From IMG/VR virus record IMGVR_UViG_3300009983_000002: a stretch of 64,000 nt of DNA; one strand, written 5' to 3'. Origin of the DNA: a virus (taxonomy: Duplodnaviria > Heunggongvirae > Uroviricota > Caudoviricetes). Positions within the stretch are counted from its first letter, which is position 1, and each line of letters opens with the position of its first letter. The translations under genes and the position numbers were made by a program. The notes under the pieces are model-generated. The model saw only the letters and a list, made by a program, of their open reading frames with translations. It ran no database searches and had not been told where the DNA came from. Shown piece after piece: positions 1 to 64,000 of this stretch.

Positions 1-1801
1 CTTCGCTTGGGTCGTAGCTGATCGTGATCGACGTGTTGTGATCGACGTAGTTCTCCATCGTCAGCTTGTAACGCTCAAGTTGCGAGACCGCTGGTTCAAG
101 GTTCACTTCGACTTCGGTTTCGCGACCGTTGATCACCATCTTCGCTTTGTCGAAACTGATGTTGGAATATTCGACGGGAACGCGAGCCAAGACGCCCGTG
201 GGATCGAATGGATTGTCGAAGACGTGATAGCCCGCACGCTTCAGCTTCTTGACCAGCGGGTCGTGCTTTCCAAACCCGATGTTGTTGAAGATGAAACGGC
301 CAAGCGGCTTGTGAATGCCTTCAGGGATTTCGAGCCCTTCGATGCTGAGCGCCTTCGATTGCGTGCCGCTGGGCTTGATCGTCGTCACGGCCTTGGCCCG
401 GGGCAGGCCGAGTTCGTCGGCCATGCTGTGAGCGCCTTGCACCGCGACTTCACGAAGGGCGGCCCAGGCTTCAGCTTCGTCGGCCAACTCCCACGCGACG
501 ACGCCGGTAACGCCGACTCCGCAGAGACGCAGGAACTGATTGAGTTCGTGCCAGCCGCGTTGGAGCACGCCGTCGTCGAGGTTGACGCAAGTCTGGCGAT
601 AATTGGCGCGGGCCACGAGGTAGTGAGCGCGATGCAGCGCTTTCTCGTCGCCGTTGAAGCGGAACACCACGGTCTCGACGAGATTGCAGAAGCTGCGGTT
701 GCCGAGCAGGATTTCCGCACAAGGGTTCAGGCCCTTATACCACGGAGCACGGCGACGAGCGGCGGCCCCGTTGACAAAGCCGGGCTCACTTCCACCGGCA
801 TCGAGCATCATCTCGAAGACCTTGCGGAGCTTGTAGCGTGTGGGCTTGTCGTAGAAGACGAGGCTGTTGTTCGACTGGGCACGCTGGACGTTGCCCGTGG
901 CCCAGAAGTCTTTCTTCGCCGTCGCGAACTCGCGCCACTCCGGCGACCCGTATTCGACGAGCGCGATCTGCGCTGACCGGCGCGTGCTGAGAATGGTCCC
1001 CAGCCAGTTGACGATGTCGAGGATGTCGATCTTCGTCAGCAACTGACCGGCGCGGCGGTTCATGATCGCGAAGATGTTGCGGTAGGCTTCGATGATGGGC
1101 CCCGGCCCACTGCTGATCCAGCCGTAGCCCTTCAGGCGCTGGCCCGCTGGGCGAATCTGAGAGGTATCGAGAACGAAGCGCTTCGCCGGATACTTCCCGG
1201 CCATGATCTTCCCGATGGACTTCGCCCAGGCTTCAGCGCTGTCGCCGATTTGGATGATCCAGGTCCCCGTCGTCGGATCGTAGTGCTCGCCGTTGTCTTC
1301 GCTGCCGCGATCTCCGTATTCCCAAAGCGTGCGATCATACCCAGCTTCGCCCTGGACGATGAACTCCGGGATTTCGCACTGGAACCCATTGAGGCTGCCG
1401 ACGACGGGAGTGAACCCAACGCCACAACCCTGGAGAAGCAGCCATAGCACATCGACCATGTCATGCACGGTCTCGACTTCGACGTGAGAGCAGTTGAATT
1501 GCGAGGATTCGCGGCGCTTGGCGATCTCGGTGCCGCCGAGCCAACGTGTGCGGCCCGACACCGTCACCTTGTGCTCCAGCATCAGCGTCCGTAGCTCTTC
1601 AAGTTCTTGCTGCTGTGCGGGTTCAAGTGTTTTGTGCTGAGCACGCTCCCAGAGCCACCGCTGATGCTTGATCACGCGGTCGATGGCCTGTTCTGGGGTC
1701 TCGAAGGTCTTGCCCTGTTCGTCGAGAGGCCGGAGATAGGTGCGGTGGGTGACGATTTGAGCACGCACACTGGGGCGTGCTTCGTTTGGGCGAAGCTTCA
1801 C
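1..1801 (-). CDS. ribonucleotide reductase, class II-like (B12-type); N-terminal ~600 aa, C-terminus lies beyond window start
   Basis: Hand translation of minus strand from GTG at 1801 (GGAGA SD 6 nt upstream) is stop-free down to nt 1 (VKLRPNEARPSVRAQIVTHR...). Contains GLNPCAEILLGNRSFCNLVETVVF, matching the NPCxE...CNL active-site cysteine motif of class II RNR. Track ORF 38..976(+) is the antisense shadow. Not in ORF track because there is no in-window stop. Confidence 0.75.
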   Translation of the reverse strand, partial: MKLRPNEARPSVRAQIVTHRTYLRPLDEQGKTFETPEQAIDRVIKHQRWLWERAQHKTLEPAQQQELEELRTLMLEHKVTVSGRTRWLGGTEIAKRRESSQFNCSHVEVETVHDMVDVLWLLLQGCGVGFTPVVGSLNGFQCEIPEFIVQGEAGYDRTLWEYGDRGSEDNGEHYDPTTGTWIIQIGDSAEAWAKSIGKIMAGKYPAKRFVLDTSQIRPAGQRLKGYGWISSGPGPIIEAYRNIFAIMNRRAGQLLTKIDILDIVNWLGTILSTRRSAQIALVEYGSPEWREFATAKKDFWATGNVQRAQSNNSLVFYDKPTRYKLRKVFEMMLDAGGSEPGFVNGAAARRRAPWYKGLNPCAEILLGNRSFCNLVETVVFRFNGDEKALHRAHYLVARANYRQTCVNLDDGVLQRGWHELNQFLRLCGVGVTGVVAWELADEAEAWAALREVAVQGAHSMADELGLPRAKAVTTIKPSGTQSKALSIEGLEIPEGIHKPLGRFIFNNIGFGKHDPLVKKLKRAGYHVFDNPFDPTGVLARVPVEYSNISFDKAKMVINGRETEVEVNLEPAVSQLERYKLTMENYVDHNTSITISYDPSE

Positions 1802-1890
1802 GGTTGTCTCCGGTGATCTGATTTTGAAGGGGGAGGATAAGCGAAAATCGAGGGCCCGGGCAAGTTCTAAACTGGGCCCACCGCGCCAAA

Positions 1891-2250
1891 TTATTTTTTG
1901 GCTACCGGATACTCGACTTTGGCTGCTTCCATGAGGTCGGACAAGTTGCAGGGCTTCCCATCAAGGGTATAGCCGTTCTTGTTTTCCCCCAAACGGTCGC
2001 CCAAGCGATAGGCAACGATGTCCATAATCGTATAGCCTTCGGCCAAGGTCGGCTCTTTCTTGACCTTGGGGTTCTTCTTGACGATGCGGGCCTTGCGGGG
2101 CCCGACGCCCAGAATCTTGATCCAGCGTTTGACCGTGGACAACCCAACGCCGTAGTGTTCGGCGATCTCTTCACGCGACCATCCCTGGTCACGGAAGCCC
2201 TCAAGTTCGTCTTTAGTTGGCGGCTGTTTTGCCAGCTTCTTCTTCGTCAT
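1891..2250 (-). CDS. small helix-turn-helix DNA-binding protein
   Basis: 119 aa; EIAEHYGVGLSTVKRWIK resembles an HTH (sigma region-4 / small-terminase-like). Basic C-terminal half. Confidence 0.5.
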   Translation of the reverse strand: MTKKKLAKQPPTKDELEGFRDQGWSREEIAEHYGVGLSTVKRWIKILGVGPRKARIVKKNPKVKKEPTLAEGYTIMDIVAYRLGDRLGENKNGYTLDGKPCNLSDLMEAAKVEYPVAKK

Positions 2251-2491
2251 TTTCAGTCTTTGGCGGAGCCAAAGGCGTGAAGAGTTCGGGGCAGAGGCGA
2301 CGAGCGACGCCTTCGATCTGGCCCGAATGAATCAGACGTTGGACGGTGAGAGCGTATTTCAAGGCAAGGGTCGCCGGTTCGTCACCGGAGCCTACGGCCT
2401 CTACGATCTCTTTGTCCAGCGTGATGTTCAACGCGATGGAGGGTTTCTCCGTCACGAAAACATCTTCGATGCTGATCACGACTTTGGTCAT
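2213..2491 (-). CDS. hypothetical protein
   Basis: 92 aa ORF with genuine-looking composition. Overlaps next gene by 38 nt, so the downstream start may be later. Confidence 0.4.
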   Translation of the reverse strand: MTKVVISIEDVFVTEKPSIALNITLDKEIVEAVGSGDEPATLALKYALTVQRLIHSGQIEGVARRLCPELFTPLAPPKTENDEEEAGKTAAN

Positions 2492-3414
2492 GGTTGTGTC
2501 CTCTCATATTTCGTAATGCGTTCGTTGTCGAAGAGCTTCCGGTATTGCACCCAGCCCTCCGCCAAATTTCCGTTCTTCCCCACCCCTGCGTTCCAGCGCA
2601 TGGCGCCGCGCTTCAGGAGTTCGATGTCGAGCCAGTCAGCCATCGCCTGATGTTCGGCGGGGCTGGCGTGCAGCGGCGTCATCTGCATCAGCTTGTCGTG
2701 CAGGGCAGCGTCCTCGGCCAGCGTTGGGTCTTTCCCATCGTGCAGCTTATAGCTGGTCCGGGCGCAACGCGCAACGCTCTTCTTCAGGAGGTCGCCGGGG
2801 TGTGGCCGCAGGACGTGTTCGGCGGGGTGGACGTAGGGCAGGTGCCATTGGCCGCGCTTCAACGTCACCGGGGCACTCGCGAGCCGCGCCTGATACATGG
2901 CTTCGGCCAGAACCTGCATCTCCGGCAGCGCGTCCTTGTGGATGCGGAGCCCGAAGAAGTTCTCGTAGTCTGACGACGTGATGACGACCGTGATATGGGC
3001 CCAGGGCTCCAGCAAGCGGTTGACGATTTGCTTGTGATAGCCGCTCTTCGCGAACCCTTCTGCGGTCTCGATGGCGCGATCCATTGCATTCAACCAAGCG
3101 CTCACGGGCTTGTTGAAGACCACGGCGCGATGAATGTCTTGGCGAATGACCTCGACGCTCTCTTCGATCTCGGCCCCGGCCTGCATCCCCGGCTGGTTGG
3201 AGCCCCACGATAGGGGGATCGCGGGATCGCGCCGCATGTCCTCGATCATCTTCTTCACGGGGATCGCGCGTGAGCTTGAAGCATTCCGCGAGAACACGCG
3301 GTGCGTCATGACTTCGGCGTGAGCGAAGCGAGGATACCGGACTTCGAAGGTGGTGAGGCGGTCGCCCGTGTGATAGTGTTTGCTATCAGCGAGCACCTTA
3401 GCGGTGATCGTCAT
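2488..3414 (-). CDS. thyX: flavin-dependent thymidylate synthase ThyX
   Basis: 308 aa; THRVFSRNASSSRAIP matches the ThyX RHRxxSxxxxSxR signature. Start ATG overlaps upstream stop (ATGA). Confidence 0.8.
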   Translation of the reverse strand: MTITAKVLADSKHYHTGDRLTTFEVRYPRFAHAEVMTHRVFSRNASSSRAIPVKKMIEDMRRDPAIPLSWGSNQPGMQAGAEIEESVEVIRQDIHRAVVFNKPVSAWLNAMDRAIETAEGFAKSGYHKQIVNRLLEPWAHITVVITSSDYENFFGLRIHKDALPEMQVLAEAMYQARLASAPVTLKRGQWHLPYVHPAEHVLRPHPGDLLKKSVARCARTSYKLHDGKDPTLAEDAALHDKLMQMTPLHASPAEHQAMADWLDIELLKRGAMRWNAGVGKNGNLAEGWVQYRKLFDNERITKYERTQP

Positions 3415-4322
3415 TGGCGGATGGGCGCGAGGTATTCGATTTCGTAGATCGCACGAGCGGCTTCAGCGTCGTGCTTGCTGGAGATGATACGCTGAGCGTA
3501 GCGCATCTCCGGGTGATCCATGATATGCGGATACTGGATCGCCGAGTTCTTGTCGATGTTGATGACCTTGACCCCGGCCTTCTGGTTGTTGGCCGCGAGT
3601 GTCGTGTGGTTCTGCAACTTCTCGATCCCGCCGTCGTTGAGAAGTTCGTGATCAACAACGAGGTCGTCGATGGCCGTCTCTGACGGGTGATCGCTGCGTT
3701 GGCCGTTGGTGAGCATCGGGCGCTTCACGCGAAGGAGCAGAGCACCCATGCCCGCCATCTCGTCGCGTTCGTTGACGAAGCGCATGTCGGTGACGACGAC
3801 GGGACCCGCAATCGACTTGATGCGCCCGCGAGTCGCGGTCGTCCAAATCTTGTCGCCCAGGCTCACGCGACCGTATTCGGTGCCAAGCTCTTGCATGATC
3901 AGACGCGGCGTCACGTCGGCGTTGTCGCGCCACTTGATGATGAAGTCGGCGAGGACTTCGATTGCATACGCGGCGCTGCGGCCCTGCAACGTGTCCTGCG
4001 GTTCGTCGAGATTCTTCTTCGTCGGATACTTCGCGCCCTGATATTCCATCAGGAACGCGACCATCTTCTGCGCCGTCTTCTCGACATCCAGCTTTTCGAG
4101 GAAGCGGCCTTCGAGATACTTGATCGGCTCTTCTTTCTGGCCGCCATCGACCATTTCCTGAATCGTGGCCTTGTCCAGCCCTTCCTCGGCCAGGAGGACG
4201 CGGAACATGCCCTTCAGGGCGTCCGCGAACTTGACGTTGGTGTAACCCTTGGCGACCAGAGCGGCCCCGGCGGTATCCTTACCGTGGCCCTTGCGCCCGG
4301 CGATAGCGATTAGCTTATACAT
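3411..4322 (-). CDS. deoxynucleoside monophosphate kinase (T4 gp1-like)
   Basis: N-terminal P-loop IAIAGRKGHGKDT resembles phage dNMP kinases (T4 gp1 MKLIFLSGVKRSGKDT). 303 aa. Confidence 0.55.
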   Translation of the reverse strand: MYKLIAIAGRKGHGKDTAGAALVAKGYTNVKFADALKGMFRVLLAEEGLDKATIQEMVDGGQKEEPIKYLEGRFLEKLDVEKTAQKMVAFLMEYQGAKYPTKKNLDEPQDTLQGRSAAYAIEVLADFIIKWRDNADVTPRLIMQELGTEYGRVSLGDKIWTTATRGRIKSIAGPVVVTDMRFVNERDEMAGMGALLLRVKRPMLTNGQRSDHPSETAIDDLVVDHELLNDGGIEKLQNHTTLAANNQKAGVKVINIDKNSAIQYPHIMDHPEMRYAQRIISSKHDAEAARAIYEIEYLAPIRQ

Positions 4323-4366
4323 GGTTAATGTCCTAGCTTATGGTAAAGGGAATGTCAAGCGAAAAG

Positions 4367-5722
4367 TTAACCAGAAACGACGGTCAACCGTTCGGCGGCC
4401 CGGGTCACGGCGGTGTAGAGCCAGCGGTCGGCGTCGTCGCGGAAGCTCCGCGACTCGTCGTGAACCACGACTTCATCCCATTGCGAGCCCTGGGACTTGT
4501 GGCAGGTGAGAACCCAGCCGAAGTCTGCGTGCTGATACTTCTTGCGGGCATCCCAGAGCTTGTGATCGGCAATCGTGGCCGCGTTCAGGCGCTGGAAGAC
4601 GTGCTCTTCGAAGGGGGCTTGGAGCAATGTCAGGGCGTATTCGACATCCTCTTCGTCGATGACCTTGATGGGGAACGACTCTTCGCCTTCGACGAGTGGC
4701 GTCACCGACTCCATACACGTCACGATGCTGCCGTTGACGAGCGCCGGGTGCTGCCTGGAGTTCCGAGTGATCAGGATCGGTTCGTTGGCCTGCGGCGCCG
4801 AGAACGCCGCGTAACCCAACGCACGGCGGATTTTGGCGGTCAGGGCCCAGCGCGTCTTATGTGTGCCGCAGATGACTTGGAGGTCCCGTGTCAAATCCGT
4901 GGTGACGTTGTCGGCCTTGCGGGGGATGATCTTCACGAGCCCACCGTATTCGCCGTGCTGCACCCGGTTGCCCTGGCGCACTTGCGCCGACAACCAGATG
5001 ATGGGATTGTCTGCGGCTTGACGGTGGATTTCGGTGAGGAAGAAGTCGGGCGTGTGTTGGGTGAAGCCCGGCTTCTCGCTGACAGGCGGAAGCTGGCCGG
5101 GGTCGCCAATGGCGAGCACGGGGATGCCGAAGCTCAGAAGATCGTTGGCGATGTCGATGCCCACCATCGACGCTTCATCGACGACGACGAGGCGCTTGCT
5201 GCGGACCATAGATTCTTCGTTGAATTCGAAGGTGAGCCCCGACTTGCGGTCGTTGAGGGCCTTGCGGAGTTTCGCGCTGGCCTTCGTCTCTGCGGCTTCG
5301 ACTTCTTTCAGCCGCGCTTCTTTTGTTGCGATTTCATCAACGGGCGTAGGGTCGCAGGCGCGCAAGCGCATGAGGTCGGCGGAGAGTTGTGCGACTTCGG
5401 CGTGGCAGGCCGCAACCTCTTGGCGGATGCGTTCTGCGGCTTCGCCGGGCTTGCGATAAATCAGCTTGTGGATTGTCGTCGCCGTGACATCCCAGCCCTG
5501 GGCTTTGAACTTCTGCATCATGACCTTCGCGGCCTTGCCCGTTGGGGCGCAGAACGCGACTTGGCTGGGCGTCAGCCCGCATTGGTCGATGATGTCGGGG
5601 AGGATTGTGGACTTGCCGGTGCCCGCGTAGCCCGCGAGATAGAAGAAGGGCTTCGAGCGGTCGCCGAACCAGCGAGAGACTTTGCGAACTGCGTCCGCTT
5701 GCATATCAGAGAGAGTTGGCAT
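4367..5722 (-). CDS. SF1 DNA helicase, RecD/Dda-like
   Basis: Walker A AGYAGTGKST, Walker B VVVDEASM, and C-terminal WLYTAVTRAAERLTVV typical of RecD/Dda/Pif1-type helicases. Confidence 0.8.
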   Translation of the reverse strand: MPTLSDMQADAVRKVSRWFGDRSKPFFYLAGYAGTGKSTILPDIIDQCGLTPSQVAFCAPTGKAAKVMMQKFKAQGWDVTATTIHKLIYRKPGEAAERIRQEVAACHAEVAQLSADLMRLRACDPTPVDEIATKEARLKEVEAAETKASAKLRKALNDRKSGLTFEFNEESMVRSKRLVVVDEASMVGIDIANDLLSFGIPVLAIGDPGQLPPVSEKPGFTQHTPDFFLTEIHRQAADNPIIWLSAQVRQGNRVQHGEYGGLVKIIPRKADNVTTDLTRDLQVICGTHKTRWALTAKIRRALGYAAFSAPQANEPILITRNSRQHPALVNGSIVTCMESVTPLVEGEESFPIKVIDEEDVEYALTLLQAPFEEHVFQRLNAATIADHKLWDARKKYQHADFGWVLTCHKSQGSQWDEVVVHDESRSFRDDADRWLYTAVTRAAERLTVVSG

Positions 5723-5787
5723 GGCACCGTGCCTATGAAGTGGCCCGGGTGTTACCCCGGGCCAGTGCTTTCAACTTGGGTGGAGGA

Positions 5788-6510
5788 TTAGAAGCGACGC
5801 GAGCCGCGCTTCACTTCCTGCGCCGGAGGCGGCGGCGGGGCCGCTTCTTCGGCTTCTTGCGCCGCAGCGGCTTCAGCTTCGAGCGCGTCGAGCTTGGCGC
5901 CGAGTTCGGCTTCGTCGGCCCAGCCCACGATCTTCAGGACCGGCGCATACTTCGTCGGTTGGCCGCGAACATTCTTCAGGACGAAGCTGTTGCTGCCGAG
6001 TTCGACGACCGGCACTTCGCCGTCGTGACGCGCCATTTCCTTCGCGAAGTCGCGGAGCAGGTTGCCCATCGCGATCTCGCCCGACTTGTTGCTGACCTGG
6101 AATTCGTAGGTCACGCCGGTTTCCACGTCGCGCATCGTCACCGTGCGCTGCGCCGACCAGCCGTCTTTCGTGCCGTCGTCATACGTCTTATACGGGCCGT
6201 GGTCCGGGAGTTCCGACGCCGGAGGCGGATTGCCAGCGATGACCGGCACCATGATCTTCTCGATCATCTCGCCTTCTTTCCAGCAGATGTAGCCGACGCT
6301 GTAGTCGTTCATGTTCACGGCGAGTTGCGTGCCGAGCGGCAATTCTTCTTTGTCTTTGCCGTAGATGTAGACGCCGTCGTTCCCGTTGAACTTCAGGAAC
6401 TGGGCGCCGGAGAATTCGGCGCTGCCGTGTTGACCGGCAATGGCGGCCCACTTTTCAGCGTTGGCAGTAGCAACTGCGCCACCTTGGGCGGCTTTTACGA
6501 GAGCGTTCAT
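5788..6510 (-). CDS. hypothetical protein; possible ssDNA-binding or annealing protein
   Basis: 240 aa. Sits between helicase and exonuclease genes. Ala/Glu-rich C-terminal tail with Pro5 stretch. No motif recognised, so functional guess rests on synteny only. Confidence 0.3.
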   Translation of the reverse strand: MNALVKAAQGGAVATANAEKWAAIAGQHGSAEFSGAQFLKFNGNDGVYIYGKDKEELPLGTQLAVNMNDYSVGYICWKEGEMIEKIMVPVIAGNPPPASELPDHGPYKTYDDGTKDGWSAQRTVTMRDVETGVTYEFQVSNKSGEIAMGNLLRDFAKEMARHDGEVPVVELGSNSFVLKNVRGQPTKYAPVLKIVGWADEAELGAKLDALEAEAAAAQEAEEAAPPPPPAQEVKRGSRRF

Positions 6511-6615
6511 GTCTGTTCTTTCTGTTCAGGCTGCTTTAGTTGTTCAAGCTGCGTTAGTTTGTTGAGGCTACCCGATGTTCATTATGAACACAAGGGGGTT
6601 CGCCCATCGGGCGAA

Positions 6616-7686
6616 TTAGTAATCGAGGTTGACGGTCAGTTTTTCGTAGGGCAGGCCCTCCGTTTCGTAGTCGGCGATGTTGATCTCTGGATAGTCTTCG
6701 GCGAGGCGCTTGAGGTCGGTGGTTTTCCGGCCCGCGATCTTCACCCAAGACGCCTTGCCCCAGTCGCCGCTAACGCGGTTCTCTTTGAGTTCACGCATCC
6801 GTTCTTTGATGCCATTCTTCGCGAGTTCGAAAGCGTATTCCGCTTTGTCGTGTGCGGCCTTCGCTTCGTCGTAGGCTTTCACGAGGCGCGTCATCTCGAT
6901 GTCTTCGAGAGGAATGTGCTTCTTCCCGCTGTCGGGGATGCTGCCGGTTTGCACCTTCGCACACGCGGCCTTGAACGGGCAGTATTCGCAACTGCCGTCG
7001 AACTTGCCTTCTGGGGCAAACTTCGTTGGGTCGTCGATGGCCCAGACGTTGGTCGCGCGCTTCTTCGCGGTGTTCCAAAGCTTCTCTTCGAACTTGACGA
7101 CGAAGACCTTGATGTTGTCGAGGAAGGAGGCATCGACGTAGAGGATCACCGCGTAGTTCGGCTTGTGCTCCGTGAGTTCGCGAACGAGGCCCATTTGGAC
7201 TTGGGTCTGGCCGTGGTGGATGGCCTTCTCTTCACGCAAGCCCACGCGGGGGTCGATACTCTTGATTTCGAGCATCACGCAGTTGCCGCCGATGTCTTCG
7301 ATGCCATACTTCTCCAGCGCGTTGCGCTTGAGCCCGGTGAGAAGACCGTCAGGGGTCGCGGAGTTCTTGCCGCTGACCAGCGTGTGTTGATCGGAGCCCG
7401 CGTAAAGGGCCTTGATGCCCTTCGGCAGATATTGAAGCGCGGGGACCACGAAGTGATTTTCGATGATGTCACCACGGCGCGTCGCGCCCCAGGTCTCTTC
7501 GTAGTCCTCGTCCTTGGTGTAGCCGAATTCGGCGCCGCGCTTGGCGAACCAGCCTTTGCGGAGACAGCCGAAGACTTCGGAGGCACCCAACGTAGTCGAG
7601 CGGTCGTGCGCCCAGACCTTTTGGGAATCGGCGATGTAGGCCTTGAACATGGCCTCAAAGTCAAGTGGTTCGTTGGCCTTCGCCAT
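6616..7686 (-). CDS. PD-(D/E)XK nuclease, Cas4/RecB-like (phage exonuclease)
   Basis: TPDGLL...VMLEIKS gives the PD...ExK core. N-terminal Cys plus C-terminal CEYCPFKAAC gives a Cas4-type Cys cluster. Confidence 0.7.
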   Translation of the reverse strand: MAKANEPLDFEAMFKAYIADSQKVWAHDRSTTLGASEVFGCLRKGWFAKRGAEFGYTKDEDYEETWGATRRGDIIENHFVVPALQYLPKGIKALYAGSDQHTLVSGKNSATPDGLLTGLKRNALEKYGIEDIGGNCVMLEIKSIDPRVGLREEKAIHHGQTQVQMGLVRELTEHKPNYAVILYVDASFLDNIKVFVVKFEEKLWNTAKKRATNVWAIDDPTKFAPEGKFDGSCEYCPFKAACAKVQTGSIPDSGKKHIPLEDIEMTRLVKAYDEAKAAHDKAEYAFELAKNGIKERMRELKENRVSGDWGKASWVKIAGRKTTDLKRLAEDYPEINIADYETEGLPYEKLTVNLDY

Positions 7687-8306
7687 TATGCAGCTTCCTT
7701 GAAGGCGTCCATTTTCAGGAGTTCGTCGTAGACACGGATTGTCATCCGCACGTCAACGAGAGCATCGTGAGCACCGACGACCGATTCCTTGAAGAAGTAT
7801 TGAGCGCACTCTTCGAGCTTCGGCCATTTGAAGTCGGCGGGGTGACGGGGACGCTTGTGCGGGACCCTCACGATAGGCACCGAAGTTAGCATAGTGCAGC
7901 GAGGTTGACAACTTGCGAAGCGGTCCTTCACGTCTTCTTCGCTGACCCCGGCACGCCACATTGCGCGCTTCATGATCAGGGCGTCGAAGTTGATGTTGTG
8001 GGCGACGATGGTGTCCGCGACGGACATCATGTTGCCAAAAAGGTAGGCCGCGTTGTCGATGGCGACCCCGAACTTCTCCGCGTATTCCTGTTTGATCCCG
8101 TGGACGTTCGCGGCGCCCGGCGTGATCACCCAGCCCTCGGGCTTGACGATGACGTTGACCGTCGAGATTTCGAGCTTCGTCGTGTCGTCGCGGAGGATTG
8201 CCGCAAGCTGGACAACGTCGGGGTGCGTTGGGTCGCTGATGGGAGCGCCCCACTTCGCCACGGTGCCCGTGGTCTCGGTGTCGAAGAAGAGTGTCGCGCC
8301 AGACAT
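7686..8306 (-). CDS. DEDDh 3'-5' exonuclease (DnaQ-like)
   Basis: FFDTETTG (Exo I), HNINFDALI (Exo II), HDALVDVRMT (Exo III with His). Confidence 0.8.
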   Translation of the reverse strand: MSGATLFFDTETTGTVAKWGAPISDPTHPDVVQLAAILRDDTTKLEISTVNVIVKPEGWVITPGAANVHGIKQEYAEKFGVAIDNAAYLFGNMMSVADTIVAHNINFDALIMKRAMWRAGVSEEDVKDRFASCQPRCTMLTSVPIVRVPHKRPRHPADFKWPKLEECAQYFFKESVVGAHDALVDVRMTIRVYDELLKMDAFKEAA

Positions 8307-8689
8307 TAGTTGAGCTTCGAATTGACGGCGTTGCGCTTCAGCGCCGCTTGTGCCATGAGCTTCGCGGCCAGCGCGTTCGTCGATTGGTTTGAACGCGACG
8401 CAGCGATCAGCAATTCTTGGATGACCGTGCGCCCCGCAGCGACCGTCGCGTTGTAGACGATGAACCAGAGAAAGATGGAGCCGAAACAGAGGATGTAGGG
8501 CAGCCAGAGCACGAAGTAGGAGAGGCCGATAGCGACCCCAGCGAGCTTCGCGACGGTCAGGACCGGCGGCCCGAAAGTCAGGGCCAGGATGACGAAGATC
8601 ACGCCGAGCCCCAAGAGGCGGGTCCCCACGGGGACCTTGGGCTTCTCCGCCGCTTGTTCGGCGGCTGTTTGCTCTTGTTCGGAGGACAT
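8306..8689 (-). CDS. membrane protein (hypothetical)
   Basis: 127 aa; three hydrophobic helices (LLGLGVIFVILALTF, VAIGLSYFVLWLPYILCFGSIFLWFIV). Confidence 0.5.
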   Translation of the reverse strand: MSSEQEQTAAEQAAEKPKVPVGTRLLGLGVIFVILALTFGPPVLTVAKLAGVAIGLSYFVLWLPYILCFGSIFLWFIVYNATVAAGRTVIQELLIAASRSNQSTNALAAKLMAQAALKRNAVNSKLN

Positions 8690-8731
8690 GGTCGTCGTTT
8701 ACCTTCTCTTTTTACCAAAGTCAAGCGGAAA

Positions 8732-10807
8732 TTAGTGGGTCTCCGCCCAGGTGTGGCCGATCTTCGAGGCCACGGCCACCGGGGGAATGAACTTGAAGTG
8801 ATCGCCAGCGGCTTGTGCGGCCTTTGCCTGGAGATGTTTGGCGACTTCGACGTGCTTGGGGAGGATCGCAATCTGATCTTCGTCGTGAATCCACAGAAGC
8901 TGGACCCAGTCGCCACCCCAGCCCTTCGATAGGCCTTCGGCATACATCTCTTCGCGGAAGTTCAGCAGCCACTTCTTCGCGAGGATCGCGGCGTCGCTTT
9001 GGAGTTTGAGGTTGAGGGCAGCGTGCTTGCCGCGAACCATGAGGCGGCGACCGTCTAGGCCTTCGATGCTGCCCGAACGCGCTTGCTTGCCGATGTCTTT
9101 CACGACCTTGCCGAGCGCGGGGATGCGTTCTTCGAAGGTGCGGCGGAGATTGCGGCCCAACAAAATCTTTTCGTGATCGTTGAGCAGCGGGTTCGCAATG
9201 TGGCCGAGTTTCCAATCGCCCGCGCCGTAGATGTAGGCGTAGATGAAGGTCTTCGCTTGATCGCGTGTGGCGAGGCCCGCAGCCTCTTGGTTCATCGTGT
9301 GGATGTCGCCGTGGAGCACGACATCGAGCAACGCGCCGTCATCGTATTTGTGCGTGAGGTTTGCTAGACAGCGGAATTCGATCCCTTCCATGTCGGTGCC
9401 GAGCATGACATAAGGATCAGGAACGTAGAAGAGATTGCGGCACTCCCAGCCGTAGTCGCCGACGCGGCCCTTCTTGATCACGCTGATCTTCGAGCCATCG
9501 GGCTGGAGTTCTTTCCCGGTGACGACACGCGGCACCTGCGCCAAGTTCGGCCCGTTGTGCGACGCACGGCCAGAGATGGTTCCGCCGACGTTGCAGTAGT
9601 GGCGAATCATGTCGTCGTCTTCGACGTTGTTCAGCCATGACTCCGCGCCATCCTGGACTTGGCCCAGGAGTTTCTTGTGGAAGAAGATTTCGGCCAACTC
9701 TTCGGCCATCGGGATTTTCCCGATCAGAGTCCGCAGCACGTCATCGTTGACGCTTGGGCGGCCCTTCTCCGTGAAGTCTTGCGGCACCCAGTCGTGGATG
9801 GTGATGAAGCGGTCGATGATTTGTTCGCGGCTGAGAGGATTGAATTCCTTCAACTGAATCGGGGTGTAGGCGCAGCCCTCAGTCCGCGACGCCTTCATCG
9901 GGTCCTTGTAGTTCAGCGTCTTCTTCGGGACCACGACTTCGCCCCAAACCGCACGCGACTCATCTTGGCCGTGCTCGACATCAGGGGCCGGATATTTCTT
10001 GGCCTTGTTCACGCCGTCAGGATCATCCCAGCGCGGCGCGATCACGCGCTTCTTTGCCGGGGCATACCAGAAGCCGTAATGCTTGCTCGCTTGCTCGACG
10101 AGCTTCTTCATCTCCGCTTGCACTTCCTGCGCAAGCGCTTGCGCGCCTTCACGGTCGAAGGGAATGCCGTCGCGTTCCTGTTCGCCCATGTAGTCGTGAA
10201 TCTGGTGCTCAAGAATGATGGCTTCTTCGCTGTAGTTCTCGCGGAGAATCTTCTGCCACAGTGCGTTGAGGACGAAGTTGTCCTGATCGCAGTAGTCTTC
10301 CATGTCCTGGTTCCACTCGGCCCAGACGTAGGCCGAGATTTCGTCAGGATCAGTGAGCCCTTTTTCGCGTGCTTCCGCTTCTTTCTTGGCTTTGTAGTCG
10401 CCCTTGAACATCTTCAGGCGGTGGCCCCAAGCATCCAAGGTGTGCCGCCCGATCAGTTGGCCGGGGAGCCTGCCACGCTCGAAAAGCATGAAGTCTTTTT
10501 GCTTCTGGTCGGCGTAGATCAGGCGCGTGCAGACCATCGAGTCGCGGATGCGGCCCTTGGGCTCCCAGCCCGGGTAGACTTTCTGGATCGCGGGGATGTC
10601 GAAGTGCAGGCCGTTGTGTGCGACGATCATCTCCGCAGACGCCAGGAATTCCAGGCCCTGCTCGATGTTGTTCATCAGCTTGTTGCGGCGGAACGTGTAG
10701 ATTTCCTGCGTCTCGTATTCCAGGATCGAGAGCACATGGATGCGGTCGAGCTTTTGGAGAAGCCCGTTGGTTTCAGTATCGAAGAGAAGAGTCTTCGGTG
10801 CGTCCAT
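8732..10807 (-). CDS. family A DNA polymerase (Pol I-like) with N-terminal 3'-5' exonuclease
   Basis: 691 aa; LLFDTETNGL exo motif. Pol motif A TDMEGIEFRCLANL, motif B RDQAKTFIYAYIYGAG, motif C LWIHDEDQIA. Confidence 0.85.
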   Translation of the reverse strand: MDAPKTLLFDTETNGLLQKLDRIHVLSILEYETQEIYTFRRNKLMNNIEQGLEFLASAEMIVAHNGLHFDIPAIQKVYPGWEPKGRIRDSMVCTRLIYADQKQKDFMLFERGRLPGQLIGRHTLDAWGHRLKMFKGDYKAKKEAEAREKGLTDPDEISAYVWAEWNQDMEDYCDQDNFVLNALWQKILRENYSEEAIILEHQIHDYMGEQERDGIPFDREGAQALAQEVQAEMKKLVEQASKHYGFWYAPAKKRVIAPRWDDPDGVNKAKKYPAPDVEHGQDESRAVWGEVVVPKKTLNYKDPMKASRTEGCAYTPIQLKEFNPLSREQIIDRFITIHDWVPQDFTEKGRPSVNDDVLRTLIGKIPMAEELAEIFFHKKLLGQVQDGAESWLNNVEDDDMIRHYCNVGGTISGRASHNGPNLAQVPRVVTGKELQPDGSKISVIKKGRVGDYGWECRNLFYVPDPYVMLGTDMEGIEFRCLANLTHKYDDGALLDVVLHGDIHTMNQEAAGLATRDQAKTFIYAYIYGAGDWKLGHIANPLLNDHEKILLGRNLRRTFEERIPALGKVVKDIGKQARSGSIEGLDGRRLMVRGKHAALNLKLQSDAAILAKKWLLNFREEMYAEGLSKGWGGDWVQLLWIHDEDQIAILPKHVEVAKHLQAKAAQAAGDHFKFIPPVAVASKIGHTWAETH

Positions 10808-11376
10808 CAGACGTAGGTGATGATTGCCGGGCCACTATGGCGCCAGTCCCAGATATACCACGCATAGCAGTGACGTGGCGAGCCTTTTGTGCCCTTGATC
10901 CAGCGCGGACGCCCGGGCGGGTGAACGATCTTCTGAGCGAACGGCGCTTTCTCGAAGAGGTCGCGGCGCGTCTTCGCCATGTCGTATTCGTTGCGGAGGA
11001 ACATCATCACTGAGCCCTTGCTGGGCTTCGTCAGCAGCAGCGCGTGACGGATGAATTCTTCAGCCTTCGAGTAAGGCGGATTGGTGATGATGATGTTGGC
11101 CTTGACGCCGTCCATCTCCGGGAGTTCTGTTTGCTCCAGGAAGTTGACGCCGGATTTGATTTCGGGATGCCCGCGATCTTCGAGATCGGTTCCGATCACG
11201 TCGAAGGCGTTGCGCTCCAAGACAGTGAGGATCGCACCGGCACCGGCAGCGCATTCCCAGACGACTTCGTCGAGAGTGAGCATGTGGTTCGCGATGAAAG
11301 GCACTAGGCCCTGCGTCCACTTCTCTTCAGTCTCGTAGAAGTCGCCCTCGATACGCTCATGGCCGCTGGGGCCCAT
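10807..11376 (-). CDS. N6-adenine (or N4-cytosine) DNA methyltransferase
   Basis: Real start taken at Met72 of track ORF 10807..11589 (ATG 4 nt after upstream stop; first 71 codons are S/R-rich junk). Motif I ECAAGAGAIL and motif IV IIITNPPY. Confidence 0.7.
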   Translation of the reverse strand: MGPSGHERIEGDFYETEEKWTQGLVPFIANHMLTLDEVVWECAAGAGAILTVLERNAFDVIGTDLEDRGHPEIKSGVNFLEQTELPEMDGVKANIIITNPPYSKAEEFIRHALLLTKPSKGSVMMFLRNEYDMAKTRRDLFEKAPFAQKIVHPPGRPRWIKGTKGSPRHCYAWYIWDWRHSGPAIITYV

Positions 11377-11380
11377 TGCT

Positions 11381-12070
11381 TTATCCGTTCGGGGCATAGA
11401 ACATCCGGTAGAAATGATCGAGGAAGAATTGCTTCGCTTGGCGCGGAAGCATCGGCGTGAAGTTCGGATCAATCTCTTCGATCTTCTTGATCGCTTCGGG
11501 CTTTTGCTTCCACGAAGAGAGAATGTCCGGGTGTGCGTGTAGTGCGTAGCCCTCCGCGTAGAGCAAGCGACGGTCGGCGCGTTTGACAACGTCGTCGATC
11601 AGTTGCGAGCGTTCCACGTTGTATTTGCCGACGATGCAGCGTTCAACACCATTCTCCATTTCGATGAAGTCAGGCATGTGGCGCTTGATGGGAGTGACGA
11701 GATCGCCGATCACGCTCTCCGGCGTGTCGTGCATAAGGCCCCACGGCTCTGCCGGTGCGTATTCGAGTTTGGACTCCCAGCCGACGTAGACGCTATGCTG
11801 CGCCACGCTGTAGAAGATGTCGTCGCGAAGGTGGCCGTTGAACCGAACTTGCTTGCTCAGTGAGTTCGCAATGTGCTCGATATGAAACTCTTCGGGGCGT
11901 GGATTGAACGGGTGGACGTTGCCCATCCCCGTCGTCATATACGCCTCTTCTTTGGTGGCCCCGGTGTTCGCCGTGTAGGCGACCCCCGAGCCCGGGTCCA
12001 CGAAGCCGCCGGGACGGACGACCGCGTTAACGAGTTTCATTAAGCCTAACATGGAAGCGGAGAACATCAC
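11381..12070 (-). CDS. HD-domain 5'-deoxynucleotidase (YfbR-like)
   Basis: HSVYV...LMHDTPESVIGDLVTPIK parallels E. coli YfbR MYHDASEVLTGDLPTPVK. H...HD...D metal-ligand pattern. Confidence 0.65.
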   Translation of the reverse strand: MMFSASMLGLMKLVNAVVRPGGFVDPGSGVAYTANTGATKEEAYMTTGMGNVHPFNPRPEEFHIEHIANSLSKQVRFNGHLRDDIFYSVAQHSVYVGWESKLEYAPAEPWGLMHDTPESVIGDLVTPIKRHMPDFIEMENGVERCIVGKYNVERSQLIDDVVKRADRRLLYAEGYALHAHPDILSSWKQKPEAIKKIEEIDPNFTPMLPRQAKQFFLDHFYRMFYAPNG

Positions 12071-13689
12071 GAATCGGCTGGCTTGTCAAGCGTCTTCGCT
12101 ATATTCTCCATCCGCTCCAGGAGCTTCACAACCATTTGGGCGTCGCTAGACCCTTCGACCACTAGGTGTTGCGATACGCATTCATTCTTCTGGCCGATGC
12201 GCCAAATCCGGTCTTCCGCTTGTTCGACATCGCGGGGGACCCAAGACAGTTCGAAGAAGTTGACGAACCGAGCGGCGGTCAGCGTCCACCCCACGCCCAT
12301 CGCTCCGATGTTGCCGAGGATCACGCGACACGTCTCGTCCTCTTGAAACGCATCGACATACTCTTGCCGCCGTGAGTTGGGTGTTCCCCCGGTGATGACG
12401 CGGGGGTTCCACTTCTTGAGCAACGCCGCCGCCTTCTCGATGACTTCGGTGTGGACGGCGAAGATCACAAGCTTCTCACCGGCTTTGAGCAGCGACTCCG
12501 CGTGCTCGATGCACATGGGAAGCTTCGCCAAAGCGAGTTCGACGCGGGCCTTTGAGATGGCTTCGAATGCGATCTTCTCGTCGAAGTTATTGAGTTGGTC
12601 GGCAGCCTCTTCGTAGCTGAGCCCCATGAGATGCCCGTATTTGGCCTCGATGGCGGCTTCCAGGCTTTCCCACGTCCATTCTTCCTCTGGGGTGATGGAG
12701 ATGCCTGCCGTGCCCTCATAGTGCGCCAGCGCCTTCTCAAACGCCGTCATCTCGGCTTCGTTCTTTTTCAAGAGACCGGCGCGGGGAAGGGGAATGATTT
12801 GGCGACGCTTATCCGGCAAGTCTTTCAAGACTTCGCGTTTGTTGCGGCGGACCATGAACGTCGCACGCATCCGCTGTTGGAGTTCGTCGGTGTTTGATGC
12901 GCCCGTGGTGTCGAGTCCGAACCCGTTGTGCTTGGCATCGCAGTAGCGGCGGGCGAACGTGATCCAGTTGGCCCCGAGCCCCTTGGGATCGAGTTGACGG
13001 CAGAATTCCCAAAGGTCTTGCGTCTCCTTTGGCTCTGGGGTCCCCGTGAGGAAGATACGGAATTTCGATGGCGGGCGGAGAATGCGCTTCGCAACGATCC
13101 CCTTCTTTTTGTTGGCGCGTTGGTTGTGGCCCCAGCAATACTTCGAGCGTTCGGCTTTGATGTTGCAAATGTAGTCGGCTTCGTCGAAGACCGTGAGGTC
13201 CCATTGCCGTGCTTGGATTTGCGTGTAGAAGCGTTTCAGGAGTTCGTAATTGATGATCACGATGTCGGTGTCGGGCCAATAGTCCGTCACCTTCTCCAGC
13301 ACCTTGTAGCGGGGCTTCCCCTTGTTCTTGCCGGTCTTGAAGACGCCGACTTGCTCGCGGACAATCTCTGTGCCGCTGGCGATGCCCCAAGTGAGGTCGG
13401 CGGTCAGCCAGCGATCAATCTCGCGGCTCCAGTTGATCTTCAGGAACGCCGGGCACACGATCAGCACCTTCGAGATGCGTTCGTCGGCATTGATGCGGAG
13501 GATGGCCTGGATCGTCTTACCCAACCCAGGTGGGTCGGCGATCAATGTGTCTGGGGTGTAGAGCGAGTATTCGGCCCCCGCGACTTGGTAGCCGTAGGGC
13601 GTCTTACCCGGCGGGGTCGGAATCTCCAGCGAGCTTGTCGCCGCGCAAGAGAGCGCCAACCTCTGCTGCCGTGTAAGTGCGACTTGCAT
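12067..13689 (-). CDS. SNF2-family helicase/ATPase
   Basis: DPPGLGKT (motif I), DEADYI (DEAH-box variant), C-terminal helicase domain QEDETCRVILGNIGAMGVGWTLTAA...QAEDRIWRIGQ. Start uncertain (overlaps next gene by 86 nt at ATG). Confidence 0.8.
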   Translation of the reverse strand: MQVALTRQQRLALSCAATSSLEIPTPPGKTPYGYQVAGAEYSLYTPDTLIADPPGLGKTIQAILRINADERISKVLIVCPAFLKINWSREIDRWLTADLTWGIASGTEIVREQVGVFKTGKNKGKPRYKVLEKVTDYWPDTDIVIINYELLKRFYTQIQARQWDLTVFDEADYICNIKAERSKYCWGHNQRANKKKGIVAKRILRPPSKFRIFLTGTPEPKETQDLWEFCRQLDPKGLGANWITFARRYCDAKHNGFGLDTTGASNTDELQQRMRATFMVRRNKREVLKDLPDKRRQIIPLPRAGLLKKNEAEMTAFEKALAHYEGTAGISITPEEEWTWESLEAAIEAKYGHLMGLSYEEAADQLNNFDEKIAFEAISKARVELALAKLPMCIEHAESLLKAGEKLVIFAVHTEVIEKAAALLKKWNPRVITGGTPNSRRQEYVDAFQEDETCRVILGNIGAMGVGWTLTAARFVNFFELSWVPRDVEQAEDRIWRIGQKNECVSQHLVVEGSSDAQMVVKLLERMENIAKTLDKPADS

Positions 13690-14071
13690 ACTTGGTCTTC
13701 AGAATTCCGATAGCGCCTTCGAGGAAGGCATTTATTCTCGGCGCGCGCTTCGGGAGTTCGGAGAGGCCGGTCCCCAAGCCGTCTTCGGGGAAGACCACGA
13801 TCTTCCCGCTGTCGAGCGCCGCTGTCACCGCCGCGAGGTCGTTGCTGATCATCCGCGTCGCCACGACGTAGTTGAGGTCGGAGAAGAAAGAGGCGGGGCG
13901 CATGTCGGGCTTCCACTTCGTGCGGACCCCGATGGCGTTGGGTTCGCCGCGAGCTTCCCCAGCTTGGCCGCCCAGGCCCTCGCGTTCGTCGTTGTCCCCG
14001 AAGACGTAGATCACGTTGGGGTTGTTGCGGAGGTCAGAACGGTAGTATCTCTTCTGGGTGATCAACGGCAT
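13604..14071 (-). CDS. hypothetical protein, possible LOG/SLOG-family Rossmann-fold protein
   Basis: VIYVFGDNDEREGLGGQAGEARGEPNAIGVRT and VVFPEDGLGTGLSEL loosely parallel the LOG family VFGGG...GLMG and PGGxGTxEE motifs. Weak call. Confidence 0.3.
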   Translation of the reverse strand: MPLITQKRYYRSDLRNNPNVIYVFGDNDEREGLGGQAGEARGEPNAIGVRTKWKPDMRPASFFSDLNYVVATRMISNDLAAVTAALDSGKIVVFPEDGLGTGLSELPKRAPRINAFLEGAIGILKTKYASRTYTAAEVGALLRGDKLAGDSDPAG

Positions 14072-14282
14072 CCGGGTCTCCTATCGTGTCCCAGAACCGA
14101 AAGATGTCGGCCTGGGTGTAGTTGGGCACAAAGTAGTCGGCGAGTTCGGGGTCCATCCCACAGTCCTCGCACCACGCGGGACCATAGATCATTCCCGCGC
14201 CCACGTCAACTGATTCCTGCCAGATGATGCCGCCGCAGCACCGGCAGGGCTCTAAGTCCTGGCGGCCCCGGATGTATGTCAC
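14034..14282 (-). CDS. Cys-rich small protein (putative Zn-binding)
   Basis: 82 aa; CRCCGG...CEDCGMD cysteine pairs. Confidence 0.4.
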   Translation of the reverse strand: MTYIRGRQDLEPCRCCGGIIWQESVDVGAGMIYGPAWCEDCGMDPELADYFVPNYTQADIFRFWDTIGDPDAVDHPEEILPF

Positions 14283-14737
14283 TTCTTGGCCTTCTCCGCC
14301 GCCCGGTCGTGCATGGTGATGCCGTCCAGGTGGTCAACCTCGTGGGCGATGCAGCGGGCGAGCAAGCCCGTGGCCCGCAGCTTCTGGCGGTTCCAGGCGC
14401 GGTCTGTGTAGGCCACGGTGAGGCTCACGGGCCTGCTGACGGGCACCTGATCCATTGGGTAGGAAAGGCAGCCCTCGGCCATCGTGGCGCGAATGGCGGC
14501 CTTGAATTCGATGATGGGGTTGATCATGAAGTGGAGGTCGCGGCCAACGGCGACGACGCACATGCGCTTCGCGATCCCCACCTGCGGCGCCGCGATCCCG
14601 ATTGCCATGCGAGCCTTCATGGTCTCATACATGGCCGTGAGTTGGGTCAGGGCTTCCTTGTCGCCGATTTCGACGGCAGGGGCGGGCGTGTGGAGGATGG
14701 GGTCGTTGTGGGGAACGAGCTTCAGTGAGAGTGCCAT
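14279..14737 (-). CDS. def: peptide deformylase
   Basis: Start at Met68 of track ORF (ATG 14737, SD CTGGAG). Three PDF motifs: GIAAPQVG, EGCLS, HEVDHLDG. Upstream 67 codons of the track ORF are low-complexity. Confidence 0.8.
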   Translation of the reverse strand: MALSLKLVPHNDPILHTPAPAVEIGDKEALTQLTAMYETMKARMAIGIAAPQVGIAKRMCVVAVGRDLHFMINPIIEFKAAIRATMAEGCLSYPMDQVPVSRPVSLTVAYTDRAWNRQKLRATGLLARCIAHEVDHLDGITMHDRAAEKAKK

Positions 14738-14748
14738 GTTGGCTCCAG

Positions 14749-14786
14749 AAAAGGGACGGGCCCGGGGAAGGAGATAACCCGGGCCC
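14749..14786 (-). terminator. candidate rho-independent terminator after rIIB-like gene
   Basis: Perfect 9-bp palindromic stem GGGCCCGGG/CCCGGGCCC (14758-14766 / 14778-14786) with 11-nt loop. On the minus-strand transcript it is followed by CCCUUUUCU. Confidence 0.45.
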
Positions 14787-14852
14787 GTCGTCGCGTCGGC
14801 GGAGGAAGGAGATGACTCCGCTTCGCTAGCGGGGATTATCAGGCCCCCGATT

Positions 14853-16418
14853 TCAGCCCCGGATTTCCTTGATCCAGCCCCGCAGGGTGGATTCAGAGAT
14901 GCCGGAGATACGTTGGCCGCCGCGATAGCCGTGTTCATCCACGATCTTCGTCACTTCGTCAGCGGTGAATTGGCGACCGTCCTTGGTCTTGAAGACCAGA
15001 GCGGTCTCGACGGTGTCAACGGCGTCCTCTTGGGAGTCGCGGCGCAGCCAGAATTCGAGGATCGCACGCGGCTCTTCCGCGAGTTCGACCCCAGCTTCAA
15101 GCTGGTCGTGATGGGGCTCCCAGTATTCGTCGCCCTGGACAGTCGAGACCCACTCGAAGGCGTAGAGCAGGCCGCGAGCGCGCTTGCGGAACGAGAGGCT
15201 GGTGTCCAGCGCACGCTCCAGGTCGGCACGCTTCAGGTCGCCCGGGACATCGCCGTAGAGTTCCAGGCGCTCTTCTTCCGTGAGTTCGGTGCGAGCGTCT
15301 TCGGCGTCGGCCTCCGGCGCCGCAGTGGCGGCAGCGGCTTCGGCGCGTTCGACTTGCGCGATCCAGAATTCGAGGACCGGCAGGGCGTCGTCGGGCTCAA
15401 CCTCGTTGTTGAGGCTGGTGTCGGCGTCGTCCCAGTAGCTCCAGCCCTGGATCGTGTCTTCCCAGTCGAATGCCGCTTGCAGCGCATCGAGACGGTCGCC
15501 GTTGTCGTTCGTGGAGTCCACGACGATGCGGGCTTGGTCGATGTCGAAGCCTTTCGGCACCGGGCCGTATTCCGCGAGCTTGCGGTCGATTTCTTCCTGG
15601 GTGTCGCCGTCGCCATCTTCGAGCGTGCGGCGGTAGTAGTCTTCGCTGGCCGTGGCGACGCCGCCGAAGTAGGACTTCGCTTCGTCTTCCGGCACTTCGC
15701 CAACGACTTCATACGTCCACGCCCGGCCCTTCGCGTTGTTGTAGTCGCTGGGGATCGAGACCACGTCGGCGGGGTTGATCTTCACGATCACCACGCGACC
15801 TTGGCCGCCGTGATAGTGGTCGAGATACGAGTAGGAGCAGAAGTGGAGGCCCCGCGAGCAGGTGGCGTTGCGGTTTGGGTCCACGTCTTCGCGGCGCATC
15901 GACGGCTTCTCGCCGATCTTGTTCGACACGACTTCGCCGCCGTAGCCACGGTGGAACGAAGTGTAGTCGTCCGCGACCTTCTTGAAGGCCAGGATGTCGC
16001 CGTCGTCGGTGAGCACGAATTGGCCGCTTTCGAGGAAGAGGTCGATTTCCTGGCGGGCCTTCACAGACGGGTTCTGTTCGCGCTTCGCCAGATAGTTGGC
16101 GAGGGCGTCGATGCTGTAGCCGCCCTTGAGCAACGTCAGCACTTGCGTGACGTAGACGCCTTCGATGGCGATGCCGTCGAAGCGGACTTCGCTGTCGCCG
16201 ACCTGGACGCGGCCAAAGCTGGCGCGCGTGATGAAGCCCGGGAGGTCCGCGAGATCGCGGATCAGATCGAGGTTGTAATCCTTGGCCTTCGCGCCGCGCT
16301 GGAGTTCGGCCTTCAGGGCGTCGAAGTTCGGATGGCTGTTGTCGATGGCGCGGGGGCGACCGTCGAGAAGCAAGTTAATGCTTCGGGGGGTGATGGTTAC
16401 TGCGAGGGTAAGTGACAT
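14853..16418 (-). CDS. large hypothetical protein, possible rIIB-like
   Basis: Start at Met93 of track ORF (ATG 16418, SD GAAGGAG 5 nt upstream; upstream codons are S/T/R junk). 521 aa, acidic. Lies immediately downstream of the GHKL-ATPase (rIIA-like) gene, as in T4 rIIA-rIIB. No motif confirmation. Confidence 0.3.
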   Translation of the reverse strand: MSLTLAVTITPRSINLLLDGRPRAIDNSHPNFDALKAELQRGAKAKDYNLDLIRDLADLPGFITRASFGRVQVGDSEVRFDGIAIEGVYVTQVLTLLKGGYSIDALANYLAKREQNPSVKARQEIDLFLESGQFVLTDDGDILAFKKVADDYTSFHRGYGGEVVSNKIGEKPSMRREDVDPNRNATCSRGLHFCSYSYLDHYHGGQGRVVIVKINPADVVSIPSDYNNAKGRAWTYEVVGEVPEDEAKSYFGGVATASEDYYRRTLEDGDGDTQEEIDRKLAEYGPVPKGFDIDQARIVVDSTNDNGDRLDALQAAFDWEDTIQGWSYWDDADTSLNNEVEPDDALPVLEFWIAQVERAEAAAATAAPEADAEDARTELTEEERLELYGDVPGDLKRADLERALDTSLSFRKRARGLLYAFEWVSTVQGDEYWEPHHDQLEAGVELAEEPRAILEFWLRRDSQEDAVDTVETALVFKTKDGRQFTADEVTKIVDEHGYRGGQRISGISESTLRGWIKEIRG

Positions 16419-16461
16419 AGGGTCTCCTTCTCTGTCGTGTTTCAAAGTTGGCGCGATTAGA

Positions 16462-18645
16462 TCACGCCTTCTTCGCGTTGTCAACAAGCAAAATGTAGTC
16501 CAACAATTTTTGCATCGTCTCTTCGTCGGCGTGGTAGCGCCACGAGTTGCCGACGATGACCTGGAGCAGCGGGTAGGCTTCGACGACGGCCTTGGCCTCT
16601 TCCACGGGGCCCGGGTGGGCCGCCGGGAGTTCGATGCTGCCCCGCAGGACTTCGAGAACGCGGAAGCGTTCAAGGATGTCCTTGGTGTCTTCATCTTCCG
16701 CGAGTTCCCGATAGAAGCGCACTTCGTTAAGAAGCTTCTTCAGCGGCGAGTCGTCGCCGAGGATCACCGACTTGTCGAGCCCGCTTTCGATCAGGTTCAC
16801 CGCGAACTTCCAGCCGAGTTCGTCAGTGACGTTCTCTTCGTAGTTCTTGAAGGCCGCGACGAAGTCGAGATCGACCGTGAGATCGGTGGCGGCGGCCACG
16901 ATGTCCCAGAAGCTTTCCCAGCCTTCGTGCTTGTTCGGGATGTTCTTGTAGGTCGCGGGAATGCCCAAGAGTTCGAAGTCGGCGTCGAGCTTCTTGAACT
17001 TCTTCAGGGCCTCGATCAGCGAGTTGATGTAGGAGATCGAGACTTCCTGGCCCGCGTTCATCGGGCAGTTCTTCGACAGGTGGACGTAGACGCCGCCGTC
17101 TTCGGGCTGCACGTCGGCCTCTTCGAACTTGTAGCCTTCGAGCACCTTGACCTTCGGAGCGGCCTTGCGGTCGAGCACCGACTGCGGAATCGGAAGGTCT
17201 TCGAGCTTCACGAATTCCGACGCCGGAGGACGCCCGAGTTCGACCAGGAGCTTAGCGAAGCTGCGCTTGCCGAATTGTTCGGTGGTCTGAATCCAAACCA
17301 AGTCAGCACGTTCGCTGTAGCTGAATTGTTCGAAGTATGCGGCGATGCGCGCCGCAATGTGCTTCACCGGAGTGTTCATGTCCTGGATCAGGAAGACCGT
17401 CTTCTGGCCGACTTCCAGGTCAATGTGGTTGCGGTGTTCGAACTTGATCTTCGGGCGCTTGTTGCACACGTCATAGCTGCTGACGAACGCCAGCGAGCAG
17501 CCCAAGCGCGACTTGATGCGCGTGCGGGTGTCGAGTTTCTTCGAGCGCCACACTGCATTCTTGCGGGCGTATTCGCGGAACGAAGTCGGCAGGTTGTAGG
17601 TGTTGAGCACTTCGTTCAAGCGCTTGCGGGCCGTCCAGCGCGTCTTCGCCGTCGAGATCGACTGTTCGATCTTCGCCAGGATTTCGGCCTCGACGAGCTT
17701 CAGATAGCGCGCGATGCTCTTCTTCGTGAGGTCGGTATATTCCAGGTGTTCACGCGAAGGCGTGATGCTGAAGTCGCCGATTTCGCCTTCGATGAAAAGC
17801 GGAGCGCCAAGGAGTTCGCGTTGGTGCTGCGAGAACGAGCCGTCGAGCGCGTGAGTGTCGATGGGATAGATCACGCAGCCTTGCTTCACGGCAGCGCGTT
17901 GCACGAGTTGGTTGGGCTTCACGAGCTTCCAGTTCGTGCCCTCAATCGACGATTCCAGCGGTTCGCCTTCGACCTTCGAGCCCGAGAGAACGGGGAAAAC
18001 ATCGAAGCCCGGCAGCGTCATGCGAGCGGCGCGCTTGAAGTGCTCGACATCCTCGACCTTAACCGAGAACGAGACTTCAAGGCCTTGCTCTTCGTCCGTG
18101 ACCTCATTCGAGAACAGGACGATCTTCGGCTTGCCTTCTTCATTGATGAAGCAGTTGTAGATGCGCTTGCGGCCTTCGAAGCGCACGATGACGTTGAAGC
18201 TGTCGGTGTAGGCGAACGGGGTCTTCGAGCCCAGGCCGAACTTACCGACTTGCTTGTCAGCGGCGTCGAGAATCTTGGCCTTCTGGGCCTGCGTCGCGCC
18301 CTTGGGGACAGCGCCGTCTTTCGTGGATTCGAAGACGCGGGTGTAATTACGCATCACGAATTCGTGGGTCATGGAGACGCCGAAGTCGCGGACGCTGAAG
18401 TAGGGCTCCCATTGCGTCGGCAGGTGGCATTCGAACGGACGCTCCGGGGTGCCGCGCATGGCGTGGGCGTCGAAAGCGTTCGACCACAGTTCTCGGATGA
18501 TCGCTCGCGGCTTGTCCGAATAGATGCCGTCGATCAGAAGGCGGAAGGCCTTCGCGGTCGCGGCAATCGTGAATTCGCCTTCTTCTTCCACGCCATCGAC
18601 GAAAACGTCGCGACCGGAATCGAGGGTATTGGCTTCGGCTCTCAA
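16462..18645 (-). CDS. rIIA-like protein (N-terminal GHKL/HATPase_c-type ATPase domain)
   Basis: 727 aa; RAIIRELWSNAFDAH resembles the Bergerat-fold N-box (ELxxNAxDA) found at the rIIA N-terminus. TTG start with SD AAGGAG 6 nt upstream. Confidence 0.5.
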   Translation of the reverse strand: MRAEANTLDSGRDVFVDGVEEEGEFTIAATAKAFRLLIDGIYSDKPRAIIRELWSNAFDAHAMRGTPERPFECHLPTQWEPYFSVRDFGVSMTHEFVMRNYTRVFESTKDGAVPKGATQAQKAKILDAADKQVGKFGLGSKTPFAYTDSFNVIVRFEGRKRIYNCFINEEGKPKIVLFSNEVTDEEQGLEVSFSVKVEDVEHFKRAARMTLPGFDVFPVLSGSKVEGEPLESSIEGTNWKLVKPNQLVQRAAVKQGCVIYPIDTHALDGSFSQHQRELLGAPLFIEGEIGDFSITPSREHLEYTDLTKKSIARYLKLVEAEILAKIEQSISTAKTRWTARKRLNEVLNTYNLPTSFREYARKNAVWRSKKLDTRTRIKSRLGCSLAFVSSYDVCNKRPKIKFEHRNHIDLEVGQKTVFLIQDMNTPVKHIAARIAAYFEQFSYSERADLVWIQTTEQFGKRSFAKLLVELGRPPASEFVKLEDLPIPQSVLDRKAAPKVKVLEGYKFEEADVQPEDGGVYVHLSKNCPMNAGQEVSISYINSLIEALKKFKKLDADFELLGIPATYKNIPNKHEGWESFWDIVAAATDLTVDLDFVAAFKNYEENVTDELGWKFAVNLIESGLDKSVILGDDSPLKKLLNEVRFYRELAEDEDTKDILERFRVLEVLRGSIELPAAHPGPVEEAKAVVEAYPLLQVIVGNSWRYHADEETMQKLLDYILLVDNAKKA

Positions 18646-18813
18646 GTGTGTCTCCTTCGTTGATGCACCCTTCTACCCAACGCAGGTGGGGCAGTCAACA
18701 ACAATCGTGCTTAATGTCATAAAATAATTTCTGTTGACAGCCCCAACCAGTGTGGTAGAGTCGGGATTGGCTCGACTAAGGGCCCCGGTGACGGGCTTCA
18801 AACGCCTGTTGAT
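18646..18813. promoter_or_regulatory. divergent intergenic control region (leftward promoter for rIIA block, rightward promoter for plus-strand block)
   Basis: 168 bp non-coding between divergent gene blocks. Contains TTGACT, 25 nt, then TGCATCAACGAAGGAG leader (minus strand), CACCTGCGTTGGGT motif, and a second TTGACA (plus, 18747). Confidence 0.5.
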
Positions 18814-19113
18814 ATGCTGGGGCCCTTCAGCGGCCTCGTTAACCTTGGAAAGGGACCATCAGTGTTGAAATTCCTCGCCGCCATCGGCGCAATCGTCTTA
18901 GGTGCGTTGGGTGTTGCCGCCCTCGTTGTCCTCGGCGTGCTGCTCGGCATCATCGGCGGCGTGATCGCCGCCTCGATCTTCGCCTTCTTCTTCCCCGCGA
19001 CCGTGGCCGCGCTTCTCAGCGTGACCCCGTTCACCGCCGCGTATCAACTCGGCGCCGCACTGGGCTTCGTCGGCGGCTTCTTCAAGGCCACGCTGACGAC
19101 GAAGAAAGACTAA
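18814..19113 (+). CDS. small membrane protein
   Basis: 99 aa, almost entirely hydrophobic (Gly/Ala/Val/Leu-rich helices). First gene of plus-strand block. Confidence 0.5.
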   Translation: MLGPFSGLVNLGKGPSVLKFLAAIGAIVLGALGVAALVVLGVLLGIIGGVIAASIFAFFFPATVAALLSVTPFTAAYQLGAALGFVGGFFKATLTTKKD

Positions 19114-19116
19114 GCG

Positions 19117-19437
19117 ATGACGCCCTGGGGCGTCTTCCGCTATAAGAAACGCATCGCCATCGTCGCCTTCAAGGACGACGATGGCGCTGTCGTTGCCTGT
19201 AGAGCCTTGGGGACCAGAGAGTCCACCTTCGAAGACGGCCTGGGCTATATCGAACGTCAGTATGGGACGCGGCCAATCGTTGGCAAGGACATGAAGTCCG
19301 AGTGCGTCACCGAAGAAGATTGCTATGCCTACCTCGAAGCGCACCCAAGGCACGGACCCAAAAAATCGCCCCGAGTGGATGAATCGGACTTGCATTTGCC
19401 GGGACACTCCGGTAAAGAGGGCGATGACGTTCCATGA
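19117..19437 (+). CDS. hypothetical protein
   Basis: 106 aa; ATG 3 nt after previous stop. Good GC3 bias in first two thirds. Confidence 0.45.
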   Translation: MTPWGVFRYKKRIAIVAFKDDDGAVVACRALGTRESTFEDGLGYIERQYGTRPIVGKDMKSECVTEEDCYAYLEAHPRHGPKKSPRVDESDLHLPGHSGKEGDDVP

Positions 19438-19505
19438 CAAGAATGGTCAGTTAGTTTATTGGGCACACATGGACTGCCCAGAACACGGAGTGAAGGAGAT
19501 TCCGA

Positions 19506-19736
19506 ATGAGCGTGACGACACTGAACACAACGAGCCCGGCGGACCTCGTGAGAGCGAAGGTCAAGGAAGCCCTCGCCTTCTTCCAGGGCCAAGCAAACAC
19601 GAATGAGCTTTACGCGAGCACGCTCGCCGACGCTCCTTTCGATGACCTCCCACGTTCCGGCATCTACGCCGATGGTGCCCGCGTTGGCCGCGATGAAGTT
19701 GTCGCTGCTGTCTTAGCTGCGTTGGGTGCCGAGTGA
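19506..19736 (+). CDS. hypothetical protein
   Basis: 76 aa; strong SD GAAGGAG 7 nt upstream. Confidence 0.5.
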   Translation: MSVTTLNTTSPADLVRAKVKEALAFFQGQANTNELYASTLADAPFDDLPRSGIYADGARVGRDEVVAAVLAALGAE

Positions 19737-20359
19737 TCTACGCGACTTCGATGCCGCTCCGGCGGCGCCGGGCTCGACGCAAACCCTCACGGCCACGCGA
19801 TAGCCAGAAGCGTAAGGTTTACGCTGCGGAGAGCGTGCTGAAGGGGAAGATGCCGCTGGCCGACATCGACGCTGCGGCCAAACTCGTCGGCAAGCTCTTG
19901 AACGCTGCGGTCTTCAAGCATCGCTACGATCTCCGGCTTGAACACTCTCCGGTTCACGTTGGCTTGACGCGCCGCGATAGCGGCCACTCCTGGGGCTCGG
20001 TGAAGGGCATCAGGCTGCATCCCGAATGGGGCCTAGACGGCTACATCGTCTGCCACGAGATGGCGCACGTCGTGGCCCTCCGCATCTACGGGCGCGAGAA
20101 CATCGCAGCCCACGGGTGGCAGTGGGCCGAAATCTATCTGATCCTCGTCCTCGCGGGGATGGGTCGCGCCGCCCACGACGAATTGAAGGCGAGCTTCAAG
20201 GCCGCAGGCATCCGGTTTACCAAACCCCGGCAGGGCCGCGTGCTCACCCAGGATCAGCGGAAAGCGCTGGCCGAAAGGCTCGAAGCGGCACGGAAGATGC
20301 GTATTGTCGGCAGCGGAGAAAACCGCTTGACAGGCGCTACGGCTATGGTAGAGTCCTGA
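19733..20359 (+). CDS. putative zinc metallopeptidase (HExxH)
   Basis: 208 aa; YIVCHEMAHVVAL HExxH motif. Basic N-terminus. Exact start (GTG 19733 or ATG 19751) uncertain. Confidence 0.45.
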   Translation: MIYATSMPLRRRRARRKPSRPRDSQKRKVYAAESVLKGKMPLADIDAAAKLVGKLLNAAVFKHRYDLRLEHSPVHVGLTRRDSGHSWGSVKGIRLHPEWGLDGYIVCHEMAHVVALRIYGRENIAAHGWQWAEIYLILVLAGMGRAAHDELKASFKAAGIRFTKPRQGRVLTQDQRKALAERLEAARKMRIVGSGENRLTGATAMVES

Positions 20360-20376
20360 CATCGAAAGGAGACAAC

Positions 20377-20688
20377 ATGAACACCCGTCAAAAGAACATT
20401 CGCGATCTCATTAACTCTGCGAGAGGCCGCTTCGCCTCCGTCGAGTTCGTGAAGAAGGATGGCACTGTGCGCGTTCTGCAAGTCCAACCGGCTGCCGCGA
20501 AGTTTCACGTCAAGGGCGACAAGGCCAGCGCCGCCGCCCAGCAGGCGACGAAGACCCGCAAGGAAAACAATCCTAACCATCTAGCGGTTTGGGATGTCGT
20601 CGATCAGTGCTTCAAGACCGTCGATCTCGACACCGTTTTCGCGGTGACGGTTGACAAGACGCGCTATTCGGTGTCTGCTCGGGGCTGA
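20377..20688 (+). CDS. hypothetical protein
   Basis: 103 aa; real start is ATG inside track ORF 20026..20688, preceded by CATCGAAAGGAGACAAC (strong SD). Confidence 0.55.
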   Translation: MNTRQKNIRDLINSARGRFASVEFVKKDGTVRVLQVQPAAAKFHVKGDKASAAAQQATKTRKENNPNHLAVWDVVDQCFKTVDLDTVFAVTVDKTRYSVSARG

Positions 20689-20698
20689 CCCATGAGAC

Positions 20699-21118
20699 AT
20701 GACTACGCCCACCGCCTTCCAGATGATGATCGCTGAACGCATTCTCAGCGAGCCCTTTCCGCGTCCCGGGCAGGATATGTCCAACTCGGAGAAGTGGGCT
20801 TTCGTTCACGCCGTCCTCGACGACAGTGACGACGAAGATTTGGACCCGGAGACCCCGTGGACCCCAACGCTCAACATCTTCGAAGGGCTCGACTGGCAGG
20901 CGGTCTACGACGAGTGGACGGACGAAGACCTCTTCGCCGCCGTCCTCTTCGCCGACCTCCTGAACGATGTCTACTTCGCGATCTTCACGCAAGGCGATGG
21001 AAGCGAGGCCGATCACCTGAACTATCAGACGAGCTTCGTCTGGTGGAAGAAGCTGAAGGACAAGCACGACTCTGATCAGGGCCACGGCCCGTTCAATCAC
21101 AAGGGATGGCTACATTGA
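20699..21118 (+). CDS. hypothetical acidic protein
   Basis: 139 aa, excellent GC3 bias, Asp/Glu-rich. Confidence 0.5.
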   Translation: MTTPTAFQMMIAERILSEPFPRPGQDMSNSEKWAFVHAVLDDSDDEDLDPETPWTPTLNIFEGLDWQAVYDEWTDEDLFAAVLFADLLNDVYFAIFTQGDGSEADHLNYQTSFVWWKKLKDKHDSDQGHGPFNHKGWLH

Positions 21119-21744
21119 AAACGAAGAGAGCGAAAATCCTCGACGACACGCAGTTTCGCGAAATCCTGGGCCGCTTGGGCGAAGCCCAGCATCCAGAACG
21201 CGACCGCGTTATCTTCATCCTCTCCTTCAAGGCCGGGCTGCGCTCGCAAGAAATTGCGGGGCTCGACTGGGAAGACGTGACGGACGCCAAGGGCAACATC
21301 GGGGCCCCGGCCCCTGGCTACGACTCCCGTGGCCGCCAAGTCAACGTGCCGTCGCTCTTCATCCCCGGCGACATCGCGAAGAAAGGCCGTGAGCGCTCCG
21401 TGGCGCTTCACCCAGACCTGATCAAGGCCCTGCGGGCCCTCCAGGCCGTCAGCGAAAAGACGGGCCCCAAGGACCCTGTAATCACGGGAGAGGCGGGGCA
21501 GCGCCTGACCCCTAACTACCTCGCCCAGTTCTTCCTCCGGCGCTTCCGCAAGTTCGGGATGCAGGGCGCTTCCTCTCACTCTGGCCGCCGCACGTTCATC
21601 ACCAAGGCCGCCCAGATGTCGCGTGAAAGCGAAGGCGTCAGCCTCCGCGACGTGCAGCAATGGGCGGGGCACGCCTTCCTCTCGACGACAGAGGCCTACA
21701 TCGAGCCCAGCCCCAGCGCTCACGCCCTGATCTCGCGGCTATAA
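21106..21744 (+). CDS. tyrosine recombinase, catalytic domain only (short integrase-like)
   Basis: 212 aa; R in ILSFKAGLRSQE, HSGRRTFIT (H-x-x-R), GHAFLSTTEAYIE (His...Tyr nucleophile). This is the R..H-R-H..Y pentad order of phage integrase/XerD. No N-terminal core-binding domain. Confidence 0.65.
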   Translation: MATLKTKRAKILDDTQFREILGRLGEAQHPERDRVIFILSFKAGLRSQEIAGLDWEDVTDAKGNIGAPAPGYDSRGRQVNVPSLFIPGDIAKKGRERSVALHPDLIKALRALQAVSEKTGPKDPVITGEAGQRLTPNYLAQFFLRRFRKFGMQGASSHSGRRTFITKAAQMSRESEGVSLRDVQQWAGHAFLSTTEAYIEPSPSAHALISRL

Positions 21745-21755
21745 AAGAGCCGCTT

Positions 21756-21784
21756 GACAACGGAACGGCAGCGGGGTATGGTCG
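21756..21784 (+). promoter_or_regulatory. sigma70-like promoter candidate upstream of HAD/RNA-repair genes
   Basis: TTGACA - 17 nt - TATGGT, about 25 nt upstream of SD AAGGGGGAGG and ATG 21810. Confidence 0.4.
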
Positions 21785-21809
21785 GTTCCATAGAAAGGGG
21801 GAGGCGATC

Positions 21810-22247
21810 ATGAAAACTGCGATCTTCGACATCGACGGCACGATTGCCGACCTCACGCATCGTCGCCAATACATCGCGACGAAGCCCAAGAATTACGCGG
21901 CCTTCCACAAGGGCGTGACCAACGATCTCCCGATCTGGCCGGTCATCAACGTCCTGTTGGCGATGAAGGCCGCTGGTTACAAGATCGTCCTCTGCTCTGG
22001 CCGCGATGGCGACTTCCGGCAGCGCACGGTCGATTGGCTGGCGCGTTTCGGCGTCCCCTATGACGCCCTCTACATGCGGGCCGGTAAGGACTACCGCGCC
22101 GACGACATCATCAAAGAGGAATTGCTTGACCAAATCCTCGCCGATGGCTACAAGCCCGAAATCGTCTTCGACGACCGGGACCGCGTCGTCGCCATGTGGC
22201 GCCGCCGGGGGCTGAAATGTGCTCAAGTCGAACCAGGAGATTTTTGA
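21810..22247 (+). CDS. HAD-superfamily phosphatase (polynucleotide 3'-phosphatase-like)
   Basis: Start at ATG inside track ORF 21660..22247 (SD AAGGGGGAGG). N-terminal FDIDGTIAD is the HAD motif I (DxDGT). 145 aa. Confidence 0.6.
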   Translation: MKTAIFDIDGTIADLTHRRQYIATKPKNYAAFHKGVTNDLPIWPVINVLLAMKAAGYKIVLCSGRDGDFRQRTVDWLARFGVPYDALYMRAGKDYRADDIIKEELLDQILADGYKPEIVFDDRDRVVAMWRRRGLKCAQVEPGDF

Positions 22248-22483
22248 TGCGGAGAAACTTCTACTTCAACTTCTCCAGGTTCGGCCAAGCCGTCGCCGCT
22301 GGCGCCGGGGCCGTGTTCCTCTACGCGCTCGCCAACTGGCTCTATCTCGCATCGCCGACGTGCAGCGACCCCAATGAGGGCAACTTCCTCATGGCCTTGG
22401 CCTGGGGTGTCGGCGGCGCTCATGCCTGGGCCGCCTACTCGACGCTGGTGCTCGTAGGCCGCTCCTTCTCGCGGGAGCACTGA
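22247..22483 (+). CDS. small membrane protein
   Basis: 78 aa; ATG with SD AGGAG, overlaps previous stop. Two hydrophobic helices. Confidence 0.4.
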   Translation: MRRNFYFNFSRFGQAVAAGAGAVFLYALANWLYLASPTCSDPNEGNFLMALAWGVGGAHAWAAYSTLVLVGRSFSREH

Positions 22484-22569
22484 TGAAGCGTGAAGCCGCT
22501 CTCGTCCTCGCTTTCATTTTCTGCCTTTACGGGCTGCCGATTCTCGTCTATGGGCTGGGCCTGAAATGA
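22483..22569 (+). CDS. tiny hydrophobic peptide (28 aa)
   Basis: MKREAALVLAFIFCLYGLPILVYGLGLK. Translationally coupled at both ends (TGATG upstream, ATGA downstream). Confidence 0.3.
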   Translation: MKREAALVLAFIFCLYGLPILVYGLGLK

Positions 22570-23804
22570 CGCTCCACTATCCATTCCCGCAAATCACCCA
22601 TATCGACCAAGTCCGCAAGGCGATCTTCAATCGCCCGGAATACATCGTGGTCGAGAAGGAAGGCGGCTACACCGTCGTCAATTACGTCTACAGCGGCGAA
22701 GACACGTTCCCGCCTGTGATCGACCGCGAGGTCTCGCAGACCGACTATCTGACTGGGCTCCGCGACGCCACGGACGCCGCGATCTTGCGCGAGTGCCGGG
22801 GCTTGATCTTCTGCTCCGAGACCGGCGTCGTGATCTCGCGGCGCTTCCACAAATTTTTCAATGCCGGTGAGCGTGCTGACGTGGTCCCCGAGGCTATGAT
22901 CGGAGCCGAATACGACGTGCTGGAAAAGCTCGACGGCTCGATGATCACACCAATCCCTCTCAAGGGCGGCTTCTGGCGCTGGGGCACGAAGATGGGCGTC
23001 ACCGACGTTGCCCTGCCCGTCGAAGAATTCGTGCTCGACAACAGCCAGTATGTCGAACTCGCCGACTATTGCAAACAAACAGACTGGACGCCGATCTTCG
23101 AGTGGTGCTCGCCGCTCAACCGCATCGTGCTTCAACACACGACGCACAATTTGATCCTAACCGCCATCCGCCACAACGTCACTGGCGAATATATGTCCTA
23201 TGCGCGCATGTCGGCGCTCGCTGGACGGTTCGACATCCCGGTTGTGCGCCGCGTGAACGCTGACATCTTGGCGAACTATCGCGAAAGCGAAGGGGTCGAA
23301 GGCTACGTCTTGCGTTTCGCCAACGGCCACATGATGAAATTCAAGACCGAGTGGTATGTTCGTCTGCACAAGACGAAGGACAAGATCGCTCGCGAAGTCG
23401 ATGTCGCTCAACTCGTGTTCGACGATCAGGCGGACGACTTGCTGCCGCTGCTCGACGAAGACGACAAGGCGCGTTTGATCGAATATCGTGCTGCCTTCTG
23501 GCGGCGCTTCGAAGACGTGAAGAACGGCATCAGCCTCATGCTCGACCAGTGGCGTGGCGAAGGCGACCGCCGCAACTTCGCGATCCACACGGACCCTTGC
23601 GCCTCACAACCGCGTCGCGATCTCACCTATCCGTCGCCGTGGGCTCGCACCATCATGTTCACGGCATGGGACGGCAAAGTTCCTGTTGACACCGCAGTGA
23701 GGATTGCGGTATCGAAGGGGCTTGTGAACAACCGCAAGTTCGCGGAACTCAAAGAAGGCCTGTTGCAGGGCCTGCGCTGGAAGGAAGCCTGGGAAGTTGA
23801 GTAA
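22566..23804 (+). CDS. ATP-dependent polynucleotide ligase, RNA ligase 1-like
   Basis: 412 aa; nucleotidyltransferase motif I VLEKLDGSM (KxDG). Flanked by phosphatase and kinase genes as in RNA-repair cassettes. Confidence 0.5.
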   Translation: MTLHYPFPQITHIDQVRKAIFNRPEYIVVEKEGGYTVVNYVYSGEDTFPPVIDREVSQTDYLTGLRDATDAAILRECRGLIFCSETGVVISRRFHKFFNAGERADVVPEAMIGAEYDVLEKLDGSMITPIPLKGGFWRWGTKMGVTDVALPVEEFVLDNSQYVELADYCKQTDWTPIFEWCSPLNRIVLQHTTHNLILTAIRHNVTGEYMSYARMSALAGRFDIPVVRRVNADILANYRESEGVEGYVLRFANGHMMKFKTEWYVRLHKTKDKIAREVDVAQLVFDDQADDLLPLLDEDDKARLIEYRAAFWRRFEDVKNGISLMLDQWRGEGDRRNFAIHTDPCASQPRRDLTYPSPWARTIMFTAWDGKVPVDTAVRIAVSKGLVNNRKFAELKEGLLQGLRWKEAWEVE

Positions 23805-24300
23805 GCCGATTCTTCTTGTCCTCGTGGGCTTGCCGTATTCCGGCAAGTCAACCTACCGCGCCAAGGCCTTGAAGAGCCTCGTGCTCGCGGGACCGACTAT
23901 CGTCCTCTCCAGCGACGACAAGATCGACGAAGTCGCTGCGGCGCTGGGCAAGCGCTACGACGAAGTATGGTCGGAGGCCAAGGACGCCGCCGACGCCTAC
24001 GTCAAAGAGAATTTCCGCAACGCCGTAGAGGCCGGGCTCAACATCATCTGGGATCAGACGAACCTCGGGCTCAAGAAGCGCCGCTCGATCTTGGCGCAGG
24101 CTCCGGGCTACACGAAGATGGCCGTCTACTTCGATCTCGACGAAGAGACGGAAGACGCCCGCCGTGCGGCGCGTCCCGAACGCTTCATCCCCAAATCAGT
24201 CACCGCTCAAATGCGTGCTTCCTACGTTGTGCCGACGCTGGAAGAAGGGTTCGACTACGTCGGACCCAGCACCGACACGGCTTTCCCGGAGACCGCATGA
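23797..24300 (+). CDS. P-loop polynucleotide kinase (Pnk kinase-domain-like)
   Basis: 167 aa; Walker A VGLPYSGKST at N-terminus. Size and position fit a 5'-OH polynucleotide kinase domain. Confidence 0.5.
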   Translation: MSKPILLVLVGLPYSGKSTYRAKALKSLVLAGPTIVLSSDDKIDEVAAALGKRYDEVWSEAKDAADAYVKENFRNAVEAGLNIIWDQTNLGLKKRRSILAQAPGYTKMAVYFDLDEETEDARRAARPERFIPKSVTAQMRASYVVPTLEEGFDYVGPSTDTAFPETA

Positions 24301-24755
24301 CCACAATCGCTTATGACGGCCACGAGATGACCGGCGACCGCCGCGTCACCGAAGGCGGCGTGATCTTGGGCTCGATGACGAAGGTCTTCAAAATCCAAGC
24401 GGAGTTTGAAGGCGAAGGCCCTTGGTTCCTCGTGGGGATCGTCGGCAATTCCTCCTACATGGGGGCCATGCTCAACTACGTTCGCTCGCACTTCCGCCCC
24501 GGCGACAAGCCGAAGATCGCTGAAGGCGAGCCCGATGTCGAAGCCCTTGTCGTCTACGAAGATGGCCGCGTGGCCTACTTCGAGGCCCCGGACTACAATC
24601 CCCAGTTCATCGACGCGGGCTTTCACGCCCTGGGCTCTGGGGCGAAGTTCGCGAAGACCGCCATGTATCTCGGGCGGCCCGCGAAGGCAGCGGTCTTGAC
24701 AGCCGCCGAATTCGATGTCTACACAGGCAAAGAAACAGACACCGTTCGTTTTTGA
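24297..24755 (+). CDS. Ntn-hydrolase, HslV/proteasome beta-like
   Basis: Start at ATGA inside track ORF 23967..24755. MTTIAYDGHEMTGDRRVTEGGVILGSMTKVFKI parallels HslV MTTIVSVRRNG...GNTVMKGNARKV, with Thr right after Met as candidate nucleophile. Confidence 0.45.
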   Translation: MTTIAYDGHEMTGDRRVTEGGVILGSMTKVFKIQAEFEGEGPWFLVGIVGNSSYMGAMLNYVRSHFRPGDKPKIAEGEPDVEALVVYEDGRVAYFEAPDYNPQFIDAGFHALGSGAKFAKTAMYLGRPAKAAVLTAAEFDVYTGKETDTVRF

Positions 24756-25099
24756 TGCCCTCCGGGGCGAAGGAGAGCCCCATGATCAACTGCACCGTCG
24801 AATTCATGTGCCAGGGGCAGCCCGCCCGTGGCCGCGTTGTCGGGCGTGAAGGTGCAGATTTATTGATTTTAATCGGCCACAAGGTCTACCGCGAACTCGT
24901 CGGGAATGTGGTGTTAACCAATCTCGTTAACCACCAAATCTTGTATACCGACTACGATCTCGTCCAGAAAGTGGGCCGCGTAGTCGAGCACGACACCGTC
25001 ACCTGCGCCATCTTCGTTGAGAATTCGCTTGACAAAAAGCGAACTCTCATTGATAAACCTCGTGTTAACTTTCTATTGAAGGGCGGCCAGCGTGCGTAG
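24752..25099 (+). CDS. hypothetical protein
   Basis: 115 aa; region has locally lower GC. Confidence 0.35.
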   Translation: MMPSGAKESPMINCTVEFMCQGQPARGRVVGREGADLLILIGHKVYRELVGNVVLTNLVNHQILYTDYDLVQKVGRVVEHDTVTCAIFVENSLDKKRTLIDKPRVNFLLKGGQRA

Positions 25100-25292
25100 G
25101 TTCGAAGTCACCCTCACCTTTAGGAAGACCAACGGCGACACCTGGAACGAAGCCTATGGCCGTGATGCCGTGAGCCTTCCAGACGCCATCCAACTCGTTA
25201 CCGGGGACCTTCCCCTCCATCAGCGTGCGTGGCTTGTCCACGTCAACGCCGTGGACCCGACTCCAATCGCCCGTCTTCAAGCCGTAGCATGA
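25092..25292 (+). CDS. hypothetical small protein
   Basis: 66 aa; coupled ATGA into next gene. Confidence 0.35.
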   Translation: MRRFEVTLTFRKTNGDTWNEAYGRDAVSLPDAIQLVTGDLPLHQRAWLVHVNAVDPTPIARLQAVA

Positions 25293-28200
25293 ACCGCCTC
25301 ACCAACGAAGAATCGTTCTTCGAAGTTTTGTCCAACGTATTCGGTGACGCCAAAGGCGACGCCGTCTTTTTCGCTGACGGCGACAACCGTCTGGAGTCGC
25401 GTGACTACGATGAAATCGTAGAGGCGCTAGGCGACGGCGCGTCCCTCACCCTCGTAACTTCCAAGATGGAAATTCTTGGGATCGCCGCCGAGAGTATCGG
25501 CGAATTCCCGACTCCTACGTTCATCGTCGGCCACGAAGAGCGCGACTTCGAATTCAACGTCTGGCTCTTCAAGACGCCGGTCGATTTTACTTTCGGCTCG
25601 AAGCTGTCGCTGGGGCTGGAAGCTGCGGCGAAGAAGCTCGACGAGAACTCGCACATTGGTTCGCAATTCCCAGTGCCTGGGGTGAATGGCTGGGACTTCA
25701 TTGGCGATGTCGGCCCGCGTTGGGATGTCGCTGAATTTCTCGATGCCGTTGGGATCGACGCCGACTCCGTCCAGTCGCAAGTCGAGAAGGTATTGTTCCC
25801 GAGCGGGAGCAATAACGCGGAATCCGACGAAAACCCGCCTGATGTTACCGTTCGGGAACAATCGAGCGCTGAAGCCACAAATGTTACCGATGGGGAACAA
25901 CTGAAGATCGGCGACGCGCTGATCTACGGTGACTTCGACGACGCCTTCTTGGCGACGAAGTTGAAACTCGGGGTCAGCGTCAAAGGCGCGAAGACGAAGC
26001 CCGGCGAGTGGCAGAACGCCGAACTCACAGTCACCGATTTGCTCCTGCTGCTCTCCGAACATGAGCAAGGGGCGAAGGACGGAAAGTGCATCCTTCAAGG
26101 CGAAGTCATCGACGGCGAGCGCAAGGCCCAAAGCGTTCGCGCGTGTCACATTCTCATGCTCGACCTCGATACCGGCGAGGACTTGCAGGACACGATCAAG
26201 AAGCTCCAGCAACTGGGGCTGGCCGCTGCCGTGTGGACTACGCACAGTCACTTGAAGCCCTCGACGAGCATTCGCAAGGATGCCGTGGTCCGGTTCATCA
26301 AGGAGAAGCGCGAGCCTAACCTGGATGACGTGAAGCGGTATCTGCTCGAAGTCAAGCGGTATCGTCCGTATATTATCGACTCGGCTGCGTTGGGTCCAGC
26401 AGAGCACACGAAAGAAGGTCTTCAGTTGGTGGTCAACCACCTGCCGATGCCAAAGTTCCGTGTGATGTTCTTTTTGTCCAAGCCTTTTGTGTTTGCCGAC
26501 TTCCTCGACAACCGCACGGCCAACGAAGCCTGGAAAGCTGCCTATGAGCGCACGTCGGACATGCTTGGCGCGTTCTACGACAAGGCTTGCACCGACCCGT
26601 CGCGTCTCATGTATACGCCGCGACACGGCGAGGGCGCGAAGGGTTACAGCATCCACTTCATCGCAGGCAAGCCCCTCGATCTCGACGCGGCCCCGGCGCC
26701 CGCCGACGCCCGGCAAGCGGCCTTCTCTGCGGCTGCTGCCCAAACCTCTGTCATCGACAAACGCGACGTAAAGTCAAGCGACTATCAAACGTCGTGGCTT
26801 CGCGGCTTCTTGGCGAAGAACAGCGACGTGTTCCAGGTCGCCGACTTCTTTGAAGCCTACGGCGAACCCCGTGGCCCACGCAATGGGGCCGGGGCTCACT
26901 ACCGCTGCCCGAACGATGACGAGCACACGAACGCAGGCGACCCCGAAGACAAAGGCTTCTACTGCGTGAACGCAGGCGAAGGCGACTATGTCGAGGGCTT
27001 CATCGCTAAGTGTATGCACGCTTCCTGCGCCGAGAAGCATCGCGGCCACATGCTCGACTTGATGGTCGTCGAACACGATCTCAGCGAAGAAGACCTGAAT
27101 CAGTTTTGCGACGAAGCGCTACGTCCCGATCAAGAACCGGCGAAGCAAGAGGCTCCTAAGCAACAGGCCCCCATCGTTCTCGAAGCTGAAGAAGGCGACG
27201 AAGACCAGACAGACAGCGATGACGACTATACGGCTTCGTCGGCCTACGACGAGCCACATATCAAGCGCGCCATGCAGACCATGAATAAAGAATGGGCTGT
27301 TGTTACGCTTGGAACAGACGTTCGTATTATGCGGGAGCCGAAGCAAGCTGGTAAAATGCCGAGCTTCCACGGTATCGAAGCCTTCCGCAATCTCTATTCA
27401 AATAAGAAAATCAACGTCCCTGTAGAGGGTGGCTACAAAGCTGTTCCAGTGACCAAGTTGTGGCTTGAATGGCCGCAGCGGCGCACGTTCTTTGATGGCG
27501 TGATCTTCGAGCCAGAAGAGCAAAATCCTGACGCCTATAATTTGTGGCGGGGATACCCCACGCAAGCTAAGCGTGGCTCTTGGTCTATGCTGCGTGAGCA
27601 CGTCTACGACAACATCTGCGCTGGCGATGAAGAGCGCTTCAACTGGTTCATGACGTGGTTGGCGCAGATCGTCCAGTTCCCGGGCCGCAAGATGGGTTCG
27701 GCGGTCGCGATCAAGGGCTTGAAGGGCACGGGCAAATCTAAGCTCTTCGAGTGGGTGAAGAAAGGCCTCGGCAATCACGCGATCAAAGTCAGCCAGAAGA
27801 AACACATTGTCGGCGACTTCAACGGCCACCACAAAGGTGTGACGTTGATGGTCTGCGAAGAAGCCTTCTGGGCTGGTGATCACGCTGCGGGCAACGCCCT
27901 GAAAGACCTGATCACCAGCGACACCATGATGTTCGAACAGAAGGGCATCGACGCGGTTCCGATCTCAAACTATGTGCGGCTGGCTTTCATCTCCAACGAA
28001 CACTGGATTGTCCCCGCCGGACTCGAAGACGAGCGTCGCTATTTTGTGATGGAGTGTAAGGACACCCGTCGCGGTGATATTCCTTTCTTCATCGCTATCG
28101 ACGAGCAAATGGAGAATGGCGGGCTTGAGGCCATGTGGTATGAGTTGTCCAACTGGGACGCTCACGAACTCTATCCCGAGAAGGGCTGGAACATTCTCCG

Positions 28201-28606
28201 CACGCCTCCTATGACGGAAGAGCTAGTCGATCAGGCTATGGAAACGATTGAAGCCTGGGACAAATTCTTCATCGGCTTCATTGAAGACGGCAAACTCGAA
28301 GCATCTTCTCACCCTGATCTCCCGGAAATCATTCTCGAAGACGACGAAACAAACCATGTCAGCATCACCGCGTTGCGCCTTCACTTCGAAGCGTATCTCA
28401 CCCATCTTGGCGGCAACGCTCGCCACAAGCTTGGCAATCGTGGCTTCCTTAAAAAGCAAGCCATTAAATACCTCGGTATCGAGGACAAGTCGGTTGCCCA
28501 TCGTTTCGGAGGCGAGGTCGTTCGCTGCTACAAATGTCCTCCCCTTCCCGAAATCCGCGCGCGTATCACGCAAAAGCTGAAGATCAAACTTGACTTGCCA
28601 GATTAA
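25289..28606 (+). CDS. DNA primase/helicase (prim-pol N-terminal region, Zn-binding segment, SF3/D5-like helicase C-terminal)
   Basis: 1105 aa from ATG 25289. Cys/His cluster HYRCPNDDEH...CVNAG...CMHASCAEKH. C-terminal Walker A AIKGLKGTGKSKL and Walker B LMVCEEAFW typical of P4/D5-type primase-helicases. Confidence 0.65.
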   Translation: MNRLTNEESFFEVLSNVFGDAKGDAVFFADGDNRLESRDYDEIVEALGDGASLTLVTSKMEILGIAAESIGEFPTPTFIVGHEERDFEFNVWLFKTPVDFTFGSKLSLGLEAAAKKLDENSHIGSQFPVPGVNGWDFIGDVGPRWDVAEFLDAVGIDADSVQSQVEKVLFPSGSNNAESDENPPDVTVREQSSAEATNVTDGEQLKIGDALIYGDFDDAFLATKLKLGVSVKGAKTKPGEWQNAELTVTDLLLLLSEHEQGAKDGKCILQGEVIDGERKAQSVRACHILMLDLDTGEDLQDTIKKLQQLGLAAAVWTTHSHLKPSTSIRKDAVVRFIKEKREPNLDDVKRYLLEVKRYRPYIIDSAALGPAEHTKEGLQLVVNHLPMPKFRVMFFLSKPFVFADFLDNRTANEAWKAAYERTSDMLGAFYDKACTDPSRLMYTPRHGEGAKGYSIHFIAGKPLDLDAAPAPADARQAAFSAAAAQTSVIDKRDVKSSDYQTSWLRGFLAKNSDVFQVADFFEAYGEPRGPRNGAGAHYRCPNDDEHTNAGDPEDKGFYCVNAGEGDYVEGFIAKCMHASCAEKHRGHMLDLMVVEHDLSEEDLNQFCDEALRPDQEPAKQEAPKQQAPIVLEAEEGDEDQTDSDDDYTASSAYDEPHIKRAMQTMNKEWAVVTLGTDVRIMREPKQAGKMPSFHGIEAFRNLYSNKKINVPVEGGYKAVPVTKLWLEWPQRRTFFDGVIFEPEEQNPDAYNLWRGYPTQAKRGSWSMLREHVYDNICAGDEERFNWFMTWLAQIVQFPGRKMGSAVAIKGLKGTGKSKLFEWVKKGLGNHAIKVSQKKHIVGDFNGHHKGVTLMVCEEAFWAGDHAAGNALKDLITSDTMMFEQKGIDAVPISNYVRLAFISNEHWIVPAGLEDERRYFVMECKDTRRGDIPFFIAIDEQMENGGLEAMWYELSNWDAHELYPEKGWNILRTPPMTEELVDQAMETIEAWDKFFIGFIEDGKLEASSHPDLPEIILEDDETNHVSITALRLHFEAYLTHLGGNARHKLGNRGFLKKQAIKYLGIEDKSVAHRFGGEVVRCYKCPPLPEIRARITQKLKIKLDLPD

Positions 28607-28624
28607 AAATGGAAGCGTGTAAGA

Positions 28625-29002
28625 ATGCTTACGCTCCCTGCGATCCTCAAGGGCCGGGTCCTTTATCGCAAGGTGCTCTGCACACTGCCGGAGAAAGCGT
28701 ATTCGCCGCTTATCCAGCTAGTGGGCTCCGTGCTGGCCGACAAAGATGGAGTCTACATTGTAGCTGAAGGCCATCCAACGGTGATGCTGCGACGTGAGGT
28801 CAACGAAGCTGACTTCCGCGTTCGCTGGAACCACGCGATGCACGCGCCAACACGTCGTCTGTTGATGCAGGCTCTGCAAATTGGAAAGCTGGATTCCTGC
28901 ACGGTCTCCGACGTATTGTTCAACCCCGCGACGAAGAGGGTCGTTCTCGACGAGAACATCCCCAACGTCCTCTTCATTGGAATGGAACGCAAAGATGCCT
29001 GA
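28625..29002 (+). CDS. hypothetical protein
   Basis: 125 aa. Confidence 0.4.
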   Translation: MLTLPAILKGRVLYRKVLCTLPEKAYSPLIQLVGSVLADKDGVYIVAEGHPTVMLRREVNEADFRVRWNHAMHAPTRRLLMQALQIGKLDSCTVSDVLFNPATKRVVLDENIPNVLFIGMERKDA

Positions 29003-29297
29003 TGCTCCCGAACAAGAATTCGAGCACGCATTTCTCGACCAGTCGCAAAGCTTCATGAATGGCTTCGCCCTGGGCTCTCTGTGGGAGCAATTCGACCGTC
29101 ATGTGCCTGTCTTCTGCATCCTCCATCCTTCGTGTCTCACCGACGCCCTGAAGCTCGCCAGCTATTGCGGCTACGACATCAAGCACCGCGAGACCATCGA
29201 CACCGGGACCGGCGAAGTCTGCATTGTATTCCACGGCGAGCCCGGCGCGGCACCTGCAAGGACAAAGCTGACCCTGATCCAAGGTGGCAGGAACTGA
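28995..29297 (+). CDS. hypothetical protein
   Basis: 100 aa; internal ATG of track ORF 28881..29297 overlapping upstream stop. Confidence 0.4.
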   Translation: MPDAPEQEFEHAFLDQSQSFMNGFALGSLWEQFDRHVPVFCILHPSCLTDALKLASYCGYDIKHRETIDTGTGEVCIVFHGEPGAAPARTKLTLIQGGRN

Positions 29298-29322
29298 ACA
29301 ACTTTCTCCCGGCGAGCGTGGT

Positions 29323-29760
29323 ATGGAAAAACTGATCCCCTACGAGCAGGCGTTGCGGCTGGCCCGCAAGTCTACAATCGACTCGCTGCTGCGCTACCTG
29401 TTGCAGCCCGACCTCCTTCCCCAAGGCCACGCCTTCTACGTCGTCGTCGTTCCCAAGGTCTCTGGCGTCATCCTCCCCGCGACGTGGATGGACAAAGACG
29501 AGGTCACTCTGGTGCTCCAGCATCAGTGGAAGAATGCCAGGATCGAGAACGAAATCCTTTTTATCGACCTCTGCTTCTCCGGCAAGTGGTCGCGCTGCGT
29601 GATTCCCTTCGAGTCCATTCAGACCTTCAGCGACTACCATGCAGGCTTCGCCGTCCACAAGCGCGTGACCTTCACGGAAACACCGCCGCCCCCGCCGGAG
29701 CCCGAACCCGCTCCCGACACCACGGTCGTGAGCCTCGATAGCTTCAGGAAAAAGACTTGA
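29323..29760 (+). CDS. hypothetical protein
   Basis: About 145 aa (MEKLIPYEQ...). Pro-rich C-terminus. Confidence 0.4.
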   Translation: MEKLIPYEQALRLARKSTIDSLLRYLLQPDLLPQGHAFYVVVVPKVSGVILPATWMDKDEVTLVLQHQWKNARIENEILFIDLCFSGKWSRCVIPFESIQTFSDYHAGFAVHKRVTFTETPPPPPEPEPAPDTTVVSLDSFRKKT

Positions 29761-29791
29761 CGCCGGGGCCCGCTTCTGTTAGCCATACAGA

Positions 29792-30277
29792 ATGCGTATC
29801 GCGGTAACAGGCTCCCGGCTCTTTGCCGACACCAAGATGGTGGGCAAGGCGATGACGAAGCTCCAGGCCAAGCTCACAAGGGATGCCCCGGCGGACAAGC
29901 TGCCGGGGATCACGAGCATCGTCCACGGGGACGCTCGCGGCGCCGACACCTTAGTCCACAACTGGGCCGTCCGCCACGGCTTCCATCACGTTCGCGACGG
30001 CGACTGGACGAAGCTCCAGGACCCCGCGCTCGCCTATCACATTTGGGGCAAGCATGTGATCCCCGTCGAAGCCAACTGGGATCAATTCGATCTCAAGGCC
30101 GGGCGCATTCGCAACGAGTTGATGAAAAACATGGGGATCGAACTCTTGTTCGCCTTCCCCGGCAACGCTGGCACGCTTGACATGGTTCGTCGCTGCCGCC
30201 GTGCGAAGATCAGGATCATTTTTGCCGAGGACTTTCTTCTCGACGACTACGAGGCCGGAGCCCAATATGAACTCTGA
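29792..30277 (+). CDS. DprA-like SLOG-fold protein (DUF2493-like)
   Basis: 161 aa; IAVTGSR and ITSIVHGDARGADTLVHNWAV parallel the DprA/Smf GSR ... SGxARGIDxxAH motifs. Confidence 0.45.
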   Translation: MRIAVTGSRLFADTKMVGKAMTKLQAKLTRDAPADKLPGITSIVHGDARGADTLVHNWAVRHGFHHVRDGDWTKLQDPALAYHIWGKHVIPVEANWDQFDLKAGRIRNELMKNMGIELLFAFPGNAGTLDMVRRCRRAKIRIIFAEDFLLDDYEAGAQYEL

Positions 30278-30908
30278 CCTGCAAGGGCAAGACGCTATGC
30301 GGTTCAAACAATTCGAAGCCATGATCGAAAAGAAGATCGCGGACGAGAACCCCGGCTGGTCCGATCTCCAGACCGGCATCTCGACGTGGGCTTTCGACAG
30401 TTTCGGCCCCACGACGGCATTGGTGACGGCCCGCCGTGCGAACACGGAGATGGCCGAACTCCAGAAGGAATTGGTCAAGGGCGTCAAAGACGAGATTTGC
30501 GCCGAAGCCGCCGACGTTGCCATCGTCGCGATTCGCATCTTCCACCTTCTCGAAAGCGACATGCGCCGCGAACTCGCGCTGCTGCCGCATGAGTATCGCA
30601 AGCAAATCTTGGACGCCCCTCTCGACGTGAAAGTCGCGATGGCGAACTTGGCGATGGCCGAACTCATTCGCGATACCACTATCTGGGCGGGGTCCGTCGA
30701 GGGATCGCAAGAGGCAAAGGCCTTGCGCGCCGCCGTGCTTTCGCGTAATGCTATCCTCTTCGTGCGGCTGATGGACATCACGCTGCACTTCAACGAACCG
30801 CTGATCGACATGGTCGCAGCGAAAATGATCATCAACTACAAACGGAAGTGGCTCAAAAATGGCGACGGGACTGGGCACCACGTCAGGGTTTCCGAAGGCA
30901 CCGAGTAA
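30267..30908 (+). CDS. MazG-like nucleotide pyrophosphohydrolase (all-alpha NTP-PPase)
   Basis: About 213 aa from ATG overlapping upstream stop. EMAELQKEL...EICAEAADVAIVAIRIF resembles the MazG EExxE/D helix pair. Confidence 0.4.
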   Translation: MNSDLQGQDAMRFKQFEAMIEKKIADENPGWSDLQTGISTWAFDSFGPTTALVTARRANTEMAELQKELVKGVKDEICAEAADVAIVAIRIFHLLESDMRRELALLPHEYRKQILDAPLDVKVAMANLAMAELIRDTTIWAGSVEGSQEAKALRAAVLSRNAILFVRLMDITLHFNEPLIDMVAAKMIINYKRKWLKNGDGTGHHVRVSEGTE

Positions 30909-31308
30909 GGCCGGGCGGTTCTTCATCTCCAGCGACGACGACGGGCACCGCTATTTGGTCCCCGCTGATAAGCGCGAAGAGTGGAACCTCTGGCGTAACA
31001 TCCCGAGCGAAGACGAGCGCTCATGGGAAGTGCCGTCGTTCGCGACGGAAATCGGCATGGCTCCGAGTAATGTCGAATTCGAACTCCCGCGTTTCTCCGA
31101 CGAGACCCCGGTCTTGGACGTGGACGAGACTCGCCCGCCGTTCAACCGCGAACTCACGCGCCATGCGCTCGAAGAGCCGATTTGTCTCCGCGACGGTCGC
31201 CGCTGGTGGGCCGCAGGCACGTCGGCGTGCGACGAAAACGGCATCATCACGATCCTTAAGAAGGACGAGGGCGGCCACTACTACGCGGAGAGTTTCGGCC
31301 CCGCGTAA
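30859..31308 (+). CDS. hypothetical protein
   Basis: 149 aa; overlaps previous gene by 50 nt, so true start is probably downstream. Confidence 0.35.
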   Translation: MATGLGTTSGFPKAPSKAGRFFISSDDDGHRYLVPADKREEWNLWRNIPSEDERSWEVPSFATEIGMAPSNVEFELPRFSDETPVLDVDETRPPFNRELTRHALEEPICLRDGRRWWAAGTSACDENGIITILKKDEGGHYYAESFGPA

Positions 31309-31919
31309 TGGAGAAATACACCGCCCTCCGTCTTTGCGATCTCGCAATCCCTTGGCTCCGCGCCAAGCACCCTGACGGGATAATCGTCAAGGAGTTTGTC
31401 TGCGGCTCCGCTGGCGACCCTCGCATCGACATCGCGTGCATCACTCCGAAGGGCATCATCGGGGTCGAGAACAAGAGCGACACCGACAGCATCGACCGCT
31501 TGGCCTCGCAGGGCACAACGTATTCCAGCGTCTGCGCCTACACCTATCTCTTCGCCAGCCCCAACCTCATGGTCGCGGAGAAGAACAAACAGAAGTGGTG
31601 GCGGGCGGCTCCCGCTTGGTGGGGGATGATGGGTCACACCGAAGGGCGTGGCGTCTATCTTATGCGGGAAGCCCCATATTCGAAGTTCCTCGCGCCTCAC
31701 GCCATCGTCGGCCTCTTGTGGAAGAATGAGCTTCACAAACTCGCGAAGGACAAGGGCTTGGAGCCCAAGGCCTCTTGGAATCGCGAGAAGCTTGGCAACT
31801 TGCTGGTAGACAACATTCCGCTTCCCGTGCTGCACCTTGCGGCGATGGAAGTGCTTCGGGCCCGCGACTGGGTCTCACCTTGGACAATGACATCGAGGCT
31901 TGTAGATGCAACCGACTGA
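31308..31919 (+). CDS. PD-(D/E)XK-superfamily protein (MmcB-like)
   Basis: 203 aa; RIDIACITPKGIIGVENKSD gives D...E-x-K. Confidence 0.4.
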   Translation: MEKYTALRLCDLAIPWLRAKHPDGIIVKEFVCGSAGDPRIDIACITPKGIIGVENKSDTDSIDRLASQGTTYSSVCAYTYLFASPNLMVAEKNKQKWWRAAPAWWGMMGHTEGRGVYLMREAPYSKFLAPHAIVGLLWKNELHKLAKDKGLEPKASWNREKLGNLLVDNIPLPVLHLAAMEVLRARDWVSPWTMTSRLVDATD

Positions 31920-32139
31920 CTTCACGGGAACGAACCTGACACTGGGAAAGCCGCCGGGCTGGGACGAAGAGAAGTTCGGCCCCTGCATCGACATCCGCGT
32001 CATGCAGCGCGGCTCCTATGTGATCTCCGGCTGGCTGCCGTCACCGGAGGAAATCGAACGCATCGTCGCGGGCAAGCCCGTCTTCGTTCACGTCGTCGGT
32101 CATTCGATGCCGCCTATGTGGGTCGATGTCGGTGACTAA
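31906..32139 (+). CDS. hypothetical small protein
   Basis: 77 aa. Confidence 0.35.
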   Translation: MQPTDFTGTNLTLGKPPGWDEEKFGPCIDIRVMQRGSYVISGWLPSPEEIERIVAGKPVFVHVVGHSMPPMWVDVGD

Positions 32140-32935
32140 GATCGCGCTTGACCTCTACTGTAAGGCCGGTGTCTCTGGGCGTGGGCTCGCACAAGCGGGC
32201 TACACGGTCATTGGTATCGACATCGAGCCCCAGCCAAACTACCCCTACGAATTCATTCAAGGTGACGCACTTCGCATTTTGAAGGAATTAGTGCAGACCG
32301 GATGGACTACCATTGGCTACGCCATCGGCGAGACCCGCTATTCCCGCACGCTCTATCTTTCGGAAATCGACTTCATCTGGGCGAGCCCTCCGTGCCAAAA
32401 GTTCTCGCGGATGCAAGCCGCGAACAAGGGCCGGGTCAAGCGTAAGAAGAAGCACAAGGACTTGCTGACCCCGACCTTGCGCGTCCTCCGCAAACTCGAC
32501 AAGCAAAACGGCGGAGCAATCCCCTGGTGCGTCGAAAACGTCGAAGGTGCGCCGATGAAAGACGCCTTCGTTCTCTGCGGCTCTCGCTTCGGCTTGGGCG
32601 TCAGTGTCGGTGGCGTCTGGTATCAGCTTCAACGTCACCGCCAGTTTGTCACCAACTTCGACGTTGCCTTGGAGCATCGTTGGAAGCATAAGCACAAACC
32701 CGGGCCCGTGATCGGCATCTACGGCGGGCACGTCAGGGTCAGGGCCGCACAATACGGCGGCAGGCAGGCAACGGAGAACGGCGTCTTCGGGAAGACCGAC
32801 AAGAAGCTGATCGCGTTGCTGGCGATGGGGCTCCCGCGTGACACGAAGATCACGATGGAAGAGCTAAGCAACGGCGTTCCTCCGGCGTATTCTCAGTTCA
32901 TCGCATCTCACGTTAACCGTTGGGTTAAACCTTAA
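32126..32935 (+). CDS. DNA (cytosine-5)-methyltransferase
   Basis: 269 aa; motif I DLYCKAGVSGRG, catalytic motif IV SPPCQKFS (Pro-Cys), motif VI VENVEG. Confidence 0.8.
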   Translation: MSVTKIALDLYCKAGVSGRGLAQAGYTVIGIDIEPQPNYPYEFIQGDALRILKELVQTGWTTIGYAIGETRYSRTLYLSEIDFIWASPPCQKFSRMQAANKGRVKRKKKHKDLLTPTLRVLRKLDKQNGGAIPWCVENVEGAPMKDAFVLCGSRFGLGVSVGGVWYQLQRHRQFVTNFDVALEHRWKHKHKPGPVIGIYGGHVRVRAAQYGGRQATENGVFGKTDKKLIALLAMGLPRDTKITMEELSNGVPPAYSQFIASHVNRWVKP

Positions 32936-33028
32936 TACGGCTGCCGCACCTGCGTTGGGTGTCATAAAATAGTGCTTGACTTCGTGGCCCGGGACTGGCA
33001 TAACCAGGGCATCGAAGGAGATTTGGAA
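32936..33028 (+). promoter_or_regulatory. promoter/leader region with conserved elements
   Basis: CACCTGCGTTGGGTGTCATAAAAT, then TTGACT, then 25 nt, then GGGCATCGAAGGAGATTTG immediately before ATG 33029. The same leader occurs at 55358-55376 on the minus strand. Confidence 0.5.
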
Positions 33029-34573
33029 ATGACCGTCACGTTGAGCATCCAGCAGGCAGCCGCCATTGATTGGGCGGAAAACGGCGAAGGTAACGCCGTG
33101 GTCGAAGCCGTCGCTGGCGCGGGTAAGACCTTCACGCTGGTTGAAATCCTGGAGAGACTGAGCCGTAAGGGCCTGACCACGGCGATGGTCGCCTACAACA
33201 AGTCGATCACCGTCGAAATCAAAGAGCGCACGGACGCCCGTGGCCTCGACACCGAAGTCGGCACGGCGCACAGCTTCGGCTTCAAGGGCGTGCAACGCGC
33301 TCTGGGCTTCCCGCAAGTGGAAGCCAAGAAGAACCGCGACATCATCCAGAAGCTTGCGATCCCCGGCTGGTATGCCGAGGTCGTGGACAAGCTCGTCAGC
33401 CATGCGAAGAACGCTGGCATCGGCATCGCCCGCCTTGGCGGCGACATCGACGACAACGCGAAGTGGATCGAAATCTTCGACCGCCACGATCTGATCGCGG
33501 CCCTGCCCGAAGAATTCCGCTACGGCGTGAACGCGATGGAAATCGCGATCAACGACGCGAAGCGCGTGCTCCGCAAGTCGAACGAAATCATCCGCGACGT
33601 GATCGACTTCGACGATATGTGCTACCTGCCGCTGCTGCTCGACATCCCGATGCCGCAATACGACTTCGTCCTTCTCGACGAAGCCCAGGACACCAACGAG
33701 ACGCGCCGTGCGCTCGTCGCGAAGATGGTGAAGCCTACTGGCCGCCTCGTGGCCGTTGGCGACCCCCACCAAGCCATCTATGGCTTCACCGGCGCCGACA
33801 ACGACTCTTTGGATCGCATCAAGCGCGACTTCAACGCCGTGACGCTGCCGCTGACCGTCACCTATCGCTGCCCGAAGGCCGTCGTCGCCGTCGCTCAGCA
33901 GTGGGTGTCGCACATTCAAGCGCACGAAAGCGCGCCGGAAGGCGAATACGACGCCGTCAGCTACGAAGACTTCATGGCGATGGACTTGGTCAAGACCGAC
34001 GCCATCCTCTGCCGCAAGACCGCGCCGCTGATCAAACTCGCGTATGCCTTGATCCGTCGCGGCACGCCGTGCAAGGTCGAAGGTCGCAACATCGGCAACG
34101 GCTTGCTGAAGATCATCCGCAAGTGGAAGAAGGCGAAGACGATCTCGGCTCTGCTCGACAAGGTTCGCGAGTGGGGTGATCGCGAGACCAAGAAGGCGCA
34201 GGCCGTGAAGGCCGAAGCCCGCATCGCCGCCATCGAAGACCTCGTGGAGTGCATCTACGAACTCGCCGCTCCGTTCTCGGGCCGCGACCCCGTCGCCCTG
34301 CTCGAAGAGCGCGTCAACGTCATGTTCGGCGACGACGTGACGGCGGCTGGCCTGATCACGCTGGCGACGATCCACCGCTCGAAGGGCCGCGAATGGAAGC
34401 GCGTCTTCTGGCTTGGCCGTGAAGCTTGGCAGCCGTCGAAGATGGCGAAGCAACAATGGCAGCTTGATCAGGAAATCAACCTGATGTATGTTGCCGCCAC
34501 TCGTGCGAAGGAAACGCTGATCGAAGTCAGCGCTCCGCCGGAGAACGAGAAGCCGAAACAGGAGCGCTTCTGA
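33029..34573 (+). CDS. UvrD/PcrA-like SF1 DNA helicase
   Basis: Start at ATG following the conserved leader (track ORF 32972 begins earlier at a GTG inside the promoter). GAGKTFTLV (Ia), DEAQDT (II), VGDPHQAIYGFTGA (III), TIHRSKGREW (VI). Confidence 0.8.
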   Translation: MTVTLSIQQAAAIDWAENGEGNAVVEAVAGAGKTFTLVEILERLSRKGLTTAMVAYNKSITVEIKERTDARGLDTEVGTAHSFGFKGVQRALGFPQVEAKKNRDIIQKLAIPGWYAEVVDKLVSHAKNAGIGIARLGGDIDDNAKWIEIFDRHDLIAALPEEFRYGVNAMEIAINDAKRVLRKSNEIIRDVIDFDDMCYLPLLLDIPMPQYDFVLLDEAQDTNETRRALVAKMVKPTGRLVAVGDPHQAIYGFTGADNDSLDRIKRDFNAVTLPLTVTYRCPKAVVAVAQQWVSHIQAHESAPEGEYDAVSYEDFMAMDLVKTDAILCRKTAPLIKLAYALIRRGTPCKVEGRNIGNGLLKIIRKWKKAKTISALLDKVREWGDRETKKAQAVKAEARIAAIEDLVECIYELAAPFSGRDPVALLEERVNVMFGDDVTAAGLITLATIHRSKGREWKRVFWLGREAWQPSKMAKQQWQLDQEINLMYVAATRAKETLIEVSAPPENEKPKQERF

Positions 34574-34854
34574 TGGGCACACGCAACGTCCGGGCACACT
34601 TCCAGTCAGGGTGCAACGGCACCCTGATCTGGGCCATCGACGCCGACGACGGCGCGGCCTCGATCACAAACGACGCCGAAGCCGTCACCGAGTTTCTGGT
34701 CGCAGCCTACGGCGACAAGCCCATCATCTACCGCGACACCGAAGGCCGCTGGGACTTCCTCGCCCATCGCGGCGGGCGGTTCACGGGCTTCGCGGTCTTC
34801 AACTTCGAAGGCGATGTCGCGAGCGCGCTGGCCGCCGCCGAGTCCTTCCTGTGA
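34573..34854 (+). CDS. hypothetical protein
   Basis: 93 aa; ATG overlaps upstream stop. Confidence 0.4.
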   Translation: MGTRNVRAHFQSGCNGTLIWAIDADDGAASITNDAEAVTEFLVAAYGDKPIIYRDTEGRWDFLAHRGGRFTGFAVFNFEGDVASALAAAESFL

Positions 34855-35045
34855 GCGACTACGGCGAGCAAGCGAAGGGCTTGACCGGCCAAGCCGACCA
34901 ACTGGACGCTGCGGCTCTCCAGGCCTCGACCTTGGCGATGTCTCGTGCGGCGTCAGACGCCGCCCGGGCCTGCCGCGATCTCGCCGACGCCTTCATGAAG
35001 CTCGACATCCAAATCAAGGCAATGGCGAAGAAAGCCAAGAAATGA
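34853..35045 (+). CDS. hypothetical small protein (GTG start)
   Basis: 64 aa; GTGA coupling. Ala-rich, basic C-terminus. Confidence 0.3.
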
Positions 35046-35299
35046 GCGAACCAGTCATCGGAAAATTCTACCGCCACTTCAAGGGCGGCCTCTACACAGT
35101 TCTCTTCATCGGAACCCACACGGAGTCCGAGGAAGTGCTTGTCGTCTACCGGCACGTCTCGGGCAACGTCTACTGCCGCCCTATCGACTCCTGGCGGACC
35201 CCGGCGAGGGTCGAAGGCGAACCCGTGGCCCGTGGCGGGCCTCCAGTCGCCAAGCAAGTCGAACGCTTCACGTTGCTGCCCGATGACTTCAAACTCTAA
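35042..35299 (+). CDS. DUF1653-like protein
   Basis: 85 aa; GKFYRHFKGGLYTVL...EEVLVVYRH resembles the DUF1653 YRHYKGG core. Confidence 0.45.
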   Translation: MSEPVIGKFYRHFKGGLYTVLFIGTHTESEEVLVVYRHVSGNVYCRPIDSWRTPARVEGEPVARGGPPVAKQVERFTLLPDDFKL

Positions 35300-35492
35300 G
35301 GCCCAGCCCGGTGCCCGCGTGGTGCTCGCCTGCGCCTTGTCCGAAGTCCCGGCGGGGCTCCGGCGCGGAGAGGTCTACGTCATCGACGCCGTCGAGCCTC
35401 CGCTGATCCCCCAGTTCCCGACGCGGTTGATCCTTCTCGGCCAGCCCTTCAGCTACGACGCAATTTTGTTTGACATCGCCGCCGGAGTGTGA
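35289..35492 (+). CDS. hypothetical small protein
   Basis: 67 aa. Confidence 0.3.
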   Translation, partial: SNSKAQPGARVVLACALSEVPAGLRRGEVYVIDAVEPPLIPQFPTRLILLGQPFSYDAILFDIAAGV

Positions 35493-35504
35493 TTAAGGTT
35501 AGGG

Positions 35505-36071
35505 ATGCTGGTTAAAACAGTGTCCCCGCCCTTCTTCACCGTCGCCGATCTCGAAGACAGGTTCGCGATCTCCGATCAGCGTCACCGCTTCTGGCTCCGC
35601 CGGGGGCCGCAGGACTACAAGAAGACGAGCCCCGAGGGCCCGCCAAAGCGCCTGCTCTTCGTCATGCTCAATCCCTCGACCGCCGACGCCAGCATTGACG
35701 ATCCGACCATCCGCCGCTGCCGCCAACTCGCCTTCGACAACGGCTACGGCGTCTTCGGCGTCGTTAACCTTTTCAGCTTCCGCGCCACGAGCCCCGACGA
35801 TCTGATCGCCGCAGAGTATCCGAACGACGAGAAAAGCGACGACGCCATCAAGGCCGCGCTTGACTGGGCCGACGAAGTGTGTTTTGCTTTCGGCGTGGAA
35901 CGCAAAGGCCTGAAGGGCCGCGACACATGGAAAGAGCGCGTGCAATGGGTGGCCGATCAGGTGGCAGCGAAGGGCAAGGTTCCGACCTGTCTGGGTCAGA
36001 CCAAGGACGGCTGGCCGCGTCATCCCCTGTATCTGAAGGCCGACTCGAAACTTCAAGCGTGGACGGGATGA
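35505..36071 (+). CDS. DUF1643-like protein
   Basis: 188 aa; LFVMLNPSTAD...NLFSFRATSP resembles the DUF1643 signature. Confidence 0.45.
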   Translation: MLVKTVSPPFFTVADLEDRFAISDQRHRFWLRRGPQDYKKTSPEGPPKRLLFVMLNPSTADASIDDPTIRRCRQLAFDNGYGVFGVVNLFSFRATSPDDLIAAEYPNDEKSDDAIKAALDWADEVCFAFGVERKGLKGRDTWKERVQWVADQVAAKGKVPTCLGQTKDGWPRHPLYLKADSKLQAWTG

Positions 36072-36400
36072 CCGACAAGTCGCCGCAGACAGTTTACAAC
36101 GAGAAGCCGCGAGCGCCGGAAGGCGCTGTCGTGCAAATGCTTCTCGTGCTCCCCAACTCCCGCCGTCGCGACGCCGTCTGGAATGCACTACGGACCTCGA
36201 TCATCAAGGGCAACGTCAACTGCCAAGCCAACATGAAGGTCATACGCTACGGCGACGCCATCATGGCCCATCGGTTCAACTTCATCATGTGCGTCGATGA
36301 TCCGCTCGACACCATCGAGACCCGGCGCCGCAATGACCAATATGTCCACGAGTCGCTTCGGTGTCGCCTCGTCCCCGGTGGAGAATTGGTGTGGATGTAA
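36068..36400 (+). CDS. hypothetical protein
   Basis: 110 aa; internal ATG of track ORF 35879..36400 overlapping upstream stop. Confidence 0.4.
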   Translation: MTDKSPQTVYNEKPRAPEGAVVQMLLVLPNSRRRDAVWNALRTSIIKGNVNCQANMKVIRYGDAIMAHRFNFIMCVDDPLDTIETRRRNDQYVHESLRCRLVPGGELVWM

Positions 36401-36790
36401 ATGAGCAAGTCGTTCGCTCCCTCTCCCGAATTGCTAGCAGTCTTGAGTCGCTGGCCTCTACCGCAAGCTGGTGCGCCGTCTGGCTCTTCTTCCTCATGCT
36501 CGCAACCTGCGACATCGCCAGCCCCGGATGATCTCGTAGTCTTCAATGGGATGCGGGTCATCTGCAATCCCGATCTTCCCGACAACACTTGGATTATATG
36601 TGATGCCAACGGACGACCCTGCGCTGGAGAAGAGAACGGTCAGCGCTTTGTTATCAACCGCGAGCGGTGGGATCATTTCTCAGCCAGCCGCGAAATCTAT
36701 GCCTACCTTCGCGGAGAGCTTGCGGACGCCGGAGGTAATCCTGCCGTTGCGGCGGAGGCAATCGTCGATCAAATACGACGAAGCGATTGA
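36401..36790 (+). CDS. hypothetical protein
   Basis: 129 aa. Confidence 0.4.
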   Translation: MSKSFAPSPELLAVLSRWPLPQAGAPSGSSSSCSQPATSPAPDDLVVFNGMRVICNPDLPDNTWIICDANGRPCAGEENGQRFVINRERWDHFSASREIYAYLRGELADAGGNPAVAAEAIVDQIRRSD

Positions 36791-37478
36791 CACCGTCGTC
36801 AGGTTCGACATCGAGACCAGGAGCCCAGACGGGCTCGAAGCCGCCTACGTTGACGTGAAGACCGAACTTTCAAAGCGCATCGAACGCCAGCTAGCGCAAG
36901 CGATCAACAAAGGCGTGGCCGACGCCACGTCTATCATGAGCGGCACAGTTGCCAGCAGCAACAAGGCCGACGCCGTCTTCGACATCGGCAAGCTCAAGAA
37001 GCTCATGGCCGACATGGGGCTTCCCGCTCAAGGCGGCCCCGCCCATCAAATCTACGATCTCAAGTCGCTGCCGATGGGCGGCGGCAAGTGGGCAATGGGT
37101 GGCAAGTTCGACATGCCGCTCTTACGCGGCGGCATCTTGGGCATGGCCGGGCTTGAGCCCCTGAACATCAAGCGCACAAGGAAGAAGAGCGAGAAGCCTT
37201 TCTTCTATCGCACGCACGATGGCACGGTGACGGTCTTCCCCATCACTCGCGAAATCATGGCGCTGGCTTCGCAACATTGCCGAGCGACAAACACCGACAC
37301 CTTTAAGTTCGCGCTGAAGCGTGAGTTCAAGGCCACCGACACCATCGACACGATTATCGAGCCCTTCTACGTCACGGTTCGCGTCCAATGGCGGAAGGGT
37401 AAGGGGCTGAAGGCTCCAGCCTTCCTCTACTTCGCTACCCAACGCGACCTAGAAACTTTCGTCGAGGCCATCCAATGA
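36747..37478 (+). CDS. hypothetical protein (start uncertain)
   Basis: Strong GC3 bias in the frame of track ORF 36546..37478 from about 36770 onward. No in-frame ATG before 36936. Candidate TTG 36747 (SD GGAGG 11 nt upstream) or GTG 36855. Confidence 0.3.
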   Translation: MRRRQSSIKYDEAIDTVVRFDIETRSPDGLEAAYVDVKTELSKRIERQLAQAINKGVADATSIMSGTVASSNKADAVFDIGKLKKLMADMGLPAQGGPAHQIYDLKSLPMGGGKWAMGGKFDMPLLRGGILGMAGLEPLNIKRTRKKSEKPFFYRTHDGTVTVFPITREIMALASQHCRATNTDTFKFALKREFKATDTIDTIIEPFYVTVRVQWRKGKGLKAPAFLYFATQRDLETFVEAIQ

Positions 37479-37777
37479 GCAAGCGCATCGAAAAGTCGAT
37501 CTACGGCCAGCGCATCTTGGAGACCGTTGCGAAGTTTCAGGGGGCATCCGCTGTCTTCGGCAAGGCCTCGAAGCACAACTTCGTCACCCTGTCCTACGGC
37601 GGGAAGTCCCGCGACGTGATATTCCCCGCGTCTCCCAGCGATCACCGTGGGGCCTTGAATTGCGCCTCAGACTGTGCGAAGGTCTTGACTGCGTTGGGTG
37701 CCGTTCGCGTCAAGAGCGAAAAGGGTGGACAACAGAAGGCGTCCGAGCAACAACGGAATATGGAGAAGGCCTCGTGA
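37475..37777 (+). CDS. hypothetical protein
   Basis: 100 aa; ATGA coupling. Confidence 0.4.
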   Translation: MSKRIEKSIYGQRILETVAKFQGASAVFGKASKHNFVTLSYGGKSRDVIFPASPSDHRGALNCASDCAKVLTALGAVRVKSEKGGQQKASEQQRNMEKAS

Positions 37778-38286
37778 AGAACACGAAGAACCGCTATTTG
37801 ATTCCCGATGGACTGCGCCGCCGCCTGCGGAAGATCATCCATATCTCCACGATCTATGGGCGAGATGACACGACGGCTTACATGCTGCGGATCATCTTCT
37901 TCCAGCGCTTCCGCATCCACGTCATGTATCGCGCCGACGAGGACCGCGATCCCCATGATCACCCGTTCTCCTTCACGACGTTCCCTCTCAACGGCTACTT
38001 CGAAGAGGTCTTCGACCCGAAGACCGGGAAGTTCAACACGCAAGTCGTGCGGCCCTTCCGCTTCCACTATCGCCCGGCGGAATACGCTCACCGCATCTTG
38101 GGGCCAGCGCTGCTCACCCTCGACGGCTGGAAGCTCGACACTCGTGAGGCTCCGAAGAAGGTCACGACGTTGGTCTGGGCGTCAGCGTTCGTGCCGCGTA
38201 AGTGGGGCTTCTGGATCGAGCCCAACGATGCGGGCATCCGGCGTTGGGTGCCGTCTCGTGAATATCTCGGCGACTACGGAGAGTAA
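37774..38286 (+). CDS. hypothetical protein (GTG start)
   Basis: 170 aa; GTGA coupling with SD GGAGAAGG. Contains EDRDPHDHPFSF (His-rich). Confidence 0.4.
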   Translation: MKNTKNRYLIPDGLRRRLRKIIHISTIYGRDDTTAYMLRIIFFQRFRIHVMYRADEDRDPHDHPFSFTTFPLNGYFEEVFDPKTGKFNTQVVRPFRFHYRPAEYAHRILGPALLTLDGWKLDTREAPKKVTTLVWASAFVPRKWGFWIEPNDAGIRRWVPSREYLGDYGE

Positions 38287-38287
38287 G

Positions 38288-38563
38288 ATGCCGACGATGA
38301 AGAAGCCAACCGACCACACGCAAAAGTGGATCGTCATCGACCGCACCACGGGCAAGATGCTCGCCGGGCTCTACGAAGAGACGGCGCAGGAGCGTTGGCG
38401 CGGCCAGCCGCGCTGGGGCGAGCACGGCCAGATTTGGGAAGCCGCGAAGTTCGACGATCTCGACGAAGCCCGCGACTTCATGAAACCCTTCGCTCACTTC
38501 GATCTCGAATACAAGCCCGTGATCGCAATGTGGAGCTACGACGGATCGAGGATGCCCCGGTGA
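38288..38563 (+). CDS. hypothetical protein
   Basis: 91 aa. Confidence 0.4.
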   Translation: MPTMKKPTDHTQKWIVIDRTTGKMLAGLYEETAQERWRGQPRWGEHGQIWEAAKFDDLDEARDFMKPFAHFDLEYKPVIAMWSYDGSRMPR

Positions 38564-38787
38564 AGCATGAAGCGATTTACATCGTCAGTTACGCCAGCAG
38601 CCGTCTTGGCTGCCGTCGCACCTACGCTTTCACGCCGTTCGACGACTCGATGCTTTCTAGCGTCAAGCAACTTCTCGCTGACGAAACCGTCGATCCCGAC
38701 AGCATTGAAATTGAGGTCTACGAACCGGCCAGGGTTCTCAAGGCCCAAGATTTGCTTGGAGTCGGGGCTGGTGTCCTGGTCGGGTAA
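38560..38787 (+). CDS. hypothetical small protein (GTG start)
   Basis: 75 aa; frame chosen on GC3 bias over the alternative ATG frame (38567). Confidence 0.35.
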   Translation: MKHEAIYIVSYASSRLGCRRTYAFTPFDDSMLSSVKQLLADETVDPDSIEIEVYEPARVLKAQDLLGVGAGVLVG

Positions 38788-38797
38788 GGAGAAGGAA

Positions 38798-39835
38798 GTG
38801 GACGAAGATTTGACACGCGGCGACTTCACGGCGTTCCCCAGCATCCGGGGCTTTGCGAACATCTGCAAAGAAATCGCGATTGTCTACCCGTTCCCCAACC
38901 GCCCAACGATCCCCTTCAACTCGAAGGTGAAGCTCCACGGCACGAACGCCGGGGTCCGCATTTACGCCGATGGTCGCGTGGTGGCCCAGAAGCGCACCGA
39001 CGACGTGACGCCTGAAGACGACAACGCGGGGTTCGCGGCCTGGGTCGCGACCATGCGTGACTACTTCGGCTCCCTCGCCATCGCGCTGCCGCCGAACACC
39101 TACGTCGTGATCCACGGCGAATGGGCGGGCCCTGGGGTCCAGAAGAAGGCCGCAGTCGCGAGCATCCCCGAGAAATCTTTCTTCGTGTTCTCCATCGAGA
39201 CCAGCGAAGGCCACATTGTCGAGCCCGACGAAATCCTGGCATTCATGAGCGACGACGGCAAGCTCCCGGCGCGTGTCTACGTCCTGCCGTGGTTCTCGCG
39301 TCTCTCCGTCACCATCGACTTCAACGACCGCGAAGGCACGGAAGCCGTCGCCGCGACCATGAACGAAGTCGTCGGCGAAATCGACAAGGTCGATCCCTAC
39401 ATCCAAGAAGTGTTCGGGGTCGAAGGCGTTGGCGAAGGCCTCGTTTTCTATCCTCGCGGGCCCGGCTACGAAAAGCTTCGCGGTGATCGCGGCTTGTCTC
39501 TGCTCTTCAAGGTCAAGGGCGCGAGCCACGGCGAGAAGGGTGCGGGCAAAGCCGCACGCACGTCGGCGATCCCCAGCAACACCGCAACGGAATTCGCGAA
39601 GACCCACGTCCACGAAGATCGCCTTGAACAAGGCCTGAAGGCCGTGTGCGGCAACGATCTCCCGACGATGAAGCATATCGGCCCGTTCCTGGGCTGGATT
39701 GGCCGCGACGTTGAGAAAGAAACAGTGGACGAGCGTGAAGCGTCTGGGCTTGATTGGCGCTCGCACTGTGCGGGGCCCGTGGCCTTGATTGCACGCGAAT
39801 GGCTGTTCAAGAAGATCAACGCGGTGACGTTGTGA
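38798..39835 (+). CDS. RNA ligase 2-like nucleotidyltransferase
   Basis: GTG start with SD AAGGAGAAGG. Motif I SKVKLHGTNAG (K-x-H-G-x-N as in T4 Rnl2). 345 aa. Confidence 0.5.
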   Translation: MDEDLTRGDFTAFPSIRGFANICKEIAIVYPFPNRPTIPFNSKVKLHGTNAGVRIYADGRVVAQKRTDDVTPEDDNAGFAAWVATMRDYFGSLAIALPPNTYVVIHGEWAGPGVQKKAAVASIPEKSFFVFSIETSEGHIVEPDEILAFMSDDGKLPARVYVLPWFSRLSVTIDFNDREGTEAVAATMNEVVGEIDKVDPYIQEVFGVEGVGEGLVFYPRGPGYEKLRGDRGLSLLFKVKGASHGEKGAGKAARTSAIPSNTATEFAKTHVHEDRLEQGLKAVCGNDLPTMKHIGPFLGWIGRDVEKETVDEREASGLDWRSHCAGPVALIAREWLFKKINAVTL

Positions 39836-40005
39836 TCGCCGACGATCTCGTCTTCAGGATGGAAGAGCGGGCGCGCATCCGGCGCCAAATCACGACGCGG
39901 AAGTCCGTTCAAGAAGGGAAGCCCGATAGGATCGCCGATCTCCTAGAAGAAGGCGCACGGGCAATTCGTGAGCTTCAGGGCAAAGAGCCTGCGTCGTCTG
40001 GGTGA
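39832..40005 (+). CDS. hypothetical small protein (GTG start)
   Basis: 58 aa; GTGA coupling. Last gene of plus block, converges on ligase gene. Confidence 0.3.
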   Translation: MIADDLVFRMEERARIRRQITTRKSVQEGKPDRIADLLEEGARAIRELQGKEPASSG

Positions 40006-40919
40006 CGCCACCCGAGCCACACGGGAATCCGTGGCTTCTCCTTAGAGCCTTCGCGCTGGAACTTATACTTCGCGAGCTTGCCCATGACCACGGCCTCGTT
40101 ACCGGCCATGATCTCATTCCAAATCGCGATACGTTCGTCTTCACTCCAGCCGTTGCCGAGCTTGAAGTGCTCTGCGGGCCAGCCGTGTAGGCGCACGACG
40201 ACGCCGCCCAGCATCCCCGCCTTCGTCTTCCCCGCTTTGTGCGTGCTGCGCTTCGCGTAGCCGCGTTCGTCGCGGGTCTGTTCGTTCTCGTTGTGCTCGC
40301 GTTCGTAGTAGCCGATGACTTCGCCTTCAGCGTCTTCGAAGGGCTTGAGCTTGATCAGAATCTGCTCTTTCTCCGTGCTGCGTCCAAACTTGTAGAGCGC
40401 TGCGGGGTCGCGGAGCATCAGGCCTTCGTAGCCGTCAGCGATATAAGCGTGCATCATTGCCTCCGCCTCTTCCCATGTGTAGACTGGGAAGTGCTGCACG
40501 AGTTGCACATGCGGGCCGATAGCCGCACACTTGTCGGCGGCGATGCTCAGGCGGTCGAGGTAGCTCAGGGTCGGGCGGTCGAAGTCATCGACGTAGTCGA
40601 AGACGTGGAAGACAACGCCATCGGCAACGGCATCGTGCGTGGAGAATGCGGACATCGTTGTCTGCATCGCATCTGCGGCGTTGCAGGGACCGGCGACGAT
40701 CTCGCCGTCGAGCCCTGAGAGTCGGGGGTCGGAGAAGAGGGCTGATAGGGCTGCGTTGGGTATGGGCTTCAGGGTCCGGGACAGGGCTTGGCCGTCCCTG
40801 ACGATCATGCGGATGCCGTCGAACTTCGGGCTCGCCCAGAAGGGAAAGCGTAGCGGGTGTTTCTCCCGGTCTGGGTGTTCGGCAAGGAGGGGCTTGAACC
40901 CCAGGACGCGCTTAGCCAC
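39975..40919 (-). CDS. ATP-dependent DNA ligase
   Basis: GTG start (SD GGAG 6 nt upstream); 315 aa. Motif I SPKFDGIRM (KxDGxR), motif IV GYEGLMLRD, motif V LIKLK. Confidence 0.8.
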   Translation of the reverse strand: MAKRVLGFKPLLAEHPDREKHPLRFPFWASPKFDGIRMIVRDGQALSRTLKPIPNAALSALFSDPRLSGLDGEIVAGPCNAADAMQTTMSAFSTHDAVADGVVFHVFDYVDDFDRPTLSYLDRLSIAADKCAAIGPHVQLVQHFPVYTWEEAEAMMHAYIADGYEGLMLRDPAALYKFGRSTEKEQILIKLKPFEDAEGEVIGYYEREHNENEQTRDERGYAKRSTHKAGKTKAGMLGGVVVRLHGWPAEHFKLGNGWSEDERIAIWNEIMAGNEAVVMGKLAKYKFQREGSKEKPRIPVWLGWRHPDDAGSLP

Positions 40920-41403
40920 CGGAACGCTCCCGGTAGCGTTGGAAGCGGCGGTCGGCGGCCTCCCGGCGGGCCCGGGCCATTGCCTCGTGGCCGGGGCTGG
41001 CGCGGCCCACGTCGGCGGCAGCGGGCGGCACAAGGGCCAGGACGCGATAGGAGGCGGCTAGGCAGCCGTGGCGCTCCAGGGCCAGCACGGTAAGGCCAGC
41101 GGCCTCGGTGAGCCTCCAGCCCGCCTCGTGAGCGGCAGCGGGGTCCATTTGCTCGATCCCCAGCACCACACGGCGGCCATCGCGGCGGGCGGCCAGGACC
41201 GGCGCCGCATAGACGCCCCATTGGCCGCCAAGGGCGAAGTATTGGTCGATGATCGGGGCCACGGCGGCGCAGTCGCCGCCAGCGGCTTCCCAGGCGATGG
41301 TGTCGGCGATGACATCCCCGACGCCGCCGGTCAGCGGCTGGGCTTGAACGGGGGTCGCCAGCAGGGCGGCCACGACGGCCAGGGTAAGGTTAAGACGGTT
41401 CAA
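40912..41403 (-). CDS. secreted protein (signal peptide)
   Basis: 163 aa; MNRLNLTLAVVAALLATPVQAQP is a classic signal peptide. Confidence 0.5.
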   Translation of the reverse strand: MNRLNLTLAVVAALLATPVQAQPLTGGVGDVIADTIAWEAAGGDCAAVAPIIDQYFALGGQWGVYAAPVLAARRDGRRVVLGIEQMDPAAAHEAGWRLTEAAGLTVLALERHGCLAASYRVLALVPPAAADVGRASPGHEAMARARREAADRRFQRYRERSGG

Positions 41404-41668
41404 ATTGGCGCTCCTTCACGCCACCCTCTGCAAATTCGACGCCGTAGCGTTCGGCGTAGATTTGACCGGCGAGTTCGCGCCCGGCGTCCGTGATGTCGAA
41501 GGTGGCGCGTGTCAGGAAGCCCCGACCGGCCAGGAATTGGGCGCATGTCATGAGGGCCGCGCCGTAGATCACGCCGCCCTTCTCCATCCCCGCAACGTCG
41601 AGAAGCACGTCCTCGTCATACTTCGTCATCTGCGCTTGCATCAGCGCTTCATGCAGCTTCTGCGACAT
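41390..41668 (-). CDS. hypothetical protein
   Basis: 92 aa. Confidence 0.4.
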   Translation of the reverse strand: MSQKLHEALMQAQMTKYDEDVLLDVAGMEKGGVIYGAALMTCAQFLAGRGFLTRATFDITDAGRELAGQIYAERYGVEFAEGGVKERQFEPS

Positions 41669-42911
41669 CGGTGTCCTGCTCTTTCTTGATCAAGATGCCT
41701 TGAATGGCGGCGGTGCTCATGGGGAGTTGCGGCGCGATCTCTTTGCGGAACGCTTCACGATCTCCCTCGGGGAAGAAACGGTCGAACATGCGGAGCGCGA
41801 TGTTGATGTCCTTGGCCTTGATATGGTCGAGGAAGTAGCTGCGGTCAACGCGGCCCGGACGCTTGAGTGCGGCGTCGAGTTTGTCGGCGTGGTTGCTGGT
41901 GATGAAGAGAATGCGGCCCTCTTGGGCGGCGATGCCGTCAATGGCGTTGAGGAAGCCCGACAACGTCAAGCCGCGTTCGGCCTTCTCTTTCTTGTCGCCC
42001 TTCTTCGCCGTCGCCGCTGCGGCGGTGCGTTCTTCGAGGATGGTGATGCTGTCGATGTCTTCGATCACGACGATCCCCGCGCCAGCGCTGTTGATCGCGT
42101 CCTGGAGGCTGTTGTCGTCGAGCAACGTCGCGGGGTTGATGATGTAGATCGGCTTGTTCAGAAGCGACGCGAGAGCGAAGATCAGCGAGGTCTTGCCGGT
42201 CCCCGGCGGGCCTTCGAGCATGTAGCCACGGCGCCACGGAATCCCACGGGCAGCATACCACTTGCGGCGGGTCAAGAACTTTTGGAGGTCGCGAACGATC
42301 TCGGCCTTCTGCGCCTCGTCCATGTAGATGGTGTCGAGTTCGCGCTTAGCGCGACGACCAGCGAGTTCGTAGTGTCCGCTCGACCAGAAGAAGACCGACA
42401 CCGTGTTTTGATCTTCGATGACAGACAGGGCTTCGTCCATGAGTCCGCGAAGCACAGATTGATCACGCCCCAGCGTCTGAATCGTGATCGTCTCGTTGCG
42501 CTTCACGAGCCACGAGTTGTCTTTGTCGCCTTGCTTCTCGATGTTGCGATGAATGAGAAAAGGGCGCTTGTTGTTGAAAATAATGTGGTGGCCTGGACCG
42601 GGGATCAGGCTGAACTTCTGTTGTTCGGTGGACTCGTCCCACTCGGAAGTCACGCTCAAGTTGCGGCTGCGGCGAGGGTTCATCTTCTTGCCCATCCACA
42701 CAGTGATGTAGCGATAGAAGTTGTCGTCGGCATAGACGGTCATCGTCAGCACGAATTGCGACTTGAACAAATTCCAGATATAGCCGGGGAGGGCGCGGCA
42801 CTGATAGCCGATGGCGCCGAGCACGGCGAGGACAAACATCCCGTGGCTGACTTCGCTGCCCAGGATCGCTTGAACTTGTTCTTGAACGAAGGGCAGGAGT
42901 TCGGGGATCAC
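41649..42911 (-). CDS. AAA+ ATPase, BCS1-like
   Basis: 420 aa; Walker A GPPGTGKTS, Walker B VVIEDIDS, arginine finger region KRPGRVD. Long N-terminal domain with one TM helix like BCS1. Confidence 0.75.
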   Translation of the reverse strand: MIPELLPFVQEQVQAILGSEVSHGMFVLAVLGAIGYQCRALPGYIWNLFKSQFVLTMTVYADDNFYRYITVWMGKKMNPRRSRNLSVTSEWDESTEQQKFSLIPGPGHHIIFNNKRPFLIHRNIEKQGDKDNSWLVKRNETITIQTLGRDQSVLRGLMDEALSVIEDQNTVSVFFWSSGHYELAGRRAKRELDTIYMDEAQKAEIVRDLQKFLTRRKWYAARGIPWRRGYMLEGPPGTGKTSLIFALASLLNKPIYIINPATLLDDNSLQDAINSAGAGIVVIEDIDSITILEERTAAAATAKKGDKKEKAERGLTLSGFLNAIDGIAAQEGRILFITSNHADKLDAALKRPGRVDRSYFLDHIKAKDINIALRMFDRFFPEGDREAFRKEIAPQLPMSTAAIQGILIKKEQDTDVAEAA

Positions 42912-43234
42912 CGCGTCGTAGCCTTTGCGTCGTGAATGAGTTTCAGGGCTGTTTCGATTTCTTCGAGGAAGCGGACGTTGTCGTTCTCTGTGGCGCGCGC
43001 AGCGGCTGCGAGAAGACGATGACTTGCTGCTGTTAGAGCGTTGGCGCTCATGGGGTGAATGTGATTCTTGTCGCGCTTCATGTAGAGCGTGAAGTGCGCG
43101 GCGTCGAAGACCTTCAGCGTTCCGCTAATGCGGACCTTGATCCAAGGCTGATCGTCTTTCACGCCGCGCCAGTCAATCTCTTCGACGACGTAGGCGTGTC
43201 CGATTTTCATTCCCGGCATGTGCTCGCCGAGCAT
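42908..43234 (-). CDS. hypothetical protein (start uncertain)
   Basis: Internal ATG chosen to avoid 137-nt overlap with the next gene. Confidence 0.3.
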   Translation of the reverse strand: MLGEHMPGMKIGHAYVVEEIDWRGVKDDQPWIKVRISGTLKVFDAAHFTLYMKRDKNHIHPMSANALTAASHRLLAAAARATENDNVRFLEEIETALKLIHDAKATTR

Positions 43235-43265
43235 TGCGAGGTCGCCGGGACGGAAGGGATGAATT

Positions 43266-43556
43266 TTAGTAGCCACGAGCTTTCCGCATCTTCTCAAGAT
43301 TTTTGTTGTGGCCGCTGCGTTCGTATTGCTCGCGCTTGCGTGCAAGCTTCTCTTGGCGACGGCGTTCTGCACGGGCATACTTCGGAGTGATGACGGTGTC
43401 AACCTGCGGAGTCACAACATCATCGACGACGGTAACGCGATCATCGTTCTTGTCGTCGTCTTCGACTTTTTCGAGCTTCGCGCCTGCGGCCATGAGCGCA
43501 GCCATCGCCAGCATCGCGGGGGCGCCGATCATCACGCGGCGTTTGTCGTTGATCAT
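43266..43556 (-). CDS. small membrane-anchored protein
   Basis: Start at Met35 of track ORF. N-terminal hydrophobic helix, Asp-rich middle, basic C-terminus. Confidence 0.4.
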   Translation of the reverse strand: MINDKRRVMIGAPAMLAMAALMAAGAKLEKVEDDDKNDDRVTVVDDVVTPQVDTVITPKYARAERRRQEKLARKREQYERSGHNKNLEKMRKARGY

Positions 43557-43954
43557 TTCTTCTCCTTCTCGGTTTCTTTGATCTCTTCGATCTCGCTGAC
43601 TTCGCGGACGAAGATCACACGCTCGACCGGGACATGGCCGAAGCCCCACGGGCTCCACGGCTTCTTCGCGGTCCCAAGGAATTCGCTGACCATGCCAACG
43701 TAGGCTTCGGTCTGGCCGACATCGTAGACCTGATCTTCGAGTCCGCCCTTCTCCAAGGTCCGCATCCTGACCTTGTGGCTGTAGTTGTTCTCCCCGTAGA
43801 CATCCAGGAACGTGAGTTCGAAGACGCGACCGACCTTGGCGTAGTTGGGGTCAATTTTGTTCGTCCCCTTCAGGGCGGGGACGCGCTTCTTTCCTGCGGC
43901 GGTTTTCTTTCCGTCAACGGAGGCGAGGCGCACGGCTGGCTTGGCTTGAGGCAT
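43553..43954 (-). CDS. hypothetical protein
   Basis: 133 aa. Confidence 0.4.
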   Translation of the reverse strand: MPQAKPAVRLASVDGKKTAAGKKRVPALKGTNKIDPNYAKVGRVFELTFLDVYGENNYSHKVRMRTLEKGGLEDQVYDVGQTEAYVGMVSEFLGTAKKPWSPWGFGHVPVERVIFVREVSEIEEIKETEKEKK

Positions 43955-43985
43955 CCGTCTTCACTATCACAGGGTTAAAAGGGCG

Positions 43986-44660
43986 TCAACGCTTTTCGGG
44001 GCGGGTCATGTAGGCTTCGAGGGCCTTTTTCAGGACCGGGGCCGTCTCGTCGTCGATGGCGATCATCTGGCGAACGACGCCGCCGGAGTTCGTGCCGATG
44101 AAGAGGAATCCCGAATCAGGAGGCAGCGCAAATTTCAGGTGTCCCCGGCCCTGGAGGTTCGCCTTGTCAGCGATCTCATACTCGCGGGCGGGCATCACGG
44201 CTTCGAGCCTTTGGGGGTAGAATTGCTCGACGAGTTCGATGAAGGCCTCGGCCAGCGGGGTCGCCCAATAGACGTTGGCCCCGTGAGCGCTGGTGTAGAC
44301 GTGGCCGCAGAGGCGATCCTCGGTGCCGTGGAGGGAGGTCGGGACGCCCTTGATGCGGGAGTATTGCATCATGTCCATCGACGCCCCGGTGCGTCCGAGT
44401 TGCGTGGCCGTGAACTTCGGGTCGGGCTCGCCGCCGCGCCGTGCGGCATGGGTGCGCTTGACCAATGTGTAGATCGACGCCAGCGCCGAATCAGTGATCG
44501 TGTGGGCCTTCACATACAGAAGGTGATCGAAGTGCGGAAGGCTGCTCTTGAAGCTGCCCTTCACCGTGTCCCACGGCGGTTGCTTCTTCCGGGAGTTCCA
44601 CGAACGCTTGCGTTGGGTTTGCATGGGGTGGGTTATTCCACCAAATCCAAATCGCGTCAA
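43986..44660 (-). CDS. hypothetical protein
   Basis: 224 aa. Confidence 0.4.
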   Translation of the reverse strand: MTRFGFGGITHPMQTQRKRSWNSRKKQPPWDTVKGSFKSSLPHFDHLLYVKAHTITDSALASIYTLVKRTHAARRGGEPDPKFTATQLGRTGASMDMMQYSRIKGVPTSLHGTEDRLCGHVYTSAHGANVYWATPLAEAFIELVEQFYPQRLEAVMPAREYEIADKANLQGRGHLKFALPPDSGFLFIGTNSGGVVRQMIAIDDETAPVLKKALEAYMTRPEKR

Positions 44661-44665
44661 GCATT

Positions 44666-44977
44666 TTATCGCACGTCTTCGGTGCTGCGGGTCACGCGGC
44701 GGCGCTGCCCCGGCCAGCTAACGGTGACGGTGCTGCTGCGGTGACGCACGATGTCGTCGGCGAGCGCCGTCAGCGAGGTCGCACGGCGGACCAGCATAGC
44801 GTGGAAGTAGCGGGCGCGGCTGCCGTTGGCGTCTTTGGGCTTGCGATACCGTGCGGCATCGGCGGCGGCGATGATCTTGTCCACGGTGCTCGAAGAGAGC
44901 GCGTGAAAGTCTTCTTGGCCGGTGAGCCCGATGGCACGGAGTTGGGCGCGGGCCGCTTCTGCGGAGAGCATTGGCAT
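44666..44977 (-). CDS. hypothetical protein
   Basis: 104 aa from Met100 of track ORF (upstream part is Arg/Pro-rich junk). TGATG coupling. Confidence 0.35.
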   Translation of the reverse strand: MPMLSAEAARAQLRAIGLTGQEDFHALSSSTVDKIIAAADAARYRKPKDANGSRARYFHAMLVRRATSLTALADDIVRHRSSTVTVSWPGQRRRVTRSTEDVR

Positions 44978-45315
44978 CAGAACCACTTCCTCAAACGATG
45001 ATCGAGAACGACGTGAACCCCGGCGTCGCGGGCGTCGCGGTGAAACCTGCGGGCCTCGCCTTCGGTGGCGAAGTAGAGCTTGCAGGGGAAGTCGGTCCCG
45101 GCTTCCGTCGTGCCGATCACAAACGGCGCCTGCGGATAGTAGAGCGCGTCCTTGATCAGGCACACGCCAGCGATGAAGCTCGCGATGCAGGCCAGGAAGC
45201 TCAGGGCCCCGACGTAGTAGAGGTCGCTGTAGATCAGCCAACCACCAGCGTGGAGGGGGACGGCGAGGGCGCACAAGGCGGCCCCCGCGAAGCCGATGGC
45301 GAGGCGCTTAATCAA
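44977..45315 (-). CDS. membrane protein (TTG start)
   Basis: Two TM helices (AIGFAGAALCALAVPL, SFLACIASFIAGVCLI). TTG overlapping upstream stop. Confidence 0.35.
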   Translation of the reverse strand: MIKRLAIGFAGAALCALAVPLHAGGWLIYSDLYYVGALSFLACIASFIAGVCLIKDALYYPQAPFVIGTTEAGTDFPCKLYFATEGEARRFHRDARDAGVHVVLDHRLRKWF

Positions 45316-46000
45316 GGCGTGACCCCGCGTAGGCGTTGATCCCGTGGCGCTTGAGGACCGCGACGAAAGCGGCGGCGCCAGCTTCTTTGATGTCAACACG
45401 CTGGCCGACATAGTCGCCGGGGTTCCAGAATTCCCAGCCCACGTCCCAGGCGCGTTCGCCGAAGGGGCGGGGATTGACGGCGTTCTTCGCGGCCTTCTTC
45501 AGATAGGCAACGAAGGGGCCCTGGGCTTTCGGAAGACGGGCCCAGGCGAACCCGCAAGCGCCGACGTGATCGACTGGGCCCGGGCCTTTGTGAGCGGCGA
45601 CGATGGCCTGACACGCGGCTTGTGCGGCGGCCTTGGCTTCGACGAAGATCGCAGCGTAGTCGCGATTGTCTTCGACCTTCGGGGCACGCGGCTTCTTCGC
45701 CGCGACGGGCTTGATGGGGAACGCGAACTTGGTCTGCGTGGCGATGTAGTTGTAGACCGGCGCGAGTTCGTCGCCGTAGAGGCCGACCGCGACCTTCCGG
45801 TAGCTCTTGGGGATGCCGATATGGAACGACTTCGACCAACGCGGCTGGATGCGGCTGACCTTCGCGGGCACGCCGTTGGTCTCTCTCACGAAGACACGGT
45901 AAATGCGGCGCGCATAGTTACTCTCGGCGCCGACATCGAGTTCGATGTCGAAGACGGTGAAGCCCGTGATATTCGTGCGCTTGAGTTCAGTAACGTCCAT
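45308..46000 (-). CDS. hypothetical protein
   Basis: 230 aa from Met14 (SD AAGGAG 6 nt upstream). Confidence 0.45.
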   Translation of the reverse strand: MDVTELKRTNITGFTVFDIELDVGAESNYARRIYRVFVRETNGVPAKVSRIQPRWSKSFHIGIPKSYRKVAVGLYGDELAPVYNYIATQTKFAFPIKPVAAKKPRAPKVEDNRDYAAIFVEAKAAAQAACQAIVAAHKGPGPVDHVGACGFAWARLPKAQGPFVAYLKKAAKNAVNPRPFGERAWDVGWEFWNPGDYVGQRVDIKEAGAAAFVAVLKRHGINAYAGSRLD

Positions 46001-46063
46001 GTGGGTCTCCTTTGATGGAGAGACCATAGCACATTCCATACCGGGCGCAAGCGCTTTTCGTGG

Positions 46064-46603
46064 TTAAGACGAGAAGCGCATCCGCTGGGATTTCGGCAGC
46101 GTGCCGTCATTGGGGATGAAGGGCTCGACGACGAGTTCGCCGCTGTTCATCAGGGTCACGATGACGTAGGACGAAGAGGGGTTGCCCCGGTCGCTGACGG
46201 CGGTGCGGCACCAGTTGTAGGCCTGCCAGGGATGACCGAAGATGCCGCAGTAGTTGAGCTTGCCGTAGTCGGCGCAGAAGTCGCCGAGGATCACGGCGCT
46301 CGCCGTGACGCCGAAACTGTCATGACCTTCGCGTTCGAAGACGCCGGTCTTCGCGCAATCGCTCAAGTGCTTGCCGACCTGGAGAACGGTGTTCGTGAAT
46401 TCGAACTTGCGGACCACGCCTTCCTTGCGTTCGGTGATGGCCTTTTGTTCGGCCTTCTGGTGAAGTAGTTCGGTCTGGCCCAGCTTCTCCTTCAACTCCG
46501 CGATTTGATCGTGAAGAAGTTCGTTCTTGTGTTCGGCGTAATGCCGCTTGCCTTCCTCTTCTTCGAGAAGAGCCTGAAGATCAGCTTTTGTTTGGCGGGG
46601 CAT
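46064..46603 (-). CDS. hypothetical protein with coiled-coil N-terminus and Cys/His-rich C-terminus
   Basis: 179 aa from Met37 (SD AAGGAAAAG). EGHDSFGVTASAVILGDFCADYG could be a degenerate metallophosphoesterase-like segment. Confidence 0.35.
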   Translation of the reverse strand: MPRQTKADLQALLEEEEGKRHYAEHKNELLHDQIAELKEKLGQTELLHQKAEQKAITERKEGVVRKFEFTNTVLQVGKHLSDCAKTGVFEREGHDSFGVTASAVILGDFCADYGKLNYCGIFGHPWQAYNWCRTAVSDRGNPSSSYVIVTLMNSGELVVEPFIPNDGTLPKSQRMRFSS

Positions 46604-46740
46604 CTTGCTTTTCCTTCTTCTCATAATGAGCGATGGCGTGTTCGTAGCGCCCGGGATACAGGTGGCCGTCAACGTAGACGTGCGAGGACTTTCCGTCCCT
46701 ATACTCTTCAATCCTCACGCCGTCAACGGTCTTGAAGCGA

Positions 46741-46845
46741 TTAAGAGCGGCCACGGTTCCTCCACCACGCGATGATGGCGTCGTCCCAGCGCAGCGCCCA
46801 GCCCGTCACCAGCAACAGGATGATGATCCCCGGAAGCGCGCTCAT
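46741..46845 (-). CDS. tiny TM peptide (34 aa)
   Basis: MSALPGIIILLLVTGWALRWDDAIIAWWRNRGRS; ATGA coupling to upstream gene. Confidence 0.25.
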   Translation of the reverse strand: MSALPGIIILLLVTGWALRWDDAIIAWWRNRGRS

Positions 46846-47192
46846 GGCCGATACCCATACACGTCTGGGACTTTGTAGACGAGTTCGTTGTTGAGTTCAG
46901 TGCGGTCGATCCGCGTCTCCTTCATCCCGCCCTTCTCGTGGTCGGGTTCATGAAGCGTCGCGTAATTGCTGGGCCATGAGGACGCCGACTCTTCGCGTCC
47001 GCAGACTAGGCAGATGCGGCGGGGCGGGTAGTAGCATCCGCCGCCGCGATACGGCTGTTCAGCGACGTGGGGGTGCGTGCATTCCTCTTGGATTTCAGCG
47101 ACGACGTTGGCTTTGCTCTCTTCGGCTTTCTCGATCCGCTTCTGAGCGAGCTTGATCCTGCGGTGAGCGAATTGATGGAGGTCAGCGGGCAT
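46842..47192 (-). CDS. Zn-ribbon protein
   Basis: 116 aa from internal Met. CTHPHV...CYYPPRRICLVCGRE. Confidence 0.4.
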   Translation of the reverse strand: MPADLHQFAHRRIKLAQKRIEKAEESKANVVAEIQEECTHPHVAEQPYRGGGCYYPPRRICLVCGREESASSWPSNYATLHEPDHEKGGMKETRIDRTELNNELVYKVPDVYGYRP

Positions 47193-47565
47193 CGGCGAGG
47201 CTCTTCGTGATCTGATCGGCAATGTGTCGCGCCAAGTCGGCATCGTAGATGTCGTAGGTCTTGTAGTCGAGTTCGTCACGCCCGCGATTGGTGACGAAGC
47301 CTCCGCCGATGACTTCGCTGACTTCGTAGTGCCGAAAGCTGCGGAGTTCGGTGACGCGCCACGCGGAACCCCCGTGTATTTCGACGATGCTCTCATAGCG
47401 CTTGAACCGGCCCTTGGCGCGCTCGCGGCGCTTGTCCATGCGTGCGCGCTCGCGGTTGGCCTTGGGGTCGCCGCCCGGCGGGCCCAAGATGTCGAAGCTC
47501 TTGGCGACGCCGAACACGTCGTCAAAGTCTCCGTGGCGCCAGTTGATGCGATCCCTCACGGCCAA
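47182..47565 (-). CDS. hypothetical protein
   Basis: 127 aa. Confidence 0.4.
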   Translation of the reverse strand: MAVRDRINWRHGDFDDVFGVAKSFDILGPPGGDPKANRERARMDKRRERAKGRFKRYESIVEIHGGSAWRVTELRSFRHYEVSEVIGGGFVTNRGRDELDYKTYDIYDADLARHIADQITKSLADAR

Positions 47566-48101
47566 ACCTCATACCAGAATTTGACAAGCCCGTCCTTCTT
47601 CTCGTCGAAGATCGCGATGATGTCAACCGCACAGTTCTGGCGTTCGATCTTCTTCGAGAGCTTGCGGATGGTTTTGCCCGTCCATATCGCGGTGTCGATG
47701 ACGAGGACGGTGCCGTTGATCCTGTCGAAGTTCTCGGCAGTCGGAGGGATGTAGGGGACGTGTAGAAAGTGCGACGCATATACTGCGGCTACTGCACCGC
47801 TACGTCCAGGACCCGTCACTGCCGCGTATTGTCCGTGTAGGAGCTTCAGCCTATCGGCTAGGGCAGTGCGGAATTCCGTCTCTTCGACGACACGCCACTT
47901 GCGGTTCGGGGTCTCGACGACGCTGGGGATGCCTGGATTTGCACGCATGATCCCTTCCCACGCGCCTGGGGGAAGGATATTTGGGTTCGCATCAGCGCGT
48001 TTCGAACCCTTGCGCCGCTCCGTGCCGCCGCAAGTGCATTCGTGGTCGTATTGATCGACATGCCATTCGCAGTCGATGGTATGATCGGACACATACGTCA
48101 T
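47556..48101 (-). CDS. phosphoribosyltransferase-domain protein
   Basis: 181 aa; GTVLVIDTAIWTGKTIRKL matches the type I PRT PRPP-binding motif (hydrophobic-D-D/T-x-x-x-TG-x-T). N-terminal CxxxH...CTCGG cluster. Confidence 0.5.
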   Translation of the reverse strand: MTYVSDHTIDCEWHVDQYDHECTCGGTERRKGSKRADANPNILPPGAWEGIMRANPGIPSVVETPNRKWRVVEETEFRTALADRLKLLHGQYAAVTGPGRSGAVAAVYASHFLHVPYIPPTAENFDRINGTVLVIDTAIWTGKTIRKLSKKIERQNCAVDIIAIFDEKKDGLVKFWYEVWP

Positions 48102-48643
48102 GAGGTTACGATAGGAGGCTCCCCTCCCTGCTGATACAGCGGCTGTCCGTCTTCAGGAGCGACGGGGAACGGCCATAGCGTGCGGCCATAGGCCTTGGCT
48201 ATCAAGTCGTGCGCCTCTGCTAGCGCGCGATAGCGGCAGCCCACCATGTGATAGTGGGGCTCCGGGCTCTTCGTCGAGCAAGTGCATGAGCCGACGCTGG
48301 CGAGCGTGATCTGCATGAGAACCGCATCGACCTTCTCGATCTCTTCGGCCTTGATTCGCGCTTGAATGGCTTCCAGCCACTCGATGTCTTCGTCGGGATG
48401 ATTACACAGGCGATATTCCTGCGCGACCGCGCCCTGTTCGTGGAGATGGGCGACGATCTCGCCGCGTTGGATGTCGCGCGTCGTGGCGACGGGGATGAAG
48501 ATCACGCGGGCGATCATGATCACCGTGGCGATGACGCCGCAGACGACGGCGATCATCGGCGCGTAGTAGATGCTGTCCTCCAGCACCCGGCCACACGCCA
48601 AAGCCATCTGCATTGTATCGCCGAGTCCCATCAGTATCCCCAA
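48098..48643 (-). CDS. membrane protein with Cys cluster
   Basis: 181 aa; two N-terminal TM helices. CTCSTK...HYHMVGC. Confidence 0.4.
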   Translation of the reverse strand: MGILMGLGDTMQMALACGRVLEDSIYYAPMIAVVCGVIATVIMIARVIFIPVATTRDIQRGEIVAHLHEQGAVAQEYRLCNHPDEDIEWLEAIQARIKAEEIEKVDAVLMQITLASVGSCTCSTKSPEPHYHMVGCRYRALAEAHDLIAKAYGRTLWPFPVAPEDGQPLYQQGGEPPIVTS

Positions 48644-49164
48644 AGCATAAGCGGATTGTCGTTGCGGATGCTTTCAAGATGCGGAGGAAGCACGCGCTTA
48701 TCAAAGCCGTGCGTGATCAAGTGCTCTCCGTTCTTGGTCGCATAGTGATAGCTTGCCGTTCCCGCTGGAAGCAAGCGCATGATCTCCGGCGCTTCGCCGT
48801 TATCGCAATCGAAGAGCCAGAGCTTCGCGCCAGCGGCGCGGCTCGTGGGCTGCATCAATGCGGATTCCCAGCGGCGTTCAAGGCGCTCCCAGAAGAGAGG
48901 GTCGCCGCCGTGATCGGCTTCGACAATCGCCATCTTGAAGTGCTTCGCGGCGGCGTTGAGGTCGCGGGCTTCGGCGCTCCCATAGATGCGTTCGTTCGGT
49001 GCCGCCATGTCGCGGAGTTCGCGGAGCGCACGATCATGTGCTGCGATGTCGTGCGTGATCTTCGTGATCGTCCTTTGCTTTTCGATGCCGTCCTTGTAGC
49101 GCCCCTTCAAGAAAAGGACTCGGGTCCCTTCTTGGAAGGCCGGAGAGTGATTGAGTAAGTTCAC
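48631..49164 (-). CDS. hypothetical protein (GTG start)
   Basis: 177 aa; GTGA coupling with SD GAAGG. Confidence 0.35.
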   Translation of the reverse strand: MNLLNHSPAFQEGTRVLFLKGRYKDGIEKQRTITKITHDIAAHDRALRELRDMAAPNERIYGSAEARDLNAAAKHFKMAIVEADHGGDPLFWERLERRWESALMQPTSRAAGAKLWLFDCDNGEAPEIMRLLPAGTASYHYATKNGEHLITHGFDKRVLPPHLESIRNDNPLMLWGY

Positions 49165-49592
49165 AGAAGCACCTTCAATTCCGAGAGCCACGGCGGCGCA
49201 TCTTCGCGACGGATGGGGCCAATCCCCAGGCACGTCACAGTGGGTTCGGGAAACACGGTGCGGCCCGCATCCTTCACCAGAGAGTGAGGGAGCCCGGCTT
49301 TCTCGCACAGAATCTTCATGGCTTCAAGGTGGTCGGCATTGGGAGCCATGACCGCGATCTTCACGGCGACGCCGCTGTATTTGTATTCCATCGCCGCAGC
49401 GGGATGGCTTTCTTCTGCGGCCCAGAACGTGTGAAGGAATGCGTGGCCCGCCTGGGCCAGCATCTTCCCGCGATTGCCGCCGCAGGCCTTGATGGCTTCC
49501 ATGCTGACAACGGCGTAGAGCCGCAGTTCACTCGCCACAGAAGTAGCTCCGACCTTGCGGTGCTTCTCGATGTTCAGCGTTACACTCGGCAT
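49161..49592 (-). CDS. peptidyl-tRNA hydrolase, PTH2 family-like
   Basis: GGNRGKMLAQAGHAFL parallels the PTH2 GKIAAQCSHA motif. Start at ATG 49592 (SD GGAGAAGG) or alternatively Met at about 49502, which gives the archaeal-size 113-aa form. Confidence 0.5.
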   Translation of the reverse strand: MPSVTLNIEKHRKVGATSVASELRLYAVVSMEAIKACGGNRGKMLAQAGHAFLHTFWAAEESHPAAAMEYKYSGVAVKIAVMAPNADHLEAMKILCEKAGLPHSLVKDAGRTVFPEPTVTCLGIGPIRREDAPPWLSELKVLL

Positions 49593-49722
49593 CGAACCTT
49601 GCCTTCTCCCAGGCACGGAAGTTCTTGGGTTCCGTGTGATCGTAGGGATTGTCTTCAGCGGTGAGCCCGGCGCGGCCATCGGCCTTGCCTTTGCGCTTCG
49701 CGTCTTTCACGCTGTCTGGCAT
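49528..49722 (-). CDS. hypothetical small protein
   Basis: 64 aa, good GC3. Overlaps the long form of the PTH2 gene. Confidence 0.3.
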   Translation of the reverse strand: MPDSVKDAKRKGKADGRAGLTAEDNPYDHTEPKNFRAWEKARFDAECNAEHREAPQGRSYFCGE

Positions 49723-49961
49723 TGCGGTCGTGCTCCCCAGTTGGCGTAGTCGGCGACAAAATGGTCGCGGGCGTCTTCGTCGGTGAACCCGTAGATAACA
49801 TCATTGCTGATGTCTTCGCAATAGAAAACTTCACCGTAGGCATCATGCTTCACCGTCGTCGGGCTCACAAGCCGCGTCAGGAATGCACGATACGGAAATT
49901 TCTTGATGATGGCGTCGAGGGTCGCCGCGTGGCTCAAATCGCGCTGGGTATATTGCTTCAC
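49707..49961 (-). CDS. hypothetical protein
   Basis: 84 aa. Confidence 0.4.
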   Translation of the reverse strand: MKQYTQRDLSHAATLDAIIKKFPYRAFLTRLVSPTTVKHDAYGEVFYCEDISNDVIYGFTDEDARDHFVADYANWGARPQCQTA

Positions 49962-50028
49962 GGTGTCCCTCCTTCTTTCTCGCGTTAGTGCGTTGGGTCC
50001 CGCCGGAGCGGGACCCTTCGCGTTCGTA

Positions 50029-51405
50029 TCAGGCCGACTTGTCGGTCTGGGTGGCCGCCGGAGCGTTGGTGTTCACGCCCAGACGGGCGAGAGCCGCAGC
50101 ACCTGCGTCGGTGTTGGCGAAGCCTTCGAGCAGCGCGCCGAAGGCGAGACCGCCCTTGGAGCCCAGCAAGTCGCCGATGCTCGCGATGCCCGAGGCCGCG
50201 TCGCCGGAGTTGGCGATGACCTTGATGTTCGCGGCTTCGAGCGCGCCAGCGTTCGCGATGCCGACAGCTTGCGCCGCCTTCACTTTCTCGATGCTGACGA
50301 GATAGGCTTGGTATTCCGGCAGAGCCGCGATCTTCTCGGCGAGAGTGATCTGGGCTTCGACCGGCGCCAAGAGCAGCAGACGTTGCGCGTCGGCAGTGGC
50401 GACACCGTTGACCTGGGTCGCTTCGGCCTTGCGCTTTTCTTGTTCCAGCACGCCTTCGGCGGTCAGGATCGTCTTTTGCTTTTCGCCTTCAGCGAAGATG
50501 ATGTCGGTCGCTTTGACCTGATCGGCTTCGACGATGGCGGCGTTCTTCGCGATTTCGGCCTTGCGTTGGGTCTCGACGCCGAGAACATCCATTTCGCGCT
50601 CTTTCGTCACGCGGGCTTGCGCCTGGATTTCTTGCTTCGAGACTTCGTTCGCGATGCCGACCGCTTGCAGTTGTTGAGCTTGGCGCTCGCCGACCGCTTG
50701 CTTCGCTTGTTCGTTGCGAAGATCAACTTCTTGCTTCGCCGCAATTTCTGCGGTTTCGGCAGCCTGCCGGTTCTTCGCGACTTCGAGACGCGATTCCATG
50801 TCGATATGGCTGATCTTCTTCGCCATGATGTTGGCGATGACCTTCGAGCCATCGGCGTCGCGGATGTCCATGAGTTCCAGGTTCTTCACGGGCTCGACGC
50901 CCCAGTTCTGGAGTTCAGTGCGGACTTCGTTGGTGAAGGCATCGCCGAAGGTTGAGCGGTCGCCCATGATCTTCGAGATTTCTTCGTTCGCCAGAATTTT
51001 ACGCACCGCGCCCTGCACGACGGCCTGAAGTTGTTGCTTCAGTTCGTTGAAGTTGGCGACGCGCTTGGCGGCGACGTTGGTGTCGGCGATGCGGAAGAAC
51101 GCGACGAGGTCGAGTTCAAACGGCACGCGATCTTTGTCATACGCTTTGTAAGCGTGCAGCGAAAGATCGAAGTTGTTCACCGGCAGTTCGATGACGGTCA
51201 CGCCGAAGATCGGAATGAACGACGGGATTTTGTAGTAGACGTTGCCATCCGGCATGTTCGCGCCGTATGACGTGGTCTTCCGCGCCGACTGCACGATATG
51301 CACGGTGTTGGTTTCGACGACCACGCGCCACGCGAAGGCGAGGAACAGGCCGACGATGACGAGCAGAGCGAGCACGCCAACAACGATGGGGATCAAGAGG
51401 TCCAT
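50029..51405 (-). CDS. SPFH/Band-7 (flotillin/prohibitin-like) membrane protein
   Basis: 458 aa; N-terminal TM helix, SPFH-like core, then very long Ala/Glu/Gln/Lys-rich coiled-coil (AEIAAKQEVDLRNEQAKQAVGERQAQQLQ...). Confidence 0.7.
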   Translation of the reverse strand: MDLLIPIVVGVLALLVIVGLFLAFAWRVVVETNTVHIVQSARKTTSYGANMPDGNVYYKIPSFIPIFGVTVIELPVNNFDLSLHAYKAYDKDRVPFELDLVAFFRIADTNVAAKRVANFNELKQQLQAVVQGAVRKILANEEISKIMGDRSTFGDAFTNEVRTELQNWGVEPVKNLELMDIRDADGSKVIANIMAKKISHIDMESRLEVAKNRQAAETAEIAAKQEVDLRNEQAKQAVGERQAQQLQAVGIANEVSKQEIQAQARVTKEREMDVLGVETQRKAEIAKNAAIVEADQVKATDIIFAEGEKQKTILTAEGVLEQEKRKAEATQVNGVATADAQRLLLLAPVEAQITLAEKIAALPEYQAYLVSIEKVKAAQAVGIANAGALEAANIKVIANSGDAASGIASIGDLLGSKGGLAFGALLEGFANTDAGAAALARLGVNTNAPAATQTDKSA

Positions 51406-51415
51406 TTATTTCCTT

Positions 51416-51547
51416 TCAGATTGCTTGGATGTCGGAGATGGCGGATCGAATCCGCTCTATGTTGGACGCATGTTCGTCCTCTTTCCCCAGCGCCAGGAGA
51501 AAGAAGTGTAGTAGCCCAAAAGCGACGAGGCCGCCCAGGATTTCCAT
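51416..51547 (-). CDS. tiny TM peptide (43 aa)
   Basis: MEILGGLVAFGLLHFFLLALGKEDEHASNIERIRSAISDIQAI; start overlaps upstream stop. Confidence 0.3.
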   Translation of the reverse strand: MEILGGLVAFGLLHFFLLALGKEDEHASNIERIRSAISDIQAI

Positions 51548-52425
51548 CAAAGCCTCCGCACCTTGTTGTTGAAACGCGATGCAGAGGGATAATGCTTTTC
51601 GAGAACTTTGGCGATGTCGGCCATGACTTCGCGGTCGTTGGCCCCGAAGGTCCCCCGACCATCGACGACGATCTTGATCTCGATGTTGTGTTGTGATGCC
51701 GCATGATAGGGCCGCATCGGGGCCGGGGTGATCATCCGGTCGATGTCCATGCTGATCATGCGCGGGCAAATGGCAACGGGCGTGAAGTGACGAGAGTTCG
51801 GGTCTTCGCACTCTTCTTTCGAAGGCAGCACATATTCGCCCATGTAAAGGGCTTGCCAATCGCGGCGCCCGTGGCGCGGTTCATCGGCGTAGTTGGGCGC
51901 ATCGTGGCGCACGCGCCCCGTCACGCTGCCCATGTGAGCGAGGACGCGGAGTTCGGCATCGCCGAAGTCCATCTTCTCCAGGGCAAACCCGCCTTCGTTG
52001 ACGTAGGCGTCGATGGCCCTAGCGTCTTCGGTATCGGTGATCCCCAGGTGTTCACTGATGGGAAACCAGCGGCGTTCGCCGTCGATCTCGCGGCGGCCCA
52101 TGATCAGAGCCTGTTCTGGAGTGGTCGCGCCGCAGATGTCGCCGAGATAGAAGTTGTGGCCGTCGTCTTCGAGGACGCCCCAGGGGGGCTTCGTGTTGTT
52201 GACCGTGCGAACAAACGCGCCTTGTTTGAGTTGTTTGATCTCGCTGAAGTAGTGGCCGAAGGCGTCCTTGCTGCCATCGGTGCGAACCCGCACCCAGGGA
52301 GAGGCGCCCGTCAAATCGTATTCCATGACCCCGGCAACGGCTTGGCCGTCCACGGTCACGACTTCATAGCCGTTGTCCGTGGCGAGGGCGTCGCCGAAGT
52401 CCTTAACGAGGGGCATGGTGCTCAT
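51547..52425 (-). CDS. hypothetical protein
   Basis: About 293 aa from Met13 (or 304 aa from 52461). Confidence 0.4.
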   Translation of the reverse strand: MSTMPLVKDFGDALATDNGYEVVTVDGQAVAGVMEYDLTGASPWVRVRTDGSKDAFGHYFSEIKQLKQGAFVRTVNNTKPPWGVLEDDGHNFYLGDICGATTPEQALIMGRREIDGERRWFPISEHLGITDTEDARAIDAYVNEGGFALEKMDFGDAELRVLAHMGSVTGRVRHDAPNYADEPRHGRRDWQALYMGEYVLPSKEECEDPNSRHFTPVAICPRMISMDIDRMITPAPMRPYHAASQHNIEIKIVVDGRGTFGANDREVMADIAKVLEKHYPSASRFNNKVRRL

Positions 52426-52457
52426 TCTCTGGCCTTTATCATGACGGTGGTTTACCG

Positions 52458-52556
52458 TCAATTAGAAATCGTGGTTAACCCGCCGCCGAAGAGGGAGACG
52501 AGAATGATGACGAGGGCGGCGACGAAGCACAGCCCAGCGATTGTCCCTTGCTTCAT
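52458..52556 (-). CDS. tiny TM peptide (32 aa)
   Basis: MKQGTIAGLCFVAALVIILVSLFGGGLTTISN; ATGA coupling with upstream gene. Confidence 0.3.
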   Translation of the reverse strand: MKQGTIAGLCFVAALVIILVSLFGGGLTTISN

Positions 52557-52771
52557 GGGAAAAGAATCCTCACGCTGTAGTTGGGAAAGAAATAGGCGTC
52601 GAGCATGATCGCGGTTGCGAATGCCGATGCCCAGAGCACGAGGTAGAATAGGCGCTTCACGCGCCGTCCATCGCCGCGAGCCTGCCGGAGTTTGATCTCC
52701 GCTGCCCACCGCTCTTCCTCCGTCTGGAGTTCAAGCTGTTCGTTGTCTACGAGGGGGTCGTAGTTTTTCAT
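52553..52771 (-). CDS. small membrane protein
   Basis: 72 aa; C-terminal TM helix LFYLVLWASAFATAIMLDAYFF. Confidence 0.4.
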   Translation of the reverse strand: MKNYDPLVDNEQLELQTEEERWAAEIKLRQARGDGRRVKRLFYLVLWASAFATAIMLDAYFFPNYSVRILFP

Positions 52772-53385
52772 GCGGCCTTATTCTTCCTCCGCTGATCTTC
52801 GATGTAAGAGGGGCCGGGGGTGAAACCCGGGTCTACCCACGCGGCCAGCCGCTTGCGTTGTTCGGCAAGGTGGCGCTCACGTTGCTTCTTCTCTTGATCC
52901 AGACGGGCAAGGAAGTCGGCCTTGAAGCTCTCGTAGGTCTTGGTCGCCCAGCCAGCATAGGCCCAGGGAAGGGCGTTGCGGCCCTTCTCATTGATCATCT
53001 CGGTTCGCATGGCGTCGAGATGTTGTTGGTTCTCGACAATCAGGGTCATGGGGATCGTGTGGCGGGTGGCGCGGAATTGTTGGCGCTCTTCCCAAGCGAT
53101 GACGACGTTGGCGTTCGCGTCGTTCGTCACCTGATGGATGCGGGCATAGAGTTCGGTGAGGCGTGTGGAGCAGGCATCGACGTGGGCTTCCAGCACCTTC
53201 TTCGAAACCTCATACGGGAGTTCGCGGGCGCCAAAGCACGATGACGTTTGTTCGCCCCAACCGAAGGGACGCTGATAGCCGTGGTGAGCGATGACCGCGT
53301 TCTTCACGCCGATCTCGCGACCGCAGGCTTGGCAGGTGCCTCTCTTCGTGGCTTCCATAGCCAGAAATTGTTGGCTGTAGGTCAA
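52768..53385 (-). CDS. hypothetical protein (TTG start)
   Basis: 205 aa. CQACGRE...HHGY...C cluster. SD AAAGGAGAG upstream. Confidence 0.4.
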   Translation of the reverse strand: MTYSQQFLAMEATKRGTCQACGREIGVKNAVIAHHGYQRPFGWGEQTSSCFGARELPYEVSKKVLEAHVDACSTRLTELYARIHQVTNDANANVVIAWEERQQFRATRHTIPMTLIVENQQHLDAMRTEMINEKGRNALPWAYAGWATKTYESFKADFLARLDQEKKQRERHLAEQRKRLAAWVDPGFTPGPSYIEDQRRKNKAA

Positions 53386-53533
53386 ACGTCTCTCCTTTCG
53401 ATCTGACGACGCTAGCAGTGTCCTATGCTAATCGCAAGCCACATTCGTAGTTAACACGCATTTTCTTTGGGAACGCCTTTACGTTGAGTGACTTAGAGCT
53501 ACATCCCCATTGGGATTAGAAAAAGGAAATGAG
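53386..53533. promoter_or_regulatory. divergent intergenic region
   Basis: 148-bp non-coding between divergent starts (minus 53385, plus 53534), lower GC. Both flanking genes have strong AGGAG-type SDs. Confidence 0.35.
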
Positions 53534-53767
53534 ATGCAACACCATGTCCCCGAGAAAGATGGAGACGGCGTTAAGTTGGTGCCGATCTCTGAAGTCATTC
53601 GTCGCGCTCGCGGGTATCGCGATGACTCTCCGATGTTGGGCGGCCCTATCTCTGTTCTCGATCAGCGCGAGAAAACATGGAAGGAGCAACTGGCGAAGGT
53701 CAAGCAAAGGTTCGCAGAGGACGCGGAACGTGAGCGGCTTCAGCGCCTGATCGACGACGCCGCTTAA
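53534..53767 (+). CDS. hypothetical small protein
   Basis: 77 aa from internal ATG with SD AAGGAAATGAG. Lone plus-strand gene inside minus block. Confidence 0.35.
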   Translation: MQHHVPEKDGDGVKLVPISEVIRRARGYRDDSPMLGGPISVLDQREKTWKEQLAKVKQRFAEDAERERLQRLIDDAA

Positions 53768-54003
53768 TTCCAATCGGGGTAGAGAACGATACCCTGACCG
53801 TCTTTCAATACTTCTGCGGCGGCGAGGTCGGCGCCCAGCGCGGCTTCGAGGGCTTCAAAGATCGCGGCCTTCGTCGCCCGGCCCTCGATCATGCCCAAAG
53901 CCACACAGACGCGGAGATGTCGCGCTTCTTCGACATCGGTGTCGTAGCTGGTCACGGTGCTCCACACGCGGACAACGAGGTCGTCGATTTCGACCCGCGT
54001 CAT
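53764..54003 (-). CDS. hypothetical protein
   Basis: 79 aa from Met42. Confidence 0.35.
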   Translation of the reverse strand: MTRVEIDDLVVRVWSTVTSYDTDVEEARHLRVCVALGMIEGRATKAAIFEALEAALGADLAAAEVLKDGQGIVLYPDWN

Positions 54004-54019
54004 GACTTCGATGACGCGA

Positions 54020-54154
54020 TTAGCGGATGATGGAGAAGACATAGTCGGGCCCCAGTTGGCGGATGATCTCGACGCACTGCATCGAATAGTAATACGGTGG
54101 CGCAAGTGCGTTGGGTTCTTCCCCACGCTTGTGGATGACGTAGTAGGGGATCAT
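54020..54154 (-). CDS. tiny protein (44 aa)
   Basis: MIPYYVIHKRGEEPNALAPPYYYSMQCVEIIRQLGPDYVFSIIR; ATGA coupling. Confidence 0.25.
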   Translation of the reverse strand: MIPYYVIHKRGEEPNALAPPYYYSMQCVEIIRQLGPDYVFSIIR

Positions 54155-54411
54155 GCGAACCTCCGGGCCATGAGTTGACGAACGGTGAGAAAGCGCGTCC
54201 AATAGGGCTCGCTTTGATCAGTGAGCCAGCAGCGTTGGCCTTGATCATTGATCTCGTAGATGCCGATTTCTCGGCGTGTGGTGAAGGCCTCGCCGACGCT
54301 CAAGCCGTAGGCGCGGAGCCTCGCGTATTTCTCGTTCCCAGTCGGGGGTTCGCCGGGGACATCGACGTAGACGCCGTCTTCGAGGCGAACGATTTGGTAT
54401 CTGTCGGCCAT
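54151..54411 (-). CDS. hypothetical protein
   Basis: 86 aa from Met36. Confidence 0.35.
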   Translation of the reverse strand: MADRYQIVRLEDGVYVDVPGEPPTGNEKYARLRAYGLSVGEAFTTRREIGIYEINDQGQRCWLTDQSEPYWTRFLTVRQLMARRFA

Positions 54412-54668
54412 CACACTTCCTCCACGTTGATATTGTGCTCTTCGTAGTTCGCGAATTCGTCCTTGGTCGCGCCCATCCCCAGATAGGTGTCGAGAGGGAT
54501 TTGGCTGTAGCTCCACTCGCGTTCCTTGCGTTGCTTCGCTGTCCGCGAGCGTGCGTCCCTGACCGCGAATTGCATCGCCTTCTGTTTGCTTGAGGCAACG
54601 GCGACGACATCCACGTCAGTGGACTCGAATTCGTAGTGGGTGCAGAAAACGACGTAGAGTAACATCAC
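54411..54668 (-). CDS. hypothetical protein
   Basis: 85 aa. Confidence 0.35.
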   Translation of the reverse strand: MMLLYVVFCTHYEFESTDVDVVAVASSKQKAMQFAVRDARSRTAKQRKEREWSYSQIPLDTYLGMGATKDEFANYEEHNINVEEV

Positions 54669-54895
54669 GCCCTCTCAAAATCTTTGGTGGACCCACGGCC
54701 CCAGATAACCGGGCCGTATCCGTTTTCCGTGACTTCGCGGACGACGACGCCGATGAACCCATCGCTGCGGGAGAGGACGCGGGCTAGGGTCTCGGCCTCC
54801 GCGTAATTCGTGAGCCGGAATTCAACGTCTTCGAACCCCAAGGCCTGCCCGCCGGGCAACCTGCGGATGGTAACGGCGTGGCGGTGATAACTCAC
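54665..54895 (-). CDS. hypothetical protein (GTG start)
   Basis: 76 aa; GTGA coupling to the tiny TM peptide upstream. Confidence 0.3.
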   Translation of the reverse strand: MSYHRHAVTIRRLPGGQALGFEDVEFRLTNYAEAETLARVLSRSDGFIGVVVREVTENGYGPVIWGRGSTKDFERA

Positions 54896-54987
54896 AGGAG
54901 TGCTCCTAAAACGAGGATCAAGAGAATGAGGTCGGCAATCGCGAAGAGCGCGAGTAGCCGCCAGCCGGGGGTCCATTCGATTTTCAT
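54892..54987 (-). CDS. tiny TM peptide (31 aa)
   Basis: MKIEWTPGWRLLALFAIADLILLILVLGALL. Preceded by another 24-aa hydrophobic ORF (MRTIYVMGLFDIAFIEALILWNLA, about 54985-55058) with ATGA coupling. Confidence 0.3.
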   Translation of the reverse strand: MKIEWTPGWRLLALFAIADLILLILVLGALL

Positions 54988-55096
54988 GCCAAGTTCCAGA
55001 GGATCAGGGCCTCAATGAATGCGATGTCGAAGAGGCCCATGACGTAGATGGTCCGCATGAAATAGCATCTGGGGAGGAAGAGGTTGGCGAGGGCGT

Positions 55097-55357
55097 TCAA
55101 AACGGGATGTCTCCATCGGCTTCGTAGCTGATGTATGGGCGTGGGGCGTTCGTCACCATCCGCCCATCTTCCCAGTGGATGCGGATGTCGAGTTCGCCCT
55201 GCACCGGCTCTTCGTAGTCGGCATCGAGCCCAAATCGGCTGTCGTCGTGTTCCCTGCGGAGTTCGGCAACGTAGTCGTAACGCGCGTTCTCTTCGTAGGC
55301 GCGGTTCTCCGCCTCTTGGTCGCCGTCAAACCATTCGCCATCAAGTCTGGTAAGCAT
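55097..55357 (-). CDS. hypothetical acidic protein
   Basis: 86 aa from Met18. Preceded by the conserved leader GGGCATCGAAGGAGATTTG. Confidence 0.45.
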   Translation of the reverse strand: MLTRLDGEWFDGDQEAENRAYEENARYDYVAELRREHDDSRFGLDADYEEPVQGELDIRIHWEDGRMVTNAPRPYISYEADGDIPF

Positions 55358-55420
55358 CTCAAATCTCCTTCGATGCCCCAAGGTGCCACACCTGCGTTGG
55401 GTGGTCAAGCAAATTCGTGC
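55358..55420 (-). promoter_or_regulatory. promoter/leader (minus strand) with conserved elements
   Basis: On the minus strand: TTGACC, then 25 nt containing ACCCAACGCAGGTG, then GGGCATCGAAGGAGATTTG, then ATG. The leader is 19/19 identical to the one at 32996-33014. The -35 overlaps the 3' end of the CoiA-like gene. Confidence 0.45.
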
Positions 55421-56199
55421 TTAACAAAATCTCCACGGAGGAAATCGACGTAATCAGCGGAGCGCCGATGGTAGAAATAGCCCTGTCCCCTGATGTCGCC
55501 GGGTTCGATCCAGCCGGGATTGACGGGCCCGATGACAGAGGTCGGCCATAGCCCCCTTTTCTTCACCGGCCTATCGTGGAGCTTGACGAGCCAGAATGTT
55601 TGATCTTCATGAGCGTAGAAGAGGATGGTGTTGTCGGGGCTGCTGGCGAAGGCATAGCGCTGCCAGAGGGAGAGGCGGAGGTAGACGAAATTGTGGACGT
55701 AGGAGCCGGAGATGAACTGTCGGGGGCTGAGCCCGGTCAGGGAGTAGCCGTCTTTGAGGAAGTTCCGCGTGGCCCGGGGGAGGATGAAAATCCAAATACA
55801 AGGCACCCCATTGTCGAGGTAGGCGCGGGTCCTGGAGTCGATCTCTTCCCAGGTCTGTGAGGATCGCTGGACTTCGAGAGCCCAACGGCGCCCGGATTTG
55901 GCGATGAGGATGTCGGCCCTGCGGTCGGTCCCGGGGAGAAAGCCCATGACCGCTTCCTCCTTGACTTCGAACCCCCTACGGCGGTAGTTCTGTGCGAGTA
56001 ACATCTTCGCCGTCATGTGTTCGACGGTCTCCCCATAGGAACACCCCTGGGGATCGTGGTGATGGGCGAAGTGGGGGACGATGGCCTTGGGGAGGCGGAG
56101 GTTGACGCGGGCCCCACAACCCGGGCAGGTGTAATCGTCTCTACGCTCTTCAGTGAGGTAGGCGACGCGGGGTTCGGTTCCGAGGTTGGCGACGAGCAT
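55405..56199 (-). CDS. CoiA-like competence-family protein (putative nuclease)
   Basis: 264 aa; N-terminal CPGCGARVNLRLPKAIVPHFAHHH...C matches the CoiA CxxC...HFAH signature. Confidence 0.45.
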   Translation of the reverse strand: MLVANLGTEPRVAYLTEERRDDYTCPGCGARVNLRLPKAIVPHFAHHHDPQGCSYGETVEHMTAKMLLAQNYRRRGFEVKEEAVMGFLPGTDRRADILIAKSGRRWALEVQRSSQTWEEIDSRTRAYLDNGVPCIWIFILPRATRNFLKDGYSLTGLSPRQFISGSYVHNFVYLRLSLWQRYAFASSPDNTILFYAHEDQTFWLVKLHDRPVKKRGLWPTSVIGPVNPGWIEPGDIRGQGYFYHRRSADYVDFLRGDFVKHEFA

Positions 56200-56279
56200 C
56201 AGACCCTTCTACCCAACTCAGGTCGAGCCGTCAACGCCTGATTTACGGTGAGAGAGGGAGTCCTCATTTTCGTGAATAA

Positions 56280-56560
56280 CCGTGGGTCTCCCCAGTTGAG
56301 AACGGTTCGCATGTAACAATGTAACGCATGTAACGCAGAAAAAGTCGCGCTAAGGAAAATCAGGGGGTAAAAGCGAGTGACACCTTGGGTCTTCGTGTGT
56401 TAGGTGAGTTGGGTGAGGGAAAAAAGGTCAGAGGTCGAAAAGTTGGGTTACATCGGTTACATCGGTTACATCGTTGATTTTATTGGGATTTGACGGTTAC
56501 ATTTTGTTACATATTCTTCTTTTAAGTATAGTTAAATGTTACATTCTTGTGTTGGGTGTA
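56280..56560. repeat. iteron array: GTTACAT / ATGTAAC 7-mer repeated about 10 times in an AT-rich 280-bp stretch
   Basis: ATGTAAC at 56299, 56309, 56319. GTTACAT in GGTTACATCGGTTACATCGGTTACATCG (56441-56470), GGTTACATTTTGTTACAT (56484-56505), AATGTTACATT (56533). Local GC far below window mean. Confidence 0.7.
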
Positions 56561-56727
56561 TTGGGTTTCCGACCGTGCGTTGGGTATTCGGCCCTCTCCC
56601 AAGCCGAAATCGCTCATTCGTAACCGAGCGCCCCGCCGTGTAACCGAGATGGTTAACGGCTGGGTTACAGGTAAGGTTGACGAAAATGGTTGACATTAAC
56701 CATTTCCTGGAGTAGCGTTTAACCTTA

Positions 56728-57039
56728 ATGGAACAGTCCGTAATCAACGCTACAGTCGCTGCCGAATTGCTGCCCAGCATCATCCGCTGGTTCGGCGCCG
56801 AGCCCCTTGAAAGTCAGGACGCTCTTCGGACATCGCTGACCCTCTCTCTGGAACACTCAGCCGACGCCTATGAGCGGGCGAAGTTCCTCGACACCGTCCG
56901 GGGCTGGCCCGCCGATGCCAACCTCGTCACCATCCTCTCCCGCGCCGAAGGCATCGAGTCTCGCGTGCGGCAGGGCCCAATCTTGGCCGCCGCCGACAAT
57001 GTCCGCTCCATCTTCTCCGCCCGTCGTTTTGGGGATTGA
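56728..57039 (+). CDS. hypothetical protein (first gene of packaging operon)
   Basis: 103 aa. ATG immediately preceded by GTTTAACCTTAATG, which contains the reverse of the TTAAGGTTAA iteron. Confidence 0.45.
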   Translation: MEQSVINATVAAELLPSIIRWFGAEPLESQDALRTSLTLSLEHSADAYERAKFLDTVRGWPADANLVTILSRAEGIESRVRQGPILAAADNVRSIFSARRFGD

Positions 57040-57514
57040 CCCCGGGCTCGAAGGGGCCCTTGCCTTTCTCGATCCCAGCGGCGTCCTCGAAATCCACGAC
57101 ATGCCTACCTTCGCTGTGACCAAGTCGAAGCGGAAGGAGTATGTCGATCTGTGGGCCGTTCGCGATCTTGTTCGTGGCCGGGCCATCGTGCATACCTATC
57201 TCGAAGAAGTCGGCTCTTCACCACAAATGGGCGTCGTGTCAGCTTTCAGCTTCGGTGGCGGCTACTTCGGGGTCCAAGGCGTGATCATCAGTCACGACAT
57301 TGCCCTGACGACCGTGCGGCCCGGCATCTGGAAGACCCGGATGCGAGCCCCAGCCGACAAGAAACAAAGCGTCTCTCGCGCCAAAGCTTTGTTCCCGCAT
57401 TGTTCTGAACTGATCGGGAAGAAAGATGGCCGGGCCGAGGCCGCGATGCTCGCCCTATTTGGGGCCCTTGAATTGAACATGACGCCGGGGATCATTCGTC
57501 CATGCCAGTGCTAG
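57031..57514 (+). CDS. RuvC-like Holliday junction resolvase
   Basis: Real product begins near TTG 57031 inside track ORF 56870..57514. VLGIDPGLEGALAFLD matches the RuvC/YqgF N-terminal catalytic motif (GIDPG...G). About 160 aa. Confidence 0.6.
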
Positions 57515-58053
57515 CCAACGAACGCCAGGAGAAGGCGTGCCAACTCCGGGCCAAGGGCCTGACCCAAGCCGAAGCCTACGAGCTTGCCGGTTATACGCCG
57601 TCGCGTTCGAACGCCTCCGCCCTATTTTCACAGCCGGAGATCAAGCAGCGGCTGGCCGAAATCAAGGAAGAGCGGGAGAAGCTGGAAGCCCGGCGCCGCG
57701 CCGCCCACGAAGAGCTTCAGAAGACCCAAGGCGAACTTGGGATCGAAGACCTTGAGACCGAGAACCACGGCATCACCCGCGAGTGGATCATTCTCCAATA
57801 CAAGGAGGTCATCAAGAACGCTCAGCAGGAGGGCAAACACGCCGCAGCGGCGTCGGCGCTCCGCGAGGTCACGAAGCTTTTGGGGCTCGACAAACCACCG
57901 CCGGGCGACCCCAACAAGGCCGGAGCCCCGCAAGGCCCGGCACAACCCAAGCGTTCAACGTCGGGGCTCATGGATGCCCTGACCGAAGAGGCGGACGAAG
58001 AAGTCGCCCAAGAGGAAGCTGCCGAAGATGGCGATCATCCTACCACGGCCTGA
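57502..58053 (+). CDS. terminase small subunit
   Basis: 183 aa; N-terminal HTH QLRAKGLTQAEAYELAGYTP typical of TerS. Acidic C-terminus. Immediately upstream of TerL with 26-nt overlap. Confidence 0.6.
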   Translation: MPVLANERQEKACQLRAKGLTQAEAYELAGYTPSRSNASALFSQPEIKQRLAEIKEEREKLEARRRAAHEELQKTQGELGIEDLETENHGITREWIILQYKEVIKNAQQEGKHAAAASALREVTKLLGLDKPPPGDPNKAGAPQGPAQPKRSTSGLMDALTEEADEEVAQEEAAEDGDHPTTA

Positions 58054-59695
58054 GCGCGACCGTTATCGTAAAGCGATAAAGCGGGCCGAAGGCTATCTGG
58101 TCAAAATCGAAGACGCGATCCGCCGGGGGACCCCTCTCGGCGAGGACATCCGGCCCCATATCGAGCGGCTGACGCAGACCATTGACCCACATCAGGCCCA
58201 TCGGAGCCTCGAAGACGATCTGATCAGGATCAAAGTCGAGTATGAGCAAAAGCTGCTCGACGCCGCAGAGACTGACTTCTCTGCATTCTGCGAATACATG
58301 ACGCCGGAGGAGCCTCCGGCTGCTCACCATTATTTCCTCTGCGATAATCTTGAGGCCATGTCTCGGGGCGACATCCTGCGCCTCATGATTTCTATGCCGC
58401 CAGGACATGCCAAATCGACGTATTCCTCGCACAAATTCCCCGCATGGTGGATGGGCAAGAATTCACGCAAGCGCTTCATCCAGGCAGGCCACACCCAAAA
58501 CTTCTGCGAGAACCAACTCGGCAAGCCCGTGCGGAACATCGTCAAAGACGAGCGCTATGGGAAAGTTTTCCCAGACATCAGGATCAGTTCTGAATCTAAC
58601 GCGGCGGGCTTCTGGGCCCTCGTGACCGGCGGCAGCTATCTCACCAAAGGCGTCGGCCAAGGCATCGCGGGCTTCCGGGCCCACTGCGCCGGGGTCGATG
58701 ACCCGTTCGCCAGCCGCGAAGACGCTGAATCCGAGGTCATTCGCGAGAAGACTTTCAACTGGTTTAGCGCCGACTTCACAACGCGATTGCTCCCCCGGTG
58801 CCCCATGTATATTGTGGCAACACGGTGGCACCCCGACGACCTGTGCGCCAGGGTCGAGCAACTGAACAAAGACGGCAAGGGCTACCCCTGGACGATCATC
58901 AACCTCCCGGCCATCGCTGGGGCAAATGACCCTATGGGGCGTGCGCCGGGCGAAGCACTCTGGCCCGAGCTTTTTGATGTAGAATACTTGCTACATTTGA
59001 AGGCCACTCTCCCACCACGCGACTGGAATTCACTATACCAGGGGACCCCGACAAATGCTGAAGGGGGTATGGTTAATGGCGACAGCGTTCATCGTTACCA
59101 GGAGCGCCCGGTTAACCTTATCGACGAATATGGCCGGATTACGAAGTGGAACGTCAAGCGCCTGACGATCTCGGCGGACACGGCCAGCAAAGATCAGCAG
59201 CGGCACGACCCGACCGCGATTACCGTCTGGATCGAGACCGTTGATCGGCGCCATTACCTGATCGACGTGGTGGTCAAGCGCGTTCAGTTTAACGACCTCG
59301 TAACCTTAATCGAGGACACCTGCCGCCGCTGGCAGTTGGAGTATCCGGGCACCCCCACGGCCATCCTCGTCGAAGACAAGGGCTCGGGGACCCAGTATAT
59401 TCAAGCCCGGCAGCACCTTGCACCTGCGGTTGTGATCCCCATCGCCGTGACCAACGTCTCGAAGGAGTTCCGCTTCGACGGCGTGAGCCCGATGTTCACC
59501 ATCGGCGAAGTCCTGCTGCCTGAGCGGGCGATCTGGCTGCCCGACTACGAGAAGGAAATCTTCGAGTTCGACGGCAAGGGCACGGCCACCCACGACGACC
59601 AAGTCGATAGCACCAGCCAATACCTGTCCTGGGCCCGTCAAGGCCGTGGCCGGGGCTCGAAGAAGCTGAAGGGCACGGGCTACTCTCGCCGGTAA
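58028..59695 (+). CDS. terminase large subunit
   Basis: 555 aa; ATPase Walker A-like MPPGHAKST, Walker B/coupling YIVATRWHPDDL. C-terminal RNaseH-like nuclease with ISADTA...D and ATHDDQVDS acidic residues. Confidence 0.8.
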   Translation: MAIILPRPERDRYRKAIKRAEGYLVKIEDAIRRGTPLGEDIRPHIERLTQTIDPHQAHRSLEDDLIRIKVEYEQKLLDAAETDFSAFCEYMTPEEPPAAHHYFLCDNLEAMSRGDILRLMISMPPGHAKSTYSSHKFPAWWMGKNSRKRFIQAGHTQNFCENQLGKPVRNIVKDERYGKVFPDIRISSESNAAGFWALVTGGSYLTKGVGQGIAGFRAHCAGVDDPFASREDAESEVIREKTFNWFSADFTTRLLPRCPMYIVATRWHPDDLCARVEQLNKDGKGYPWTIINLPAIAGANDPMGRAPGEALWPELFDVEYLLHLKATLPPRDWNSLYQGTPTNAEGGMVNGDSVHRYQERPVNLIDEYGRITKWNVKRLTISADTASKDQQRHDPTAITVWIETVDRRHYLIDVVVKRVQFNDLVTLIEDTCRRWQLEYPGTPTAILVEDKGSGTQYIQARQHLAPAVVIPIAVTNVSKEFRFDGVSPMFTIGEVLLPERAIWLPDYEKEIFEFDGKGTATHDDQVDSTSQYLSWARQGRGRGSKKLKGTGYSRR

Positions 59696-59754
59696 GCTGT
59701 CATAAAAGACATGAATCGTGACACCTGCGAAAAAGCGTGTCTAATCAATGACAT

Positions 59755-59865
59755 CCGGGGACCCTGCGCTTTTTATGACAGGGACCCTAGCGTTTTATGA
59801 CAGGGCAGGGACCCTCGGGTTTTCGACCTGGGGCCGGTCGGGGACCCTGGGCTTTTCGGCATGGG
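59755..59865. repeat. four tandem imperfect about 24-bp repeats: GGGACCCT-N3-5-TTTT-N7
   Basis: GGGGACCCTGCGCTTTTTATGACA / GGGACCCTAGCGTTTTATGACA / GGGCAGGGACCCTCGGGTTTTCGACCT / GGGGACCCTGGGCTTTTCGGCATG. Confidence 0.7.
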
Positions 59866-60469
59866 CCGGGGCCTAAATCCTGGGCGGGAGGGGCCAGATA
59901 TGGCCCATTAAGGTTCAAAAACGGGGCTAATGGGCCATTTATGAGCCATTAGGCATGACCCAAAACAGGGTCAATTTCTGCGACTGACCCAATTCAGGTT
60001 CACACCCAATTTCACCCGATTGGCCGGTTTCAGCAGCCGGTGAAAGCCCGCCGTCCAGTGAAAATCGGCGCCGTCATCGTTTCTCGACCCAACTCACCTG
60101 CGACCCTCGATTTTGGACGCTCGTCATCGCTTTTGGACACCAAATGCTTGTGATGGCCCAGCAGAATAGGCTTGAAATGGCCCGGCCACGTCCTGCAAAT
60201 TTGCACGGAGCGGTGAAGGTTTTGCGCAGCGGCGATCTCGCGGTTTTCTCCAACGAGGCGACCTTAATGCGTCATATATGATGCCTTAAGTCGGTTAATG
60301 TCCTTTATATGCACCATAAACGACGTTTGTGACCTCAGTCACACTCGCCTACATGGTTAATTTGGGCTGCATAGCTCGACGTGGAGGCCTACGACCGTTT
60401 CTGACGTATGATCATGAGCGGCCTGACGCTTATCTGACGATTACCCCGCTGCCCGTCGCGATCTCGGGC

Positions 60470-60600
60470 TCGGCCAACTCTGAATCAATCGAATTTTGGC
60501 TCTGACTCTTTTCGATTTTGGCACTCTGAATCAATCGCTTTTTGGCGCGCGCCCACTCTGAATCTTTTCGTTTTTGGCACGAATCGATTCGATTTTGGTT
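60470..60600. repeat. 4-5 tandem about 26-bp repeats: CTCTGAATC-N6-ATTTTTGGC
   Basis: CTCTGAATCAATCGAATTTTGGC / TCTGACTCTTTTCGATTTTGGCA / CTCTGAATCAATCGCTTTTTGGCG / CTCTGAATCTTTTCGTTTTTGGCA / CGAATCGATTCGATTTTGG. Confidence 0.7.
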
Positions 60601-60609
60601 AATGTGAAT

Positions 60610-60900
60610 TTGCGTTAAGGTTAACCCAGGTTAAGGTTAACAGCCGTTAAGGTTAACGCGGCATTAAGGTTAACGCCCGGCGGCGGCCCGTTAAGGTTAA
60701 CGCCACACGCGGTTCCGTTAAGGTTGAAAATTAAGGTTAACCCGGGAGGCCGCCGCGTTAAGGTTAACGCAGGCCGGGAACGTGTTAAGGTTAACCGGGC
60801 GGGGCGCCGCGTTAACCCTAACCCAACGCAGGGCCGCGTTAACCCTAATGGATCACGCCGCCGCGTTAACCATGATGGGCGGCTGTGCCAAAATGAGGCG
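60610..60900. repeat. iteron array: 11 copies of TTAAGGTTAAC, then 3 copies of GCGTTAACC(C/A)T(A/G)A, with irregular GC-rich spacers
   Basis: Direct reading of 60613-60890. The core GTTAAC is palindromic. Track ORFs 60724..61011 and 60782..61129 are artefacts of this repeat. Confidence 0.8.
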
Positions 60901-61034
60901 GAGCATTGCGCCCCGCCTCCCTTTGAGCCCGTTAGCGAATTCGAGCAACCTAGCGGCCTTGGCTTGCGCCTCCCGCTCGGCGAGGGCCTTAGCGAGGGCG
61001 AGCCCCGCTAAGATTCCCTCTTTCGCTTGCGCGT

Positions 61035-61286
61035 TCACGCTGTCACCGTTCCGGCTGGCGCGTGCGCCAGCGTGGTCTCGGCGAAAAGAGTCAGGGCTTG
61101 CGCCGCCTTCTCATATTCGCCGCGCTTGAACTTCAAGCCCGTGATGCTTTCCGCAGTCTTAAGCATCGCGGTGGGCGTCCAAGCCCGATTGGGTTTCATG
61201 CCGGTTTTGGCATAAAGACGCAGCCCCGACGCCAGCGCCGTAGCGCGGAAAATCGAGACTCCAGCAGGTCCGTTAAACGTGGTCAT
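61035..61286 (-). CDS. small protein with hairpin-TIR (83 aa)
   Basis: Start at the Met encoded by ...ATCGGAAGGAGAAACCGATATG (translated SEGETDM inside track ORF 61035..61355). Confidence 0.45.
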   Translation of the reverse strand: MTTFNGPAGVSIFRATALASGLRLYAKTGMKPNRAWTPTAMLKTAESITGLKFKRGEYEKAAQALTLFAETTLAHAPAGTVTA

Positions 61287-61405
61287 ATCGGTTTCTCCTT
61301 CCGATGCGCCGACAATAGCACGCGCCGCGCTGGCGTCAAGCGAAAAAGTTGGCAACGCTTTGTTAAGACCTTGGCTCTATAGTCGGCGCATCAAAGGAGT
61401 CGGCT

Positions 61406-61603
61406 ATGCCTGATTTAATTCGCTGGCGCTACTACATGCGGGAAGCGCAAAAGTCCGTTGACATCGCGAGCGCCGCGAAGGCGCGAGGCGATAAGCCGGG
61501 CGCCCGCCGCTGGCTAGAGCAAGCATCAAGCGAGCTTGACCAAGCGGCCTTTTGGCGCTCTAATGAAGCGCCGCAAATCGAGCCGCAAGGATTCATGTTA
61601 TGA
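61406..61603 (+). CDS. small protein (65 aa)
   Basis: SD AAAGGAGTCGGCT upstream. Confidence 0.4.
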   Translation: MPDLIRWRYYMREAQKSVDIASAAKARGDKPGARRWLEQASSELDQAAFWRSNEAPQIEPQGFML

Positions 61604-61815
61604 ACGCTTTCGCAAAGCGCCCTATTGAGTTTCCGCCGCGCCCCATGACGCAAGGCCGCTTTAGAATCGAAACGATTCTATTGGCGCGAGCAATGGCCGC
61701 GAGCATGAAGCGAGACGGCGCGAAAGGCGCCGCGCTTATGCGCCGCGTCGCATGGGACAAGTTACGCGACGCGCAAGCCTGGAAACGCGGGCTTGACATC
61801 GCGGGCGCCGCCTGA
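61600..61815 (+). CDS. small basic protein (71 aa)
   Basis: ATGA coupling. Confidence 0.4.
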   Translation: MNAFAKRPIEFPPRPMTQGRFRIETILLARAMAASMKRDGAKGAALMRRVAWDKLRDAQAWKRGLDIAGAA

Positions 61816-61846
61816 TAGTCTCGCTAAATCGGAAGGAGAAACCGAT

Positions 61847-62185
61847 ATGCGAATCGCTCAAATCGTAATGCCTAAGCAAGGCAACGCGGGCGAAGACTTG
61901 CAAGCCGTGCATTACAGCTTGCGCCGCGAGCTTGCCAAAAGATTCGGCGGATATACCGCGCTAGAGTCGCATGGCGGATGGATTGACGAGTCCGGGAAGC
62001 TTTACGATGAGCCCGGAATCACCTATCAATGCGCCTGCGATGATTGCGAAGCAAACCGCGAAGCGCTGCGCCAGATTGCAAAAATTCATGGCCGCGCCGC
62101 CGCTCAATTAGCGGTTTTCGTAACGTATCCGTGCGGAACCGCTGAAATTATTGACATCTCGCATCACATGGAGAAACGCGCATGA
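61847..62185 (+). CDS. small protein with hairpin-TIR (112 aa)
   Basis: ATG preceded by ATCGGAAGGAGAAACCGAT. CxCDDCE cysteines. Confidence 0.45.
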   Translation: MRIAQIVMPKQGNAGEDLQAVHYSLRRELAKRFGGYTALESHGGWIDESGKLYDEPGITYQCACDDCEANREALRQIAKIHGRAAAQLAVFVTYPCGTAEIIDISHHMEKRA

Positions 62186-62463
62186 CCACGCAACCACGCT
62201 GCGAAACTTCCAAGCTAACCCAACGCGCGGCGCACGCTAAAGACGCTGGGAAGCTTGCGCCGTTGCAGCATCGGCATTTTGCGACAATCGCCACAATCAT
62301 CAAAGCGCTCGGCGCCGATGATTTTAGCAACGTGCGCGACCATTGCGTCAGCCTCGCCGACGCTGAAAATCTCCGCGCCGACATCGCGGAACACTTCGCG
62401 GCGAAACTCGCGAAGACTAACGATAAATTCGACCGCGCCCGCTTTCTTGCCGCTTGCAAATAG
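62182..62463 (+). CDS. small protein (93 aa)
   Basis: ATGA coupling. Confidence 0.4.
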   Translation: MTTQPRCETSKLTQRAAHAKDAGKLAPLQHRHFATIATIIKALGADDFSNVRDHCVSLADAENLRADIAEHFAAKLAKTNDKFDRARFLAACK

Positions 62464-62504
62464 CGGCAAAGCCTGCTAGGCTCACTAAATCGAAGGAGTC
62501 GCAA

Positions 62505-62735
62505 ATGCCTAGACCATTGTCAGAGATTGCACGCGAGATTCGCGGCGACTGGAAAAACGTCAACTTCGCGGCCAAGCCCTACCTTGACGCGATGGGCGAG
62601 CTAAACGCGATTACCGACTCTTACTATCAGGACTCGGCTAAATCCGTTGTGCTCTATTTCCTGAGCAACGCGAGCGCATGGCGCGGCGAAAACGCCAAGC
62701 GCATCAAAGCTGAGCTTAAGGCGCTGGCGAAGTAG
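62505..62735 (+). CDS. small protein (76 aa)
   Basis: ATG preceded by AAATCGAAGGAGTCGCAA. Confidence 0.45.
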   Translation: MPRPLSEIAREIRGDWKNVNFAAKPYLDAMGELNAITDSYYQDSAKSVVLYFLSNASAWRGENAKRIKAELKALAK

Positions 62736-62753
62736 GAGTCGAACATGCCGAAC

Positions 62754-62914
62754 CTTGACGATATTATCGCCTGGGAAAATGGCGAGCTTGACGCGGAAGC
62801 GGAAGCCGAATTTTTTCAAGGCATGATCAACACGGGAGTCGTGTGGACTCTTCAAGGCATGTATGGCCGCCGCGCCTTCGCCTTGATCGAAGCGGGAGTC
62901 TGCACTCGTGCTTA
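62754..62914 (+). CDS. small protein (about 53 aa)
   Basis: SD AGGAGTCGAAC. Confidence 0.3.
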
Positions 62915-63144
62915 AGGCCTTCTCAACCTTTTGCGCGCTAGCCGCGCTGGCGTTGTGTCTTTTCGTGATAGACCGCGCCAGCGCGCCACGCTTCGCCCTT
63001 GTGAGCTATTACGCAAGCGGCGGGGCGCTGGAAAGCGAGACGCTGGACTCTGGCCTAAGCGCCAGCGATTGCGCCTTTGCCCTGGAGCAAGGCCGAGTCG
63101 TCGCGGCATCGGCTGAAATTCTGCTAACGTGCGAGCGCGACTAA
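62908..63144 (+). CDS. small secreted/membrane protein (78 aa, GTG start)
   Basis: N-terminal hydrophobic segment AFSTFCALAALALCLFVI. Confidence 0.35.
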   Translation: MLKAFSTFCALAALALCLFVIDRASAPRFALVSYYASGGALESETLDSGLSASDCAFALEQGRVVAASAEILLTCERD

Positions 63145-63281
63145 TGCGAGGCCTTCCCGCAATCCTGCTAGTTTTGTTGGCGGGCTTGCTGGCGCCGCTT
63201 TTCTTGGGGCGCGATTGAAAAAAGCGCTTGCAATGCGCCGCGCTTGTGCTATTCTCCTTTGCATCGGAAGGAGAAACCGAT

Positions 63282-63518
63282 ATGAACGGCTATCAAATCC
63301 AAGCGAAACTTGACGAAGCGCTGCAAGCGGGCCGCGTTGCCTCGCGCGCTCATTACATTGTCAAGGCCGCGATTCGTCACGCTCAAATGACTGGCCGCCC
63401 CGTTCGCGATGTCGCGGACCTTGAACGCGCGATTAACGAATATCGCACAAGCGGCAAGAAAATTTATCCCCATTTCAGCGAAGATTTTGCTTGCGCGCGT
63501 CGCGAGCTTGTGCAATAG
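63282..63518 (+). CDS. small protein with hairpin-TIR (78 aa)
   Basis: ATG preceded by ATCGGAAGGAGAAACCGAT. Confidence 0.45.
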   Translation: MNGYQIQAKLDEALQAGRVASRAHYIVKAAIRHAQMTGRPVRDVADLERAINEYRTSGKKIYPHFSEDFACARRELVQ

Positions 63519-63544
63519 TCTTTTCATCGGAAGGAGAAACCGAC

Positions 63545-63697
63545 ATGAGACCGATCCACGAAGTTATCCGCGCCAGCGCCCAGACCGCTCAAACCGAGCG
63601 CGCCAACTGGGAAGGCCGCACGGCGCAAGCCAAGTTTGAAGGCGCTGCCGCCGCTGATCGTCAAGCGGTCGCCTTTGGCAAGCGCAAGGCTCGCTAA
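63545..63697 (+). CDS. small protein with hairpin-TIR (50 aa)
   Basis: ATG preceded by ATCGGAAGGAGAAACCGAC. Confidence 0.35.
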   Translation: MRPIHEVIRASAQTAQTERANWEGRTAQAKFEGAAAADRQAVAFGKRKAR

Positions 63698-63876
63698 TGT
63701 ATCGCGTCATTCATAACCAATTCGCGAGCGCGTTAAAAGACGCCTCGCGGCCTTGGCTGGTAATCAGCCCCTACCGCGTAGCAGGCCGCTACGCCACGCA
63801 AGCCCAAGCGAACCGCCGGGCCCGCGATTTGAACAAGGAGTCAGGTCATGGGGAAGTCACGGCGCGGCGATGAGGG
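63697..63876 (+). CDS. small protein (59 aa)
   Basis: TAATG coupling. Confidence 0.3.
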
Positions 63877-64000
63877 ACGCGAAAAGGCCGCCAAGCTAGC
63901 CGCACGCGAGCTAGAGCGGCGCGAGAAACAAAAGCAACGCGAGCCCCGCGACTAACTCCCGCGCTAGGCTCAACTCCCGGGAAGGCCGCGCCGCAAGGTG

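What the first reader, a model, noticed from the sequence alone, without database searches (positions are those of the whole stretch)
21810..24300. Split RNA-repair cassette: HAD 3'-phosphatase, Rnl1-like ligase and P-loop polynucleotide kinase
In T4, Pnkp (kinase plus phosphatase in one protein) and Rnl1 heal and seal tRNAs cut by host anticodon nucleases. Here the same three activities appear as separate adjacent genes (21810..22247 HAD; 22566..23804 KxDG ligase; 23797..24300 kinase), with a tiny hydrophobic peptide between them.

The cassette is flanked by a short tyrosine recombinase and an HslV-like hydrolase, and is preceded by a TTGACA-17-TATGGT promoter.

This is a candidate counter-defence module against tRNA-cleaving host systems (PrrC, RloC, Retron-like or PARIS-like), in a different gene organisation from T4.
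Basis: partly seen in the sequence, partly recalled or inferred. Interest (0 to 1): 0.7.

Follow-up and report, generated by a model that had tools for sequence, protein, structure and literature searches.

The report
Split phage RNA-repair gene cassette
A metagenomic phage carries the three enzymes that phage T4 uses to mend cut tRNAs (end-phosphatase, RNA ligase, end-kinase) as three separate genes rather than two, but this layout is common in uncultured phages and is already labelled in several sequenced ones.

Summary
21810-22247 is a stand-alone T4-Pnkp-type HAD phosphatase. 22566-23804 is a full-length Rnl1-family RNA ligase. 23797-24300 is a stand-alone P-loop kinase of the polynucleotide-kinase clade. 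The catalytic residues I checked are present, with one exception in the kinase. The genes lie in one tightly packed + strand block behind a sigma-70-like promoter.

[quoted passage not shown] The probable substrate is tRNA cut by host anticodon nucleases.

It is not new. Of 80 IMG/VR phage loci with a homologue of this kinase, 53 also have Rnl1, 45 have a stand-alone Pnkp-type HAD and 42 have both. None has a kinase-HAD fusion. Roseobacter phage DSS3P8 and its relatives share the same gene order, and some GenBank records already call the kinase "polynucleotide kinase".

The flanking tyrosine recombinase is a backbone gene of this phage group. The HslV-like gene belongs to a family widespread in phages without RNA repair. 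The small hydrophobic ORFs (two, not one) are not conserved.

An Rnl2-type ligase lies 14.8 kb downstream.

Verdict: a new member of a known kind, of modest interest.

The parts
21754..21782 (+). Sigma-70-like promoter candidate, TTGACA-17 nt-TATGGT, 28 nt upstream of the HAD start codon
   Evidence: Consensus scan gives 10 of 12 matches. The -35 TTGACA and its position are kept in the 84%-related contig L004, where TAGAAG follows after 17 nt. Two more TTGACA-16-TAGAGT sites lie in the same + strand block at 18734 and 20327. Function is not shown.
21810..22247 (+). Stand-alone Pnkp-type HAD (DxDxT) phosphatase, 145 aa. Predicted RNA 2',3'-cyclic-phosphate and 3'-phosphate end-healing enzyme.
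   Evidence: PF25109 HAD_PNKP at 1.1e-40, covering profile positions 2-143 of 143. phrog_505 and phrog_415 'polynucleotide kinase' at about 1e-42. PDB: Pnkp1 4xrp 5e-23, the isolated T4 Pnkp phosphatase domain 5uj0 9e-16, T4 Pnkp 1ltq 8e-15. D7, D9, T11, R18, S63, R65, D98, K102, D121 and D122 align with T4 D165, D167, T169, R176, S211, R213, D254, K258, D277 and D278. The roles of D165, D167, S211, K258 and D278 are taken from PMC3592404.
22247..22483 (+). Small ORF of 78 aa with two hydrophobic segments. Variable filler gene, not a conserved part of the module.
   Evidence: The start overlaps the HAD stop, and GC3 is 0.86. There is no family match. In the close relative L004 it is replaced by an unrelated soluble 66-aa ORF.
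22483..22569 (+). Small ORF of 28 aa, one hydrophobic segment (MKREAALVLAFIFCLYGLPILVYGLGLK). Coding status uncertain.
   Evidence: It overlaps the stop of the previous ORF and the start of the ligase. GC3 is only 0.66. It is found only on the identical contig L003 and is absent from L004.
22566..23804 (+). Rnl1-family (T4 RnlA-like) ATP-dependent RNA ligase, 412 aa. Predicted sealing enzyme.
   Evidence: PF09511 at 2.3e-28. phrog_562 at 8e-66, covering residues 30-393. T4 Rnl1 2c5u at 9.5e-23. R78, K96, F98, K121-L-D123-G124, K142, E179, E245-G246, K258 and K260 are invariant in 30 homologues and align with the T4 motifs. AF2 model has pLDDT 89.3 with an all-helical C-terminal part, residues 262-398. 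The best Foldseek match is T4 Rnl1, E 9e-20 over 400 columns, followed by fungal Trl1 ligase domains.
23797..24300 (+). Stand-alone P-loop kinase of the polynucleotide-kinase clade, 167 aa, TTG start overlapping the ligase stop by 8 nt. Predicted 5'-OH RNA kinase.
   Evidence: PF13671 AAA_33 at 2.2e-19. A family profile against the PDB gives PSTK 1.9e-11, C. thermocellum Pnkp kinase 1e-10, Pnkp1 1.7e-9, T4 Pnk kinase domain 4.8e-8 and mammalian PNKP 1e-5. AF2 model has pLDDT 89.6. Top Foldseek matches are mammalian PNKP, PSTK, CthPnkp (TM 0.73), Trl1 KIN and T4 Pnkp (TM 0.65). G16, K17, S18, S38, D40, D86-Q-T-N89, K93 and R95 are invariant. Of 80 IMG/VR homologues, 53 lie near an Rnl1, 45 near a stand-alone HAD_PNKP, and none is fused to one.
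38567..39835 (+). Second RNA ligase, Rnl2 type, 422 aa, 14.8 kb downstream. Possibly part of the same phage RNA-repair complement. This link is inferred and not shown.
   Evidence: phrog_548 'RNA ligase' at 1.9e-37. PF09414 at 4.2e-11. T4 Rnl2 1s68 at 3.8e-6. TIGR02307 at 1.1e-7, below its cut-off.

Best explanation
The cassette is a phage RNA end-healing and sealing pathway of the T4 Pnkp/Rnl1 type, with the two healing activities on separate small proteins.

Proposed steps (all inferred from homology; none assayed):
1. [quoted passage not shown]
2. The 145-aa HAD protein attacks the cyclic or 3'-phosphate through Asp7, with Asp9 as general acid-base, and leaves a 3'-OH.
3. The 167-aa P-loop kinase phosphorylates the 5'-OH, using the K17/S18 P-loop and Asp40 as general base.
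4. The Rnl1 ligase is adenylylated on Lys121, transfers AMP to the 5'-phosphate and seals the nick. Its helical C-terminal domain probably directs it to tRNA.

The genes are expressed from a sigma-70-like promoter. They sit in the block that diverges from rIIA/rIIB in a large phage related to DSS3P8-like and phiCbK-like phages of Alphaproteobacteria. In this lineage the repair genes lie between two backbone genes, the tyrosine recombinase and the primase.
For: Domain identity:
- All three proteins pass Pfam gathering scores and match solved T4, Pnkp1 or CthPnkp structures by sequence and by fold.
- Catalytic residues are conserved for the phosphatase, the ligase and the kinase P-loop plus general-base Asp.

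Genomic association:
- Among 80 IMG/VR loci with a kinase homologue, 53 have Rnl1, 45 have a stand-alone HAD_PNKP and 42 have both.
- Gene orders vary: Rnl1-kin-HAD 25 loci, HAD-kin-Rnl1 6, int-HAD-Rnl1-kin-HslV 5. The three genes stay together while their surroundings change.
- This speaks for a functional unit and for the kinase being the missing Pnkp half.

Operon structure:
- HAD/sm78, sm78/sm28, sm28/ligase, ligase/kinase and kinase/HslV-like starts and stops all overlap.
- The promoter lies at 21754-21782, and its -35 element is kept in a relative.

Context:
- DSS3P8 has the same order, as do Logan contigs L006 to L008.
- phiCbK has int followed by the primase with no repair genes between them.
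- The phage also has an Rnl2-type ligase, as T4 does.
- The T4 precedent for Pnk plus Rnl1 reversing PrrC cleavage is cited in PMC12409363 and PMC7824862.
Against: - No biochemical or genetic data exist for this phage or, as far as I could find, for any split version.
- The arginine that contacts the acceptor nucleotide's phosphate in T4 (R38) and CthPnkp (R41) is Ile43 here and is hydrophobic throughout the family. The way the acceptor is bound, and possibly the substrate, may therefore differ.
- The ligase falls below the NCBIfam equivalog cut-off (125.9 against 242.25 bits). Its own C-terminal domain does not reach E 0.01 against PF20819.
- The host and its nucleases are unknown.
- T4 Pnkp-type enzymes also work on DNA ends, so an RNA-only role is not proven.
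- In 24 of the 80 kinase loci neither partner was found. Some of these loci are truncated.
Confidence: 0.72

Rival explanations
1. The three enzymes are general nucleic-acid end-processing enzymes. They would serve phage DNA or RNA metabolism (for example cleaning 3'-phosphate/5'-OH DNA ends during replication, recombination or host-DNA breakdown, or RNA turnover) rather than acting as a dedicated counter-defence against tRNA cleavage.
For: The cassette lies among replication and nucleotide-metabolism genes: primase 25289-28606, UvrD-like helicase, DNA polymerase, thymidylate synthase and DNA ligase. The top fold match of the kinase is mammalian PNKP, a DNA-repair enzyme. From established knowledge, T4 Pnkp acts on DNA as well as RNA in vitro.
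Against: The partner is an Rnl1-type ligase with the extra helical domain, not a DNA ligase. The phage has a separate ATP-dependent DNA ligase at 39975-41033. The kinase family travels with Rnl1 in 53 of 80 loci. The kinase profile's best sequence match in the PDB is a tRNA kinase, PSTK.
Confidence: 0.13
2. The 167-aa P-loop protein is not a polynucleotide 5'-kinase. It would be a different kinase: either acting on a tRNA-linked moiety, as PSTK does, or on a small molecule or nucleotide. The cassette would then lack a true 5'-healing step.
For: The Pfam hit is only the generic AAA_33 family, with weak KTI12 and Zeta_toxin hits. The best profile match in the PDB is PSTK, not a Pnk. The T4 R38 / Cth R41 equivalent is missing. 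In 24 of the 80 IMG/VR loci neither partner was detected.
Against: Every PDB sequence match below E 1e-4 is a polynucleotide kinase or a tRNA kinase. CthPnkp kinase superposes at TM 0.73 and rmsd 2.9 A. The P-loop, the general-base Asp and the DQTN motif are invariant. In 24 loci a Pnkp-type HAD gene starts within 300 nt of the kinase's end, in the T4 domain order but in a separate frame. Several GenBank annotators reached the same assignment.
Confidence: 0.07
3. The functional unit is larger: a five-gene module int-HAD-Rnl1-kinase-HslV-like. The catalytic-domain-only tyrosine recombinase and the Ntn-hydrolase would take part in the counter-defence, for example by acting on 3'-phosphate/5'-OH ends or by degrading a host nuclease.
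For: The order int-HAD...Rnl1-kin-HslV recurs in the window, L004, DSS3P8, L006/L007 and in IMG/VR loci L015, L016, L018 and L026. L030 has the same order without a detected HslV-like gene. L008 and L045 have int-HAD and a nearby kin...HslV. The recombinase appears to keep the R...K...HxxR...H...Y catalytic set, read from the sequence. The HslV-like protein keeps an N-terminal Thr and a GSG motif, also read.
Against: The recombinase is a backbone gene. In phiCbK, CcrBL9, Lacusarx and Mwe-JY26 it is not followed by a HAD gene, and phiCbK, Lacusarx and Mwe-JY26 show no repair gene nearby at all. The HslV-like family occurs in 278 phage records, mostly small enterobacterial phages. The two neighbourhoods inspected have no RNA-repair neighbours. 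The commonest arrangement of the trio, Rnl1-kin-HAD in 25 loci, has neither gene. The loci that share the five-gene order are probably one related phage group, so the synteny is explained by common descent.
Confidence: 0.06

Closest known systems
Bacteriophage T4 tRNA repair: Pnkp (pseT) plus Rnl1 (gp63), with Rnl2 elsewhere in the genome
   Same: The same three chemistries and the same protein families. The HAD aligns with the T4 phosphatase domain through to the C-terminal ...MWRRxG..C.QV..GDF, with all checked catalytic residues kept. The ligase aligns with T4 Rnl1 through motifs I-V and is its best fold match. The kinase profile matches the T4 kinase domain at 4.8e-8. An Rnl2-type ligase is also present.
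   Different: The kinase and the phosphatase are separate genes, 1.5 kb apart, with the ligase between them. The gene order is phosphatase, ligase, kinase. The kinase is closer to the CthPnkp, Pnkp1 and PSTK kinases than to T4's and lacks the R38 equivalent. The ligase is only about 24% identical to T4 Rnl1 and falls below the NCBIfam equivalog cut-off. The phage is related to phages of Alphaproteobacteria rather than to a T4-like myovirus.
DSS3P8-like roseophages (Roseobacter phage DSS3P8 gp098-gp107; Ruegeria phages V10 and RpAliso; DSS3_MAL1; Phaeobacter phage MD18; Rhodobacter phage RcXuper)
   Same: DSS3P8 has the same gene order downstream of rIIA: tyrosine recombinase, stand-alone HAD ('polynucleotide kinase' gp099), variable small genes, RNA ligase gp105, AAA kinase gp106, proteasome-beta-like gp107. 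Identities are ligase 35-40% across these phages, kinase 42-47%, and HAD 57% for DSS3P8. RpAliso and RcXuper already label the kinase 'polynucleotide kinase'.
   Different: No nucleotide-level similarity. Five unrelated small genes, including a cell-wall hydrolase, lie between the HAD and the ligase in DSS3P8, against two small hydrophobic ORFs here. NAD-salvage genes follow the cassette in those phages, whereas the primase follows it here.
Bacterial RNA repair systems Pnkp1-Rnl-Hen1 (Capnocytophaga gingivalis, 4xrp) and C. thermocellum Pnkp/Hen1
   Same: Pnkp1 is the best solved-structure match of the HAD, at 5e-23. The kinase profile matches the CthPnkp and Pnkp1 kinase domains at 1e-10 and 1.7e-9, and CthPnkp superposes at TM 0.73. 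The healing-and-sealing logic is the same (PMC4411300, listed).
   Different: No Hen1 methyltransferase was seen among the window genes that were scanned. The ligase here is Rnl1-type and stand-alone. CthPnkp uses a metallophosphoesterase rather than a HAD and carries its own ligase-like domain; that point is from my own knowledge and was not tested here.
Fungal/plant tRNA ligase Trl1 (LIG-KIN-CPD)
   Same: An Rnl1-like ligase is followed directly by a P-loop polynucleotide kinase, in the same order as the window's ligase-kinase gene pair. Trl1 LIG domains are the next-best fold matches of the ligase after T4 Rnl1. Mucorales Trl1 KIN appears among the kinase's fold matches.
   Different: Trl1 is a single polypeptide. 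It uses a 2H cyclic phosphodiesterase, not a HAD phosphatase, and it requires a 2'-phosphate at the junction (PMC6379707 abstract). Sequence similarity of the kinase to Trl1 KIN is confined to the P-loop.

Membership tests
Rnl1 (T4 RnlA) RNA ligase family | Pfam PF09511 RNA_lig_T4_1 above its gathering score | tested here: met
   100 bits against a cut-off of 28.3, covering profile positions 1-227 of 227.
Rnl1 (T4 RnlA) RNA ligase family | Covalent nucleotidyltransferase motifs: I (KxDG, adenylylated Lys), III, IV (EG) and V (KxK) | tested here: met
   K121-L-D123-G124, E179, E245-G246, K258 and K260 align with T4 K99-E-D-G, the FEF glutamate, EGYV and KIK. They are invariant in 30 homologues.
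Rnl1 (T4 RnlA) RNA ligase family | Rnl1-specific residues upstream of and between the motifs (T4 R54, K75, F77, K119; residue list recalled from the mutational literature) | tested here: met
   R78, K96, F98 and K142 align with the T4 ECRG, EKFFN and KSKG positions and are invariant.
Rnl1 (T4 RnlA) RNA ligase family | C-terminal all-helical domain (PF20819 T4_Rnl1_C), the tRNA-specificity module | tested here: inconclusive
   The window protein itself does not reach E 0.01 against PF20819, but 23 of 30 full-length homologues at 40-48% identity do. The AF2 model is all-helical over residues 262-398. Foldseek aligns 400 columns to T4 Rnl1, but with a global rmsd of 15 A.
Rnl1 (T4 RnlA) RNA ligase family | NCBIfam equivalog TIGR02308 above its curated cut-off | tested here: not met
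   125.9 bits against a cut-off of 242.25. It is a divergent family member, not an equivalog by NCBI's threshold.
Rnl1 (T4 RnlA) RNA ligase family | ATP-dependent sealing of 3'-OH/5'-phosphate RNA ends in a tRNA anticodon loop | not testable with these tools
   Needs an enzyme assay.
T4 Pnkp-type 3'-phosphatase (HAD_PNKP, DxDxT acylphosphatase) | Pfam PF25109 above its gathering score, matched end to end | tested here: met
   139.5 bits against a cut-off of 27.6, covering profile positions 2-143 of 143.
T4 Pnkp-type 3'-phosphatase (HAD_PNKP, DxDxT acylphosphatase) | DxDxT nucleophile and acid-base pair, phosphate-binding Ser and Lys, and Mg-binding Asp (T4 D165, D167, S211, K258, D278) | tested here: met
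   D7, D9, T11, S63, K102 and D121-D122 align with these positions. Residue roles are from PMC3592404.
T4 Pnkp (bifunctional kinase-phosphatase polypeptide) | Kinase and phosphatase domains fused in one protein | tested here: not met
   The HAD is a 145-aa stand-alone ORF and the kinase a 167-aa stand-alone ORF 1.5 kb away. None of 45 related loci has the two in one reading frame.
Polynucleotide 5'-kinase clade of P-loop kinases (T4 Pnk, CthPnkp, Pnkp1, mammalian PNKP, Trl1 KIN) | Walker A GxxxxGK(S/T) and the general-base Asp after strand 2 (T4 D35, Cth D38) | tested here: met
   G11-L-P-Y-S-G16-K17-S18-T19 and S38-x-D40. G16, K17, S18, S38 and D40 are invariant in 22 family members. D40 aligns with the Cth SSD Asp.
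Polynucleotide 5'-kinase clade of P-loop kinases (T4 Pnk, CthPnkp, Pnkp1, mammalian PNKP, Trl1 KIN) | Arg three residues after the general base, which contacts the acceptor nucleotide's 3'-phosphate (T4 R38, Cth R41; role recalled from the literature) | tested here: not met
   The aligned position is Ile43. The family consensus is D-x-Y-I-E. Other invariant basic residues, K93 and R95, might substitute, but this is not shown.
Polynucleotide 5'-kinase clade of P-loop kinases (T4 Pnk, CthPnkp, Pnkp1, mammalian PNKP, Trl1 KIN) | Fold and profile similarity specifically to Pnk-type kinases | tested here: met
   All PDB profile matches below E 1e-4 are PSTK, CthPnkp, Pnkp1, T4 Pnk, Trl1 KIN or mammalian PNKP. 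The top Foldseek matches are the same set, at TM 0.61-0.74 normalised to the query (0.62-0.74 for those named here).
Polynucleotide 5'-kinase clade of P-loop kinases (T4 Pnk, CthPnkp, Pnkp1, mammalian PNKP, Trl1 KIN) | Phosphorylation of 5'-OH RNA or DNA ends | not testable with these tools
   Supported only by genomic association with Rnl1 (53 of 80 loci) and HAD_PNKP (45 of 80).
Phage anti-anticodon-nuclease system (T4 Pnkp/Rnl1 against PrrC) | A host tRNA-cleaving nuclease whose damage the enzymes reverse during infection | not testable with these tools
   The host is unknown: the window comes from a metagenomic contig, ENA ERZ27279440 k141_33558, 84.9 kb.

The most novel reading that the evidence does not exclude
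The stand-alone kinase is not just a detached T4 Pnk domain. Its best profile match in the PDB is the tRNA kinase PSTK, and it lacks the acceptor-phosphate arginine of T4 and CthPnkp. In at least 24 of 80 phage loci its start lies within 300 nt of the end of an Rnl1 gene, and in the window the two genes overlap by 8 nt. It could therefore be a tRNA-shape-specific 5'-kinase that works as a physical complex with Rnl1. That would be a two-gene phage counterpart, and possibly an evolutionary relative, of the LIG-KIN core of eukaryotic Trl1. The HslV-like protease that follows it in this lineage could be an added counter-defence component.
Probability: 0.1. Interest if true: 0.5.

Novelty: new member of a known kind. 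Interest (0 to 1): 0.25.

Why it matters
tRNA-cleaving immune systems are increasingly recognised, among them PrrC, RloC, Cas13 collateral cleavage and Cas12a3, some of which appear in the papers listed. Phage RNA repair is one of the few known ways to reverse that damage rather than bypass it.

This locus adds one more example from a poorly sampled group of phages related to those of Alphaproteobacteria. Together with the census made here, it shows that the three-gene form (Rnl1, a stand-alone kinase and a stand-alone Pnkp-type HAD) is a common layout among the uncultured phages that carry this kinase family. In GenBank isolates the kinase family matches only 46 records, against 3,014 records that match the HAD domain.

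That is useful for annotation, because many of these kinases are still labelled 'hypothetical', 'ATPase', 'zeta toxin' or 'polyA polymerase'. It also helps in choosing small, separable enzymes for biochemistry. It does not change the current understanding of the pathway.

Tried and rejected
- **Nucleotide search.** Megablast of 21000-25200 against the phage collection found nothing. Relatives were reached only at the protein level.
- **Recombinase as part of the module.** I tested this because int-HAD adjacency recurs (note). I rejected it because the recombinase is not followed by a HAD in phiCbK, CcrBL9, Lacusarx or Mwe-JY26, and in phiCbK int is followed by the primase with only two small genes between them.
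- **HslV-like protein as part of the module.** Rejected as unsupported. The family is in 278 phage records, mostly without RNA repair, and the two neighbourhoods inspected show none. Its sequence similarity to solved proteasome subunits is only marginal.
- **Small hydrophobic ORFs as conserved components.** Rejected, because an unrelated ORF occupies that position in L004.
- **tRNA genes.** None were found in the 64-kb window, so there is no tRNA-supply strategy visible here.
- **Bacterial genomes.** A scan for the kinase family found only 7 loci, all MAG contigs. The pattern used was narrow, so this is not a census.
- **Key literature.** I could not obtain the main comparative paper on RNA-repair systems, Burroughs and Aravind 2016. 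I relied on the related jumbo-phage survey instead.
- **Nucleotidyltransferase at 5788-6510.** The phrog_9528 protein was checked as a possible RNA-repair partner. It has no Pfam, NCBIfam or PDB match.
- **My own gene caller.** A crude GC3-based caller picked wrong-frame ORFs over the HAD and the kinase. I corrected this by per-gene GC3 and by homology.

Full report
**What is there**

The + strand between 21.1 and 28.6 kb is one tightly packed gene block. Its genes, in order:
- 21106-21744: a 212-aa protein with only the catalytic domain of a tyrosine recombinase (PF00589, E 1.7e-16; phrog_216, 8.6e-36).
- 21810-22247: a 145-aa HAD protein.
- 22247-22483 and 22483-22569: two small hydrophobic ORFs of 78 and 28 aa.
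- 22566-23804: a 412-aa ligase.
- 23797-24300: a 167-aa P-loop protein with a TTG start that overlaps the ligase stop by 8 nt.
- 24297-24755: a 152-aa HslV-like protein whose start overlaps the kinase stop as ATGA (phrog_1040, 2e-28).
- Two small genes, then a 1105-aa primase-like protein (DUF5906; phrog_1156).

GC3 of the real genes is 0.77-0.82. The long overlapping alternative-frame ORFs have GC3 of 0.62-0.64.

A TTGACA-17-TATGGT site lies at 21754-21782. Two TTGACA-16-TAGAGT sites lie upstream in the same block. In a relative whose kinase is 84% identical, the -35 hexamer and its position are kept.

**Where the window comes from**

The exact kinase and ligase proteins are encoded on an 84.9-kb ENA metagenome contig. 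A relative lies on a 28-kb JGI contig, with kinase 84% and ligase 69% identical. There is no nucleotide-level match to any sequenced phage.

The cassette diverges from an rIIA/rIIB pair at 14853-18645 on the minus strand. Further upstream are DNA polymerase, helicase, thymidylate synthase and dNMP kinase genes.

The nearest isolates by protein similarity are large phages of Alphaproteobacteria: DSS3P8-like roseophages, Caulobacter phage Cr30 and the phiCbK/Bertelyvirus group.

**The phosphatase**

The HAD matches Pfam HAD_PNKP end to end, at 1.1e-40. By sequence it matches three solved structures:
- the phosphatase domain of Capnocytophaga Pnkp1, at 5e-23;
- the isolated T4 Pnkp phosphatase domain, which is also 145 aa, at 9e-16;
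- full-length T4 Pnkp, at 8e-15.

In that alignment D7, D9, T11, S63, K102 and D121-D122 fall on T4 D165, D167, T169, S211, K258 and D277-D278. PMC3592404 describes these residues as the nucleophile, the acid-base catalyst, the phosphate ligands and the Mg ligand, and shows that this active site also opens 2',3'-cyclic phosphates. This is a bona fide Pnkp-type phosphatase that stands alone.

**The ligase**

It passes PF09511 at 2.3e-28 and matches phrog_562 over residues 30-393. It aligns with T4 Rnl1 at 9.5e-23.

Residues that are invariant in an alignment of 30 homologues and aligned with T4:
- K121-x-D123-G124, equivalent to T4 K99 in motif I.
- E179, E245-G246, K258 and K260, in motifs III to V.
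- R78, K96, F98 and K142, the Rnl1-specific positions.

The C-terminal domain is divergent. The window protein does not itself reach E 0.01 against PF20819, although 23 of its 30 homologues do. The AlphaFold model (pLDDT 89.3) is all-helical from residue 262 to 398. Its best PDB match is T4 Rnl1 over 400 columns, at E 9e-20, followed by fungal Trl1 ligase domains. The high global rmsd points to a different relative orientation of the two domains.

The protein is below NCBI's equivalog cut-off. I call it a divergent Rnl1-family member rather than a T4 RnlA orthologue.

**The kinase**

On its own, the sequence gives only the generic AAA_33 family and weak PDB hits. I built a family alignment from metagenomic and phage homologues. 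Its profile then matched, in order, PSTK, CthPnkp kinase, Pnkp1, the T4 Pnk kinase domain, Trl1 KIN and mammalian PNKP, and nothing else below E 1e-4.

The AlphaFold model (pLDDT 89.6) retrieves the same set by fold. CthPnkp superposes at TM 0.73 and T4 Pnkp at TM 0.65.

The P-loop, the general-base Asp40, a DQTN motif and several basic residues are invariant. One expected feature is missing: the Arg three residues after the general base (T4 R38, Cth R41) is Ile43 here and is hydrophobic across the family.

**Genomic association**

This is the strongest argument that the P-loop protein is the missing half of Pnkp. I collected the 80 best IMG/VR loci encoding a homologue and annotated their neighbours with the window's proteins.

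| Feature within the fetched flank (up to 8 kb each side), same strand | Loci (of 80) |
|---|---|
| Rnl1 homologue | 53 |
| Stand-alone Pnkp-type HAD | 45 |
| Both | 42 |
| Kinase and HAD in one reading frame | 0 |
| HAD gene starting within 300 nt of the kinase's end | 24 |

The arrangements differ: Rnl1-kin-HAD 25 loci, HAD-kin-Rnl1 6, int-HAD-Rnl1-kin-HslV 5. Extras include an HNH endonuclease between ligase and kinase and a metallophosphoesterase downstream. The trio therefore persists while its context changes. Some loci are truncated, so the counts are lower bounds.

In representative bacterial genomes the family turned up only on 7 MAG contigs (the search pattern was narrow).

**What does not belong to the module**

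- **The recombinase.** It is a backbone gene of this phage group. It sits after rIIA/rIIB in phiCbK and Lacusarx and also occurs in CcrBL9 and Mwe-JY26, and in none of these four is it followed by a HAD. In phiCbK the next large gene after it is the primase homologue. The repair genes therefore occupy the stretch between int and primase.
- **The HslV-like protein.** It follows the kinase only in the window's wider lineage. Its family occurs in 278 phage records, mostly small enterobacterial phages, and the two neighbourhoods I inspected contain no repair genes.
- **The two small hydrophobic ORFs.** The 84% relative has an unrelated soluble ORF in their place. DSS3P8 has five other small genes there. 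The interval between HAD and ligase is a variable spot.

**Is it known?**

Yes, in kind.
- The T4 paradigm is textbook.
- The jumbo-phage survey PMC7824862 describes phage Rnl1 and Rnl2 ligases working with polynucleotide kinases and HAD phosphatases. It says the 'PKN-HAD' family is 'usually' fused to the kinase, which implies that unfused forms were seen.
- DSS3P8 has the same gene order, annotated as tyrosine recombinase, 'polynucleotide kinase' (really the HAD), RNA ligase, AAA protein and proteasome beta subunit.
- RpAliso, RcXuper and several Bacillus phages already label the gene next to the RNA ligase 'polynucleotide kinase'.

I found no biochemical study of a split system, but my literature access was limited.

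**Mechanism and confidence**

I consider it about 0.8 likely that the three proteins have the predicted activities. I consider it somewhat over 0.5 likely that their biological role is to reverse host tRNA cleavage. The overall confidence in the explanation as stated is 0.72.

Shown by computation: family membership, catalytic residues, folds, operon packing and recurrent co-occurrence. Inferred: substrates, order of action, tRNA specificity, and the existence of a host nuclease.

**Also in the window**

An Rnl2-type ligase lies at 38567-39835, next to an ATP-dependent DNA ligase on the opposite strand. The phage therefore mirrors T4's full set of Pnkp activities, Rnl1 and Rnl2.

In Lacusarx, a 24-tRNA array lies about 0.8 kb downstream of the recombinase gene, after one small ORF. 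The window has no tRNA gene. This hints that related phages place either tRNA supply or tRNA repair at the same spot.

Noticed in passing
window 38567-39835 (+) and 39975-41033 (-): There is a second RNA ligase, of the Rnl2 type (phrog_548 1.9e-37; PF09414 4e-11; T4 Rnl2 1s68 4e-6). It sits back to back with an ATP-dependent DNA ligase (PF01068 plus the OB domain). The phage therefore has Rnl1, Rnl2 and both Pnkp activities, like T4.
   Followed up: partly
window 21106-21744 (+); L009, L010, L011, L012: A 212-aa tyrosine recombinase with the catalytic domain only appears to keep its R/K/HxxR/H/Y residues. It is conserved in 64 phage records, including phiCbK-like, Bertelyvirus, DSS3P8-like, Lacusarx and Microcystis phage Mwe-JY26. 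In phiCbK, Lacusarx and DSS3P8 it lies just downstream of rIIA/rIIB. Its role in these apparently lytic phages is unknown.
   Followed up: partly
window 24297-24755 (+): The HslV-like Ntn-hydrolase begins MTTIAYDG, which would leave an N-terminal Thr after Met removal, and has a GSG motif. It follows the kinase in the window, L004, DSS3P8 and L006/L007, and lies near it in L008, L045 and L056. The family is widespread in unrelated small phages, and its function in phages is unknown.
   Followed up: partly
L012 (Sphingobium phage Lacusarx) 9367-13556; L009 (CcrBL9) 82-1426: In Lacusarx, a 24-tRNA array starts about 0.8 kb downstream of the recombinase gene, where the window has the repair cassette. 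CcrBL9 has tRNAs and a tmRNA-like gene about 5.5 kb upstream of its recombinase. Related phages may place alternative answers to tRNA loss at the same spot.
   Followed up: no
L005 7499-8014, and 15 or more IMG/VR loci (for example L017, L022, L035, L048, L051): In many marine-type loci an HNH endonuclease gene sits between Rnl1 and the kinase, and a metallophosphoesterase often follows the HAD. These may be a mobile endonuclease inside the repair operon and a second phosphoesterase.
   Followed up: no
window 18734-18761 and 20327-20354 (+): Two identical-pattern promoter-like sites, TTGACA-16-TAGAGT with a TG extension, lie upstream in the same + strand block. Together with the site at 21754 they suggest a set of host-sigma-70-type promoters.
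   Followed up: no
window 5788-6510 (-): A 240-aa protein matches phrog_9528 'nucleotidyltransferase' at 1.4e-55 but has no Pfam, NCBIfam or PDB match. Whether it is an RNA-repair-associated nucleotidyltransferase (RlaP-like) is unresolved.
   Followed up: partly
window 29323-29760, about 29792-30277, 35505-36071, 37660-38286, 41649-42911 (-), 14279-14737 (-): Other accessory genes are an SspB-like adaptor, a YAcAr (SLOG) domain protein, DUF1643, a cysteine-dioxygenase-like protein, a BCS1-like AAA ATPase and a peptide deformylase. Several of these families are linked to host takeover or conflict systems in the literature.
   Followed up: no
L014 (Bacillus phage pW2) 6001-6990; rows H86, H101, H106: In Bacillus phages the homologous kinase is the N-terminal part of a 329-aa protein directly after the RNA ligase. 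That protein is probably a fused Pnkp with a different phosphoesterase. In Campylobacter and Sinorhizobium phages the homologue is annotated 'polyA polymerase', 'zeta toxin' or 'ATPase', so annotation of this family is inconsistent.
   Followed up: no

What the first reader, a model, noticed from the sequence alone, without database searches (positions are those of the whole stretch)
32936..33030. Three operon-leading promoters share TTGACT, then 25 nt, then an identical leader GGGCATCGAAGGAGATTTG, plus a CACCTGCGTTGGGT box
The three sites:
- Site A (32972-33028, plus strand; drives UvrD-like helicase).
- Site B (55358-55408, minus strand; drives gene 55357 and downstream small genes).
- Site C (18646-18701, minus strand; drives rIIA/rIIB).

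They align as TTGAC(T/C), then 19 nt, then a hexamer, then (G)GCATC(A)ACGAAGGAG. The A and B leaders are 19/19 identical. Each region also contains CACCTGCGTTGGGT, but its orientation and position relative to the -35 differ between sites, so it is probably an operator rather than a core element.

Related strong ribosome-binding regions CATCGAAAGGAGA recur at 20362 and 53395.

This points to a coordinately expressed regulon whose leader sequence is conserved, which might mean host sigma plus a phage factor.
Basis: seen in the sequence. Interest (0 to 1): 0.65.

Follow-up and report, generated by a model that had tools for sequence, protein, structure and literature searches.

The report
Phage promoters sharing a dispersed motif
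Three start regions in an uncultured phage genome look like ordinary host-type promoters with a very short leader; the shared box belongs to a strict 10-base motif of unknown function that is scattered on one strand across the non-structural genome.

Summary
CACCTGCGTTGGGT occurs exactly three times (18675-, 32947+, 55389+) and GGGCATCGAAGGAGATTTG exactly twice (33007+, 55360-). Neither is expected by chance.

The three-promoter regulon reading is too narrow.
- **Promoter and leader family.** At least 12 sites in the window share gcTTGnnn, 16-17 nt, TAnnnT, 6 nt, ATC(G)AA(A)GGAG, then 4-8 nt to the start codon. That is a host sigma-70-type promoter, a start at the A, and a strong ribosome site. 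A relative 72-85% identical in protein keeps the geometry with GTCGAA(A)AGGAG.
- **Box family.** The box is the long form of TGCGTTGGGT. There are 16 exact copies (0.15 expected), about half inside genes, and 6 of 6 alignable copies are conserved in that relative. Between 8.2 and 56.6 kb, 13 of 14 lie on the + strand whatever the gene strand. The strand flips beyond the terminase genes. No copy was seen in the tail or portal DNA examined.
- **What sets A, B and C apart.** They carry the box and have poor -10 hexamers. A fourth such promoter lies at 56.2 kb. In B, C and that promoter the box fills the -35/-10 spacer. In relatives it sits in other spacers.

Best reading: an operator for an unidentified sequence-specific repressor. 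A nick-site or Chi-like polar function is not excluded.

The parts
32947..32960 (+). Site A box CACCTGCGTTGGGT, 15 nt upstream of the -35
   Evidence: The block CCTGCGTTGGGTGTCATAAAATAGTGCTTGACT is 100% conserved in relative L001 while its flanks diverge.
32960..32969 (+). TGTCATAAAA A+T-rich element between the box and the -35 of A. It also occurs at 18715-, 59698-, 59771+ and 59793+.
   Evidence: 5 copies of the 10-mer against 0.03 expected.
32976..33031 (+). Site A promoter and leader cassette: TTGACT, 17 nt, CATAAC, 6 nt, ATCGAAGGAG, 8 nt, ATG of the UvrD-like helicase gene
   Evidence: The relative has TTGACT-17-CATATT. The consensus scan does not call this site.
55389..55402 (+). Site B box. 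It lies on the + strand, so it is reverse-complemented relative to the minus-strand promoter, and it sits directly next to the -35 inside the spacer.
55355..55408 (-). Site B promoter and leader cassette: TTGACC (contains the TGA stop of the upstream CoiA-like gene), 17 nt, CACCTT, 5 nt, ATCGAAGGAG, 7 nt, ATG of an 86-aa gene
   Evidence: The orthologous promoter in L099 is TTGACC-16-TATGGT without a box. The consensus scan does not call this site.
55415..55424 (-). TTAAGCACGA upstream of the -35 of B, inside the 3' end of the CoiA-like gene. The same 10-mer lies upstream of the -35 of C at 18705-18714.
   Evidence: 3 exact copies in the window.
18675..18688 (-). Site C box, in forward orientation inside the spacer. 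Its last T is the first T of the -10 TAGAAG.
18643..18698 (-). Site C promoter and leader cassette: TTGACT, 17 nt, TAGAAG, 5 nt, ATCAACGAAGGAG, 6 nt, TTG start of rIIA
   Evidence: Relative L007 keeps TTGACC-16-TAGAAG but has no box in the spacer.
56197..56234 (-). It matches site C at 28 of 32 nt.
18734..18761 (+). Divergent partner promoter of C: TTGACA-16-TAGAGT. Its spacer GCCCCAACCAGTG is a decayed reverse box. In relative L007 the intact box is in this spacer (TTGACA-CCCAACGCAGG).
20327..20379 (+). Box-free family member D: TTGACA-16-TAGAGT, 6 nt, ATCGAAAGGAG, ATG
45998..46050 (-). Box-free family member G: TTGCGC-16-TATGGT, 6 nt, ATCAAAGGAG, ATG
53383..53437 (-). Box-free family member E: TTGCGA-17-TAGCGT, 6 nt, ATCGAAAGGAG, TTG
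56690..56730 (+). Near-leaderless promoter H of the terminase-side operon: TTGACA-17-TAGCGT, 9 nt, ATG
61284..61339 (-). Box-free family member I: TTGACG-16-TATTGT, 6 nt, ATCGGAAGGAGAAACCGATATG
61793..61849 (+). Box-free family member K: TTGACA-17-TAGTCT, 6 nt, ATCGGAAGGAGAAACCGATATG
62454..62507 (+). Box-free family member F: TTGCAA-17-TAGGCT, 6 nt, ATCGAAGGAG, ATG
63228..63284 (+). Box-free family member M: TTGCAA-16-TATTCT, 7 nt, ATCGGAAGGAGAAACCGATATG
63491..63547 (+). Box-free family member N: TTGCGC-17-AATAGT, 6 nt, ATCGGAAGGAGAAACCGACATG
4814..4823 (-). Dispersed TGCGTTGGGT copy inside the RecD/PIF1-like helicase gene, sense strand, read as Arg-Ala-Leu-Gly
8224..8233 (+). Dispersed copy, antisense inside the RNase_T-like exonuclease gene. 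Conserved 10/10 in L007.
18903..18912 (+). Dispersed copy inside a small membrane-protein gene (GCG TTG GGT read as Ala-Leu-Gly). Conserved in L007.
19718..19727 (+). Dispersed copy at the 3' end of a 76-aa gene. Conserved in L007.
26386..26395 (+). Dispersed copy inside the P4-alpha-like primase-helicase gene (Ala-Leu-Gly frame). Conserved in L001/L007.
37690..37699 (+). Dispersed copy inside a 100-aa gene, sense strand
40752..40761 (+). Dispersed copy, antisense inside the DNA ligase gene
44609..44618 (+). Dispersed copy, antisense near the start of a 212-aa minus-strand gene
49989..49998 (+). Dispersed intergenic copy. Its GGGT forms part of a GGGTCCCGC/GCGGGACCC hairpin just downstream of the Band_7-like gene.
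50562..50571 (+). Dispersed copy, antisense inside the Band_7-like gene
54107..54116 (+). Dispersed copy, antisense in a small minus-strand gene
56576..56585 (+). Copy in the divergent regulatory region 56208-56728. That region also holds the variant TGAGTTGGGT at 56405 and further GTTGGGT cores at 56439 and 56548.
60821..60830 (-). Copy embedded in the GTTAAGGTTAAC iteron array. It is the first strict copy of the minus-strand block that continues beyond the window end. Conserved in L099.

Best explanation
**Proposed mechanism.**
- Sites A, B and C are three of at least 13 promoters in this 85-kb uncultured siphovirus-like genome that host RNA polymerase with its primary sigma factor would read.
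- Every member has the same geometry: (gc)TTGnnn, 16-17 nt, a -10 hexamer, 5-7 nt, then ATC(G)AA(A)GGAG and a start codon 4-8 nt later.
- The identical leader is therefore the predicted start nucleotide plus a strong, possibly extended, Shine-Dalgarno sequence. The mRNA would carry a 5' UTR of only about 16-20 nt.
- What sets A, B and C apart, together with a fourth promoter at 56.2 kb, is a copy of a lineage-specific asymmetric motif: core TGCGTTGGGT, promoter form (C)CCTGCGTTGGGT.
- In B, C and the 56.2-kb promoter the motif fills the -35/-10 spacer. In A it lies next to the A+T-rich stretch upstream of the -35.
- I propose that a sequence-specific DNA-binding protein, phage-encoded or host, binds the motif and shuts off these promoters by occluding RNA polymerase.
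- The many copies inside genes would be further binding sites of the same factor, loosely comparable to the operators plus stoperators of mycobacteriophage L5.

**Shown and inferred.**
- Shown: the sequences, their over-representation, their conservation and their strand polarity.
- Inferred: the start sites, the existence and identity of a binding factor, and the direction of regulation.
For: **Promoter family.**
- Twelve of 14 leader-motif hits are preceded by a -35 and -10 in strict register.
- A -35/-10 regular expression of my own, derived from the first eight members, gives 15 hits against 4.3 in mononucleotide shuffles.
- The -35 and -10 are conserved at the orthologous A and C sites of the relative. 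The relative's own promoters keep the geometry with a GTCGAA(A)AGGAGT leader.

**Sub-class.**
- Only A, B, C and the 56.2-kb promoter carry the box.
- A, B and C fail the tool's sigma-70 scan because of CATAAC, CACCTT and TAGAAG, whereas the box-free promoters at 18734 and 20327 pass.

**Link between box and promoter core.**
- Three of 9 intergenic copies lie wholly within a 17-nt spacer. My rough estimate is that spacers make up about 5% of non-coding DNA.
- In the relative the box sits in the spacer of the divergent partner promoter, directly next to its -35 (TTGACA-CCCAACGCAGG). That is the same arrangement as window site B.
- Both orientations and two registers occur inside spacers. That fits steric repression and does not fit a geometry-dependent activator.

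**The motif is functional DNA.**
- There are 16 exact 10-mers against 0.15 expected, with almost no single-mismatch variants in the 7-nt core.
- Six of 6 alignable TGCGTTGGGT copies are identical in the relative, where flank identity is 81%.
- Ala-Leu-Gly is encoded as GCGTTGGGT in 3 of 13 cases. Codon usage predicts 0.4% per case.
- By my rough estimate copies are about 3-4 times enriched in non-coding DNA.
- A 119-aa homeodomain-like HTH protein is encoded at 1891-2250.
Against: - No transcription start, binding protein or expression data exist for this metagenomic phage.
- The copies inside genes are oriented by genome position, not by transcription. Thirteen of 14 strict copies between 8.2 and 56.6 kb are on the + strand across blocks of both gene orientations. 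The relative L002/L101 has 9 of 9 on one strand across a convergent junction. A promoter regulator does not predict this, and it is the opposite of the L5 rule.
- The strand flips to minus beyond the terminase genes: 7 of 7 in the L012 extension and 8 of 8 in L099.
- The orthologous B and C promoters of the relative work without a box in the spacer. The box is therefore dispensable for those promoters.
- In A the box does not overlap the core promoter.
- The motif's very sharp specificity resembles an enzyme recognition site as much as an operator.
Confidence: 0.5

Rival explanations
1. The box is mainly the recognition site of a strand-directed DNA process and is not a transcription operator. 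Two candidates are site-specific nicking of virion DNA, as in phages tf, T5 and phiKMV, and a Chi-like signal that attenuates a host exonuclease entering from the genome ends. On this reading, copies in promoters are incidental, because non-coding DNA accepts such a motif most easily.
For: - The 10-mer is strict and asymmetric, and single-mismatch variants sit at background frequency.
- Strand polarity is independent of gene orientation and is conserved in two relatives.
- Phage tf offers a direct parallel: 14 copies of the 9-mer TACTRTGMC, all on the top strand across two convergent transcription units.
- The polarity flips between 56.6 and 60.1 kb, next to the terminase genes and a repeat-rich non-coding stretch. 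Copy density is highest on both sides of that point.
- If the physical ends lie there, both blocks are in the orientation in which an enzyme entering from an end meets the 3' side of the motif first. This last point is inference from the known RecBCD/Chi rule.
- The box in the C/C' intergenic region has shifted by about 60 bp between the two phages but kept its genomic orientation.
Against: - Three of 9 intergenic copies fall exactly into -35/-10 spacers, and the relative's copy does too.
- Copies are tightly clustered and fused to iterons. No copy was seen in the tail or portal DNA examined. Nicking does not explain either pattern.
- From my own knowledge, known Chi sites are 5-8 nt, not 10-12.
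- In tf and T5 all nick sites are on one strand, whereas here there are two opposed blocks plus conserved exceptions at 18675 and 56211.
- The genome ends are not known.
Confidence: 0.3
2. A, B and C are a factor-dependent middle class of promoters. A phage protein bound to the box would activate host RNA polymerase at promoters whose -10 is too weak to fire alone, in the manner of T4 MotA or a class II activator.
For: - The box-bearing promoters are the ones with non-canonical -10 hexamers.
- The orthologous B promoter in the relative has no box and a good -10, TATGGT. The box and a weak -10 therefore co-vary.
Against: - The box lies 15 nt upstream of the -35 in A, directly after the -35 in reverse orientation in B, and directly before the -10 in forward orientation in C. 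An activator that contacts polymerase needs a fixed position and orientation.
- The -35 hexamers are perfect TTGACY. They are not replaced, as they are in MotA-dependent promoters (my own knowledge of T4 middle promoters).
- C's TAGAAG is the same in the relative, where the spacer has no box.
Confidence: 0.1
3. The similarities are only the footprint of recent duplication or gene conversion of promoter cassettes, and the box has no function of its own.
For: - C and the 56.2-kb promoter match at 28 of 32 nt.
- A and B share 19 of 19 nt of leader.
- Four small genes share a 22-nt leader, with one mismatch in the 63526 copy.
- The relative's B and C promoters share a spacer with each other.
Against: - Duplication cannot explain 12 copies inside unrelated genes, in several reading frames and with rare codons.
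- It cannot explain their positional conservation or their strand polarity.
- It cannot explain the opposite orientation of the box in B and C.
Confidence: 0.07
4. The sites are sigma-54 promoters, with TGGCAT-N5-GGGCA in A and TGGGTA-N5-GTGCA in C read as -24/-12 elements.
For: A and C have GG-N10-GC in the right register, and A and B share TGGCA.
Against: - B has GG-N9-GC.
- The relative's site A has no TGGCA.
- A start about 12 nt downstream of the GC would remove the conserved Shine-Dalgarno sequence from the mRNA.
- Nine box-free promoters with the same leader have canonical TAnnnT -10 hexamers.
Confidence: 0.03

Closest known systems
Primary-sigma (sigma-70 type) promoters of Alphaproteobacteria. 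The rhizobial consensus CTTGAC-N17-CTATAT is quoted from my own knowledge.
   Same: (G)CTTGAC-like -35, 16-17 nt spacer and TAnnnT -10 in most members. Relatives of this phage infect Alphaproteobacteria or lie in their genomes.
   Different: The leader is unusually short and is conserved as RTCGAA(A)GGAG. A, B and C have -10 hexamers that fail a standard consensus scan.
Operators and stoperators of the mycobacteriophage L5 (Cluster A) immunity repressor (PMC9283540)
   Same: An asymmetric motif of about 13 bp with more than 20 copies per genome. It occurs both in promoters, overlapping the core, and elsewhere in the genome. It is lineage-specific.
   Different: L5 sites lie in short intergenic gaps, and their orientation follows the direction of transcription and is required for function. 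Here half the copies lie inside genes, and their orientation follows genome position, not transcription. No repressor was identified, and a temperate lifestyle is not established for this phage.
Localized single-strand interruption (nick) sites of phages tf, T5 and phiKMV (PMC3517423)
   Same: A strict asymmetric motif of about 9-10 bp with about 14-16 copies. The copies lie on one strand across oppositely transcribed gene blocks, and near-variants are rare.
   Different: tf and T5 sites are on a single strand throughout. Here there are two opposed blocks, with clustering in regulatory DNA and placement in promoter spacers. Nicks cannot be seen in assembled sequence.
Start-associated sequences (SAS) of Cluster K mycobacteriophages (PMC3203893)
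   Same: A conserved 13-bp sequence containing the ribosome-binding site lies a few bases upstream of the start codons of many non-structural genes. This parallels the RTCGAA(A)GGAG leader.
   Different: Here the conserved leader always follows a -10 hexamer at a fixed 5-7 nt. It is therefore more simply read as start site plus Shine-Dalgarno sequence. No extended inverted repeat (ESAS) is present.
Chi sites recognised by RecBCD/AddAB
   Same: A G/T-rich asymmetric motif that acts in one orientation. The polarity here would be correct for both arms if the genome ends lie near 57-60 kb.
   Different: Known Chi sites are 5-8 nt (my own knowledge). The host and its Chi are unknown. The motif is missing from related phages, including the prophage-like element in a Rhizobium genome.

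Membership tests
Sigma-70-type promoter | -35 hexamer close to TTGACA | tested here: met
   TTGACT, TTGACC and TTGACT in A, B and C. The hexamer is conserved in relatives.
Sigma-70-type promoter | -10 hexamer close to TATAAT (A at position 2, T at position 6), 16-18 nt downstream of the -35 | tested here: inconclusive
   The spacing is 17 nt in all three. The hexamers are CATAAC, CACCTT and TAGAAG, and the consensus scan calls none of them. Nine sister promoters have TAnnnT. The relative's A has CATATT and its B has TATGGT.
Sigma-70-type promoter | A mapped transcription start about 7 nt downstream of the -10 | not testable with these tools
   No RNA data are available. The start at the A of ATCGAA is inferred from the fixed 5-7 nt distance in 12 cassettes.
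L5-type operator/stoperator system | An asymmetric site of about 13 bp present in more than 20 copies across the genome, including sites that overlap an early promoter | tested here: met
   There are 16 strict and 21 TG(C/A)GTTGGGT copies in 64 kb, and more beyond the window. Copies lie in the spacers of B, C and the 56.2-kb promoter.
L5-type operator/stoperator system | Site orientation correlates with the direction of transcription | tested here: not met
   Of the intragenic copies, 5 are sense and 7 antisense. The strand stays the same across convergent gene blocks in the window and in L101.
L5-type operator/stoperator system | Sites lie in short intergenic gaps | tested here: not met
   Twelve of 21 copies are inside coding sequence.
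L5-type operator/stoperator system | A monomeric two-domain immunity repressor is encoded by the phage | tested here: inconclusive
   The only evident small DNA-binding protein is a 119-aa HTH_23 protein. Nothing links it to the motif. Relatives may be temperate, but no full-length integrase was seen in the parts of this genome examined.
Phage nick (single-strand interruption) sites | A strict short asymmetric consensus confined to one strand | tested here: inconclusive
   The consensus is strict. Thirteen of 14 copies are on + between 8.2 and 56.6 kb, but an opposed minus block lies beyond 60 kb.
Phage nick (single-strand interruption) sites | A physical nick with 3'-OH and 5'-P at the site in virion DNA | not testable with these tools
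   Only assembled metagenomic sequence is available.
Chi site | Over-represented and strand-skewed in the host chromosome, and recognised by the host RecBCD/AddAB | not tested
   The host is unknown. The one genome-collection scan returned a related prophage-like region in Rhizobium rosettiformans with no copy of the 9-mer.
Sigma-54 promoter | GG-N10-GC (-24/-12) with TGGCAC-N5-TTGCW | tested here: not met
   B has N9, and the element is absent from the relative's site A.
Known RNA families (Rfam) | A covariance-model match at or above the gathering score | tested here: not met
   There were no matches in the whole window.

The most novel reading that the evidence does not exclude
TGCGTTGGGT could be a new kind of polar genome signal in a lineage of alphaproteobacterial siphoviruses. 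A directional DNA process such as nicking, end-protection against a host exonuclease, or replication would read it. Its two opposed strand blocks would meet at the genome ends or the origin, next to the terminase genes. The same motif would also have been recruited into the -35/-10 spacer of early promoters, coupling early transcription to that process.
Probability: 0.2. Interest if true: 0.7.

Novelty: new variant of a known kind. Interest (0 to 1): 0.4.

Why it matters
- The promoter and leader cassettes are ordinary. They still give a usable promoter model for an uncultured phage group: TTGnnn-17-TAnnnT-6-RTCGAA(A)GGAG.
- The dispersed 10-mer is the interesting part. It is under purifying selection even inside genes, its strand follows genome position and not transcription, it appears confined to the non-structural part of the genome, and it moves between promoter spacers in related phages.
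- If it is a repressor site, it extends the L5 stoperator idea to Gram-negative phages with different rules. If it is a nick or Chi-like site, it gives a sequence handle on a poorly understood feature of phage DNA.
- Either outcome can be tested directly once a host or synthetic DNA is available.

Tried and rejected
- **Literature search by sequence.** Searching for GCGTTGGGT and ACCCAACGC returned only primers and unrelated sequences. A search for Chi sequences of Alphaproteobacteria returned nothing useful.
- **Close relatives in the phage collection.** Megablast found none. Distant blastn and tblastn reached only Brevundimonas, Dinoroseobacter, Ruegeria, Sphingobium and 'Microcystis' phages.
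- **Motif in more distant relatives.** Leszy, Mwe-JY26 and the Rhizobium rosettiformans prophage-like locus lack the motif. Mwe-JY26's most over-represented word is a local 29-bp tandem repeat, not a dispersed analogue.
- **Replication signal.** GC skew follows transcription, not the motif polarity, so it gives no independent replication signal. No origin-like repeats were found at the possible second polarity switch at 4.3-8.8 kb.
- **Collection scans that found nothing useful.** The 19-mer leader was absent from viral contigs. The CoiA-like protein found no relatives in viral or metagenome contigs. The RNA ligase found none in viral contigs. The second metagenome scan returned only the relative already held.
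- **Uninformative strains.** L012 and L014 are identical at sites B and C.
- **Rejected motif readings.** I considered the box as an ECF-type -10 (CGTT), as a -35 variant (TTGGGT), as a MotA-like box, as an RfaH ops-like element and as a primase recognition site. None fits: nothing is conserved at the required distance, and orientation is unrelated to transcription.
- **Binding-protein search.** Pfam scans of candidate small proteins found only one HTH protein. Presence and absence profiling across relatives was too sparse to single out a binding protein.


Full report
**Source and context**

The window is the last 64 kb of an 84,922-bp metagenomic contig, ENA ERZ27279440 k141_33558. Window coordinate plus 20,904 gives the contig coordinate.

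The contig is a tailed-phage genome of 59.7% G+C. The gene layout is as follows:

| Window region | Gene strand | Content |
|---|---|---|
| 1-18.6 kb | minus | Replication and nucleotide-metabolism block: class II RNR, ThyX, dNMP kinase, helicases, family A DNA polymerase, rIIB, rIIA |
| 18.7-39.8 kb | plus | RNA ligase and PNKP, P4-alpha-like primase-helicase, SspB-like protein, methyltransferase, UvrD-like helicase |
| 40-56.2 kb | minus | DNA ligase, AAA ATPase, Band_7 protein, many small genes, CoiA-like nuclease |
| 56.7-59.7 kb | plus | Terminase operon |
| 59.7-64 kb | mixed | Repeat-rich, mostly non-coding stretch with small genes |

- In a near-identical strain the last region continues for about 2.7 kb to the portal gene.
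- Tail genes lie left of the window.
- No close cultured relative exists.
- Distant relatives are siphoviruses of Alphaproteobacteria. A syntenic prophage-like region lies in Rhizobium rosettiformans W3.

**Check of the observation**

- CACCTGCGTTGGGT is exact at 18675-18688 (minus), 32947-32960 (plus) and 55389-55402 (plus).
- GGGCATCGAAGGAGATTTG is exact at 33007 (plus) and 55360 (minus), against 0.01 expected.
- The -35 hexamers are TTGACT, TTGACC and TTGACT. Each is followed after 17 nt by CATAAC, CACCTT and TAGAAG, and after 5-6 more nt by ATCGAAGGAG (A and B) or ATCAACGAAGGAG (C).
- The box lies 15 nt upstream of the -35 in A. It is inside the spacer and reverse-complemented in B. It is inside the spacer and forward in C.
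- Only C heads a divergent unit. A and B are internal promoters in co-directional arrays, and B's -35 contains the stop codon of the upstream gene.

**The leader belongs to a large promoter family**

A search for ATC..GAAGGAG-type leaders finds 14 hits.
- Twelve are preceded in strict register by (gc)TTGnnn, 16-17 nt, a -10 hexamer and 5-7 nt.
- Besides A, B and C these lie at 20361+, 46016-, 53402-, 61305-, 61390+, 61828+, 62489+, 63263+ and 63526+.
- Four of them share the 22-nt leader ATCGGAAGGAGAAACCGATATG, with one mismatch in the 63526 copy.
- Two further promoters appear leaderless: 56690+ (TTGACA-17-TAGCGT, 9 nt, ATG) and the 56.2-kb promoter.
- A -35/-10 regular expression of my own, derived from the first eight members, is enriched about 3.5-fold over mononucleotide shuffles.

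The relative from sample 3300009982 (loci L001, L007, L099) is 80% identical in the helicase, 72% in rIIA and 85% in TerL.
- It keeps the -35 and -10 at the orthologous A and C sites.
- Its promoters follow the same geometry with a GTCGAA(A)AGGAGT leader.

The fixed distance puts the predicted start at the purine 7 nt after the -10. The conserved leader is then the start site plus a strong Shine-Dalgarno sequence. GAAAGGAG would pair with a ...CCUCCUUUC 16S rRNA tail; that is inference from general knowledge. No Rfam family matches anywhere in the window.

**The box belongs to a dispersed motif**

Counts in the window:

| Word | Observed | Expected |
|---|---|---|
| GCGTTGGGT | 23 | 0.67 |
| CGTTGGGT | 26 | 1.67 |
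| TGCGTTGGGT | 16 | 0.15 |

- Position-by-position counts show a sharp motif. The seven 3' bases GTTGGGT tolerate essentially no change. Position 3 accepts A in five cases. The flanks are random.
- Non-coding copies usually carry a CC prefix, giving CCTGCGTTGGGT.
- Twelve of 21 TG(C/A)GTTGGGT copies lie inside genes, in several frames, 5 sense and 7 antisense.
- Ala-Leu-Gly is encoded as GCG TTG GGT in 3 of 13 cases, although codon usage predicts 0.4% per case.
- Six of six alignable strict copies are identical in the relative, where flank identity is 81%. The two TGAG variants are not conserved.
- Copies are also over-represented in non-coding DNA. In the 21.5 kb where deposited gene calls leave 2.7% non-coding, 1 of 4 copies is intergenic. 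Over the window 9 of 21 are.

**Strand polarity of the motif**

- Between 8.2 and 56.6 kb, 13 of 14 strict copies are on the + strand. With the TGAG variants the count is 17 of 19 (p = 0.0007). This span covers blocks of both gene orientations.
- Eleven of 12 intragenic copies are on the + strand (p = 0.006).
- Right of the terminase genes the strand flips. All 7 copies from 60.1 to 65.7 kb are on minus (window plus the L012 extension), as are 8 of 8 in L099.
- In the more distant relative L002/L101 (helicase 62% identical), all 9 GTTGGGT cores are on one strand across a convergent gene junction.
- No copy occurs in about 9.5 kb of RNR and tail-gene DNA left of the window, or in the 4 kb held around the portal gene.
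- The motif is absent from Brevundimonas phage Leszy, 'Microcystis' phage Mwe-JY26 and the Rhizobium prophage-like locus. It therefore marks a narrow lineage.

**What distinguishes A, B and C**

- They carry the 14-mer form of the box, they use TTGACY, and their -10 hexamers fail the tool's consensus scan. The box-free neighbours at 18734+ and 20327+ pass it.
- A fourth member was missed: TTGACG-gctcGACCTGAGTTGGG-TAGAAG, 6 nt, ATG at 56234-56197 (minus). It heads the CoiA-like gene and matches C at 28 of 32 nt.
- The plus-strand partner of C at 18734 has the spacer GCCCCAACCAGTG, a decayed reverse box. In the relative the intact box sits there (TTGACA-CCCAACGCAGG), arranged as in window site B, and C's own spacer is box-free.
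- The relative's orthologue of B, upstream of a 77%-identical first gene, is TTGACC-ccggcatagaacctgc-TATGGT with no box.
- So boxes turn over between promoters but keep landing inside -35/-10 spacers. Three of 9 intergenic copies in the window do so, plus the one in the relative.

**Interpretation**

- The promoter and short-leader reading is well supported by anatomy and conservation, though no start site has been measured.
- A motif that sits in either orientation and in two registers inside spacers fits occlusion of RNA polymerase by a bound factor better than geometry-dependent activation. I therefore favour an operator for a sequence-specific repressor (confidence 0.5).
- The intragenic copies could be extra binding sites, as in the operator and stoperator system of mycobacteriophage L5.
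- Membership in that family fails on two defining points. Orientation does not follow transcription, and half the sites are intragenic.
- The polarity, the sharpness of the motif and the flip next to the terminase genes are what phage nick sites show (tf: 14 copies of a 9-mer, all on one strand across convergent units), or what an end-directed Chi-like signal would show. That rival stands at 0.3.
- The two functions could coexist.
- The sigma-54 and pure-duplication readings are rejected for the reasons given under the rival explanations.
- The only evident small DNA-binding protein is a 119-aa HTH_23 protein at 1891-2250. Nothing ties it to the motif.

**Verdict**

- The finding is real but ordinary as a promoter observation, and the proposed three-member regulon is really a 12-plus-member promoter family.
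- The useful result is the lineage-specific, polar, selected 10-mer that the box belongs to. It is a new variant of known kinds of dispersed phage motifs, and its function is unresolved.

Noticed in passing
window 60615-60870: There is an array of about 12 iterons, GTTAAGGTTAAC and variants such as GTTAACCCTAA, spaced 16-27 nt apart. Some are fused directly to the box, as in GTTAACCCTAACCCAACGCAGG. The same iteron is clustered in relative L099 (5884-6082) and in the distant Brevundimonas phage Leszy at 68.77-68.94 kb. It could be an origin, a terminase-binding site or a regulator site. The TTAAC words recall CtrA/SciP-type sites, but the spacing is mostly not N7.
   Followed up: partly
window 59698-59850: Immediately after the terminase stop codon there are TGTCATAAAA and two to four TTTTATGACAGGGACCCT-like units. 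The same TTTTATGACA word sits upstream of promoters A and C.
   Followed up: partly
window 56208-56728: The divergent regulatory region between the CoiA-like gene and the terminase-side operon holds about nine GTTACAT/ATGTAAC words: three ATGTAAC on the left, then GGTTACATC three times and GTTACAT three times on the right. It also holds a cluster of (G)TTGGGT cores. It looks like a multi-operator control region.
   Followed up: no
window 61284-63547: Four small genes of unknown function each have their own promoter and a nearly identical 22-nt leader, ATCGGAAGGAGAAACCGATATG, at 61305-, 61828+, 63263+ and 63526+. This moron-like early gene cluster lies between the terminase and portal genes.
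   Followed up: partly
window 60490-60600: There is a run of CTCTGAATC...TTTTGGC-type repeats just upstream of the iteron array.
   Followed up: no
L019 (Rhizobium rosettiformans W3, NZ_STGU01000004.1 390697-412649): A region syntenic with the replication module (RNR 60% identical, DNA polymerase, helicase, ThyX) lies inside a 436-kb bacterial contig. Members of this phage group may therefore be temperate or plasmid-like in Rhizobiales. Mwe-JY26 also carries an integrase and an annotated immunity repressor after its terminase genes.
   Followed up: partly
window 22.5-24.3 kb and 38.8-39.8 kb: The window holds an RNA-repair gene set: T4 Rnl1-like RNA ligase, HAD/PNKP phosphatase, AAA_33 kinase and a second RNA ligase. 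This suggests a counter-defence against host anticodon nucleases. A short 212-aa tyrosine recombinase lies at about 21.1-21.7 kb.
   Followed up: no
window 49989-50016: A box copy overlaps a GGGTCCCGC-cgga-GCGGGACCC hairpin downstream of the Band_7-like gene. GGGACCC words also recur in the 59.8-kb repeats.
   Followed up: no
L017/L018 (Microcystis phage Mwe-JY26, 61.0-61.2 kb): A 29-bp tandem repeat, GCAGCCTGGAGAGCCTGGAGACCAGGGGC, lies in the equivalent post-terminase region. This repeat-rich segment seems to be a conserved architectural feature of the group, with lineage-specific sequences.
   Followed up: no
window 18705, 55415, 62906 (all minus strand): TTAAGCACGA occurs three times exactly. 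Two copies lie at the same distance upstream of the -35 of B (inside coding sequence) and of C (non-coding).
   Followed up: no
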